From Heterodontus francisci (Eukaryota): 64,000 bases of DNA. The translations under genes were made by a program, and so were the position numbers. Below, piece by piece: positions 1 through 64,000 of the stretch. The stretch lies in the NCBI RefSeq assembly GCF_036365525.1, contig NW_027140807.1, positions 1,302,001-1,366,000 of the forward strand, in the 5' to 3' direction. The notes beneath the pieces are model-generated. The model did not search any database. It saw only the letters and a program-made list of their open reading frames with translations, and was not told the DNA's origin. Each line of letters opens with the position of its first letter. The stretch's first letter is position 1.

Positions 1-1421
1 GGTGATTCGCGCCCTGACACTAGACAGATTGGTTTGGGAGAGCACGATGCTGTTGGACTACCTGTCTTGCCACTGGATTTGGAGGTTAATGCGGAGGCAC
101 CTCTGGTGTTACTTCTCCTGTGCCTTGAGGTGTCTACTGCAGGATCTCCAAGGTAAGGTCAATGTGGAGGAATATTTATGTAAAGTGACTGATGGGACAA
201 AGCAGTTCAGAGTTATCCACTGTCTAGACAAAGAACCACACACAGACTGACCTCAAACTCACGGAATTTTTCCAAGAACTCAAAGAGCAGGGCCTCATCC
301 ACAGTTTTATCTTCATGTACCTGGGTTCCAAAATTGGAATTTGCACATGTTTGGCCTCCAACCTCCTTGGTTAAAACACACTGGGTGCACTGTGAAAATT
401 TCAGGTCTCCTCATACCTTGGTTCGACTTCATTTGGAGAACTGTGCACTGTACCGTTCTCATTATACATTGGTTAGATCACAACTGGAGCACTATGCACA
501 GTTCTGGCATCTATATACATTGGTTAGACCACATTTAGATCACGGTATAAATATACATAGCAGTAAAGATCGAACAGGCTGGAGTTCTTCTCTAGAAATG
601 AGGGGTGCCCAGATAAGAAGTCTTTAATATTATTAATAGGTTTGATAGGATAGACGTAGAGAAGATATTTTCACTTGAGGCTAAAGACCAGAATTATAAG
701 GCATAAGATACTCACTAAAAATCCAAACGTGAATTCAGGACAAACTTCATTCCCCAGAGATTAGTGAGAATGGGGAACTCACCACCACAGGCAGTGGTGG
801 AGGTAAATAGTATTCAGTGGGATACTAGTAGACATACGAGGCAGAAAGGATTGACAGGAGATGCTGAGAAGATGAGATAAAGAGGGATGAAAGGATGTAT
901 CTGTGGAACATCAACACCTGTATAGATCCGTTCACCTGATGCTGTGTTCTATATTGTCTGCAGTTCTATATAGTCAACGTCAGTATCTGAAAGAGGGGAG
1001 AAAGTTGGAAAGCCGATCTGGAACTTCCCAAGGAGTTCTACAGCCAATGAAGTGCTTCTGTTGAATTACAGGCATGTTGGTCTTAGTTTCATGGGGGATG
1101 GGAGTACAAGAATAAGGAAGTCGTATTACACTTGTATTGGGTCTTGGAGAGAACACACCTGGAGTACTGTGTGCACATATTTGGACAGGGATCCGAATGA
1201 TCGGGCTGCAGATGTCAATGAAACAGAACTGCAGTTCCAGAAAGCGATTACCAGGAGTCTACCCCGGAAATGAAAGAAAACTGGGTCCCGCCTATCTGAA
1301 TGATAAAGTGATGGAGAGGAAAGCTGTGAATTTCAGTCAGTGCCCAGAACTTTGAGATACTCTACAATAAAAGTGCTCAGTCACTTCATATAAAACCACA
1401 CGGATCCTTTACCCTCCAGAG

Positions 1422-2037
1422 ATGGCTGTCTCTCAGCTCTGGGTTGTGTTGTTGGTGTTAACGGGTAAGGAGGTGTCTGAACTGTGAGGTTACAATGATG
1501 TACATGTGTCTCTGCTTCTCAGTCTCTGTCTGTCTTTGTCTCTCTCCTTCTCCCTCTATATTTCTTTCTCTGTCTCTCATTCTCTCTCTCTCTCTCTCTG
1601 CCTTTATCTCTGCCTCTCTGCCTCTAACTTGTCCCCAGCGCGCTCTCTCTCTCTCTGCCCACTTCTACCTCTTCTTGTTTGTAACGATATAGACAATGTC
1701 CCTGGGTAAATCTCTTTCTCTCTCTCTCTGTATTACAGATGTGGGGGCCGTGTTGATCCAACAGACTCCTGCTTCCATATCCCATTCCCCAGGCTCTCCA
1801 GTCAGTATCCAGTGCGTTTACACAAAGGCAGATGCTGGCTCCTATTTCTACTGGTACCGGTGGCATCCGGACCGTGATCCAGAGAACCTTTTCTATTCCA
1901 ACCTCGCTGGAACGGTCATTCCCTCCGGTGAGGTGGACGGTTTCACTGCCAGAAAGCCCGACAACACCCATTTTTACCTGGAGTCCTCCAGCCTGTGGGC
2001 GAATCAATCAGCCGTGTATTACTGTGCCTGGAGTCTG
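1422..2037 (+). CDS. TRBV: TCR beta V segment V1 (family A, CAWS type), apparently functional
   Basis: Leader exon 1422-1464 (MAVSQLWVVLLVLT, phase-1 GT) and V exon 1739-2037 (DVGAVLIQQTP..C..WYRW..AVYYCAWS). 23-RSS: CACAGTG 2038-2044, GCAAAAACT 2068-2076. TATA-like TATAAAA near 1389. Confidence 0.95.
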
Positions 2038-2170
2038 CACAGTGACTCAGAAAGGCGCCGGAGTTCAGCAAAAACTCTAAAGGAGGAGGAAAGCACTTGT
2101 GGGAGATAAACCTGTCTGTCTATCTCTGTGTCTTTCTGTCTCTCTGACTATCTGCGATTTTCTGTGTCTC

Positions 2171-2383
2171 NNNNNNNNNNNNNNNNNNNNNNNNNNNNNN
2201 NNNNNNNNNNNNNNNNNNNNNNNNNNNNNNNNNNNNNNNNNNNNNNNNNNNNNNNNNNNNNNNNNNNNNNNNNNNNNNNNNNNNNNNNNNNNNNNNNNNN
2301 NNNNNNNNNNNNNNNNNNNNNNNNNNNNNNNNNNNNNNNNNNNNNNNNNNNNNNNNNNNNNNNNNNNNNNNNNNNNNNNNNNN
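2171..2383. other. Assembly gap (others at 14713-15297, 18003-18152, 52266-52411)
   Basis: Runs of N, each next to simple or tandem repeats. Confidence 0.99.
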
Positions 2384-3349
2384 CTCTCTGTCCAGTTTTG
2401 GTTATATTGCACCATTTATCTATCTATTTACCTTGATCATATATATATATTTGCCATCGATTTATCTACCTGTCTCTCACCTCTCTAAATATGCATCCAC
2501 CATATATCTGACGTTTACCATTTATCTAACACCATTATTCACACCATACCAGTTTAATTATTGATATATCATGAATTGTATTTTGCTGATAGTTTCATCT
2601 TCTTGCTCTCCTTCGACTCAGAGTACATCAATACATTATGAATTATTAACAATGCTGCAGCAATGTGCTCAGATCCTTCTCGTTCAGGCAGCCTCTACCT
2701 GTCAAGAACAGATTCCGAGGTGGGGTAAATGGGTTCATGGTCCTGTTGAATGAGCTGTCGGTGGTTTATGACAAGAGTTACACATAGCTCCCTCTTGTAC
2801 ATGTCCCCAGTGATTCATACAATGCAAAAGTGAGACACCTCCCCAGATAGGTCTCTTACTGGAACACCTGCCTCTTGACGGTGGTTTGAGCATCTGTTCA
2901 AAACAGTTAACCCACTTCTTCATGACACTGTCGCTTTTCAAAGTATCTAAGATTTCACCCCAATGTAAAACATAACCCTTGAATTGTTGTTTAGCACAGG
3001 GAAAATAAATTTTGATCTGCCTAATACAAACAAGCAACTTGATGCGTCTTATATATTTATAGAATCATACAGCACAGGCAAAGGCCATTCAGCCTATCGA
3101 GCCTGGCCCGTCTGTTCGAAAGAGCTACCCTATGCAACACCAATCAGACACAAGCAACGAGAGCCAGATACAGACGGGAAGCAGTTCCTTATTCAAGCTC
3201 CTTCCGACCAGGGGGTGTTATTATTCTGTCATACCAGAAGTGAGGGGTCAGAAGGAAACCCTGATTCCAGTGCTGTCATTTCCGCTCTCTGCTTTATCTT
3301 CAGCCGCCTGATATTGATTCATGAACAGATTCAGCCCCCAGTCTGCAGG

Positions 3350-4165
3350 ATGCAGTTAGTCAAACTCTTCCTAATCGTCTGTTCTCTTCTTCCATGTAGG
3401 TATTCATTGTTCATAAAGATACCTCTGCTAAAATACATGCTGTGTTTTCATTCACTACTAACTTCTATCAAACTAGATTGATAAAACATCATTGCAGTCG
3501 ATTTTCTGTCATTTCTTAAAATACATACTTTACTTTCACTGTAAATAATATTTACTTAATGAAATTGTTGACTGAATGAAAGTTACTTATATATTCGTGA
3601 CGCTACTACAGCTATCTTTAACCGATAAGTTTGCCCTCATTCTGGGTTAATTTGTCTCTCTCATATCACTTGCTCCATTATTTTTCAGTCACGATATCTA
3701 TCTGTTTATTATCTATATATCTACAAATATATCATTTAACTATTTATTGTCTGCCTATATAGTTATCTAGTATTATCTACTTATCTGTTTGGATAGTTAT
3801 AGTTGGTTATCATATGTCACAATATGTTCCAAACTTTTTTAACTATTCTCCTTATTTCTCAAGGCAAAACTTTAGCAGAGGTGATACACCAGTGGCCAAC
3901 TCTGGTGGCAGTGAAGGGAGGCGAACCAGCAGAATTAAACTGTTACCAGAATGACAGTAGTAAGAGCATTATGATGTGGTATCGGCAGTATGCCGGGCAG
4001 GGGCTTACCCTAATGGGCTATTCTTACACTGGAAGCTCACCCACGTACGAAGGAAAATTTGAAGAGGAGGTGAAGATTTTAAGGCCCGAGGACAAACGAT
4101 GCAGCCTGAGGGTCCTCAAGGTTAAGGCTGCGGATGCGGCGGTGTATTACTGTGCAGCCAGTGAG
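3350..4165 (+). CDS. TRBV: TCR beta V segment V2 (family B), apparently functional
   Basis: Leader 3350-3395 (MQLVKLFLIVCSLLP) and V exon 3864-4165 (EVIHQWP..NCYQ..WYRQ..DAAVYYCAASE). RSS: CACAGCG 4166-4172, 23-bp spacer, ACAAAAACC 4196-4204. Confidence 0.93.
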
Positions 4166-4534
4166 CACAGCGCTGCAGACTGCCTTAGTGCCAGTACAAA
4201 AACCAACAGGGTGAACAAAACAACTGACTGACATACAGGAGCAGTGACAATGGTTAATGTCTCTCCCTGCCTCACCGGCCGTTTTCCAAGCTGGTGATTC
4301 CCGGATTCCAGAACCTTCATCAAGGGCTGAATGACAGGGAATGACAGAAGGTATGAGGAAGAGAGAGAAGGAAAGAAAGAGATGTGCCTCAGATCCCCTG
4401 CAAAATTTCAAAGTCCTCGTCTACACTGTTTAATTTCTGGCACTGAGTATGTTAAAACTGAGTCACAGTCACTTCCTATACTTGATTAATTAGAAGTTTA
4501 ATTAATGATCTAAATAAGACAGATAGTTTACATC

Positions 4535-5040
4535 GCCATTGTGAAGTGATGGATAGAGTAGCAATCATCTACAAGGCACAAGGTAGGAGTGTGATGGAAT
4601 ACTGTCCACCTGCCTGGATGGATGCAGCTCCAACAACACTCAGGAAGCTCAACACCATCCAGGACAAAGCAGCCCGGTTGTTCAGTACCCCATCTACCAC
4701 CTTCAACACTCACTCCCTTCACCACAGTGGCAGCAGTGTGTTCCATCTACAAGATGCACTACAGCAACGCATCGAGTGTCCTTAGACAGCACCTTCCAAG
4801 CCCACCAACTCTACCACCAGATGGACAAGGGCAGTAGACTCATGGGAACACCACCACCTGCAAGTTCCCCTCCAAGCAACACACCATCCTGACTTGGAAC
4901 TATATCGCCGTTTCTTCACTGTCACTGGGTAAAAATCATGGAACTCCCTTCCTAACAGCACTGTGGGTGTACCTACCCTACATGGACTGCAGTGTTTCAA
5001 GAAAGCAGCTCATCACCACCTTCTCAAGGGCAAACAATTG
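4535..5040 (+). mobile_element. 3' fragment of a LINE (CR1/L2-like); related copy on - at about 24500-25050
   Basis: Encodes MEYCPPAWMDAAPTTLRKLNTIQDKAARL and ..SWNSLP, which resemble an ORF2 C-terminus. Confidence 0.7.
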
Positions 5041-5379
5041 CTGGTCTTGCGAAAGAAATTCACGTCCCATGAACGAATAAGAAAAAACAATTATATCAGG
5101 TCTTCCAGGACTTCAAGACGCCCCAAAACAGTTAACAGCCAATTAAGAACTGGAAAATGATAGTCAGATCCTCTGCAACTTCTTCTCTTGCTTTGATTTT
5201 TTAAAATTCATTCTGGGGAGCTGGGTCCCTCTGAGAAGGCCAGTAGTTATTCAACATCACTCATTGCCCTGGAGAAGGTGTGTGTTGCCTTGTAGATAAC
5301 TGAAGGGTTTGCTAGGTAATTTCAGATAGCAGTGTACTTAAAACACGGAAGCCAACTGGTGTACAGTACCATGCCATAG

Positions 5380-5428
5380 GCAGCATAGACAGGCAGATAG
5401 ATAGCTAGGAAGGCAGACAGGCAGACAT

Positions 5429-5511
<83 letters not shown>

Positions 5512-5825
5512 TCAGGCAGATAGATAGATAGAAATACAGATGTGTAGACAGATTGATAGATAGACAGACAGATAGGTAGACAGATAGATGGACAAATAGT
5601 CAAATAGATTGTTAGACAGACAGATATGCAGATAGGTCGATATGAAGACAGACAGACAAAAGATAGGTAGATATGAAGACAGACAGATGGATTCATACAG
5701 ATAGAAAGACAAATTGACACAGATAGACAGACAGACACACAGCCATGCAGCTGGATAGATAGAGATAAAGATAGACAGATAGCTACAGAGATAGATAGAT
5801 AGCTATATAGATAAACAGACAGAGA
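5380..5825 (+). repeat. (GATA)n/(GACA)n microsatellite region
   Basis: Pure GATA run at about 5430-5499 with degenerate flanks. Confidence 0.9.
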
Positions 5826-5969
5826 TCTTTTTCTCCCTTTCTCCATCTATCTCTATCACTGCCTCTCTTTTACTCTATCTGTTTTTCACCATATCATCCT
5901 CTCTGATTCTGTCTCGCACTATGTCTCTCGCTCATTCCTTGGCACTTTCACACACACTCTATCACTCCA

Positions 5970-7570
5970 ATAGAATCATAGAAAGTTTAAGGAACAGCAA
6001 GAGGCCACTTGGCCCATCGTGTCGGTGGCGGCCGAAAAACAATCCACCTATTCATATCACACCTTCCAGCATTTGGTCCATAGCCCTGCAGATTACGGCA
6101 CTTGAGGTGCATATCCAGACTCCTTTGAATGAGTTGAGAGTGTCTGCCTCAACTACCCTTTCAGGCTTTGAGTACCTGACACCCACTACCCTCTAAGGCT
6201 TTCCTTATCTCCCCTCTAATTCTTCTACCAATCACATTATATCTCTTCCCCCTCGTCACTGATCTCTCTGCCAAGATGAATAGACCCTTCACCTCCACTC
6301 TATCCAGGCCCCTTCAATATTTTGCACATTTCAAACAGACCTCCCCTCAGCTTTCTCTGTTCCAAGGAGAACAACCCCAGCCTATCCAATCTTTCCGCAT
6401 AGCTCCATTTTCCAGTTCTGGCAACATCCTCGTAAATCCCCTCTGTACCCTCTCTAGTGCAATTACATTCTTTCTGCAATGAGGTGACCAGAACTGCACA
6501 CAGTACTCAAGTTGTGGCCCAACCAATGAGTGATACAGTTCCAGCATAACCTCCCTGCTCTTGTATTCTGTACCTCAGCTAATAAAGGAACGGATTCCAT
6601 ATGCCTTCTTAACCACCTTATCGACCTGTCCTGCTACCTTCAGTGATCTGTAGACATTCACTCCAAGGTCCCTCACTTCCTCTGCACTTCTCAGTATTTT
6701 CCCATTAATCGTGTATTCCTTTGCCTTGTTTGACCACCCCAAATGCATCACCTCACACCTCTCCAAGTTGGATTCCATTTGCCACTCTTCTGCCCATCTG
6801 ACAAGACCATCAATATCTTCCTGCAGCCTACACCAATCCTCCATGCGATCTACCACACGGCTAATCCTTGTGTTGTCCACATACATTTGGATTATGCCCC
6901 CCTACATTTACATCCAAATCGTTAATAAATACCACAAAAAGCAGGGAACCCAATACTGAGCCCTGTGCAACGCCACTGCAAACAGCCCTCCAGTCGCTAA
7001 AACAACCATCAACAATTACCCTTTGTTTCCTGCCACTGAGCCAATTTTGTATCCACCTTGCTGCATTTCCCTGGATCCCATGGGATTTTGTTTTTTTTAA
7101 CCAGTCTGCCATGTGCAGCCTTTTCAAAAGCCTTGCTAAAATCCAGGTAGACCACGTCAACTGCACTACCCTCATCTATCTTCCTTGTTACTTCTTCAAA
7201 AAATTCGATCGAATTGATCAAACAAGTTCATCCCTTAACAAATCTATGCTGACTATCCTGGATTAATCTGTGCCTTTCTAAGTGACAGTTTATCCTGTTT
7301 CCCAGAATAGATTGCAATAATTTGCTCACTACTGAGGTCAGACTGACTGGCCTGTAATTAGTCAGTCTATCCTTCTCTCCCTTTTTAGACGGAGACACAA
7401 CGTTAACAATTCTCCAATCCTCCGGCACCACACCTGTAATCAGTGAGGACTGCAAAAAGATGGTCAGACCCTCTGCTATTTCTTCTCTTGCTTCTTTTTG
7501 CAGCCGAGGATTCATTTCATCCTGCCCTGGTGATTTATCAACTTTCAAGGATGCTAATCCCATTAATGTT
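5970..7570 (-). mobile_element. 5'-truncated CR1-type LINE (degenerate ORF2 reverse transcriptase)
   Basis: Minus-strand peptides KSPGQD, NYRPVSLTSVVSK, VDVVYLDFSKAF, GVAQGSVLG and LEYCVQFWSP. Confidence 0.92.
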
Positions 7571-7638
7571 TCCTCCCTCAGCTTCGCTCCCTTAAATCCA
7601 GAGCAACCAGCAGAAAGTGTCTTAGATCCGCCGCAAAC

Positions 7639-7970
7639 ATGCCATTCAATTTCATCGACGTTTGCTATTTTCCTTCTGTCGCTGAGTATGTTTAAATTCT
7701 GTCACAATCACTGTTTTACAATTGATCAACTGATTAATGATCTCAACAAGACTGTGCGGTGGTGACTTGTGAAATCAGCAATCAATTATTGAATATAAGA
7801 CAGTGAACTCATTAATCTGCTCCCTTTTTTGGCAACAAAAGTGTTAAGAATATACTGTTAACCATATAACATCTACACCCACTTTTACTCATGTAGATTT
7901 CACTATTCTGCTTTACATCTGTACAGATACTGGGAGGAAATTAGGACAAAGACTGAATTTGTATCGTTAA
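7639..7970 (+). pseudogene. Orphan frameshifted leader exon plus partial intron, paralogous to V3; no V exon follows
   Basis: About 7570-7970 aligns by eye to 8670-9075. The leader has a 1-nt insertion relative to the V3 leader and keeps its GT donor. Confidence 0.75.
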
Positions 7971-8727
7971 TTCCGTGGGTAATAATCCTCTGCAGGAGAG
8001 GATGAAACACTGAGAAGGAGGATGAATTTCAGGAAGTGACTTGAAGAAGCCCACAGCATGGGTTTCACTGGGAAAGGAACAAACACAGCTTGTTGCAGTT
8101 GCGCCATGCTGCCACTGGTCGGCGCAGTGGCTCCACTATATTTCGCGCCACCACAGGCTTTGGCGCCGCTGATCAATGAGTCAATTCCTCTGCTTCGGCA
8201 ATCTTTTCACTTTAAAGGCTAAACGCAGTTAGATTTCCACTTTACAGTGATGTTACATGAGCCGCCGCCGCTGCCATCGAACTATCCACCTTCTCTTCCT
8301 CCACTACTGATTTTAATTTGCAAAAGGATGTTAATAATCCCCTGTTGTGCGCCATAAGCTCTGGAGTCACTCAAAGCAGCTATCGTTGCACCGCCCCTTG
8401 TTTTTTTCACCTACCCTCTCCAACACCTCGCTACCTTCAAAATTTCCCTCGATTCAGCATGAAAGCAAGCTCACAAAGGGAAGAGAGTGAAGATATTGGC
8501 AGCAGAGTAGAAAGTGGGGTGGACGGAGGGAAATGGAGAGAAGAAACAAGTGGAAAGGGGCGGAAGGAAGCGAACAAAAGAATGGGAGACAACTTAAAGG
8601 TAGGGGCGGGGATCATTGCCTTGAGATAACTTCCTCTGATGACGATCCGCTCTGCCTACACCTCATCTCTCTCCCTCCCTTAAAACCCAGAGTAACCAGC
8701 AGAAGGTCTCTCAGATCCACAGCAAAC

Positions 8728-9461
8728 ATGTCTTTCAGTTTCATCGTCTTTGCTATTTCCCTTCTGGCGCTGAGTAGGTTAACACTCTGTCCCAATCACT
8801 CTTCTACATTTGATCAACTGAAAGGGATGATTAATGATCTCAATAAAACTGAGCGGCGGTGACCTGTGAAATCAGTAATCGATTATTTCATATCAGACAT
8901 TGTACTCATTAATCTGTCCCCTAGTTTGGGAAGACAAGTGTTATTAATATGATGTTAACTCTTTAATGTTTGCACCCACTTGCAAGCTTGTGGATTCCAC
9001 AATTCTATTTTACATTTGTAAAGATCCAGGTACTTGCAGGAATTTAGGACACAGACCGAATTTCCGTCGTTAATTCGGTGCAACACCGACGTCCATCGTC
9101 TCAATTGTAACTCCATCGATACTAGTTCATTCCCTCTAATTTCTCTTTCTAGGTGTTTGCCGGGGTGATGTGATACATCAATGGCCTCAGTCACTGGCTG
9201 TTAAACAACCAGGATCAGTGGAAATGAACTGTCTGCAGAAAGGAAAGATTCGCAACTACATGTACTGGTATCGTCAGTCCCCCGGCAGAGGATTCCTGTT
9301 AATCGGGTTTAACTTTCTAAGCAATGATCCTCAGTATGAAGATGGATTTAAGAGCGGATTTGCAATCACGAGGACTCTGGAAAATAAGAAATCCACTCTG
9401 ACGATCGAGAGTGTGAACGCCACGGACGAGGCGGTGTATTTCTGTGCAGCTGCTGATGGGA
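8728..9461 (+). CDS. TRBV: TCR beta V segment V3 (family C), apparently functional
   Basis: Leader 8728-8773 (MSFSFIVFAISLLAL) and V exon 9153-9461 (GDVIHQWP..NC..WYRQ..DEAVYFCAAADG). RSS: CACAGCG 9462-9468, 23-bp spacer, ACAAAAACC 9492-9500. Confidence 0.93.
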
Positions 9462-10084
9462 CACAGCGGTTCAGAGTCATTGGCTGCCTTGACAAAAACC
9501 CTCACATGTCTCCCTTCAAATAGATGCATTTAACCCAGCATTCGGTGAAGAGCAGCCCTGGGTGATCGGATGCGGATCTGCATCTGTTCAGTGCCCGTCC
9601 GAGTCGCAGAAAGCCCATGTTCTAACTCCCCGCAACCTCCAGACAGACAACACACACTGTCTGTGCCCACACCTGTATAATGGTTCATCGAACGGCTCTT
9701 CAACACGTACCTCGGTTACACCACACCTGGAGCACTGTGCACAATTCTCAGCTCTATATACTTTGTTTAGACGACACCTGAAGTGCTGAGGACAATGCTG
9801 AGGGTGACCTGTTAGAGGTGCTCAAGATTATGAAGGAATATGATAGGGTAGAGGTAGAGAAGATGCCTGCACTTGTAGGGAAGGTCATGAATACATCATA
9901 CTCACTAATAACTCCAAGAAATGAATTTACACAGAGTGGTGAGAATGTGGAATTCACTAGCACACAGAAATAAATGATGTGTATAACCAGATATATGTAA
10001 ATGGATGCTGGATAAAAACATTAGGGAGCAGGAAATAGCACCTCATACTGATAGGGCTGGATGAAGAAATTGTTTACGTTCTTT

Positions 10085-10850
10085 CATCAGATGTGGGAAT
10101 AAAATGTGAGAATAAGCTAACCAGCAATATAAACACAGATGGTGGGAGCTTTTACATAAAAAGTAAGAGAGTAGCTAAAGTTGATGTTGGCGCCTTAGAG
10201 GTAAAGACAGGAGAAATTATCATGGGGAATAGGGGAATAGGGGAATTGAACTAATATTTTGTGTCTTTCTTCACAGTTGAAGACACAGGTTCCATACCAG
10301 AAATAGGAAGTTATCTGGGGGCTAAAAAGAGTGAGGCAATTAAGGATTTTCATATCAATTGAGAAAAAGTCTTCGAGAAATTTGAGGGATTAAAATGCGA
10401 CAAGTCCCCTGGAGCAGATGGATTACATCCCAGGGTTCTAAAAGAGATAGCTGCAGAGATAGTGGAGGCACTGGCTATGATTTTCCAGAATTCCTTAGAT
10501 TCAGGAATGGTGCCATCGGATTGAACGCTGACAAATGTTACACGGCTTTTCAAAAAAGGAGGTAATGAGAAATCTCAGGACAGGGGATCAATCATTCCGA
10601 ACTGAGATGAGGAGAAATTGCTTCACTCAAAGCGTTGTGAACCTTTGGAATTCTCTACCCTAGAGTGTTGTGGATGCTCCTTCATTGAATACATTTAAGG
10701 CTGGGATTTCTGATCCCTCAGGAAATCAAGGGATATGGGGAGTAGGCAGGAAAGTGGAATTGAAGCCCAAGATCAGCCATGATTATTGAATGATGGAGCA
10801 AGCTCAATGGGATATATGGTCTACACCTGCTCCTATTTCTTGTGTTCTGT
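10085..10850 (+). mobile_element. CR1 LINE fragments
   Basis: DKSPGADGLHPRVLKE motif followed by a CR1-type 3' end. Confidence 0.75.
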
Positions 10851-11759
10851 GGGTCTGGAGTCACATGTAGACCAGACCAGGTAAGGACGGCGGATTTCCT
10901 TCACTAAAAGACATGAGTGAGCCAGCTGGGTGACAGGGCCCCTTAACTGAGACTAGCTTTCAATTGCAGATTTTCTGATGAAATAATTATATTTCTTCAT
11001 TAATTGAATTTAAATTCCACCATCTGACCTCATGGGATTCGAACACATGTCCCCTGGAGATTCACTCCATCCTCTGGATTATCAGCTCAGTGACATGCCA
11101 ACTACACCACCACCTGCTCCAGCCTAGTCTGGAACATGGTCCCATCGGGACGAATAGCCTGAATTTGTGCTGCATATTCTATCTAATTCGATGTCACCAG
11201 CTTCACCAGCCGAAGCAATGGATAAAAATGGGAAGACGGAGCAATTTCAAAGCATGTCTTCATAATGCCTATTTTATCAATTGCACTGTGCAAAGCTCAG
11301 GTGCCTGTAGTTACACATTACAGCCACGAGATGGGGATGGAGCTCCACCGCAGCCTGAGTCCCACTCGCTTCTGCAAAGACTGAGCGAGCAATGCAGCAG
11401 TGACTTGACCAATCTACCGAATAGTCAATTCCACTAACTCTGAAACAGATTCAAATCATAATCATTCCACACAAAATAGACAACTGGATTTTCCCAAGTC
11501 TGCTCGTTCATAGTGACTGGTTTGACCAACACTTGTGATATACTGAAACAGATGATCTGAAGGACGTAAAGAGGGGAAGCAAAGTGAGAAAACAGTGAAA
11601 GAAAAATGAAGAAGGAGGCATTTTATATAAAAAACACATATTCAGGGATGCGCACATCACTGACAAGGCCAGAATTCATTGCCTATGCAGAATTTCCCTT
11701 AACTGAATGACTTGCTAGTCCATTTCAGAGGCAGTTAACAGTGAACTACATTGCTATCA

Positions 11760-12715
11760 GGTGATGCATTTTGGCAGAAGGGAGACAGAGAGGAAATACT
11801 GACTTAATGACATAGGCCTAAAGAGTGTTCAAGGACAGAGGGACCTGGGGGTTAATGTGCATAGATCTTTGAAGGTGGCAGGACATATTGAGAGAGAGGT
11901 TCACAAAGCTTATGGGATCTTGGGATTCATGAATAGAGGTATAAAGTACAAAAGCAGGGAGGTTATGCTCAACATATATGAGGTTCTGGTTAGGCCCCAA
12001 CTTGAGTACTGAGCCCGGTTCTGGTCACCACACTTGAGGAAGGATGTAGGGTCCTTGAGAGGGTGCAGAGGAGATTTACTGGAATGGTTCAAGGGATGAG
12101 AGAGTTTCGCTGCATGGTTAGGTTGGTGAAGCTGGGGTTGTTCTCCTTGGAGCAAAAGAGATTGAGGGGAGATTTGGTAGAAGTGTACAAAATGAAGAGA
12201 GGTTTAGATAAAGTAGACAAAGAAAAACTGTTCCCATTAGCTGATTGTACAAAGAATAGGGGACGAAGTGGATAGGAATAAAACAGAGAATAAAAGCTGT
12301 GATAAACTGAAATCTGGTAGGGAATTCACTAGAATTCTTTACCCAAAATACAGAATTCACTGTCAGCAGAAACTGCTGAGACAAAGACTGGAAAAGGAAG
12401 AGGCCATTCAGCCCCTCAAATCTGTACCACCATTCAATGAGATCATGGCTGATCTGTGATCTAACTCCATATTCCCGCCTTTGCCCCATATCCCTGAATA
12501 TATTTTGGATCACAAAAACCTATCCATCTCCGATTTCAAATTAACAATTGATTCAGCATCAATTTCCGTTAGCAGAAGAGAGTTCAAACCTCTCCACCCA
12601 TTGTGTGTAAAAGTGTTTCCTAATTTCACTCCTGAAAGGTCTGGCTCTAATTTTTAGTCTTTGCCTCTTAGTCCTAGATTCCCAAACCAGCGGTAATAGT
12701 TTCTCTCTATCTACT
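11760..12715. mobile_element. CR1 LINE 3' fragments (+ strand, then an inverted piece)
   Basis: RDLGVNVHRSLKV and LGLFSLEQKRLRGDL on +; an inverted 3' end from about 12390. A paralogous block lies at 34450-34940. Confidence 0.8.
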
Positions 12716-12843
12716 CCCAAAGACTAAATAAATACAACTTCAAACTGGAGACCTCCAGCCTGCGGGAGAATCACTCGGCCGTGTATTTCTGTGCCTGGAG
12801 AGATCACAGTGACTCAGAGAGATGGAGCCGTTCAACAACAACA
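12716..12843 (+). pseudogene. TRBV: V4: 3' remnant of a family D V segment with its RSS
   Basis: Only FKLETSSLRENHSAVYFCAWRD remains, fused to LINE-derived sequence upstream. Heptamer CACAGTG 12805-12811, 23-bp spacer, degenerate nonamer ACAACAACA 12835-12843. Confidence 0.9.
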
Positions 12844-13928
12844 CCAAAGGCAGCAGGAAACACCTGTGGAGGATACTGTTCCCTCATGCAGAGTGACAGT
12901 GCTTATTGCAATAAAAAGAGTTGAGTTATGATTATAGTGACACAGTAGATTTACAGGTACTGCCGAGGGTGCAAAGAAAGATTAATAAATATGTCACGAG
13001 ATTTCAGAATGTAATTATCAGGAATCAATGACAATAATCCGGGTTTTTATGCACTGACCCTGTTTGTACCTTCTCCACAGGGACAGCAGAGGGGGATCCA
13101 GGACCATGGAATGGACAATGGCTTTGTGAAGGATTTAGTGAGAAAACTAATAGAGCAGGAGATCATGCAGATCCAGCTTGATATACATGAACAGGACAAG
13201 GACACCCACTTCATTAGAGAGAGAAAGAGTGTGTGTGTGAGAGAGAGAGAGAGAGCTAGTGAGAGAGAGGAAAAACGACAGACAGTGTTAAAGAGACTGA
13301 GACAGAGAGAGAGACAGAGCTGGAGGCAAAGACAGCGAGACAGCAAGAGACACATAATGAGAGACAGAGAGAGAGAGACAGAGAGAGAGAGACAGAGAGA
13401 AAGAGAGACTGAGATAAAGAGCCTGCGGCAGATAGGGAAATAGATCTAGAGAGAGCCAGAGAAAGAACTAAAGAGATAGTAAGAGTAAGAGAGAAGGAGA
13501 GTCAGAGAGAATGAGAGAGTGGGAGACATGACCCGAGATACATGAGGAGAGAGGGAGAGTCAGAGAGAGAAAGTGAGTGAAGATAGACTGAGATAGAGAG
13601 GGAGAGAGAGTCTGAGAAAGGAAGAGAGTGGGAGACATAACCCCAGACACATGAGGAGAGAGAGAGAGAGAGACAGAGAGAGAGCGCAAGAGAGCGGAAG
13701 GTAAACTGAGATAGAGAGAGAGAGAGACAGAGAGAGAGAAGGAGATTGGCAACCAATTCAATTCTGATTTGTTGACCTGGGGGAATGGGCGTCACCAACA
13801 TTGTATCACTTCCTAATGCTCTTCATGTTTCTCCGAATGAATTATAAAGAGTGGATTTGGACCCTCACAAGACTCTAAGCTCCTGCTCTCACTCCTGTGT
13901 CTATTAAGAGAACATATTGTAGTGAAAG

Positions 13929-14381
13929 ATGCATCAGTTACTGTGTCTGATAATCCTGTTTCATTGTAAGTGAGTGTAAAATGCAAAGATTATCGTTAAT
14001 AACTTTCCTCTCCTCTCCCTGTCTCCCTTTCATTCCCAGAAGTTTCCTGTTTACTGATCTCCTCCTCTCTCCATCTCTCTCCCAGATGTGAACTCACAGA
14101 CTATCCACCAGATTCCAGCCGCTGTCTCCAGATTGCGTGGAGAGGCAGTGGAACTGAGGTGCACTGTGGAGGGCACCAGTACTGCTAGAATGTACTGGTA
14201 CAGACAATACCCGGGGAAGGAGCCACTGTTGATGTTTTATTCCAATACTGCTAACTATGTGGATCCAGAGGGGATGGTGGACGGTTTCACAGCCGAGAGA
14301 CCGACTGACTACCAGTTCAACCTGGAGTCCTCCAGCCTGCAGGAGAATCACTCTGCGGTGTATTTCTGTGCCTGGAGTCCT
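13929..14381 (+). CDS. TRBV: TCR beta V segment V5 (family D, TRBV30-like); ORF intact but RSS defective
   Basis: Leader 13929-13965 and V exon 14086-14381 (SQTIHQ..CTVEGTS..WYRQ..YFCAWS). Heptamer is AACAGTG 14382-14388 (invariant first C lost); nonamer is ATAAAAACC 14412-14420. Confidence 0.92.
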
Positions 14382-16757
14382 AACAGTGACTCAGAGAGAT
14401 GGAGCAGTTCAATAAAAACCCCAAAGGCAACAGGAAACACCTGTTTCAGATAAAACCAGGCGGTGCTGCACCCTGTTGGGTGTTTTTATCAATGGGAACA
14501 TGTTTTTCACAAGAAGACAGAGCGGATTGAAATAGAAAGAAATTAGATTCAGAGACAGTGGAAAATTGTGAGATACAATTTAGAGGAATGATACCGGTAC
14601 TGAGAAGTCATAACGATCAAGGAAGTCTGAACAGGCTGGGGGATCGTTTCACCAGAAACGAGAAGACTTCAGGATGAAACTTTAGAGTTCATAGAGAGAT
14701 TATGAAAGGGTTNNNNNNNNNNNNNNNNNNNNNNNNNNNNNNNNNNNNNNNNNNNNNNNNNNNNNNNNNNNNNNNNNNNNNNNNNNNNNNNNNNNNNNNN
14801 NNNNNNNNNNNNNNNNNNNNNNNNNNNNNNNNNNNNNNNNNNNNNNNNNNNNNNNNNNNNNNNNNNNNNNNNNNNNNNNNNNNNNNNNNNNNNNNNNNNN
14901 NNNNNNNNNNNNNNNNNNNNNNNNNNNNNNNNNNNNNNNNNNNNNNNNNNNNNNNNNNNNNNNNNNNNNNNNNNNNNNNNNNNNNNNNNNNNNNNNNNNN
15001 NNNNNNNNNNNNNNNNNNNNNNNNNNNNNNNNNNNNNNNNNNNNNNNNNNNNNNNNNNNNNNNNNNNNNNNNNNNNNNNNNNNNNNNNNNNNNNNNNNNN
15101 NNNNNNNNNNNNNNNNNNNNNNNNNNNNNNNNNNNNNNNNNNNNNNNNNNNNNNNNNNNNNNNNNNNNNNNNNNNNNNNNNNNNNNNNNNNNNNNNNNNN
15201 NNNNNNNNNNNNNNNNNNNNNNNNNNNNNNNNNNNNNNNNNNNNNNNNNNNNNNNNNNNNNNNNNNNNNNNNNNNNNNNNNNNNNNNNNNNNNNNNNGGA
15301 ACAGAGACAGATAGGTAAATAGATATACAGACACTGTTGTGTTTTATTCGCTGACAATGTTGTCTTTCTCCACAGCAACAGCAGAGGCCGGTGTTGGACC
15401 GTGATAAGTATCAGATTATTGATGATGTTTCAATAGGTACTTTGAAACGTGTCTATGAACCTCTCCTGATAATTAAATAACTACATCCCTGTTACAGACT
15501 GGTGAACTGAACACAAGATACCGCAGATGCTGGATGGTTTAGGTTCTTGGGGCTCTGTCGCTATATTGGTGCTCATTGCGTTTCTGGGTTATAAATAAAT
15601 AAGGATGGAAATACTAATCAGGTCAGACAGCCTCTGTGGAGGGGGAAAAATTAACATATCAGGTCCTAGATCATTCAGCAGAACTGGAAGGATTTAGAGG
15701 TCTATCAACTTTTAAGCAGCACAAAGCCAGGGAGAGGGAGAATCGGAGGAATGCTGGAGAGATTTAATAACAAAACTAAGGCTGGTGCAAGACAAAGGGG
15801 AAGTTAATGGGTCAAGTAAAGAACAAGAGATGGGTCTAGTGGAGATGGAAATGGCAGAAACACAATCATTACCAACAAACCTCTGCCCATATAAACCGGA
15901 GCAGTGGTTATGATCAGAAATTGTTTAACTCACTGTTGAGCCCAGAAAGCTGTCAAGAATCCAATTGAAAGATGAGGTGCTTTTCTTCGAGTTTCTGTTG
16001 AGCTTCACTGGAGCAGAGAAGGAGGTCGAGGACAGAGAGGTGGGAGTGGGAATGAGAATTAAAAGTATCCGCTAACTAGAATCTCAGGGTCACACTTGCA
16101 GCCTGAATGCAGGATGTTCCACAATGCTGTTAGCCTGTTGCTGTATTTGTTCTCTGCAGCTAGTCCCACTCCCCCTGCCCTTTCTACATAACACTGCACA
16201 TTTTCCTTACGCATAATTATTCAAAATTCCTTTTGAAAGCGACGATTGAAACTGCCTCCCCGCACTCTCAGGTCGTGCATTCCAGATCCTAACCATTCAC
16301 TGTGTCAAAACGTTTCCTCAGTTCACCTTTGGATCTTCTGCCAATTACCATCAATAAGTGACCTCTGGTTCTCAATCAATCCGGTGATGAAACATAGAGA
16401 CAGAGAAGGTGAATCAGGGAGACGTCGTGAGGAAAAGCTCAGTGGAAATGAACGGGACAGAGGGAGACAGAGACAGAAAGATGCACACACACACAAACAC
16501 ACACAGATACAGAGAGAGAAAGAGAGTGAAAGAGTTGTAGACATAAAGCTGGATGTATGCAAATAGAGAGAGAGAGAGAGACATTGTCAACCTACTCCAC
16601 TCTGACTTGTTTACCTGGGCGTCACCAGCTCTGCATCACTTCCTAATGCTCTCCCTGTTCCTCCCAATGATTTGTAAAGAGTGGGTTGGTTATTGACAAC
16701 ACTCATCACTCCTGCTCTCTCCCCTTTGCTGATTCAGAGGGCAGCTTAAAGTAAAAG

Positions 16758-17231
16758 ATGTATCTGTTACTGACTCTGATCACCCTGTTTCACCGTAAGG
16801 CATTTTATTGAAACAATAATTCTACTTAACATTTCTTTTGGTGATGTTTTTATTTATTTATTTCTCTCTTTCTCTCTCCCACTGGACTGAAGTTCCCTGT
16901 TTACTGATCTCCTCCTCTCCCTGTCTCTTTCCCAGATGTGAACTCACAGACTATCCACCAGACTCCCGCCGCTGTCTCCAAATATTCTGAGGAGCAGGTG
17001 AAGCTGAAATGCACCGTGCAGGGCAGCAGTAACCCTGACATGTTCTGATACAGACAATACCCGGGGAAGGAGCCACAGTTTATGTTTTACTCCAAAGGTA
17101 CTGATCACATAAATCTGGAGAAGGCGGTGGACGGTTTCACCGCCGAGAGACCGACCAGCTCCCAGTTCAATCTGGAGCCCTCCAGCCTGCGGGAGAATCA
17201 CACGGCCGTGTATTTCTGTGCCTGGAGAGAT
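16758..17231 (+). pseudogene. TRBV: V6 (family D) pseudogene with a stop at the conserved Trp and a perfect RSS
   Basis: Leader 16758-16794 and V exon 16936-17231. TGA at 17046-17048 replaces the W of WYRQ. RSS: CACAGTG 17232-17238, 23-bp spacer, ACAAAAACC 17262-17270. Confidence 0.93.
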
Positions 17232-19073
17232 CACAGTGACTCAGAGAGTTGGAGCAGTTCAACAAAAACCTCAAAGGCAGCAGGAAACACCTGTGGAGGG
17301 TAAAACTGCCCGGAGCCTCGAATTTCTTTCGTTTTGCAGAGCGAAAGTGTTTATGATAACAAGAAGAGATGGGTCAGAGTGGTAGTGAGAGATTAGATAT
17401 ACAGGTAGTAGAGAATTTGCTAAGAACAATTGACAAGGATAACACGAGATCTGAGGTTCTAACTATCAGGAAAGATCAACTATAAAACGACTTGAGTTCT
17501 TCTGCATTGCCACTGAGTTTTCCTCCTCTGCAGGGTTAACAAAGGGTGCTCTCGGACCATGCATGCACAATGGCCTGGCAAACATTTAATAGGAAAACAG
17601 AAAGAGGCAGAGATCATACAGCCCTCGAGCTTCATACACATTGACAGGAGAAGCACATTCATCACCTTAGAGAGGGATACACACACACTCAACGAGAGAG
17701 ACAAAGAGAGGGAGACCGAATGTGTGAGAGAGGGATAGAACAAGATTGAGAGGAAAACTGACAGAGACAGAGAGACTGAGACAGAGAGACAGAGACTGAG
17801 ACAGATAGACTGAGACAAAGAGACAGAGAGACTGAGACTGAGACAGAGAGAGGCTGAGAGAGACTGAGAGAGACTGAGAGAGAGACTGAGAAAGAGAGAT
17901 TGAGACATAGAGGAGAAGAGAGAGGAGAGCGAGGAGGACAGAGAGGGGGAACAAGAAAGAGCGAGAGGGAAAACAAAAAACACAGAGGAAGAGACTGAGA
18001 CANNNNNNNNNNNNNNNNNNNNNNNNNNNNNNNNNNNNNNNNNNNNNNNNNNNNNNNNNNNNNNNNNNNNNNNNNNNNNNNNNNNNNNNNNNNNNNNNNN
18101 NNNNNNNNNNNNNNNNNNNNNNNNNNNNNNNNNNNNNNNNNNNNNNNNNNNNCTGAGGGAAAGCGACTGAGACAGAGAGACAGACAGAGGAGAGAGAGGA
18201 GGACAGAGAGGTGGAAGAAGGAAGTGCGAGAGAAAAGCAAAAAAAACACAGAGGAAGAGAGTGAGACAGATTGGGAGACAGACACACACACACAGAATGA
18301 GACAGGGAGAGAAAGACAGCAAGCAGTAAAACAGAGGGAGACAGTGAACTAAAGACAGAGCGAGTGAAAAACACACGCACACACATGCACAGCTTTGTAT
18401 CCGTGCCCATTCATCTTCCAGCTCATTGAATAAGAATATCCCGTGATCTCAGGATTGTAACTATCAGGAATGAATAACAATAAAAGGACTGGGGCTGTTA
18501 TAGACTGACACTGTTTATGTTTTCACCACAGGGACAGCTGAGGACGCTCCAGGACCATGTGATGTACAATGGCTTTTGAGAAGGAGTTCACAGGAAAACT
18601 GAAACAGTGAGAGAACATACAGTCCTCCAGATTGATATACATGACCAGGAGAAGGAAATCCACATCCTTAGAGAGCGAGAAGAGAGAGAGAGAGACACAC
18701 ACAGCGAGAGAGACAGAGAGACAAACAAAGAGAGAGAGAGAGACCTAATGTGTGTGTATCTGTGAGAGAGAGAGACTGAAATAAACAGACTGAGACATAT
18801 AGGGAGGCACAGAAGAGAGACAGAGAGGAAGAAGGGAGCATCTCAAGTAAAGGACAGGGAGAGACAGAGAGAGAGAGAGAGAAAGTGGGACATTGGCAAC
18901 CAACTCGATTCTCATTTGTTGATGTGGGAAATGAACGTCACCATCTCTGCATCACTTCCTAATGCTCTCCCTGTTCCTCCCAATGATTTGTAAAGAGTGG
19001 GTTGGTTATTGACAACACTCATCACTCCTGCTCTCTCCCCTTTGCAGATTCAGAAGGCAGCTTAAAGTAAAAG

Positions 19074-19558
19074 ATGTATCTGTTACTGACTCTGATCACC
19101 CTGTTTCACCGTAAGGAATTTTATTGAAACAATAATTCTACTTAACATTTCTTTAGGATATGGTTTTATTTATTTCGTTCTCTCCTTCTCTCTCTTTCTC
19201 TCTCCCCACTGGACTGAATTTCCCTGTTTATTGATCTCCTCCTCTCCCTGTCTCTTTCCCAGATGTGAACTCTCAGACTATCCACCAGACTCCCGCCTCT
19301 GTCTCCAAATTTTCTGAGGAGCAGGTGAAGCTGAAATGCACCGTGGATGGCACCAGGAACCCTTACATGTACTGGTACAGACAATACCCGGGGAAGGAGC
19401 CACAGCTGATGTTTTACTCCCTAACTGCACAAAGGGTGAACTCAGAGGGGACGGTGGAGGGTTTCACCGCCGAGAGACCGACTGACTCCGAGTTCAACCT
19501 GCAGTCCTCCAGCCTGCGGGAGAATCACTCGGCCGTGTATTTCTGTGCCTGGAGAGAT
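19074..19558 (+). CDS. TRBV: TCR beta V segment V7 (family D), apparently functional
   Basis: Leader 19074-19110 and V exon 19263-19558, open. RSS: CACAGTG 19559-19565, 23-bp spacer, ACAAAAACC 19589-19597. Confidence 0.95.
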
Positions 19559-20493
19559 CACAGTGACTCAGAGAGATGGAGCAGTTCAACAAAAACCCTA
19601 AAGGCAGCAGGAAACACCTGTGGAGGGTAAAACCGTTTGGTGCCTCTACCTGTTGTTTCCTTATTCAGAGTGACAGTGTTTGTTACAATAAAAAGAGTTG
19701 AGTTATGATTGTAGTGACACACTAGATTTACAGGTACTGCCGAGGGTGCAATGAACGATTAATGAGGATGTCACGAGATCTCAGAATGTAACTATCAGGA
19801 ATCAATGACAATAATCTGGGTTTTTATGCACTGACCCTGTGTTTACCTTCTCCACAGGGACAGCAGAGGGGGATCCAGGACCATGGACCAGACAATGGCT
19901 TTGAGAAGGATTTAGTGAGAAAACTAAGAGAGCAGGAGATCATGTCGATCCAGCTTAATATACATCAACAGGACAAGGACACCCACTACTTTAGAGAGAG
20001 AAAGAGAGTGTATGTGTGTGAAAGAGAGAGCGAGGTCCAGTGAGAGAGAGGAAAAACGACAGACAGAGTGAAAGTGACTGAGACAGAGAGGGAGACGGAA
20101 ATCGAGGCAAAGACAGTGAGACAGCAAGAGACACATAATGAGAGAGAGAGACACTGAGAGAGAGACGGAGAGAAAGAGAGACTGAGATAAAGAGCCTGCG
20201 ATGGATAGGGAGACAGAGCTCGAGAGAGACAGAGACAGGGAAATAACTAAAGAGATAACAAGAGTATGAGAGAGGGAGAGTCAGAGAGAAGGAGAGAATG
20301 GGAGACATAACCTTAGATACATGAGGAGAGAGGGAGAGTCAGAGAGAGAAAATGAGTGAAGACAGACTGAGATAGAGAGGGAGAGAGAGTCTGAGAAAGG
20401 AAGAGAGTGGGAGACATAACCCGAGACACATGAGGTGAGAGAGAGAGAGAGACAGCGAGAGAGTGCAAGAGAGCGGAAGGTAAACTGAGATAG

Positions 20494-20544
<51 letters not shown>

Positions 20545-20731
20545 CAGATTGGCAGCCAATTCAATTCTGATTTGTTGACCTGGGGGAATGGGCGTCTCCA
20601 ACATTGTATCACTTCCTAATGCTCTTCATGTTCCTCCCAATGATTTGTAAAGAGTTGATTTGGACCCTCACAAGAGTCTAAGCTCCTGCTCTCACTCCTG
20701 TGTCTATTAAGAGAACAAGTTGAAGTGAAAG

Positions 20732-21187
20732 ATGTATCAGTTACTGTGTCTGATAATCCTGTTTCATTGTAAGTGAGCATGAAATGCAAAGATTATCGTT
20801 AATAACCTTCCTCTCCTCTCCCTGTCTCCCTTTCATTCCCAGATGTTCCCTGTTTACTGATCACCTACTCTCTCCATCTCTCTCCCAGATGTGAACTCAC
20901 AGACTATCCTCCAGACTCCCGCTGCTGTCTCCAGATTTCCCGGGAAAGGAGTGGAACTGAGGTGCACAGTGGAGGGGAGCAGCAGTAACATCTACATGTA
21001 CTGGTACAGACAAGAGCCAGGGAAGGAGCCGCTGTTGATGTTTTACTCCAATACTGCTAATTATGTGGATCCAGAGGGGACGGTGGACGGTTTTACCGCC
21101 AAGAAACTGAATAAGTACGAGTTCAAACTGGAGTCCTCCAGCCTGCGGGAGAATCACTCGGCCGTGTATTTCTGTGCCTGGAGTCTT
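20732..21187 (+). CDS. TRBV: TCR beta V segment V8 (family D), apparently functional
   Basis: Leader 20732-20768 and V exon 20889-21187, open. RSS: CACAGTG 21188-21194, 23-bp spacer, ACAAAAACC 21218-21226. Confidence 0.95.
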
Positions 21188-21553
21188 CACAGTGACTCAG
21201 AGAGATGGAGCAGTTCAACAAAAACCCCAAAGGCAGCAGGAAACACCTGTTTCAGATAAAACCAGGCGGTGCTGCTTCCTGTTGGTTGTTTTTTTTTATC
21301 ATTGGGAACATTTTTCTCACAAGAAGACAGTGCGGATTTAAATAGAAAGTGACAGGTTAGATATAGAAGCACAGGGGAATTGTGGAATAGACTGTACAGG
21401 AATGATATCAGAACACAGAGGTTAAAGTTATCAAGAAAGTTTGAACATCGGGGATCAGAAACTGAAGGGTAAACATTTAACGGTCTTAGAGAGATTATTA
21501 CAGATTTTAATATGTGAAATGAAGATCAGATAAACACAGTTAGATAGAGAGAG

Positions 21554-21596
<43 letters not shown>

Positions 21597-22187
21597 CATC
21601 CGTTGTCGTTGGATGTCACGGTGTTTTCTTTCTCCAAAGGGACAGCAGAGTGCGCTGTTGGACCATGATAAACATCAGAGTCTGGAACACACTTTAACAG
21701 ATACCTGGGAACACAAGGAGAACATTCATCACCTCGGAAACACTCCGCCCTTCAATGAGATCATGACTGATCAGTAACGTCCTGTCGCTCCCTCTCTCCA
21801 TCCCTCTCTCTCCCTCTCTCCATCCCTCTCTCTCCATCCCTCTCTCTCCCTCTCTCTCCCTCTCTCCATCCCTCTCCCTCCAAACCTCTCCCTCTCTCTA
21901 GCCCTCACTACACGGTGGCAAACAACCCCACAATGTATAGGAACTAACTCAGCTCGGAACCCTTAACCATCTGAGCGCTGTTTCACACTGTTCAAAAGTG
22001 AGACCCCTCTCCAGATACCTTCATCTCCGGGACTGGGACGTCTGCCTCCTGACGGCGAGTTCAGAAGCTGCTGAAAACTCTTTACCCACTTCCATCTCGG
22101 ACTCGAGTCACATTTGATGTGTTCTTCAAAGAAACTAGCAGTTCAGACCAGTAAACAATTTAACCCCTTAACTCTCATTCACCACGG

Positions 22188-22545
22188 AGGTACGGTAGCA
22201 GAGCAGTTATGTTTCTGGACTAGTAATCCAGAGGCCTGGACTAATGATCCCCAGATATGAGTTCAATTCTCAGCAGGGGCACAAATGGAATTTAAATTCA
22301 ATTAAATAAATAAAAATCTATCAGAGAAAGCATGAGTAATCCTGAACATGAAGTGTCGTAAAAACCCAATGTGTTCACTGATGACATTCAGGGAAGGAAA
22401 TCTGCCGTCCTTACCCGGTCTGGCCTATATGTGACTGCAGACCCACAGCAATGTGGTTGACTGTTAACTGCCCTCTGATATGGCCCAGCAGGTATTCCCG
22501 AAGATGGTTCACCATCACCTTCTCAGAGGCAATAAAGGATGGGCA
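22188..22545 (+). mobile_element. tRNA-headed SINE (related copies at about 35900-36300 +, 10850-11110 -, 33578-33810 -, 45690-45825 +)
   Basis: Shared core GGAAGGAAATCTGCCGTCCTTACCCGGTCTGG..CCCACAGCAATGTGGTTGA, with pol III-like boxes at the head. Confidence 0.7.
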
Positions 22546-22832
22546 CACTCTCTGGGTATAGAGGGTTGTTTCCCTGAATTCTACTCTATCAAATCCCTTT
22601 CTGAAATGTGAACACCTCTATTCAATCTCCCCCTATCCTCCTGTGTTGTATCATTCAACAACATTGCTATGTAAAGTAATGGGGTGGAGCAGAGTGTGCA
22701 GTAAGTGACTGCCAATCACAATGACAACCGGATGCTGGGTATTTAATTGGACACAATATAGAAACCGACTGCAAGTGTGTTGTTGAAAACTCCACACGTT
22801 CACACATCGAGTTAGTATCGAATGAAGAAATC

Positions 22833-23566
22833 ATGTTGCTTGAAGTTCTCAGTCTAATCTTGATGGCTGCACTCTTCCCACGTAAGTCAAAGTCTGAAAC
22901 TGTAGAATAATGTATTGCAATGTCAGCTGTGATTCTGTTCCATAACACTCCTGTGTCTGAGTCTCACTCCAGAACTCTTGAGCTCAAAGTCAAGGCTAAC
23001 ACCCCAGGTGTCAGGACTGAGGGAGTGCAGCACTGTCACAGAGGCAGTACTGAGGGGGTGCTGCACTGTCGCAGCGGCAGTACTGAGGGAGTGCTGCACT
23101 GTCGCAGAGGCAGTACTGAGGGAGTAACTACATTGGTTGCAAAGCCCTTTCTGATGTCCTGAGGTCCTGAGCGGCGCTACATTAATGCAAGGCCTTGCTA
23201 TCTTGCAATGCAGTCCCTTCTCCAATCCATTATTGACTGAAATAATAATCTAATCGATGTTCCGTCCCACAGGAATACTCGCCTCCTATGTGGAACAGTC
23301 ACCCTCGATCCTATCGATTGCAGCAGGAGAGTCGACAACACTCAGATGCACGCTGACCAATACTGCCTATTCCTATATGTACAGGCACAGACAACAACCA
23401 GACAGGGCACTGGAAGCTCTGTTCTATTCTGCTACAGAAGGGTCTGTTACCAATTACACGTCCGAGTCATTTAAGGCAGTCAGAGCCAGCGATACACTGT
23501 TTACTTTGGCACTGAGAGACGCCGCTCCATCTCACACCGCTGTCTATTTCTGCGCTTGCAGTATCG
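22833..23566 (+). CDS. TRBV: TCR beta V segment V9 (family E); open frame but conserved Trp replaced by Arg (ORF or possible pseudogene)
   Basis: Leader 22833-22881 (MLLEVLSLILMAALFP) and V exon 23273-23566. It reads MYRHRQQ instead of MYWYRQ (AGG at 23383-23385) and ends YFCACSI. RSS: CACAGTG 23567-23573, 23-bp spacer, GCAAAAACC 23597-23605. Confidence 0.88.
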
Positions 23567-23624
23567 CACAGTGTTTGAGAAAGCGGATCCGCAGCAGCAA
23601 AAACCTGCAGCGGATGAACGGGAG

Positions 23625-24115
23625 TTCAGTGCTCATCTTCCACCGGCAGGGGGCAGCAGCAGATTGTATCTCAATGCTCATTTTCCACCAGCAGGGGGCA
23701 GCAGTAGATTGAATCTCAGTTATCATCTTCCAACGGCAGAGGGGCAGCAGTAGATTGAATCTCAGTTATCATCTTCCACCGGCAGGGGCAGCAGTAGATT
23801 GAATCTCAGTGCTCATCATCCACTGGCAGGGGGCAGCAGTAGATTGAATCTCAGTGCTCATCTTCCCCCTGCAGGGGGCAGCAGTGGATTGAATCTCAGT
23901 GCTCAACTTCCACCGGCAGGAGGCAGCAGTAGATTGAATCTCAGTGCTCATCCTCCACCGGCAGGGAGCAGCAGTTGATTGAATCTCAGTGCTCATCTTC
24001 CACCGGCAGGGGGCAGTAGTAGATTGAATCTCAGTGCTCATCTTCCACCGGCAGGGGGCAGCAGTAGATTGAATCTCAGTGCTCATCTTCCACCGGCAGG
24101 GGGCAGCAGTAGACT
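23625..24115 (+). repeat. 45-bp minisatellite, 11 copies, each containing a CTCF-like core
   Basis: Unit GAATCTCAGTGCTCATCTTCCACCGGCAGGGGGCAGCAGTAGATT. Overlapping ORFs show the matching 15-aa periodicity. Confidence 0.95.
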
Positions 24116-26318
24116 GACTGCTCATTTTCTGCAACCAGTTCATGGAATCATCTTGGATAACAGAACAGAAGGAGACCATTCGGCCCATCTCCCCCGTACT
24201 GGCTTCTTTGAAAGAACTGTCCAGTTTATGCTCTTCCCCCCTGCTACTTCCCCATAGCCATGCACATTGATTCCATTCACGTGTGCAATCCATTGCCTTT
24301 TGAATGTTCATGTTCAAGGTGCTTCCAACACCCTTTCAGACAGTGCTAGCCACATCATAACAACTCGCTGCTTAAACAAATCATCACATCTCCCCCCTCC
24401 CCCCACTTATTCATCTGCCAGTTACATTTAATCAATGTCTCCTGGTTGCCTTCTGCCGAAAGAAGCAGCTTCTGTTCATTTATAGTTTTAAAATAATTAT
24501 TTATTGAGATGTGAGCATCGCTGACCAGTCCAACATTTGCTATCCATCCCAAATTGCCCTTGAGAAGGTGGTGGTGAGCTGCCTTCTTGAACCACTGCAG
24601 TCCATGTGGGGTAGGTCCACCCACGGTCCTGTTAGGAATGGAGTTCCAGGATTTTGACCCAGCGACAGTGAAGGAACGGCGATATAGTTCCAAGTCAGGA
24701 TGGCATGTGGCTTGAAGGAGAACCTGCAGTTGGTGATGTTCCCGTGCATCTGCTGTCCTTGTCCTTCTAGGTGTTGGAGGTCGTGGTTTTGGAAGGTGTT
24801 GTCGAAGGAGCCTTGGTGCATTGCTGCAGTGCATTTTCTATATAGTACACACTGCTGCCACTGTGCATCGGTGGTGGAGGGGTGAAAGTTTGTGAATGGG
24901 GTGCCAATCAAGCGGGCTGTTTTGTCCTGGATGGTATCGAGCTTCTTCAGTGTTGTTGGAGCCACACTCTAGTGGAGAGTATTCCAACACACTCCTGACT
25001 TGTACCTTATAGATGGTGGACAGGCTTTGGGGAGTCAGGAGGTGAGGTACTCAAGACTCAACGTGCGCTGCCTGAGTGGGTAGAACTGTCCTCTCTGAGT
25101 TAGAAGGACCCACTCCACAGACTGGAGCCAAGAAAAAGGCTGACACTTTAGTGCCAAAAAACTGCAGGTAAGTCAAAACAAATCCACCGAGCAAAAATGT
25201 CGTACCGAAATGCATGTTTCATACTATTTTCCCTGATTAAGCAGAATTAACGCACACAATTTTGAATGCAACACAAACGCAACAAATTGATGCTAAACCC
25301 TTTATAAAAAGCCTGTTTTGGCTTCAACCGGTGTGCTACGTCCACTTCTGTACATGACATTGTTGGGAGGATGCAGAGGGTGCAAAGGAGATTTACAAGG
25401 AGGTGACCGGGCGTGAGGGATTTCAGCTATGTGGAGATGTGGGAGAAGCTGTTCATTGTAACACACAAGGTTCCAAAAAGCCCCAGAACCCTATCCAGAA
25501 GGTTAGGGGTGCGATGCTGGACCACACCACTGCTCATTCAATCCACACACATTGGAATGTTTCCCATTCCATCCATGGTCTCCTCACTTCATGTCAAGTG
25601 CATCTATGGAATAGTTAACTTGTCACCCCACTCCTGGTCTAACCTTTAACATTTCCATTGTTACCGAGTCCTGATGGATATTTAAGAAAGAAAGTGAACA
25701 TTTACTCTTGTAACATCTCAGCTTTTCTGAAATGACCCTCCCAGCAATGCACACATCCCATCACTGAATACATTCAGATACAATTGGAAGTGAACAAGCT
25801 TGATAATGATGGTAGAGTGAGCATCTTTTCATGGTTATGAGGCTGCTGAGGGTGAGGCTGACACAGATGCTGGCGGTCGGGAGGAGGGTGACAATGTGGC
25901 CTCAGATGGTAATGATGAGTGTGAGGATGGTGTCAGGATGAATGTGGTTATGATCAGGGGAGTATTGAAGGTATTGATGATCCCAACACACCCGCTCATT
26001 TAATCACCTCTCCACCACAGAAGATAGTTTACATCACATTTACTCCCTTCCTTTCAGCAACTTTCAAAGACATGAAACAGAACTGCAGGCCCAGAAACCG
26101 ATGAGCTGAGGGTCAAACATTGGTCCCTCCCCAGAAATGACGAGTCCTCGGTGAGCCCATGAGCAAAGAAAGAAAGCTTGGCTCCGCATAGGCAAGTGTT
26201 GAAGATGATGGAGACGGAAGCTATAAATTCCAGTCAGTACCCAGAACTTTGGGGTACTCGACAATACAAGTGCTCAGTCATTTCATATAAAACCACACGG
26301 ATCCTTCACCCTCCAGAG

Positions 26319-26937
26319 ATGGCTGTGTCTCAGCTCTGGGTTGTGTTGTTGGTGTTAACGGGTAAGGAGGTGCCTGAACTGTGAGGTTACAATGATGTAC
26401 ATGTGTCTCTGCTTCTCAGTCTCTGGCTGTCTTTGTCTCTCTCCTTCTCCCTCCATATTTCGTTCTCTGTCTCTCATCTCTCTCTCTCTGCCTCTCTGCC
26501 TCTAACTGGTCCCCACCGCTCTCTCTATCTCTGTCTGTCTGCCCACTTCTACCTCTTCTTGTTGGTAACGATATGGACATTGTCCCTGGGTTTATCTCTC
26601 TATTTCTCTCTCTCTCTCTCTCCCTCTCTGTTTTACAGATGTGGGGGCTGTGTTGATCCAACAGACTCCCGCTTCCATATCCCATTCCCCAGGCTCTCCA
26701 GTCAGGATCCAATGTATTTACACAGAAGCAACAGCAGGCTCCTATTTCTACTGGTACCGATGGCATCTGGACCGTGAGCCTCAGGACCTTTTCTATTCCA
26801 GCTACGCCGGAACGGTCAACCCCTCAGGTGAGGTGGACGGTTTCACCGCCAGGAGACCCGAAAACACCCATTTTTACCTGGAGTCCTCCAGCCTGTGGGT
26901 GAATCAATCAGCCGTGTATTACTGTGCCTGGAGTCAG
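26319..26937 (+). CDS. TRBV: TCR beta V segment V10 (family A), apparently functional
   Basis: Leader 26319-26361 and V exon 26639-26937. RSS: CACAGTG 26938-26944, 23-bp spacer, GCAAAAACT 26968-26976. Confidence 0.95.
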
Positions 26938-28807
26938 CACAGTGATTCAGAAAGGCGCCGGAGTTCAGCAAAAACTCTAGACATTGTCAGAGCTCACTTG
27001 TGGGAGATAGACCTGTCTACCTGGGGTGTCATTCTAACACTCTGACGATCTGTCAGTTTCTATGTCTACTGTTGAATGAACTGGCTCTTTGACAGAGTTG
27101 TCTGACCAGTTCCCATTCACTGACCAGTTCTCCATTACATTAAGAAATCTCCCCTTCATCTACTTCTCCAATTGACATCTGGAAGTTACGATTGGATGGT
27201 CTTCCACCGCCCTTTCAGTCAGTGTCCTCCACATGATAACAATTCACGGAGGAGAAAGATTCCACTCATCTCCCACTCTGGTTCCTTTCCCAATTACCTT
27301 CAATTTTTGGTCCCTGGTTTATCGACCCTCCTGACAGTAGATACGACCCTCTGGATACAGTTTCTCTATCAAGACACTTCTGACAACATCTTTAAAATCT
27401 CCCCTTACCCTCATTACTCTAATGGACACAAGTCTATACAAATAGGAAATGGTTGATCTTGGAACCTTTAATCATGTCTCTGATGATTCATACAGTGCAA
27501 AGGCGAGAAACCTCTCCAGATCCGTCTCTGACTGGAACACCTGCCTCCAGACGGCGGCTTCAGCATCTGTTCAAAACTGTTAACCCACTTGTCTCTCAGT
27601 CTCTCGGTGTCTTTTGAAGAATTTTCACAATGACTGGAGTTCAGTGTGGTGAAGAAGTTAACCCTTTAGCTCCCGTTTAGTACAAGTGGGGGAAGGGGGG
27701 GGGGGAGGTGTGGGTGGGGAATGAAACTGTCTTGGCCCTGAAACAAGGCAGCAGGTTGATGGGTCTTATTGGATCATAGAATAATGCAGGACAAATCCAG
27801 GCCATTCAGCCCATCGATCCTGGCCTGGCTGTTCGAAAGAGCGACCTCCTCCCATCTCTCTTCATCCTACCCTATCAACAGATTCTCCTATTCCTTTCTC
27901 ACTCATGTATTTATTGAGCTCCCCCCTTAACAGTATTGTCTCTATTCGACCTCAACCCATTCCAGTTGGTCGCGAATTCCACATTCTGACCGCTCCCTGG
28001 GTTAAAGAACCTCCTTCTGAATTCCCAATTGGATTTATTAAGGACAACCTTACATTTATGATCCCTCGTTTTCATCTTCCCTGTCCAATTACTCCCACTC
28101 CCTGTTCTTTCTGAATATCCCTGCACTTGATCTTGCAGCTTGTCTGCCTCCTTCCCGACAGTACAACAGTGACTGCACTTCAAAATGTATTTGACTGGTT
28201 GCGGCTTGAGTGAAGCAGAGAGCTGTCTGGCCGAATGGCGCGGAAGAGTGCATTAACTTCCATCTGGTTCTATGCCACAAGCGCAAACGGGAGTCGAGTA
28301 GGATGACAAAGCCAATGACTGATACAATTTTAGAGTCTGACACTGAAACGCCTGCAGAATCGGTGCTTGCAGTTGCACGTGAAGCCACTAGGTGCCAGTG
28401 TTACTCTAGTGTCGCCGCTGCCCAGAACATGCTCAGACAGAGTGAGCTTTACCCACAGCAGCTCAACAGGTCAACTTGGCTGCTTCTGAAATGTTTCACT
28501 TCTCAACTATTTCACACAAAATATTCTGGCAATGTCAAACAAATCAATGATTTGATATCAGGTAGATGATCTTTAAATCTGATCCTTTTGGGGTCATTAA
28601 GTGACATTAATATCAGTCCAACCTTGAAATAGTTGCAGCCAGATGCCAGTTTGTAGATTTCCAGTTTCTATTTTACAATTACATAGTCCCAGGTGTTTGT
28701 AGGAAACTAGGAGAGAGCCTGAATGTCCATCCTGACTTTAGCACAACTCCCACATGTATCGTGCCAAGTGTAAAGTAACATTTGCCCCCCATGTTCCCTG
28801 TTTCCTG

Positions 28808-29040
28808 GTGGAAAACGGGAGATCTGGTGCTCACTTCATGTGATCAAGTGAGGGACAGTTTTCAGAACAGAAGGCTTCACACTGACATGTTGTGATATCC
28901 TCACCCTGCCGGTGGAAGGGCTGTATTAATCAGGTCTGTTCATTGAGGAGGTGAAACTCAGTATGTTGAGGTTTTAAGAGCGGATTTGCTTTTGCAGAAC
29001 ATTGCAAAACATTAAATTAACACAGAAGCTGGAGAGAGTT
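28808..29040 (+). pseudogene. TRBV: Decayed V3-like (family C) relic truncated by an RTE LINE
   Basis: ACATGTTGTGATATCCTCA resembles V3 ACATGTACTGGTATCGTCA, and CTCAGTATG..TTTAAGAGCGGATTTGC matches V3. The upstream intron is also similar. The splice acceptor is lost and there is no RSS. Confidence 0.7.
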
Positions 29041-29650
29041 CACCTTCTTAGGCAGTTCCCCGGGGTTGAGGATGACTTGCTTCCACTCCGGTTCAATGGG
29101 TTCTGAGATGGCTGATGAGTCCAGTGTATGATCTGCAGACTCTGTCACATGAGGTGCAGGTGGTGCTTGTAGGATCAGGTAGGTGAGTAGTTTGCAGGTT
29201 TGTGCGCTCCCTCCGATGCCTCGGCCTTACCTCTGCATGTTCCTGAAGTTCCTCGAGGTGTCCAATGCCTTCCCGTATGTCCTTTCTCCAACTGGGATGT
29301 TCAGGAGCCATGTTCTCCCAGGAGTCAATGCGGATGTTTCATCTCTCCAGGGATGCTGTGAGGACATCTCTAAAACGTTTCCGCTGTCCTCCTGGGAGTC
29401 TCCTGACACGGCTAAGTTCTGAGTAGAACTGCTTCTTTGGGGAGTCTGGTGGCAGGAATGTGAATGACATGTCCCAGCCAGTGGAGCTGGTTTTGGGTGA
29501 CTCGAACCCTGACACTAGACAGATTGGTTTGGGAGAGGACGATGCTGTTGGACTACCTGTTTTGCCACTGGATTTGGAGGTTAATGCGGAGGCACCTCTG
29601 GTGTTACTTCTCTTGTGCTTTGAGGTGTCGACTGTAGGTTCTCCAAGGTA
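29040..29650 (-). mobile_element. 3' fragment of an RTE-clade LINE (paralogous piece at 1-155)
   Basis: C-terminal peptide WRKDIREG..TCTSCDRVCRSYTGLISHLRTH, a CxxC..H..H finger typical of RTE-type ORF ends. Confidence 0.7.
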
Positions 29651-30928
29651 AGGTAAATGTGGAGGTGCATTTATTTACAGTGACTGACAGGACAAAGCAG
29701 TTCAGAGTTATCCACTGTCTAGACAAAGAACCACATACAGACTAACATCAAACTCACGTAATTTTTCCACGAACTCAAAGAGCAGGGCCTGATCCACAGT
29801 TTTATCATCATGTACCTGGGTTCCAAAATTGGAATTTGCACATGTTTGGCCTCCAACCTCCTTGGTTAAAACACACTGGGTGCACTGTGAACATTTCAGG
29901 ACTCCTCATTCCTTGGTTAGACTTCATTTGGAGAACTGTGCACTGTTCCATTCTCATTATACATTGGTTAGATCACAACTGGAGCACTGAGCACAGTTCT
30001 GGCGTCTATATACATTGGTTAGACCACATTTAGATCACGGTATAATTATACATAACAGTAGAGATCGAACAGGCAGGGGTCCTTCTCTAGAAATGAGGGG
30101 TGCCCAGATAAGAAGTCTTTAATATTATTAATAGGTTTGATAGGATAGTCGTAGAGAAGATATTTTCACTTGAGGCCCAAGACCAGAACTATAAGGTATA
30201 AAATACTCAGTACAAATCCAGACGTGAATTCAGGACAAACTTCATTACCCAGAGATTGGTGAGAATGGTGAACGAACCACCATAGGCAGTGGTGGAGGCA
30301 AATAGTATTCAGTGGGATACTAGTAGACATACGAGGCAGAAAGGATTGACAGGAGATGCTGAGAAGATGAGATAAAGAGGGATGAAAGGATGTATCTGTG
30401 GAACATCAACACCTGTATAGATCCGTTCACCTGATGCTGTGTTCTATATTGTCTGCAATTCTATATAGTCAACGTCAGTATCTGAAAGAGGGAAGAAAGT
30501 TGGAAAGCCGATCTGGAACTTCCCAAGGAGTTCTACAGCCAATGAAGTGCTTCTGTTGAATTTCAGGCATGTTGGTCTTTATTGCAAGGGGGATGGGAGT
30601 ACAAGAATAAGGAAGTCGTATTACACTTGTATTGGGTCTTGGTGAGAACACACCTGGAGTACTAGGTGCACATATTTGGAGAGAGCTCCGAATGATCGGG
30701 CTGCAGATGTCAATGACACAGAACTGCAGTTCCAGAAAGCGATTACCAGGAGTCTAACATTGGTCCCTCCCCGGAAATGAAAGAAAACTGGGTCCCGCCT
30801 ATCCGAATGATAAAGTGATGGAGAAGGAAGCTGTGAATTTCAGTCAGTGCCCAGAACTTTGAGATACTCGACAATAAAAGTGCTCAGTCATTTCATATAA
30901 AACCACACGGATCCTTCACCCTCCAGAG

Positions 30929-31542
30929 ATGTCTTTGTCTCAGCTCTGGGTTGTGTTGTTGGTGTTAACGGGTAAGGAGGTGTCTGAACTGTGAGGTGAC
31001 AATGATGTACATGTGTCTCTGCTTCTCAGTCTCTGTCTGTCTTTGTCTCTCTCCTTCTCCCTCTATAATTCTTTCTCTGTCTCTCATTCTCTCTCTATCT
31101 CTCTCTCTGCCTTTATCTCTGCCTCCAACTGGTCCCCACCTCTCTCTTTATCTCTCTGTCTGCCCGCCTCTACCTCTTCTTGTTGATATCTTTATTGACA
31201 TTGTCCTTGGGTTTATCTCCCTCGTTCCCTCTCTGTTTTACAGAAGTGGGGGCCGTGTTGATCCAACAGACTCCTGCTTCCATATCCCATTCCCCAGGAT
31301 CTCCAGTCAGGATCCAGTGTATTTACACTGAAGCAACTGCTACGTCCTATTTCTACTGGTACCGGTGGCATCCGGACCGTGAGCCCGAGAATCTTTTCTA
31401 TTCCTACCCCGCCGGAACGGTCAACCCCTCCGGTGAGGTGGACGGTTTCACCGCTAGGATACCCGACAACACCCATTTTTACCTGGAGTCCTCCAGCCTG
31501 TTGGCGAATCAATCAGCAGTGTATTACTGTGCCTGGAGTCAG
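30929..31542 (+). CDS. TRBV: TCR beta V segment V11 (family A), apparently functional
   Basis: Leader 30929-30971 and V exon 31244-31542. RSS: CACAGTG 31543-31549, 23-bp spacer, GCAAAAACT 31573-31581. Confidence 0.95.
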
Positions 31543-33395
31543 CACAGTGACTCAGAAAGGCGCCGGAGTTCAGCAAAAACTCTAAACATTGACAGAACTC
31601 ACTTATGGGAGATAGACCTGTCTATCTGGGGTGTCATTCTATCACTCTGACTATCTGTCAGTTTCTATGTCTGCTGTTGAATGAACTGGCTCTTTGACAG
31701 AGTTGTCTAACTAGTTCCCATTCACTGACTAGTTCTCCATTGCACTAATAAATCTCCCCTTCATCTACTTCTCCAATTGACATCTGGAAGTTACTATTGG
31801 ATGGTCTTCCACCGCCCTTTCAGTCAGTGCCCTCCACATGATAACAATTCACTGAGGAGAAAGATTCCACTCATCTCCCACTCTGGTTCCTTTCCCAATT
31901 ACCTTCAATTCTTGGTCCCTGGTTTATCGACCCTCCTGACAGTAGATACAACCATCTGGATACAGTTTCTCTATCAAGACACATCTGACCACATCTTTCA
32001 AATCTCCCCTTACCCTCATTACTCTAATGGACACAAGTCCATACAAATAGGAAATGGTTGATCTTGGAACCTTTAATCATGTCTCTGATGATTCATACAG
32101 TGCAAAGGCGAGACACCTCTCCAGATCCGTCTCTGACTGGAACACCTGCCTCCAGACGGCGGCTTCAGCATCTGTTCAAAACTGTTAACCCATTTGTCTC
32201 TCAGTCTCTCGGGGTCTTTTGAAGAATTTTCACAGTGACTGGAGTTCAGTGCGGTGAAGAACTTAACCCTTTAACTCCCGTTTAGCACAAGGGGGGAAAT
32301 GAAACTGGCTTGGCCCTGAAACAAGGCAGCAGGTTGACGGGTCTTATTGGATCATAGAATCATGCAGGATAGATCCAGGCCATTCAGCCCAACGATCCTG
32401 GCCTGGCTGTTCGAAAGAGCGACCTCCTCCCATCTCTCTCTATCTTGCACCATCAGCAGATTCTTCTATTCCTTTCTCACTCATGTATTTAATCAGCTCC
32501 CCCCTTAACTGCATCGTCTCTATTCGATCTCAACCCATTCCATTTGGTCGTCAATTCTACATTCTCAACGTTCCCTGGGTTAAAGAACCTCCTCCTGAAT
32601 TCCGAATTGGATTTATTAAGGACTACCTTACATTTATGATCCCTGGTTTTCACCCTCCCTGTCCAATTACTCCCACTCCCTTTTCTTTATGAATAACGCT
32701 GCACTTGATCTTGCAGCTTGTCTGCCTCCTTACCGACATGACAACAGTGCACTTCAATATGTATTTGACTGGCTGAGGCTTGAGTGAAGCAGGGAGCTGT
32801 CAGGCCGAATGGCGCGGATCTGTGCACTAACTTCCATCTAGTTCTGTGCCACAAGCGCCAAAACGAGTCGAGTAGGAGAAGATAACTAATGACTGAAACA
32901 GGTTCAGGGTCTGACACTGAAACGCCTGCAGAATCGGTGCTTGCAGTTGCAGCTGGAGCCACTAGGTGCCAGTGTTACTCCACTGCAGCCGCTGCCGAGA
33001 ACATGCTCAGACAGAGTGAGCTTTCCCCACAGCAGCTCCACAGGTCAACTTGGCTGCTTCTGAAATTTTTCACTTCTCACCTATTTCACACAATATATTC
33101 CGGCAATGCGAAAAAAAAACTCAATGATTTGATATCCCGTAGATGAGCCTTTAATATGATTGTTTAGGGGGCATTAAGTGACATTTATATCATTCCAAAC
33201 TTGAAATATTTGCACCCAGATGCCAGTTTGTAGATTTCCAGGTTCTATTTTGCAATTACATTGGCCCAGGTGTTTGTAGGAAACTAGGAGAGAGCCTGAA
33301 TTTCCATCGTGACTTTAGCACAACTCCCACATCTATCGTGCCAAGTCTAAAGGAACATTCCCCCCGCCCCCCACTCCCGTGCTCCCTGTTTCCAG

Positions 33396-33575
33396 GTGGA
33401 ATAACGGGAGATCTGGTGCTCACTTCATGTGATCAAGTGAGAGACAGTTTTCAGAACAGAAGGCTTCACACTGACATGTTGTGATATCCTCACTGCGCTG
33501 GTGAAGGGGCTGTATTAATCAGGTCTGTTCATTGAGGAGGTGAAACTCAGTATGTTGAGGTTTTCAGAGCGGGTT
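33396..33575 (+). pseudogene. TRBV: Second copy of the decayed V3-like relic
   Basis: Near-identical to 28808-28985. It keeps the AG acceptor at 33394-33395 and is truncated at a SINE fragment. Confidence 0.7.
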
Positions 33576-36500
33576 TGGACGGATGATTTCCTTCCCGAAA
33601 AGACATGAGTGAGCCAGCTGGGTGTCAGGACACCTGAACTGAGACTAGTTTTCAATTGCAGATTTTCTGATGAAATAATTGCATTTATTCATTAATTGAA
33701 TTTAAATTCCACCATCTGACCTGGTGGGATTCTAACGCATGTCCCCTGGAGATTCATCCCCGCTTCTGGTACACCAGCTCAGTGACATGACAACGACATC
33801 ACCATCTGCCCCAGGCTAGTCTGGAACGTGGGGCCATCGGGCCGAATAGCCTGAATCTGTGCTGCAATTTCTATCTAATTCGATGTCACTAGCGTCACCA
33901 GCTGAAGCAATGGATAAAAAATGGGAAGACGGAGCAATTTCAAAGCATGTCTTCATAATGCCTATTTTATCAATTGCACTTTGCAAATCTCAGGTGCCTG
34001 TAGTTACACATTACAGCCACGAGATGGGGATGGAGCTCCACCGCAGCCTGAGTCCCACTTGCTTCTGGAGAGACTGAGCGAGCAATGCAGCAGTGACTTG
34101 ACCCATCTACCTAATAGTCAATTCCACTAACTCTGAAACAGATTAAAATCATAACCATTCCACACAAAATGGACAACTGGATTTCCCCAAGTCTGCTCGT
34201 TCATAGTGACTGGTTTGACCAACACTTGTGATATACTAAAACAGATGATCTGAAGGAAGTAAAGAGGGGAAGCAAAGTCAGAAAACAGTGAAAGAAAAAT
34301 GGAGAAGGAGGAATTTTATATAAAGAAGCACATATTCAGGGATGTGCACATCACTGACAAGGTCAGAATTCATTACCTATGCCGAATTGCACTGAACTGA
34401 ATGACTTGCCAGCCCATTTCAGAGGCAGTTAACAGTGAACTACATTGCTATCAGGTGATTCATTTTGGCAGAAGGGAGACAGAGAGGAAATACAGACTTA
34501 ATGACACAGGCCTGAAGAGTGTTCAAGGACAGAGGGACCTGGGGGTTAATGTGCATAGATCTTTGAAGGTGGCAGGACATATGGAGAGAGAGGTTCACAA
34601 AGCTTATGGGATCTCGAGATTTATAAATAGAGGTGTAGAGTTCAAAAGCAGAGAGATTGAGCGAAACATTTATAAGGCTCTTGTTCGGCCCCAACTTGAG
34701 TATTGAGTCCAGTTCTGGTCACTACACTTGAGGAAGGTTGTAGGGTCCTTGAGAGGGTGTAAAGGAGATGGACTGGGATGGTTCCAGGGATGAGAGATTT
34801 TAGCTACATGATTAGGTTGTTGAAGCTGGGGTTGTTCTCCTTGGAGCAAAGGAAATTGAGGGGAGATTTGATAGAAGTGTACAAAATGAAGAGAGGTTTA
34901 GGTAAAGTAGACAATGAAAAGCTGTTCCCATGAGCTGATGGTTACAAATATTGTCCAGGTCTTGCTGCATGCAGGTATGGACTGCTTCACTATTTGTGAA
35001 GTTGCGAATGGTGCTGAATGGCTCGGGGACACAGATGTACGGTTTTGGGCAAGAGATACAGGGGCGAAGTGAGGAATATGTTGTTTACGCAGCGAGGTGT
35101 AATGACCTGGAACTCACTGCCTACCAGGGTGGTGGAATCAGAGAGAATGAATGATTTCAATATGAAAATAGATAGGAACTTAGAGAGAAATAAACTTGCT
35201 TGAGGAATGGGACAAACTGGATTGCTGTACAGAGAGCCCGCATAGACTCGAAGGGCCGAACAGGCTCCTTCTCTGCTGTTCTGCCCCCGTACCCCGCCCC
35301 CAACAAGAGGAAGCAGTTTATCTCTATCTACCCTGTCAACCCATTCAATCATTTTAAACACCTCAGTCAGATCACCGTTTAATCTTCTCCACCTGAGGGA
35401 ATAAAGAACAAGCAATGTAAACATGTTGGGTGTTGCATTTCCTTCACACTTGATTGACTGATCAAAGATATTTTCAGATTCTCCGACCACAGGAAATCGA
35501 TCAAAGAATCAGAGACTGGTTACAGTATAGAAGGAGGCCATTCGGCCCATCGAGTCCATGCCAGCTCTCTGCAAGATCAACCCAGCTAGTGCAACTCCTC
35601 CTATCTCCCCTGTTCATTCAATTTGTCGCCTTAACCACCTGTAAATTCCTCTGCACTGTTTGCTTTGCATGCTGTTGTGGAAGGACTTTGTCAGCACAAT
35701 ACAGCAACAGAATCGCATTGTACAGAGAGACACAGAGACAGGAAAGGCACCGTCAGGATGTGTGGTTATCAGAGTGCAGCTGCAAATGTTTAAACATGTT
35801 CACGGATGCAGCAAGAAAGATAAACAGCCTGTTCTGTGGGTTTACCCGACACACATTTTTATTTTTCCACTCCTAGGGCTGAGGCAAAACAGTAGGTTAA
35901 AGGGTAAGGTAGCAAAGTGTTATGTTACTGGGCTAGTAATCTAAAGGCCTGGGCTAATAACCTGGAGATGTGAATTCAAATCCCAGCATGCTAGATTATT
36001 TCTATTCCCTTCATTAGATAAAGCTGGAATTGATGAAAAGCTGCTCTCAGTCACGGTGAACATTAACCTACTGCATTGGACTAAAACCTCATCTGTCACA
36101 GAGAGAAGGAAACCTGCCATCCTTATCCGGTCTGGCTGAAGAGGTGACTCCAGTCCCACAACAATATGGTTGATTCTTGAAGGGCCTTCTGAATTGGCCG
36201 GGCAAGAATGTCGCTCGTACAAAAGCTGTGATGGGCACAGACAGCAATGGGGGTGGGCTCATCGCCGCCTTCTCAAGGACAGTGAGGTGGTGGGCACTGA
36301 ATGCTGCACATCACAGGCGCAACCACATCCTGTGACTGAAAGCAGATAGAGAGATTGAGAAATATAATAGAATAGAGTCCTGAACACGGGTGTTTTTACA
36401 CTGCGTGGCCTGTCCTCACCCCCCGACACATCATCTGGTCTGTTTCAATCTTTCCCCTCACTGCTCTGTAGCTAACCCCAGCCTCCTCCATTCACACGAT

Positions 36501-36644
36501 ACATGCACAGTTACTTGGCATCCAGCATCCCTTATTTACATTCCCCAGTAACCCTCCATCCTAAACTCCCACAAAATGCTTATGTGCCTGCTGTGTTATT
36601 TCTACCAGCTTCACCAATCCCTTTCCACTCTCAATATGTTGGGG

Positions 36645-37312
36645 GTTTTCACCTGCTGAGGTTGTTGTTGAATTTTTTGGTGTTTTTCTCCGACTGAAAT
36701 TGTTGTTGTATTTGTTGGTGCCTTCTTCTGATTGAAGTTGTTGTTGAAATTGTTGCTGTTTTTCACCTGTTGAGGTTGTTGTTGAATTTGTTGGTGTTTA
36801 TCTCCTGCTGAAGTTGTTGTTCAATTTGTTGCTGTTTTTCACCTGCTGAAGTTGTTGTTGCATTTGATGGTGTTTTTCACCTGTTGAGGTTGTTGTTGAA
36901 TTTTGTGGTGATTTTTCCTGCTGAAGCTGTTGAATTTGTTGGTGTTTTTCATCTGTTGAGGTTGTTGTTGAATTTGTTGGTGTTTTCCTCCTGCTGAAAT
37001 TGTTGATTTTGTTTCCTGCTAATGTCGTTGAATTTATTGGTGGTTTTCACCTGCTGAGGCTTCTGTTGAATTAGTTGGTGTTTATCACCTGTTGAAGTTG
37101 TTGTTGAATGTTTTGGTGTTTTTCCCTGCTGAGGTTGTTGTTGAGTTTGTTGGTGTTTTTCACCTGGTGAGGTTGTTGTTGAATTTGTTGGTGTTTTTCT
37201 CCTGTTGAAATTGTTGTTGAAATTGTTGATTTATTTTCCTGCTAATGTTGTTGAATTTATTGGTGTTTTTCACCTGCTGAGGCTTTTGTTGATTTTTTTG
37301 GTGTTTTTCTCA
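36645..37312 (+). repeat. TG-rich degenerate minisatellite of about 38 bp
   Basis: Unit approximately CACCTGTTGAGGTTGTTGTTGAATTTGTTGGTGTTTTT, about 17-18 copies. Confidence 0.9.
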
Positions 37313-37793
37313 TGAGCTGATGGTACAAGGATTAGGGGACACTGGTTCTTTTGCCCATGATCTCAAATCTGTGCCCCTCTGGTTACCGACCCTCCTGTCA
37401 CTGCAAACAGTGTCTCATTACTTACCCTATCAAAACCCCTCATGGTTGTGAACACCTCTATTGAATCTCCTCTTAACCTTCTCTGTGAAGAGGAAGACAG
37501 TCCTAACTCTTCCAAACTCTCCAAATAATCTACACCTCCACACATTGCACCCTTCAGGAGATTCCCGAACCTCTGGAATTGCTTGCACATTGCAAGTCAT
37601 TGCTGTACATTCAATATTCTTCACAACTAAGGAGGAACAATGTGCTTTGCATTGATAAACAAGAGGTTCTGTTGGACGGTCATGCAGTGACGGCATCTCC
37701 GCACTGCAACACCAGAGGAGGCGCAGAGGGAGGGAGAGAGGGCTGCAGAGTGTGACAAGGGGGCTGAGATAGGAGGCTTCAAATCCCCACATC

Positions 37794-37839
37794 ATGTTGT
37801 GTACTGTTTACCTACACCTGCTGTTTCTGCTGCTCCCAG
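37794..37839 (+). other. Extra intact leader exon (family F) upstream of V12; orphan or alternative first exon
   Basis: MLCTVYLHLLFLLLP followed by a phase-1 GTTACT donor. The peptide is the same as the V12/V13 leaders. Confidence 0.85.
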
Positions 37840-38620
37840 GTTACTGCTCCGATTTGGAGGTTAATTCGGGCCCCGGTTAATCAGCTTTGAACATCAGCAA
37901 CTCTTGTTGATATGAAAAGGTTCCAATCAGTTAAATCCTTCAGAGCTTTGGTTTTGCTATTGATTTCGAGCAGATTCAGTTCTGTTCAGCGGACACCGAG
38001 CCTCCAGACATTCTCTGGTTCTTTGATGAATCATCTTCAATCCGTGTCCCATGTTTACTGACCCTTCTACCACTGCAAACAGATTCTCCTTATTTACTCT
38101 ATCAAAACCCTTCCTGATTTTGAACCTCTCTATCAAATCTCCAATTAACCTTCTCTGCTCTAAGGAAAACAGTCCCAGTTTCTCCATTACTAGTACAGCT
38201 GTCCTATGATGGGGAAGGTTTATATAGAGAGGTCTGACTTAACTATCCACTCACTGGCCACCTGAAATGCTGATTGGTGAAATTAGTTCTCCCCCGGGAG
38301 TTTCTACAGTCTCTTCACATCACATATCTCTCTATAAAGTACACATTTGTCAACCGTTTCAATCTTTCTGAACATCCCCAAACCCTGCAATAGATGGGAC
38401 TTTGCAAGTCAATCCTGTGTCATTCTAATTCTTACATTCAGACATTGGAAAGGAGGATCTGATTTGCTTGGATTCACAAGGGTCGTTCTATTGGTTGCCC
38501 TTGCAATAACGTCACTTGCACCCTAGATGACAAAGACATGTGCAGGACCAATAGGACTGCAGTGTGTGTGAAAGCCGGACAAATCTGGAAGGTTGAGAGC
38601 ACGGTTCACATTCCTGCATC

Positions 38621-39782
38621 ATGCTGTGTACTGTTTACCTCCATCTACTGTTTCTGCTGCTCCCAGGTTACTGCTCCTACTTTTAGGGAAATCCGGGCCC
38701 GGATTAATCTGCTCCTGGGCAACATCAATTCTCGTTGTTGCAGAAAGTCTTCAAACAGTTCGATCACTTGGAGGATTCTTCACTGTTTGAAGCAGTGAAT
38801 TGTTCTGCTCTGAAATACATTGTCTGAAAGCCGGGTGGATGCAATTGCAACCTTTTCTTTTAAAAAAAAAGGGAGACCTGGATAAATTCCTGAATGGGCA
38901 ATATTTGCAGGACTCTGGGTAAAGAGCAGGGGAGTTGGAATATTTGGAAAGGTTCTTCAAAGAGCTAGCACAGGCGCGATTGGCCGAAGGGCTTCCTGCT
39001 GAGCTGTATCATTCTCTGGCTCTGGAAATGCCTTTCTTTTGGGTCCTAATTGTTTCTTACTCTGTTCAATAATAAATGTAACTTGCCTTGTTCGCCCTGC
39101 CCATTACCTGAAGGTTGGCCAGTCCTAGGCAGCTGATTTTGGGCACATTGCCCACAATGTCAATGAGCTGACCCAGTCAGTGTCGCTGGACTGGCGGACG
39201 GTGCAAGGACATTGCAATAGAGCTAGTGTTGGCGGCGGGGAATGTGGGCAAGCTGGCTGACTTTTGTCCTCCCCAGCAATGGGCACTGAGGCCAAGTGCA
39301 GCGATTTGGGCGCAGCTGCAGGTGTGCCCAGCGGATACTGAGCCTCCAGAGATGACCGGTCTGTATGTTGGCTCAGATCGACTGTGGTGTGCGTCGCAAT
39401 TTTAAACATTAAGTATCTCTCTGTCCTTACTGTGCCTGTTTAAATGTTTGATCCGATCTGTTTCTCATGTTTCTCCACAGCCCGGTCCAGGAGTGCCCTC
39501 CTTACTCAGTGGGGGAACCGGTTGATGGTCGCAGAGGGGACAACTGCGGAAATGCACTGTTTCCAGAATGACACCAGCGAGAGTTACATGTACTGGTATC
39601 GCCAGCAGAGCGGAGCAGGGTTGCAGCTCATAGTGAACTCGATTGGTACATCTGATCCCAGGCCTGAAGAGGGTTTCAAGGAGAGATTTAAAATCACCAG
39701 ACCCGATTTTAAATCCTGCAGCCTGAAAATACTGAGGGTGGAGCAGACTGACAGGGCGGTGTATTACTGCGCTGCTCGTGAT
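38621..39782 (+). CDS. TRBV: TCR beta V segment V12 (family F), apparently functional
   Basis: Leader 38621-38666 and V exon 39481-39782 (LTQWG..HCFQ..WYRQ..DRAVYYCAARD). RSS: CACAGTG 39783-39789, 23-bp spacer, TCAAAAACA 39813-39821. Confidence 0.94.
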
Positions 39783-39869
39783 CACAGTGATTCAAACAGG
39801 TGCAGGGCTGGGTCAAAAACATACCACCCTCTTATACTGTGAGCTGTTAGAGAGGAAAATTCAAGTAGG

Positions 39870-41005
39870 GAAACATGGAAACACAGAAAATAGGAGCAGG
39901 AGAATTCCACAGGTTCACCACCCTCTGAGTGAAGACATTTCTCCTCATCTCTGCTGTAAATGACATACCCTGTATTCTGAGACTGTGACCCCTGGTTCTG
40001 GACTCCCCAGCCATCGGGAACATCCTTCCTGCTTCTTGCCTGAATAGTCCTGTTAGAATGTTAGACGTTTCTACGAGATTCCCTCTCATTCTTTTAAACT
40101 CTAGTTAATATAGGCCTAGTCGGCCCAATCTCTCCTCATACGTCAATCCTGCCATCCCAGGAATCAGCCTAGTAAATCTTATTTGTACTCCCTCCATGGC
40201 AAGAACATCCTTTCTCAGATAATGAGACCAAAACTGCACACAATACTCCAGATCTGATCTCACCAAGGCTCTGTATAACTGCAGTAAGACATCCTTGCTC
40301 CTGTACTCAAATCCTCCTGCAACGAAGGCCAACATACCATTCTCCTTCCTAATTGCTTTCTGCACCTGAATGCTTGCTTTCAGCAACTGGGGTACAAGGA
40401 TCCCCAGGTCTCACTGAACCTCCCCTTTCCCAGTCGATCACCATTCAGATAATCATTTGCCTTTCTGTTTTTACAGCCAAAGTGGATAACCTCACATTTA
40501 TCCACATTATACTGCATCTACCATGCATTTGCCCACTCACCCAACTTGTCCAAATCTTATTGGAGTCTTTTTGCATCCTCCTCACAGCTCACATTACCCC
40601 CAGCTTTGTGTCATCTGCAAACTTGGAAATGTTACATTTAGTTCCCTCACCCAAGTCATTAATATATATTGTGAATAGCTGGGGCCCAAGCACTGATCCC
40701 TGTGATATCCCACTGGTCACTGTCTGCTTCCTGGAAAAAAGACCCGTTTATTCCTACTCTCTGTTTCATGTCTGTCAACCAATTTTCAATCCATGCCAGT
40801 ATATTGCCCCCAATCCCATGTGCTTTAATTTTGCACGCTTACCTCTTATGTGGGACCTTATTAAAAGCTTTTTGAAAATCCAAATACACCAGATCCACTG
40901 GTTCTCCCTTATCTATTCTACGTGTTAAGTCCTCAAACAACTGCAGTAGATTTGTTCAGCATGATTTCCCTTTCGCAAACCCATGCTGACTTGGTCCAAT
41001 CCTGT
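39870..41005 (-). mobile_element. CR1 LINE fragment
   Basis: LQLYRALVRSDLEYCVQFWS, LTYEERLGRLGL and FTQRVVNLWNS. Confidence 0.88.
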
Positions 41006-41760
41006 TTATACTTTCCAGGAGAGATCATAAAGTCAACCGTTCATGGATGGAGCTTTGAGAAGTTTTCCAAACCCAGCAGAGTGTGGGATATTCCAATAGA
41101 TTCTAAGTGCTCCCTGAGTGACAGTTCAATATCCAAAGACTCATTTCAGTACTTTCCAAAGCAGAGGAAATAATCTGCAGATAAGTTGAAAATCATAGAG
41201 GGCAGAGGAGGCTATTCGGCCCATTGTTCCTGTGCCAACATTTTGAAAGATCTACTTGTTTCATCCCACTCTACACTCTATCCTCAATGGGTGGCAGATA
41301 TTTCCTGTTCAAATATACATCCCAATCTCTTTTGAAAGTGACTGTTGAATCTGCTTCCTCCATCCTTTCAGGCAGTGCATTCCTGATCAGAATAACTCAC
41401 CAAGTTAAAGAAAAAACTCCTAATCTTCCCTCTTCCTCTTTTGTGAATCCTTTAATTCTTGTCCTCTCTTTACCGACCCTTCTGCCACTGCAAACAGTTT
41501 CTCCTTATTTACTCTGTCTAAACCCTTCCTGATTTTGAACCTCACTATCAAATCTCCTCCTAACCATCTCTGCTCTCCGGAGAACAGTCCCAGTTTCTGC
41601 ATTACTAAAAGTGCTGTCCTGTGATTGGAAATCTTTATCAGGGGACGCCTTGTTTGACTGTCTGCTCACTGCGCTCCTGAGATACCGAGCGGTGAAATGA
41701 GGTCTCCCCCAGGAGTTTCGACAATCACTTCAGGTGAGATATATCTCTATAAAGCACATC

Positions 41761-43000
41761 TAGAGTCATACAGTTACACAGCACAGAAGCAGGCCATTCT
41801 GCCCATCCTGTCTGTGCTGGCCATAAAGGACCTGACTATATTAATCAAATTTTGCAGCACGTGGCCCGTAGCGTTGTATGCTATGGCGTTACAAGTTCTC
41901 ATCTAAATACTTCTGAAATGTTGTGAGGGTTCCTGCCTCTCCCACCTCTTCAGGCAGTGTGTTCTAGATTCCAACCACCCTCTGTGTGAAGCATTTTTTC
42001 ATGAAATCCCCTCTAAACCTCCTGCTTCTTACCTTAAATCTATGCCACCTGGTTATTGACCCCTCCAAGAACGGGATAAATGCCTTCCTAACTAACCTAT
42101 CAGGACCCCGCATAATTTCAAAAAAGACAATAATGTAACCCCTCAGAATGCTCTGCTCTGAGGAAAACGACCATAGTGTTTTCAGTCTCTCTTCACAGCT
42201 GAAATGCTCCATCCCAGGCAACATCCTGGTGAATCTCCTCTGCACCCTCTCCAGTGCAATCACATCCTTCCTATAGTGTGGTGCCCAGAACTGTACACAT
42301 TACTCCAGATGTGGCCTAACTAGTGTTTTATACAGCTCCATCATAACCTCCCTGTTCTTATATTCTATACCTCGGTTGATAAAGGCAAGTATCGCATATA
42401 CCTTCCTAACCACCTTATCTACCTGTGCTGCTGCCTTCAGTGATCTATGGACAAGTACACCAAGATCCCTCTGACACCCTGTACTTCCTCGGGTCCTACC
42501 ATCCATTGGATATTCCCTTGCCTTGTTAGTCCTCCCAAAATGCATTACCTCACAATTCCCAGGATTAAACTCCATTTGCCACTGCTCTGCCCATCCTACC
42601 AGCCCATCTATACTGTCCTGTAATCTAAGGCTTTCCTCCTCACTGTTTGCGACACCACCAATTTTTGTGTCATCTGCGAACTTACGTAACATACCTCCTA
42701 TATTCACACTTCATTCATTAATGTACACCACAAACAGCAAGGGTCCCAGCACTGATCCCTGTGGTACACCACTGTTCACAGGATTCCACTCAGAAAAAAA
42801 ACCCTCGACCATCACCCTCTGCCTCCTGCGAAGAAACCAATTTTGAATCCATTTTCCCAAACTGCCCTGGATCCCATGGGCTCTGACCTTCCTAACCAAT
42901 CTCCCATGCGGGACTTTATCAAAAGCCATGTAGACTATATCAACTGCTTGACCCTTATCTATACATCTAGTCACCGCCACGAAAAATTCAATCAAGTTGG
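41761..43000 (-). mobile_element. 5'-truncated CR1 LINE inserted upstream of the V13 promoter
   Basis: AFDKVPHGRL, GVPQGSVLGPLLF and KFADDTK. The flanks rejoin to match the empty site upstream of V12. Confidence 0.92.
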
Positions 43001-43159
43001 TATATATGTCAACCATTCCAATCGTTATGCATATTCCCAAACCCTGCAATAGATGGGACTTTGCAAGTCAATCCTGTGTAATTCTATTTTTCACACCCAC
43101 ACATCGGAAAGAAACATCTGCTTTGTTGGATACACAAGGAAGGTTCTATTCGTTGCCCT

Positions 43160-43215
43160 TGCAATGACGTCACTTCCGCACTGCATCACAAAAGCAGGCT
43201 GTGCACCAATAGGAC
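43160..43215 (+). promoter_or_regulatory. V13 promoter: CRE palindrome overlapping an ETS motif, plus a CCAAT box
   Basis: TGACGTCA at 43165-43172 runs into CACTTCCG, and CCAAT lies near 43206. CRE-like decamers are the known conserved element of mammalian Vbeta promoters. Confidence 0.65.
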
Positions 43216-43276
43216 TGCAGTGTGTGAGAGCGGGACGAAGCTGGAAGGTTGAAAGAAGGGTTCACATTCCTGCATC

Positions 43277-43938
43277 ATGCTGTGTACTGTTTACCTCCAT
43301 CTACTGTTTCTGCTGCTCCCAGGTTACTGCTCCTACTTGGAGGGAAATTCAGGCCCCAGTTAATCAGCTTTGAGACACAATTCCTGTTGATATCGAAGGG
43401 CTCCAATCAGTTAGAGATTTACTGGTTTGGTTTTACTGTTGAGGACAAGTGTCGTTATTTAGCACCGCTGCAGTTGTGCCCAGCGATTCTGGGAATCAGC
43501 ACATGACCCCTGTGCTGGGGCGGCAGCGAGCTGATCGACTGTGGTGTGCATCGTGAGCTTTACCATTAAATCTCTCTCTCTCTCCTTATTGTGTCTGTTC
43601 TCTTTGACCCGATCTGTTTCTTATGTTCCTCCACAGCCCGGTCCAGGAGCGCTCTCGTTACCCAGTGGGGGAACCGGCTGACGGTCGCAGAGGGGAAAAC
43701 GGTGGAAATGCACTGTTTCCAGAATGACACCAGCGACAGTTACATGTACTGGTATCGCCAGCAGAGCGGAGCAGGGTTACTGCTCATAGTGACCTCGATT
43801 GGCACCTCTGATTCCAGCCCTGAAGAGGGTTTCAAGGAGAGATTTAAGGTCACCAGACCCGATCTTAAAACCTGCAGCCTGAAAATACTGAGGGTGGATC
43901 AGACTGACAGGGCGGTGTATTACTGTGCTGCTAGTGAT
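43277..43938 (+). CDS. TRBV: TCR beta V segment V13 (family F), most D-proximal, apparently functional
   Basis: Leader 43277-43322 and V exon 43637-43938. RSS: CACAGTG 43939-43945, 23-bp spacer, TCAAAAACA 43969-43977. Confidence 0.94.
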
Positions 43939-44484
43939 CACAGTGATTCAAACAGGTGCAGGGCTGGGTCAAAAACATACCACCCTCTTATACTGTGAGT
44001 GTTCGAGAGGAAAACTCAAGTAAGCAGAGTTCATAAAGACAGCTGTTCATTGATGAAACTTTGCAGAGTTTTCCATCAACTTTCAGAGTGTAGATATTTC
44101 CTGTTCAAATATATTTCCCAATCTCCTTTCTAAGTTACTGTTGAATCTGCTTGCTCCATCCTTTCAGGCATCGCATTCCTGATCAGAATAACTCAACAAG
44201 TTAAAAGAAAAATCTCTTCGTCTGTGCTGGTGTTGTCTGTGTGAGTCTGCATCTGTATCTTACAGCTTGCAAGCAGCTCTTAAAGTGATAAATAGATGGC
44301 TTGGTTCTGCTGAAAGATAGAGCTATCAAAGTCCCGATGGATAGATACATCTTATTATCTTAGAATATCACCCTGTACCATTTAAACTGAACATTGTTGT
44401 GTTTATCACAAATTTTACCCAACCTTGATCATCAGGTTAGCAATCAAGTTACTGCCACTTATCATCGATATTCCTAATCACAGA

Positions 44485-45140
44485 ATCAGAAAATTGGAAC
44501 AGTACACAAGAAGGCAATTCGACCCATTGTGTCTGAACCGGCCCTCCGAATGAGCAATTCATTCAGTTCCATTCCCTCGCCTTCTACCCGTAACCCTGCA
44601 CATTCTTCCTTTTCATAATTCCATTTTGAATGCCCCGATTGCACCTGCCTGCACCATACTCTCTGAGCCTGCACTCCAGACATTAACCATTCGCTTTGTG
44701 AAACAATGTTTTCCTCATGTCACTTTTACTTCTGTTTCCAATTAGTTTAAATGTGTGCCCTCTCATTCTCCATCCTTTCACGAGTGGGAGCAGTTTCTCT
44801 CTATCTGTTCTGTCCCGACACCTCATGATTTTGAATCCCTCTATCAAATCACCTCTCAGCCTTCTCTTCTCCAAGGAAAACAATCCCAACTTCTCCAAAC
44901 TATCATCATAACAGAGGTCCCTCACCCGTGGAACCATTCTCCTGAATCTTTTCCTCACTCTCTCCAATGCTTTCATTTCTTTCCTCAAGTGCAGCTCCCA
45001 GAACTGGACACAATACTCCGGCTGAAGTCGAACTAGTGTCTTGTACAAGTGCAACTTACTTCCATGCTCTTGTACTCTCAGCCTCTTTTAATAAAGCCCA
45101 GGATACTGTATGCTTTATTAACTGCTCTCTCAACCTGTCC
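44485..45140 (-). mobile_element. CR1 LINE 3' fragment
   Basis: LYKTLVR..EYCVQFW..LGLFSLEKRRLRGDL. Confidence 0.85.
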
Positions 45141-45847
45141 AGCGCCAACCATGAATAATGCTTGTGGTTAATCTGCGTATCAGTATCTTTTTATTGACAA
45201 ACCGCTAACTTATCCATCTCATTTTCAGAAATTATATTCCGATATCCCTCGGTAGAGCAATCCCCACCTTCCTGGAATGCACTGTCTCATAACTGCATTC
45301 AATTCACGTACTTTGGTCTAACGAAGGCGCAGCAGGAACTCCCAGGCGCTGGGGCCGGTCTTTCAGCTGAAACTTGGTCCAACTGGGGGACGGTCCATCA
45401 AGTTGAATGAGGCTGTCACTGGTGTCACAGTGAATCTGAAGAATAAGGTTTATCTGGCATCTCTCAGCTCTGTACTCTCTGAATTAAACTGTGTTGGGTT
45501 CCAGCACTAAGCTAAACAGGCAGGCTTCGGAATGCAGGATTTGCTAGATGCCAAAAAAAAACCAGGACACCTCGTTCAACTTCTGGTATCCTTGTAGACC
45601 AATAATGTAGTTGTTGATGATGGTAGCCTTTGTAACAGTAGTTGTATTCCAGCAATGATGCTCAGCATAAAGCTGCTGGATTGGCGGAAAGAGCCACCTG
45701 GTTCAGTGATATCCTTTGGGGAAGGAATTTTGCCTCCCTCACCCAGTCTGGACACTCAGTAACTCCAGACCCCGGCAGCAATGCTGTTCACCCTTCACTG
45801 CCCTGAGGAATGGGCCTAGTCAGCCACGCAGTTGCATTCAAGAAGAA

Positions 45848-46185
45848 GGGGCGGCACAGTGGCGCAGTGGTTAGCACCGCAGCCTCACAGCTCCAGGGAC
45901 CCGGGTTCGATTCCAGGTACTGCCTGTGTGGAGTTTGCAAGTTCTCCCTGTGTCTGCGTGGGTTTTCTCCGGGTGCTCCGGTTTCCTCCCACAAGCCAAA
46001 AGACTTGCAGGTTGATAGGTAAATTGGCCATTATAAATTGTCACTAGTGGTGGTAGGGAAATATAGGGACAGGTGGGGATGTTTGGTAGCAATATGGGAT
46101 TAGTGTAGGATTAGTATAAATGGGTGGTTGATGTTCGGCACAGACTCGGTGGGCCGAAGGGCCTGTTTCAGTGCTGTATCTCTAA
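45848..46185 (+). mobile_element. Full-length tRNA-derived V-SINE (HE1-like)
   Basis: A box TGGCGCAGTGG, B box GGTTCGATTCC, V-domain GTGTGGAGTTTGCA..GGTGCTCCGGTTTCCTCCCACA, and a CR1-like tail. Confidence 0.88.
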
Positions 46186-48818
46186 TCAAGTCTGCTCAAG
46201 AGCGGTTAGACTTGGAAATAAACGTAGCCCTCGCCAGCCCACATCCCGTAACAGAACAGAAATAAACCAATTGCGGTTACTTGATCTACAACAGGGCCCA
46301 GGCATGAGGTGTGGAAAGCACCAAAATGTCAGGCCCAAAGTCCCTGTTCCTCCCAAGCAGGCAACTCTTGTCACATGTCATGTCTCAACTTAATCCCAAA
46401 ATGTTCCTCACTGAAGGAAATCTATCAAATCTGGATATGGATGGATCAATACCACGAGGCAAACACAGTCTTAGGGCCCCTATTGAATAAAGAATGACCG
46501 GTGTCTCATTGACATACTTCCACATGTCATGTTAAACCTCTTCAACACTGACCTGTTGAGATGATAACCAGCCTGCTCTTGACAGAATTCCCTGGTGTAC
46601 CGGGAGGAATTTGTCCCAGGGCAGTTCCAACTCCAACACAGCCATATAAGTAGGGTTTGCTTGACTGGAACCCGGTCTGCAGTGAGAATGCACCCATAGA
46701 GATAACAGATAAGGTTCACCGTCTCCCAATAGCTTGGTTGTCATGCTTCATATGCCAAAGGGTGGAGAATAGTTTTACTTTTATTGAATAAAGGCAATGA
46801 TGTCAAGTTGTTCCTTTCTGATCTGTACACATTATAGCATCACAGAAAGATTCAACACAAAGGAGATCATCCCGTCTCTGCTTGCTTTTGTGAAAAATCT
46901 ATCCAGTTAGTCCCACTCTCCTGCCCTTTTGCCCTAGCCCTGGAAATCTTCTGCTCCAAGGATCTATCCAATTCCCTTTTGAAAGCGGAATCCCATTCCA
47001 CTGCCGTTTCAGGCGATGCGTTCAAGATCGATAATACCCGTCCCACTCAGAATCTTTCTCCTCGTCCCGCTTCTGGTTCTTTTGCCACTGACCCTAAATC
47101 AGCGCCTCCCTGGTTAGCGACCTTCCTGCCTCAGAAAACAGCTTCTCCCTGTTCAATTTATCAAAATCCTTCCTGATTTCCAACACCACCTTCCGCTGGG
47201 TCCCTTAACCTTCTCTGCTCTGATTATAATTCTTTCCGATCGCCTGGAAATTGCACTGAAATCGACAAACTTCCCTTATCAAGATCTGGTTTGGCCTGTA
47301 ACTGGCTTCAGGGTTTGCCATGACGTGACTTCATGGTCAAGTGAAACACGGGTTAGACCGGAAGAGAAAGATAATATTTTAGACCGTATGTGCTGTGATG
47401 ACACAATGATCTGACACTGCAAACGCGCAGGAACCACTTACATCAGAACATTAGAAAATAGGAGCAGGAGTAAGCCATTCGGCCCGCCGTGTCTGCTCCT
47501 CCACATAATGAAGATCTTGAGGATCTGCTACCTTCACTCCACTTTCCCGCCATATTCCTACATCCCTGGATTCCCTTGGTGCCTAAAATCTATGGATCTC
47601 ATGTCTTCAATTTTCTCAATGACTGAGAATTCCACAGCTCTCTGAATTCCAAAGAGTCATAACCCTCTGAGTGAAGACATTCCTCCTCATCTAAGTGTTG
47701 TAGATGGACCCCTTATCCTGAAGCTTCTTCCCCTTATTTCTAGGTTCTCCAGCCAGGGGGGAAGCAGCCTCTCAGTGTGTACCCTGTCAAACACTCTCAT
47801 AATTTTGTACGTTTCAAATGGATCACCTCTGATTCTTCCAGAGAATAACAGCCCATTCGACTCAATTTCTCCTCATTGGGCAGCCTTCTCCTCCTTGGAA
47901 CCAATTGAGTGAACCTTCGTTGCAACCTCCTCTAAGGCAAATACATGCTTCCGTAGATAAGGAGAGCAACACTCGACACAACACTATATTTGTTTTGTTA
48001 CCAAAGTCCCAACTAGCTGCAGAAAGATTTCCTTACTCTTATGTTTCAAACGCCTTACAATAAAAGCTAACATGTTACTCGCCTTCCTAATTCCTTGTTG
48101 TACATTGATGTAAAATTGCTCTCATTCATATACACGGGTCCCTCTTGCAATATCAATAATGGGAAGAATGTTGTTATTGAAATTACTCACCCTGTTGCTC
48201 GACCACTTTTACTACAGACCCAGATATTTTCAGATTGGACTGGAGTTCCCGAAATCTACAACATTCCGTCATTTCTTTTCTTTAGCTTTTATGAAGTGGA
48301 AGACTTTTAATGGGCTCCTGACGGTCAGATGTCCTCCAGCCTTTACGGATTCGAGATGCTGTGCACATTTCCAACCTCCATTATGCCAGTGGAGTCGAAA
48401 GTGAGTTCCTTAGCTGATGTGTTCTCTGAGGATTGAAGCAAAATTGCAGGGACGCAGATCAGAAGTCTTTTCCACGTGCCAACAAGATAGTAACCCTGTA
48501 CTTGCAGGGTCCAAGATCGAGCAGCGTTATAAAACTCCCGGTCGGCACCCTGTCTCGAAATTTCAATGTGAGGTGAATGCACATAACCAGGAATGAATTC
48601 CAACTGATGCATCTTGGATCCAATACTGGTAGCGGAGGGGTGAGTTTCGCTCCACTTGTCACCATCTGGTCATCTTTGCACATGGCAATAAATAATCCTA
48701 CATCTCACTGGAAGTAGGTAGCATTGATCACACTCCGGCTGCGACTCGGTAACGCCAGAAGAATGATCCAAATGGTGAATGGTGATGAAAATTATTCAGA
48801 CTTCATCGTATTCCCTCT

Positions 48819-48930
48819 GCGGCCGCCAGAGGGCGCGATCACTCGCTGAATGGAAATTCATTGTCTGACATCTGCTCGAATTCCATTTGCAGCCACGAGA
48901 TCTGCAGAGTACTGCGCCATCTCCTGGTGG
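48819..48930. promoter_or_regulatory. Pair of oppositely oriented CTCF-consensus motifs in the V-D interval
   Basis: GGCCGCCAGAGGGCGC on + at 48821-48836, and CCACCAGGAGATGGCGCAGT on - at 48911-48930. Confidence 0.6.
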
Positions 48931-50251
48931 AAACCGAGAATGACCAGATAATCTGTTTTAGTAAAGTTGGTTCAGGGATGTCTATTGCCCCAGATAACCC
49001 TCGAGAATGCCCCTGTTATTCTCCGAAATAGTGGCTATGAGATCCTTCCCATCTGCAGTCGGGACCTCGTTTTAACATCTCAGCCAAAATAAAGAGAGTA
49101 CCTCGGTGCTACACCTCCACACGGTGCAGCACTTCCTCTGTCCTGCACTGGGGGTGTCAGCCTCGTTTTTATGCTTAAATCTCGGTCCGGGGACTTAAAC
49201 CCACAAACCTCTGACTCAGTGCCGAGGTGCTCCCCACTAAACCACTTCTGATATTTAAAGACACATCAGAGGAAGTGGTCAGTCATACAAGATGCTTTGA
49301 GGTTCTCCCATCTGTGGAGATGATGAATACTGCACGGCCTTTTGAAACAACCAGCACTCTGTGGACTAATCAGGAAACCAAGAGTCGGATACACATATCT
49401 TGATGAGGTAACAGAGAGGGTTAATGAGGGTAATGCGGCTGATGTGGTGTACATGAACTTCAAAAAAAGCGTTTCAAAAAGTACTACATAACAGGCTTGT
49501 CAGCAAAGTTAAAGCCCATGGAATAAAAGGGGCATTAGCAACATGGATACAAAGCAACATGGAACAGAGTAGTGGTAAACAGTTGGTGTTCAGTCTGAAA
49601 GAAGGTATATAGTGGGGTTCTCCAGGGACCACTGCTTGTCTTGATCGATATTAATAACCTAGACTTGTGTGTGCAGGGCACAATTGCAAACTTTGCAGTT
49701 TTGTGAACCGTGAGGAGGATGGTGATAGATTTTAAGAGGACGTTACATCAAGCGACAGCATACAAGTGCTGAAAACTAGAGCAACAGGACGCGAAATCCC
49801 GATCGTGACAAATTCGAATCAAATTTTCTGTGACGAGTTTAATTCGTGTCCCCCCGTGGAAGAAACGTAAATCAAAACTGCCGACAGAATCCGTTTCTGG
49901 AAGACATGTTCCAAGTCATAAGCCTCCTGTTCACAGGTCAGCACGAGCGTGTAATTAAACAGCTGCAGTTTGCATTTAAATAGCGACTTCACCGTCCCGA
50001 GATAAACGGCCCGAACAGCGTAAATCTGCCAACTATTTGACACAGGGTTACAGCTGAAATTGTTAGGAGGTGTGGGCCAAAGCCGGGCAGGTTTGGAGGA
50101 GAGAGATGTGGAGGGGGTTTGGGAGGGAATGGCAGAGCTGAGGTCGCTGTCAGAGGAAGGAACGGCCGAGAAATGAAGAAGTGATCAGGATTAGTGGAGC
50201 AATAGCGCCACTTACCGCCCATCGATCGCCAATGCAGCCAACTTCGTCAAT

Positions 50252-51065
50252 TCAGTACTGAGGGAGTGCTGCACTGTTGGAGGGTCAGTACTGAGGGAGT
50301 GCTGCACTGTCAGAGGGTCAGTACTGAGGGAGTGCTGCACTGTTGGAGGGTCAGTACTGAGTGAGTGCTGCACTGTCAGAGTGTCAGTACTGAGGGAGTG
50401 CCGCACCATCAGATGGTCAGCACTGAGGGAGTGCTGCACTGTCAGAGGGTCAGTACTGAGGGAGTGCTGCACAGTCAGAGTGTCAGTACTGAGCGAGTGC
50501 TGCACTGTCCGAGGGTCAGTACTGAGGGAGTGCTGCACTGTCAGAGGGTTAGTACTGAGGGAGTGCTGCACTGTCAGAGGGTCAATACTGAGGGAGCACT
50601 GCACTGTCAGAGTGTCTGTACTGAGGGAGTGCTGCACTGTCAGAGTGTCAGTACTGAGGGAGTGCCGCACCGTCAGATGGTCAGCACTGAGGGAGTGCTG
50701 CACTGTCAGAGGGTCAGTACTGAGGGTGCACTGCACTGTCAGAGGGTCAGTACTGAGGGAGTGCTGCTCTGTCAGAGTGTCAGTACTGAGGGAGTGCTGC
50801 ACTCTAAGAGGGTCAGTACTGAGGGAGTGCTGCACTGTCAGAGTGTCCGTACTGAGGGAGTGCTGCACTGTCAGAGGGTCAGTACTGAGGGAGTGCCGCA
50901 CTGTCAGAGGGTCAGTAGTGAGGGAGTGCTGTACTGTCAGAGTGTCAGTACTGAGGAATTGCTGCACTGTCCGAGGGTCAGTACTGAGGGAGTGCTGTAC
51001 TCTCAAAGGATCAGTACTGTGGGATTGCTGCACTTTCAGAGGGTCAGTACAGAGGGAGTGCTGAA
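50252..51065 (+). repeat. 33-bp minisatellite, about 25 copies
   Basis: Unit GTCAGTACTGAGGGAGTGCTGCACTGTCAGAGG. About 3-4 related copies lie in the V9 intron (23010-23125). Confidence 0.95.
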
Positions 51066-52411
51066 TTTGCACCTGAGATTTTAAATCAGCGGCTGGTCTG
51101 CCTTCTCAGGTGAGACGCACTACATCACTTGGACTGTGTCCTGAGGTAAATCGCAAAGAAACAGGCCATTCGGCCCAACACATTCATGCTGCCGTTCATC
51201 CTCCACACGAGCTTCCTCGCTCCCGTCTTCATCTCACCCCATCAGTAGATCCTTCCAAATCTGCCCCACCCCCATTTGTTTATCCAGATTCCCTCTTGAA
51301 TACATCTCCGCTATTCGCCTTATCCCACTCCCTACATCCTCCCACTCTCTGGGTAAAGAAGTTTCTCCTGAATTCCCGATTTTATTTATTAGTGACTATC
51401 TTTCTATTGATGGTTCGGAGTTCCTGACTCCCCCACAAGTGAAAACATCTTTTGCACGTCTACCCTATCAAAAACTCTTTCATAATCTTAAATCCATCCA
51501 TCAGATCACCCCCTCAGCCTTCTCTTTACAGCCCTTCCTGATCATTATAACCTCTCAGTTCTGATATCATCCTTGTCATTCCTTTTTTGCCCCTTCTCCT
51601 GTATCTCTATATCTCTTTAAAATGAATACCAGAACTGGGAAAAGTGCTCTAACTGTGGTCTAAGGAAGATTCTATACAAGTTTAACATGACTTCTCATCG
51701 CTCTATCATGTCCAGGGAACTTTTAGAAGCAGCAATGGATTCCTACTTTGTGCCATGTTTGCAAAAGGACAAAGGGAAATGTACTTACTTTGCTGACTCC
51801 ATAATCGCCTTTCTTTGAAAATGTTTTGTGTCCATATCCCAATCCTTCATTCAACGTCCGCCTTTATCGTTAGAAATTTTTTGAACCTCTTCAACCCAGA
51901 ACCTCGCGTTACCTTCATCTGAAGAGCAAGCAGCATCAGAACTGAACAAAAGAGTAAAACCCTCAATGTTAGAGTTGAGGACCAGGTGCATGGGCGATGG
52001 CTGTTGGTGTGCAGACAGATCAGCTGAAATGATAACAGCACCGCAACAGAACACCTGGGAACTTGCACATCACTGGTTTGGCAGACCTGGGACTCTCTGA
52101 GTGATAGGTGAAGAGATTGCAGTGTACACGATTTACTGTATACATTAAGTGTGTTCCCGTAGCTGGTGCTTCCTGAGATCCTGCAGGTTGTGGAGGGACA
52201 ATGCAGGTAAAGAAAAGGGTAAGGAACGGAGGCAGGGATTGGGATAAGGGGTGAATTGAGAGGGANNNNNNNNNNNNNNNNNNNNNNNNNNNNNNNNNNN
52301 NNNNNNNNNNNNNNNNNNNNNNNNNNNNNNNNNNNNNNNNNNNNNNNNNNNNNNNNNNNNNNNNNNNNNNNNNNNNNNNNNNNNNNNNNNNNNNNNNNNN
52401 NNNNNNNNNNN

Positions 52412-53870
52412 AATGGCCTCCTCCTGTTCCGGTGTAACAGATTCAAGAGGGGCTGAATGTCCTCCTCCTGTTCCTGTGTAACAGGCTCGAGAGGGGCTGA
52501 ATGTCCTCCTTCTTTTCCTGTGTAACACAATGGAGAGGGGCTGAATGTCCTCCTCCTGTTCCTGTGTAACAGACTGGAGAGGGGCTGAATGTCCTCCTCC
52601 TGTTCCTGTGTAACAGACTGGAGAGGGGCTGAATGTCCTCCTCCTGTTCCTGTGTAACAGGCTCGAGTGGGGTTGAATGTCCTCCTCCTGTTCCTGTGTG
52701 GCAGACTGGAGAGGGGCTGAATGTCCTCCTCCTGTTCCTGTGTAGCAGGCTGGAGAAGGGCTGAATATCCACCTTCTGTTCCTGTGTAACAGGCTCGAGA
52801 GGGGCTGAATGTCCTCCTCCTGTTCCTGTGTAACAGGCTCGAGAGGGGCTGAATGTCCTCCTTCTGTTCCTGTGTAACACACTGGAGAGGGGCTGAATGT
52901 CCTCCTCCTGTTCCTGTGTAACAGACTGGAGAGGGGTTGAATGTCCTCCTCCTGTTCCTGTGTAACAGACTGGAGAGGGGCTGAATGTCCTCCTCCTGTT
53001 CCTGTGTAACTGGCTCGAGAGGGGCTGAATGTCCTCCTCCTGTTCCTGTGTGGCAGACTGGAGAGGTGCTGAATGTCCTCCTCCTGTTCATGTGTAACAG
53101 ACTGCATTGGGGCTGAATGTCCCCCTCCTGTTCCTTTGTAGCAGGCTCGAGAGGGGCTGAATGTCCTCCTTCTGTTACTGTGTAACACACTGGAGAGGGG
53201 CTGAATGTCCTCCTCCTGTTCCTGTGTAACAGACTGGAGAGGGGTTGAATGTCCTCCTCCTGTTCCTGTGTAACAGACTGGAGAGGGGCTGAATGTCCTC
53301 CTCCTGTTCCTGTGTAACTGGCTCGAGAGGGGCTGAATGTCCTCCTCCTGTTCCTGTGTAACAGGCTCGAGAGGGGCTGAATGTCCTCCTTCTGTTCCTG
53401 TGTAACACACTGGAGAGGGGCTGAATGTCCTCCTCCTGTTCCTGTGTAACAGACTGGAGAGGGGTTGAATGTCCTCCTCCTGTTCCTGTGTAACAGACTG
53501 GAGAGGGGCTGAATGTCCTCCTCCTGTTCCTGTGTAACTGGCTCGAGAGGGGCTGAATGTCCTCCTCCTGTTCCTGTGTGGCAGACTGGAGAGGTGCTGA
53601 ATGTCCTCCTCCTGTTCATGTGTAACAGACTGCATTGGGGCTGAATGTCCCCCTCCTGTTCCTTTGTAGCAGGCTCGAGAGGGGCTGAATGTCCTCCTTC
53701 TGTTACTGTGTAACACACTGGAGAGGGGCTGAATGTCCTCCTCCTGTTCCTGTGTAACAGACTGGAGAGGGGTTGAATGTCCTCCTCCTGTTCCTGTGTA
53801 ACAGACTGGAGAGGGGTTGAATGTCCTCCTCCTGTTCATGTGAAACAGATTTGAGAGGGGCTGAATGCCC
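52412..53870 (+). repeat. 44-bp minisatellite, about 33 copies visible, immediately upstream of D
   Basis: Unit CCTCCTCCTGTTCCTGTGTAACAGACTGGAGAGGGGCTGAATGT. The 5' end runs into an N gap. Confidence 0.95.
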
Positions 53871-54014
53871 TTTAATTGTGCTACAAAGGTCTAACTAAAT
53901 TTCAGCAGCTCAATCTCAACTGCCGTCACCAGGTGAAAGCCTCGGGAGCCGTTTAAGCGGCGGGGACTTGTAAATTTCGCGTTCCTCTTTTTTGTATGAG
54001 TGTCTATCACTGTG

Positions 54015-54027
54015 GGGACAACAGGGA
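54015..54027 (+). other. TRBD: TCR beta D segment GGGACAACAGGGA (open in all 3 frames: GTTG / GQQG / DNR)
   Basis: 5' 12-RSS: CTTTTTTGT 53987-53995, 12-bp spacer, CACTGTG 54008-54014. 3' 23-RSS: CACGGTG 54028-54034, 23-bp spacer, ACAAAAACC 54058-54066. The GGGACA core is shared with vertebrate Dbeta. Confidence 0.97.
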
Positions 54028-54552
54028 CACGGTGATAAAATCCAATGCAACCTCCGTACAAAAACCTCGCTCTACACACCTGGTGGAGGATCAGCAGAAG
54101 AGCAGTGACAACAGAGTAAAGGAGTCAACATGGCCCAGGATTATGGCGGGAACTGGGCCCTTTTCATCTTAAAGATGTCTCAGAATGGTCCAGCCTTATA
54201 AGTTAGAATATTCCTCTGGAAAAGAGAATAACTGTGTGTCATTTGTGTGGAAACTGGTAACTCTTTAACCTTTAAACCCCACCCTGGTGTCCTGGGACCA
54301 ATATTGATCCCTCAACCAACATCACAAACAATGATCTGCTCATTAATCTCACTATTGTTTGATGGGACTTTCTTGGTACAATATCAGTTGCTGTGTCTCC
54401 CTGTGGTGACCACTTCATAAACAAACTGCTTCATTGGCTGTAAGCTGCTTTGTACGTCCTGATAATCTTGACCAGTGCTTCCGAAATGCTGAGCAGGTCA
54501 GTTTTAGCAATCAGTTTCCGACCGGGTTGATGTAACGAGATCTGCTGACGTG

Positions 54553-54603
54553 CTAACAACGCACCACTCAACTTCGGGACCGGCACCAAACTGACGGTGT
54601 TAG
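54553..54603 (+). CDS. TRBJ: J1: NNAPLNFGTGTKLTVL
   Basis: FGxG motif and phase-1 GT donor. 12-RSS: GGTTGATGT 54525-54533, TGACGTG 54546-54552. Confidence 0.92.
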
Positions 54604-54845
54604 GTAAGAAAAAGGGACGTTTTTTTCCCACTCCCTTCATGTCCAGCTGTTTGCATTCCAAGCTTGTTCTGCCACAACCCTCCGCGGGCGGTTTAAAAAG
54701 TCAGGCTGATGACACTGGCCCTTCTTTCTGGTTTGCAAAGACCAGTCCAATATGACCCTCGTCTGTAAACCACCCCGTCCTGTCTCGTTCAGTTACAAGG
54801 GGAACATCTCCCGGGTCTGTTCATGACTGAGTTTAGAGCATCGTG

Positions 54846-54893
54846 CAGCAGAGATAGCTTACTTTGGCGATGGGACCAAGTTGACAGTGTTGG
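54846..54893 (+). CDS. TRBJ: J2: AEIAYFGDGTKLTVL
   Basis: FGxG motif and GT donor. Heptamer CATCGTG 54839-54845; weak nonamer TGTTCATGA 54818-54826. Confidence 0.9.
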
Positions 54894-55507
54894 GTAAGGC
54901 GACTATGTATTTCTGTTCCTCCAATCGATCAGAATCTATGTTCAGTTAAAAAAGCACCAGGAGTAATGTTCAGATATTAGATACATTAAAGGGTTAACTC
55001 ATGAGGACTGGTTACTCAGACGAAGCTGACAGTCCCTCGAATATAGAATTTTAAGGGCTGATATCATGGAGGGGTTTGAGGTGTTGGATAGATAGAGAGA
55101 GAAACTGCTTCCTCAGGTTGCGGGGAGTCCAGAACAGTTTAAATTATTGCCATTCAGGGATGATATCAGGAAGCACTTCTTCATGCAAAGGTTAGTGGAA
55201 ATGATGGATTCCACCCCGACCCCATAAAAAACAATCAGTTGAGACTGAGGGTCAATTGATAAATACAAATCCAAGATTGATAGAGCTGTGTAAAACAAAA
55301 GTATTGAGGGTTACAGAACCAAGGCGGATTGATGGAGTTAAGATTCAGATCAACCTTGATCGAACTGATCAAAGGGCTGAACGGTCACCTTCTGTCCCCA
55401 TGTTCCACCGACCTTTACGGTCATTGACATAATAGGAACTTCAATGGAACAGACTTAACAGTCGAGAGGGATTGAAGGGGATTTTGTGACAGCCCCATAC
55501 CAGTGTG

Positions 55508-55557
55508 CTCCAATTACGAAGCATATTTCGGAGATGGGACCAAACTGGTGGTTTTAG
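55508..55557 (+). CDS. TRBJ: J3: SNYEAYFGDGTKLVVL
   Basis: Heptamer CAGTGTG 55501-55507, 12-bp spacer, nonamer GATTTTGTG, GT donor. Confidence 0.93.
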
Positions 55558-57066
55558 GTGAGTGAATGCATTCCTAACACTGGAAAAGTTGATTCAATTT
55601 GGGAATTCACGTGAGGTGGTCGAGGGGGTGAAAATATAGAAATTTGGTGAATTAATTTCAATTCTTCAGCTTACAAGGGGAGACCTACAACTGCCGAATT
55701 CGTTTCACTGCAGGGAAGGGTTTTGAGTAGATACATAAGGGAGGGTCGCGAAAATAAACAGAACAAACAGTAATGTAGATACAAATAGAATGATTGCGCT
55801 TGTGAGAGCAAAACAAGAGGACACAGACATAGAACGAAAAATGTCAGATTGCATCGTTCAGTATGCAGTTCTGGTCTGCATATTATAAAATAAATGATGT
55901 AGAGGCTCTGGATGAGGTAAAACAAAACAGATTAACAGCTGTGCTGCCCAAACTGGGACGTTGGAACGATTGGAGAAGGTCGGACAGACTGGGACTCCGT
56001 TCTCGAGAGCAGTAAAGTTTAAGGGGTGACCTGGTAGAGTTCTGTACGATTTTGAAAGGGGTTTCGATAGGGTAGACACACCGAAGTTTTTTCCACTTGT
56101 GGGGAGACCAGAACGGGGAGAGCATAAATGTCAGACACTCAGTAATAAATTCAAAAGGGAATTCAGGAGAAATTTCTTTACCCAGACAGTGGTGCGAATG
56201 TGGAACTCACTACCACAAGGAGTGGGTTTAAAAAAGTAGATTGGATAAAAAAAATTGGATTAAATGAAGGGGATGAGGGGAGTCTCAAGTGGAGTGTAAA
56301 CACTGGTATGGAGCAGATGGGCTGAATGGCCTGTTTGTGTGTTGTAAATTCTATGTAATTCTATATATTCCCTCTTGGCCTCGTGCGGCAATGGATGAAA
56401 CTGTTTTGAGACACACTATTTTCAAGTTACTAATCGAACTGGTGAGCTATCCATATCCAGTGGACAATGAGGTGTCAAGGGCCCCATGACCTTTCCTCAT
56501 TCACCAGGATAATACCGGAATCAAAATAATTTAATTTATGACGATGTGTTGTTTAAAGTAGGGTTGCAGTAAATTGAGAATTGGAGATTCAGGAGTGATC
56601 CAATTGATGTGTTTAAGATAATGATAGGATCTGATATTTCCTCTGGTGTGACGGGTCCAGAACAAGAGAGCAAAACCTTAAACTGATAGCTTGACCATTC
56701 AGGAGTGATGTCAAGAAGGACCTGTTTACAAAATGCCCTGTGGAATCCAGAAATCTCTCCCACAGAAAGCTGAGGGAGTCAGTCGAAAATTTCAAATGTG
56801 TGGTTGATGATTTTTTGATCGGCAAAGATGCTAAAGGTTATGGAACCAAGAGGGCAGGTCGAAGGCGTTAAGGTACAATTGATTTATAATCTAATTAAAT
56901 GTCGGAATAAGCACGAAGGGCTGAATGGTCTACTCCTGTTCCCCAGTTGCTATGTTCCTTTGGACAAAATTTCCTTATACTTGTCGGTTCTCCCTTATTA
57001 TGAGGGGCTCCTTCGGAAAAGGACTCAAAGACAGGAGATGTTTTAATACATGAGTTTATCATTGTG

Positions 57067-57116
57067 CTCTGGTGACATTTATTATTTCGGAGCTGGGACT
57101 AAACTCACTGTTTTAG
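57067..57116 (+). CDS. TRBJ: J4: SGDIYYFGAGTKLTVL
   Basis: Heptamer CATTGTG 57060-57066, nonamer TGTTTTAAT 57039-57047, GT donor. Confidence 0.93.
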
Positions 57117-57327
57117 GTAAGATTATGTTTGCACATGTAGATATTTATATATGTAAACATCTCTTTTCATCTGTAAGTCTTTCTATTTCTTTATCTATCA
57201 ATGTACCTATCTATTTGTTGGTCTGTGGATCCATCTGTCTGTCTGTTTGTCCATCTACTTATCTATTTGTCTGTCCATACATCTGTCTACCCATCGTTGT
57301 ATTTTGGTATTGTTGTTTAGTGCAGTG

Positions 57328-57384
57328 CGGGCGGGTATACCAACCTGCTACATTTTGGGGACGGGTCCAAGTTGACGATTTTGG
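57328..57384 (+). CDS. TRBJ: J5: GGYTNLLHFGDGSKLTIL
   Basis: Heptamer TGCAGTG 57321-57327, nonamer TATTTTGGT 57300-57308, GT donor. Confidence 0.9.
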
Positions 57385-57728
57385 GTGAGTTCAGTTTCTT
57401 TGTTTTCAATGAAGCAAGGGTCACCTGTAAACATCTTGCAAGAAGGATTGAATGAATAATTGGGAGGGACTTAGAGAAAATCTCCTATTGTCAGGACTGC
57501 CACGGTGGATAACTGACTAACAGGTCCATATTTAGACGGGGCAGACAGTCTTGGGAATTCTGAGAGTTATAACTGCAAACTGCCTGGTTAGTCCACGAGT
57601 TTACATTAACTTACAGTAAGCTTGCGTTAACCAGAGGCCACTATCAAATATTAAGGAATGGGGCAGTGAATTTCTTTTCTTCCAGAAGAGAGTTGGGGAA
57701 TGTTTTTGTGATGTGAGGTGATGATGTG

Positions 57729-57787
57729 GGAGCAGGGAGTATTCAGCCTTGTGTATTTTGGAGATGGCTCTAAATTAACAGTCCTGG
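57729..57787 (+). CDS. TRBJ: J6: EQGVFSLVYFGDGSKLTVL
   Basis: Heptamer TGATGTG 57722-57728, nonamer TGTTTTTGT 57701-57709, GT donor. Confidence 0.9.
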
Positions 57788-58527
57788 GTAAGTGAGATGT
57801 TCGTCAAAATATGTCTCTTACTAGCATTGCAAACGTCGACTAGTTTAGTCTCTTCAATTTAAAGAAAGGAGAGAGAATGTGAAAACAGGCAAAAGAGTAA
57901 GCATTGCATTGAAGAAGCAAGAATTTAAATAGCTAAATGTAGGAGATTGGAGGAGGGCTGGTGAGAGAGGAATTTACAACCAGAGATCATGGCTGATCTG
58001 ATGTTGGCCTCGATCCCTCTTTCCTACCTGTTCTCCATAATCCTTGGCTCTGCTCTCTATCTCAGTTTGAATGCATTCACGGACTCAGCCTCCACAGCGC
58101 TGTGGAGTAGGGAATTCCAAAGATTCACGACTCCCTGATCGAAGAAATTCCTCCTCCACTCCGTCCTAAATGAGCGACCCCTCATTCTGAAACTGCGCCC
58201 TTTAATTCTACAGGGGAACATCCTCTCAGCATTTACCCTGTCAAGCGCCCTCTGAATCTTAGAATTTCCCAGACCATCATCCCCCATTCTTCTTCACTCC
58301 AGATGGAGAGCAAACATCAGACAAAACTGGAGGGAGATGGGAAATTAGATTTAAAACAGTGAAAAAGAGACAGAGACAAGGAGATCAATTGTAACAGAAT
58401 ATAAGATAAAGAGCAATAGGGTGGAATAATGAATATAACACAAGGCAAAATGTTCCAACTATGTTCATTAACTATTGTGTATCGAGTTAAAGAAACGCGA
58501 GTTCTGATACAAAAGTGTAACATTGCG

Positions 58528-58579
58528 TCAGGCAACGATGGTTATACTTTTGGGGGTAATTCAAAACTCATGGTTTTAG
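58528..58579 (+). pseudogene. TRBJ: J7: SGNDGYTFGGNSKLMVL, probably non-functional
   Basis: FGxG is altered to FGGN, and heptamer CATTGCG 58521-58527 breaks the invariant GTG/CAC. Confidence 0.82.
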
Positions 58580-59943
58580 GTAAGTGAGATAGAATCGAAT
58601 TAGCTCTTTAAAGGAAAGTGGAATCAGAGGGATGTCTAGTTGAAATTTAAAATTATTCAAACCTAGTTGTGGATATGAGGACCTTATATATAAACATACA
58701 CCTTGTATTTGTGTTCCGGCTTCATGCATTACTTCCGAGCCCCATATGGAATATTTCCTGAAACAAACTAGAGACGTATTGTGCATGTGGAAATCGACAT
58801 GTGATAAGTACCTTGGATATCAGAGGTTGAATGGCCTAATCCAGTCCCTAATGTAGCTAAATCGGCGTAATGCGAGTTGATGATAGGAGTGAGGTACAGG
58901 GACAAATACGTGACAATCAAGAAGTTTAGAATAAAGAGTTGAGGAAGCTGGAAAGTACCTTCGTTAAAGAAGGATTGACGAGGAGTTGAGCAAGGGAGTT
59001 AAGCTGAACCTCGATGAATCGCTGGTTAGGTCCCAGCTGGAGAATTGTGGGTGTCACATGTTAGGATGGATGTCAAGGCCTTAGAGTGGTTGCACGAATG
59101 ATTTATTCGACTGGTTCCAGCGATGAGGGTCTTCAGTTGCGTCTAGAGACTAGAGCAGAGAAAGTTTAGGGGGGATTTGACAGAGGTGTCCAAAGCAATG
59201 AAGGCTTTGGACACAGTACATGCTCAGAAACAATTTCCAATGCTCGAAGCGTTGGTAAACAAAGGGCACAGAGTTAAGGTAATTGACAAAATAAACAGGG
59301 GTGATATGAAGAATAAAACAATTATGCGGTGTGTTGTTATCTGGAATGCGCTGCCTGAAAGGGTGGTGCAAACAGACTCAATAGTAACTTTCAAAAGGGG
59401 GACTGGACAATTACTTGAAGGGGAAATTATTTCTACTGGTGGATGGGTCAATAAACAAAGGTCAGATATTTAAAATCATTGACAAAAGATCTACAATCGA
59501 GATCATTAAAGGGCTGATATAATCGAGGAGCTTGAGGTGTTGGATAGATAGAGAGAAACTGCTTCTTCAGGTTGGGGGGAGTCCAGAACGATTTAAATTC
59601 GAGCCGTTCAGGGGTGATATCAGGAACTCTCCCCGCACCCCCCACAACAAAATAATATACTGTTGAGGCTGGGCGTCGATTGATAAGTTCAAATTCAAGA
59701 TTGTTAGATTTTTGTTAAACAGAAGTATTGACAGTTACAGAACCAAGGTGGGATGATAGAGTTAAGATTCAGAACAACCCTGATCTAACTGCATGGTGGA
59801 ACAGGCTCGAAGGGCTGAACGGCCACCTCCTGTCCACATGTTCCTACGCCCTTTACGGGCCATTGAAACAGTCAGAACTTCAATGGAATAGACTTAACAA
59901 TCTAGACTGGAGGGGGATTTTGCGACAGCCCCATACCATTGTG

Positions 59944-59993
59944 TAATGCGAGAGAAGCATATTTCGGAGATGGGACCAAACTGGTGGTTTTAG
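59944..59993 (+). CDS. TRBJ: J8: NAREAYFGDGTKLVVL
   Basis: Heptamer CATTGTG 59937-59943, nonamer GATTTTGCG, GT donor. Paralogue of J3. Confidence 0.93.
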
Positions 59994-61528
59994 GTGAGTG
60001 AATGCCTTCCTAACACTGGAAAAGTTGATTCAATTCGGGAATTCACGTGGGGTGGTCGTGGGAGTGAATATTTAGGAATTCGGTGAATTAATTTCGACTC
60101 TTGGGCTTAAAAAGGGAGACCTACAACTGCTGAATTCATTTGGAAAGGAGTTTGAGTGGGGACATAAGGGAGGGTCTCTAAAATAAACAGTACAAACAGC
60201 AATGTAGTTCCAAATGAGAACAGAACAAGAGGACACAGACACAGAACGAAAACTGTCAGATTCAATTCTTCAGTATGCCGTTATGGACTGCATATGATTA
60301 AAAAGCAGAGGCTCTGGATAGAGCAAAACAAAACATATTTACAAGTGTGCTCCCAAAATTGAGAGGATATAACCACAGGTCAAGAATGAAGAGGCTGGTG
60401 CTGTTTTCTCCAGAAAAGAGAAGGCAGAGGGGATAACCTGATCGAGGTCTTTAAGATTATGACAGAGGCAAGATGATTCCACTTGTTGAGGAGACCAGAA
60501 CCAGGGGACCATCAATATAAGACAGTCACTAATAAATCAAATATGGAATTCAGGAGAAGCCTTTTCAACCAGAGAGTGGCGAGAATGTGGAACTCACTAC
60601 CACAGGGAGTGGGCTGAGGCGAATAGCAGAGATGTATTTAAGAGGGAAGCTGGATAAACATATGGGGGAGAAAGGAATAAAATGACCTTTTAAAAGGATG
60701 GGGTGAGATGAAGAGGGTGTGAGAAGGATCATGTGGAGCATTTAATCGGCTAGGACGTAGTGGGCTGAATGGTCTGGTTCGCTGCTGAATCTTCGATGTT
60801 ATTTGATGTATTCCCCATTATCCTGAAGCGTTTGAATGGATGAGAAGTATCAAAGGGGATTTTTTTGTTTGTGAATGGACACTGGGTGTTGAATGCACAT
60901 TGAACGGCCTGGGGAACGTGAGCTGAAAGTCCAGGGCAGATTGCGAATGATCTTTCCTCATTTACCAGAATGATGCCGGGATTAAATTATGGGGGCAGGT
61001 TGCTTGGAGATGTTGAGCATTGGAGATTAAGGATTGATCCAACTGATGTGTTTAAGATAATGAGAGGATTCGATAGGGCAGATAGAGCTGCAATTTACGC
61101 GGGTGTCAGAGCCCAGAGCAAGGGTGAGGGTGGAGGGGAGCATTAGCTTAACATTAAAGCTTGGCCGTTCAGGGGTGATGCCAGAAAGGACATAACTGAA
61201 CAAACGGTGATGGAAATCTGGGCCTCTCTCCGCTATGAAACTGCTGAGGCCACAGGGTCAATTGTCACTTCCCAATCTGAGAATGATAGAGCGTTGTTAG
61301 GAAAAGGGTCTGGAACACAAACAGGCTAATGGGGTTACAATACAGATGATTCATGACCTCACTGAATGTCAGAACAAGCTCGACGGGCTGAATGGCCTAC
61401 TCCAGCTACAGTATTTCTATGTTCCTTTGTGCCAATACTCCTGTAGGTTCTTTCTAGTTGTGAAAGGCTCCTTCAGGACAAGAATCAGAGAGAGGTGAGA
61501 GGTTTTGATGCAGGGATTTAGCTTTGTG

Positions 61529-61578
61529 CTCTTCTGATATTTACTACTTCGGAGCTGGTACCAAGTTAACTGTTTTAG
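61529..61578 (+). CDS. TRBJ: J9: SSDIYYFGAGTKLTVL
   Basis: Heptamer CTTTGTG 61522-61528, nonamer GGTTTTGAT 61501-61509. Paralogue of J4. Confidence 0.93.
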
Positions 61579-61733
61579 GTACGTTAGCATCTATATAAAC
61601 ATCTATTGTTCCATCATCCACAATGTATCGGTCTGTGTATCCATCTTTATGTTTATCGATCTACGTAGCTACTTTTCTGTCGGTGTATCGGTCTATCCAA
61701 AGGTGTGTTTTGGTAATGTTGTTCAGCATAGTG

Positions 61734-61790
61734 CAGGCGGGAGCGACCAGCCTTTACATTTTGGAGAAGGTTCGGCTCTAACAGTATTGG
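61734..61790 (+). CDS. TRBJ: J10: GGSDQPLHFGEGSALTVL
   Basis: Heptamer CATAGTG 61727-61733, nonamer TGTTTTGGT 61706-61714. Paralogue of J5. Confidence 0.92.
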
Positions 61791-62340
61791 GTGAGTTAGA
61801 CCTTCATTCAATGAAGCCAGGGATGCTGGGTTCATCTTGTCTGTGCAGGCTGGTGGTCATCTGATGTACTGGCTCTCTGCTCCTTTTCTCCAGCAGGAGA
61901 GAGGAGCATGAATGTGGAGCAGTGTCTATGAGGAGGCTTCCCCTTGCCTTCCCCAGACACGGTGAGAAATGAACCCGTTCTGTAAGCATTGTTCTAACTG
62001 GCACGTTCGCCACCTGAGCTATCTGGTCCCCAACTTGTGTGTACAAGTTAATTAATAATTATGAACAACTCCATGTAAAATCTTCCAGTATTATAAGCAC
62101 TGTATCTGTGGACATCTAACATATTCACAGATGGATGGATAGACGGTACTGTGAATGTTGCTGGCTTTAATGGTCAGGCCCCCTCTCCCCCACCTCCCCA
62201 CCCGGTTATTTTATGCGTGTACTTTGTTGTATGGTCAGCTCATGTTAGTCAAAGGGCAATATCAAATATTAATGAGATGGACACTGAAAACTGGCAGGGC
62301 GCTATTGAGGAATGTTTTCGTGTGGTCACATGATGATGTG

Positions 62341-62398
62341 GGTGCAGGAAATACCCAGCTATCATATTTTGGAGACGGCACTAAGTTAACACTCCTGG
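62341..62398 (+). CDS. TRBJ: J11: GAGNTQLSYFGDGTKLTLL
   Basis: Heptamer TGATGTG 62334-62340, nonamer TGTTTTCGT 62313-62321. Paralogue of J6. Confidence 0.92.
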
Positions 62399-62831
62399 GT
62401 GAGTGAGATATTTGTTGAAACATATCAGTGGTCTCAGTAATTATTAAAACTGTCGGCCAGTTTGTCCCCATCAGTTTGAAGAAAGGGGAGAGACCATAAA
62501 CTTTAGAAAAAAACAAAGAGTAACGAAGCAACAGTTAAAACAACTAAACATAGGGCAATGGCGAGGTGGAAATGGAGGAAGGTTAGGGAGGCAAACCTTA
62601 TCTACAGAGAGACAGATTGGGAGCAAAATGCAGGGAAAAGGGGACGGAAAATTAGAGAGACAAAGATGGGAGAGGTCGAGACAAAGACAAAAGAAATAAC
62701 AAAAAGAGGTAAAGAGGGAAAGGGCGGGGTAACAAATGCAACCCAATACAAAACGATGCAACTGCGCTTAATTAACCGGCGTGTAGAGAGTTAAAGATTC
62801 CCTAGCTTTGTTACAACTGTGTAACATTGTG

Positions 62832-62883
62832 TCAGGGAACAATGACTATACATTTGGCGATGGCACAAACCTCGTGGTTTTAG
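62832..62883 (+). CDS. TRBJ: J12: SGNNDYTFGDGTNLVVL
   Basis: Heptamer CATTGTG 62825-62831, nonamer AGCTTTGTT. Intact paralogue of J7. Confidence 0.92.
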
Positions 62884-63930
62884 GTAACTGATTAACGTGG
62901 CGTCAGTGAGAATCATTCCGCACGGTCTGATATGGTATAGTCTGATTGAAATTTACAAGATTAATATATGAAGATAACACTAATCATATTGCCTATTCAG
63001 GTGACATCCGTTTCTTAACAATGACCGATTGTGTGTGTGGAAATCAACAAGTGATAGCTGTCTGGGAAATCAGACTCTGAATGGCCTACCCCTGTCCCGA
63101 ATGTTACTCTATTGGTTTAATGCGAGGAGTGAGATAGAGAGTGAGCTTGGTCAAAAAAAGGGTCAAGATGTTTGAAGTGACCAGTTGATGATGCTGGAAC
63201 GCACCATTATTGGTTAAGAATTCACGAGGTGTTGAGTGAGGAAGTGAGGATTAACATTTACAAATCACTGGTAAGGTCCCAGCTGGAGTATTGTGTTCAG
63301 TCCTGGGTACCACACTTTATGACGGTTGTCGAGGCCTTAGATTGGGAGCAGAAATGATTCACCAGAATTGTACCAGAGATGAGGGACCTCAGATAGTTGG
63401 AGAGACTGGAGAACAGAAAAGGTTAAATGGAGATTGAATAGAGGTGTTCAAATTAGTGAAGGTTTTGGATAGAATTAATAATCAGAAACAGTCTCCATTG
63501 GTAGATGGGTCGGTAACCAGAGGACACAGGTTTTGAGGCAATTGACATAAAGGACCAGTGGCGGGATGAAGAGACATTCTCCCACAGAGGTAGTTACTGG
63601 ATCGGGAAGGCATATCTGAACTGGTGGTGGAAGTTGGTTCAGTAGAAACTTTCAAAATGGAAATTGATAGATACTCGAAGGGAAATATACAGGACGATGG
63701 TAAAACCTTTCATAAAGCCAGCAGAGGTCCTATGGGCCGAATGGTCTCCCCTTCAGTGATGGATATTTCTGATTCTATGACCTTGCTCGTGAGCCACAAA
63801 TGTAAATTAGGAGATATATAAACTAAGGAGATGTGATCTACAAACGCTTTCGAGGACAGGGTCCAAGTGTGATATAGACAAGACCTGCACCTCGCCTTGT
63901 GAGGTTTTGTTACAAGGGTCTCTCACTGTG

Positions 63931-63980
63931 TTCTGGCAATCAATATTACTTCGGAAGCGGTACCAAGTTAGTTGTGACAG
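63931..63980 (+). CDS. TRBJ: J13: SGNQYYFGSGTKLVVT
   Basis: Heptamer CACTGTG 63924-63930, nonamer GGTTTTGTT 63903-63911, GTGAGT donor. Confidence 0.95.
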
Positions 63981-64000
63981 GTGAGTCCAGGAATGTTAGG

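Follow-up and report, generated by a model that had tools for sequence, protein, structure and literature searches.

A candidate CTCF boundary element between the V and D segments of a likely shark TCR-beta locus

Two CTCF-type motifs that face each other across 73 bp lie between the last V segment and the single D segment of a shark locus that is likely of the TCR-beta type. [quoted passage not shown] The analysis was carried out on a single window, meaning the whole 64-kb stretch of DNA (64,000 nucleotides). Knowledge of V(D)J control by CTCF comes almost wholly from mouse, and we found no paper describing CTCF sites at the antigen-receptor loci of sharks in the literature we searched, which mostly did not extend to subscription journals.

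The convergent motif pair

The motifs and the segments that flank them are as follows.

48820..48838, plus strand: CTCF motif 1, 20.7 bits, p 6e-8, facing downstream to D-J
48839..48911, unstranded: spacer between the convergent motifs, 73 bp, under nucleosome length
48912..48930, minus strand: CTCF motif 2, 16.9 bits, p 1e-6, facing upstream to the V genes
43648..43977, plus strand: V13 and its 23-RSS, the most D-proximal V, Pfam V-set E 2.6e-17
53987..54066, plus strand: the single D (core 54,015-54,027), with a 5' 12-RSS and a 3' 23-RSS

Motifs were scored with a JASPAR-type CTCF count matrix that has a maximum of 27.5 bits. On this scale, motifs 1 and 2 are the sole sites of at least 14 bits outside tandem arrays in the window. 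The pair sits 4,881 bp 3' of the V13 heptamer and 5,085 bp 5' of D, in agreement with a sequence-only reading of this DNA that had placed both motifs 4.9 kb past V13 and 5.1 kb ahead of D. The same reading gave their separation as about 80 bp, and we measured a gap of 73 bp for the 19-mers and of 77 bp for the cores. It had further described motif 1 as consensus-perfect and motif 2 as carrying one mismatch. When compared with the IUPAC consensus CCASYAGRKGGCRS, the count for motif 2 is the same, and motif 1 is found to carry one mismatch as well. The opposite orientation that had been proposed for the two motifs is correct: a plus site is followed by a minus site, such that the motifs are convergent and head-to-head, and the plus site at 48,820-48,838 does face D-J as had been described.

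An upstream CTCF module in register is absent at both motifs, and no long inverted repeat joins them, as judged from the longest 25 of 49 pairs. Scanning metagenomes for both motifs, with the gap left variable, gave no matches, a result that is uninformative for a vertebrate element.

Simulated and shuffled sequences were used to determine how often random strings produce such a pair. With thresholds chosen post hoc as the observed motif scores, two sites of at least 16.9 bits within 200 bp were seen in none of 2,000 simulated 10-kb intervals at each of three Markov orders (0 of 6,000 overall). In a matrix-free check, which allowed at most one mismatch to the IUPAC consensus, a sequence of 7,161 bp was shuffled 3,000 times with its dinucleotides preserved; one shuffle contained a pair no more than 200 bp apart, and 231 contained at least one match. 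These nulls represent random strings and do not reproduce the background set by genuine CTCF sites, of which vertebrate genomes contain many.

It is conceivable that the motifs are unbound or non-functional, being either chance matches or the GC-rich remains of an unrecognised insertion. One site of at least 16.9 bits does occur in about 3% of the random 10-kb intervals (64, 65, and 69 per 2,000 for the three orders), the pair was picked out of a very large scan, and motif 1 includes several CpGs that are potentially methylated. Nevertheless, the near absence of pairs from the simulations and shuffles, together with the p-value of motif 1, makes this explanation improbable. The strength and pairing of the motifs, which are far above random expectation, instead favor a role as a boundary.

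The locus and the V-D interval

Three further features define the setting of the pair.

23281..23605, plus strand: V9 and its 23-RSS, of a TCR-beta V family, with a YVEQSP start
48150..49040, unstranded: CpG-retaining stretch bearing the pair, present once in the window
54555..64000, plus strand: J cluster, with nine J by motif scan and a probable tenth near 61.8 kb

An RSS scan combined with a V profile derived from the window's own sequence revealed 13 V segments from 1.7 to 44.0 kb, every one on the plus strand; together with the single D, this bears out the earlier count of 13 V and one D. Twelve of the 13 carry a canonical 23-RSS, the exception being V5 with its altered heptamer. The V segments have 23-RSSs, D has 12/23 signals, and the J segments have 12-RSSs, although this layout by itself would suit TCR-delta equally. 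PDB matches confirm an Ig/TCR V domain and nothing narrower, a protein search meant to place the species gave no hits, and the D core resembles mammalian TRBD. The locus is likely of the shark TCR-beta type because the start and end peptides of V9 correspond to the peptides of primers reported for nurse-shark TCR-beta V2/V3 (PMC5931798). V9 itself may be non-functional, given that its conserved Trp is replaced by Arg. No further V relics were detected in the V-D gap by profile search, and neither a C exon nor the enhancer was seen within the 64-kb window.

Three other V segments are likely defective: V4 (12,538-12,804), whose 5' half is interrupted; V5 (14,091-14,420), whose heptamer lacks the initial C; and V6 (16,941-17,231), which has a stop at the conserved Trp position. 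Recent segmental duplications, found by BLAST within the window at about 64-92% identity, account for the V1/V10/V11 family (1-2,169, 26,072-28,988, and 29,496-33,577), the V4-V8 family (12,739-21,456), the V12/V13 family (39,287-44,022), and pairs of J segments (55,050-61,822).

The stretch that carries the pair (48,150-49,040) was picked after looking, and its CpG observed/expected ratio is 0.70, whereas 61 tiles have a median of 0.40. The local ratio is 0.85 over 300 bp, a value reached by 3 of 193 tiles, and 0.77 when the motifs are left out. Such CpG retention fits low methylation, but it would fit a young insertion too. A LINE-like fragment lies upstream of the stretch, and downstream is what we take to be a SINE-like repeat. 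The suggestion that the pair occupies non-repetitive DNA holds inside the window, where no BLAST copy of the stretch was found. An nhmmer comparison of the stretch with the window gave only a weak match, to the array behind V9 (E 0.003).

Searches of the carrier stretch for recognizable elements were largely negative. When 14 of 33 local ORFs were compared with Pfam, no transposon or coding domain emerged beyond one sub-threshold Trefoil match (E 0.017), and a protein search with 48,462-48,704 produced no match. There was likewise no Rfam match in the carrier stretch, and none of the longest 25 of the 49 pairs was a terminal inverted repeat of MITE type. The region 48,346-48,669 had one match, P0001, a protein of bacterial type that contains six internal repeats, but this candidate was rejected because the best single match reached only 30 bits and the E-value was derived from summed repeats. 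Parts of 48,500-49,035 were also present in 6 of the 12 sequencing runs listed (one organism and one sample), where the best run shared 0.56 of 55 words and no RNA run was listed among the holders; none of the 12 could be identified as a ChIP or ATAC library, and these data were not used as evidence.

The remainder of the interval has features of its own. A CpG-rich patch at 49,780-50,250, 1 kb downstream of the pair, has an observed/expected ratio of about 1.0 (the top 300-bp tile) and no BLAST copies in the window, and it may be a promoter or another kind of regulatory element ahead of D. Two long minisatellites, at 50,252-51,063 (33 bp x 25) and 52,412-53,871 (44 bp x 33), take up the DNA from the pair to D and end about 115 bp before the D 12-RSS, in a stretch that contains assembly gaps.

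The V9 array and the proposed loops

A candidate loop partner for motif 2 lies directly behind V9.

23626..24117, plus strand: 45-bp tandem array, 11 units with a CTCF-like motif

This feature had previously been called an 11-site array. There are indeed 11 units, all with plus-strand motifs, but only 7 of the 11 score strongly (at least 15.9 bits), with the other four at 12.9, 10.4, 9.0, and -2.7 bits. The consensus is matched with at most one mismatch in six of the units. Motif 2 is convergent with the array at a distance of 24,822-25,272 bp, consistent with the loop of about 25 kb that had been suggested. The first array motif begins 34 bp past the V9 nonamer (23,567-24,117), and this closeness is reminiscent of the RSS-adjacent CBEs of proximal mouse VH genes.

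Among the 15 sites of at least 11.9 bits in the window, 14 are on the plus strand and motif 2 is the lone minus site. This bias is suggestive only, since eight of the plus sites belong to one array and four to two duplicated pairs, leaving about five that are independent, and three minus sites fall just below the cut at 11.5-11.6 bits. The strong sites on the V side are all plus but come from one array, and the weak sites are near chance level. Downstream of the pair, no minus site of at least 12 bits was found as far as position 64,000, such that the plus site has no partner in the window. Separately, duplicated moderate motifs of 13.7 and 13.8 bits are located on the plus strand at 28,382-28,400 and 32,956-32,974, about 1.4 kb 3' of V10 and V11. 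These have a 9-mer like that of the upstream module in the expected register, with one mismatch, and the motif at 28,382-28,400 overlaps a faint V-like translation (profile iE 2.5).

Part of the array also resembles one member of the pair. The region around motif 2 (48,870-48,975, minus strand) aligns with array units 1-3 (23,610-23,760, plus strand) over about 59 nt, past the CTCF core, with a score of 44 versus a control mean of about 23 (reached by 4-12 of 3,000 controls). Motif 2 and the array may thus have a common origin in a shared CTCF-carrying element. The array itself is a minisatellite that is probably young, given that its units match at about 90%, and the locus is compact. All of this would suit an element that is bound by CTCF yet is generic or lineage-specific, having arisen from a repeat or local duplication and having no special role at TCR-beta. 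However, the likeness was found post hoc and drops to a score of 34 for units 9-11 (reached by 72-128 of 3,000 controls), and motif 1 shows no such likeness to the array (1,851 of 3,000 controls reach its score). The lack of a Pfam transposon domain in the ORFs compared and of another copy in the window also weighs against a generic site, as does the agreement of the reverse site with mouse CBE1 in position and orientation. We therefore regard generic sites as less likely than a boundary role.

For the pair to act as a Tcrb-type boundary, CTCF would bind both motifs, as we infer. By the established convergence rule, cohesin that approaches from the V side would then be halted at the minus site, and cohesin that approaches from D-J-C would be halted at the plus site. 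The minus site would pair with plus sites on the V side, such as the V9 array 25 kb away, which would draw V genes near D-J and damp the over-use of V13 and V12. The plus site would confine enhancer activity, with a partner that would lie beyond the window. Given the head-to-head arrangement of the motifs, the two loops would come to a stop within one shared gap of 73 bp and may be mutually exclusive, a situation that would differ from that at divergent pairs. Since opposite sites would halt cohesin from each side, a convergent pair is still a potential two-way boundary.

In favor of a boundary, motif 2, the lone strong reverse site in the window, falls in the V-D interval, and every strong site on the V side is in the sense orientation. 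Against it, the order of the sites is reversed relative to both mouse CBE1/CBE2 and IGCR1, and the array adjoins a V segment without the conserved Trp. Moreover, loops are perhaps less needed in this locus because V1 lies only 52 kb from D, compared with the 670 kb reported for mouse Tcrb (PMC10772921).

A more elaborate proposal can also be made, which we consider a long shot. The pair could be the shark form of a boundary that dates from the first jawed vertebrates and works as a head-to-head toggle. Loops from the V side and from the D-J-C side would compete for one 73-bp cohesin stop, and the locus would switch back and forth from a sealed D-to-J state to one that engages V genes, the latter anchored at a CTCF minisatellite that grew behind V9 from the same element.

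If the pair is bound and conserved, the Tcrb layout, in which sense V sites face a reverse site before Dβ, would predate the split between cartilaginous and bony fish. It would also be present even in a compact locus and thus would be more than an adaptation to loci of megabase size. If the pair is bound but not conserved, it would be one among many ordinary CTCF sites. The earlier suggestion that such control may reach as far back as cartilaginous fish has one sequence from one assembly as its basis. The 110-bp element and the 500-bp array are small and direct experimental targets.

Comparison with known CTCF elements

The sequence-only reading had labeled the pair IGCR1-like, and there is a likeness in that two oppositely oriented CTCF motifs lie between V and D, which in principle would permit a two-way barrier. 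A true IGCR1 counterpart would seal D-J in its own loop, block RAG scanning to proximal V segments, and enforce D-to-J joining first. IGCR1, however, is reported to depend for its function on divergently oriented CBEs (PMC4995090), whereas the shark motifs converge at 73 bp, and so the label does not fit. IGCR1 belongs to Igh and has demonstrated effects on rearrangement order and proximal V use, whereas the shark pair is predicted and belongs to a likely TCR-beta locus. No minus site of at least 12 bits that could serve as a convergent anchor and close a D-J loop is present downstream within the window, and mouse Tcrb is described as employing diffusion-based synapsis in addition to scanning (PMC10772921). 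Therefore, we consider a true counterpart of IGCR1 very unlikely.

The INT1-INT2 elements of Tcra/d, with which the pair had also been compared, are likewise an intergenic CTCF pair upstream of D, with one site facing downstream (PMC4995090; PMC7696796). This parallel is loose: INT1 and INT2 are reported to be 5 kb apart (PMC7696796), versus 73 bp in the shark, and a convergent partner of INT2 is known at TEA, whereas none lies in the window for the shark plus site. In spacing, the pair is more like the doubly bound class termed 2xCTS, described as motif pairs less than 100 bp apart (PMC5973138). The shark pair has two robust motifs with a 73-bp gap, within this limit, and its double occupancy is putative. 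BORIS arose in amniotes, and thus only the CTCF-CTCF form could apply to a shark pair of this type. In another cartilaginous fish, the skate, a CTCF orientation code has been reported for TADs (PMC10115646).

Mouse Tcrb is the closer comparison, being the same type of locus. There, 18 sense V CBEs are reported to be convergent with 5'PC and CBE1 (PMC10772921; PMC5859386), which are located 27 and 3 kb, respectively, ahead of Dβ1 (PMC10772921), and a sense CBE2 is described between CBE1 and Dβ1 (bioRxiv 10.1101/2024.10.13.618029). According to the same preprint, deletion of CBE1 or 5'PC shifts V use to proximal segments, and CBE1 acts as an insulator of upstream genes against Eβ (bioRxiv 10.1101/2024.10.13.618029). 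Upstream of the Dβ1 promoter, a region that has a pair of weak CTCF sites is described as a chromatin barrier (PMC4291525).

Several differences from the mouse arrangement are apparent. In mouse, the reverse CBE1 is followed by the sense CBE2, and the two are divergent; in the shark, the sense site is 73 bp upstream of the reverse site, and the two are convergent. CBE1 and CBE2 are described as low-intensity sites (PMC4291525), whereas the shark motifs score high. Neither a second reverse site like 5'PC nor trypsinogen genes came to notice in the 10-kb V-D interval of the shark. Even so, the two loci are alike in having a reverse site before Dβ (3 kb in mouse and 5.1 kb in shark), a second site of opposite orientation nearby, and perhaps a V side with sense sites, those that are strong in the shark coming from one array. 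The description that suits the shark pair best is therefore that of a candidate Tcrb-type boundary of variant geometry, and not that of an IGCR1 element.
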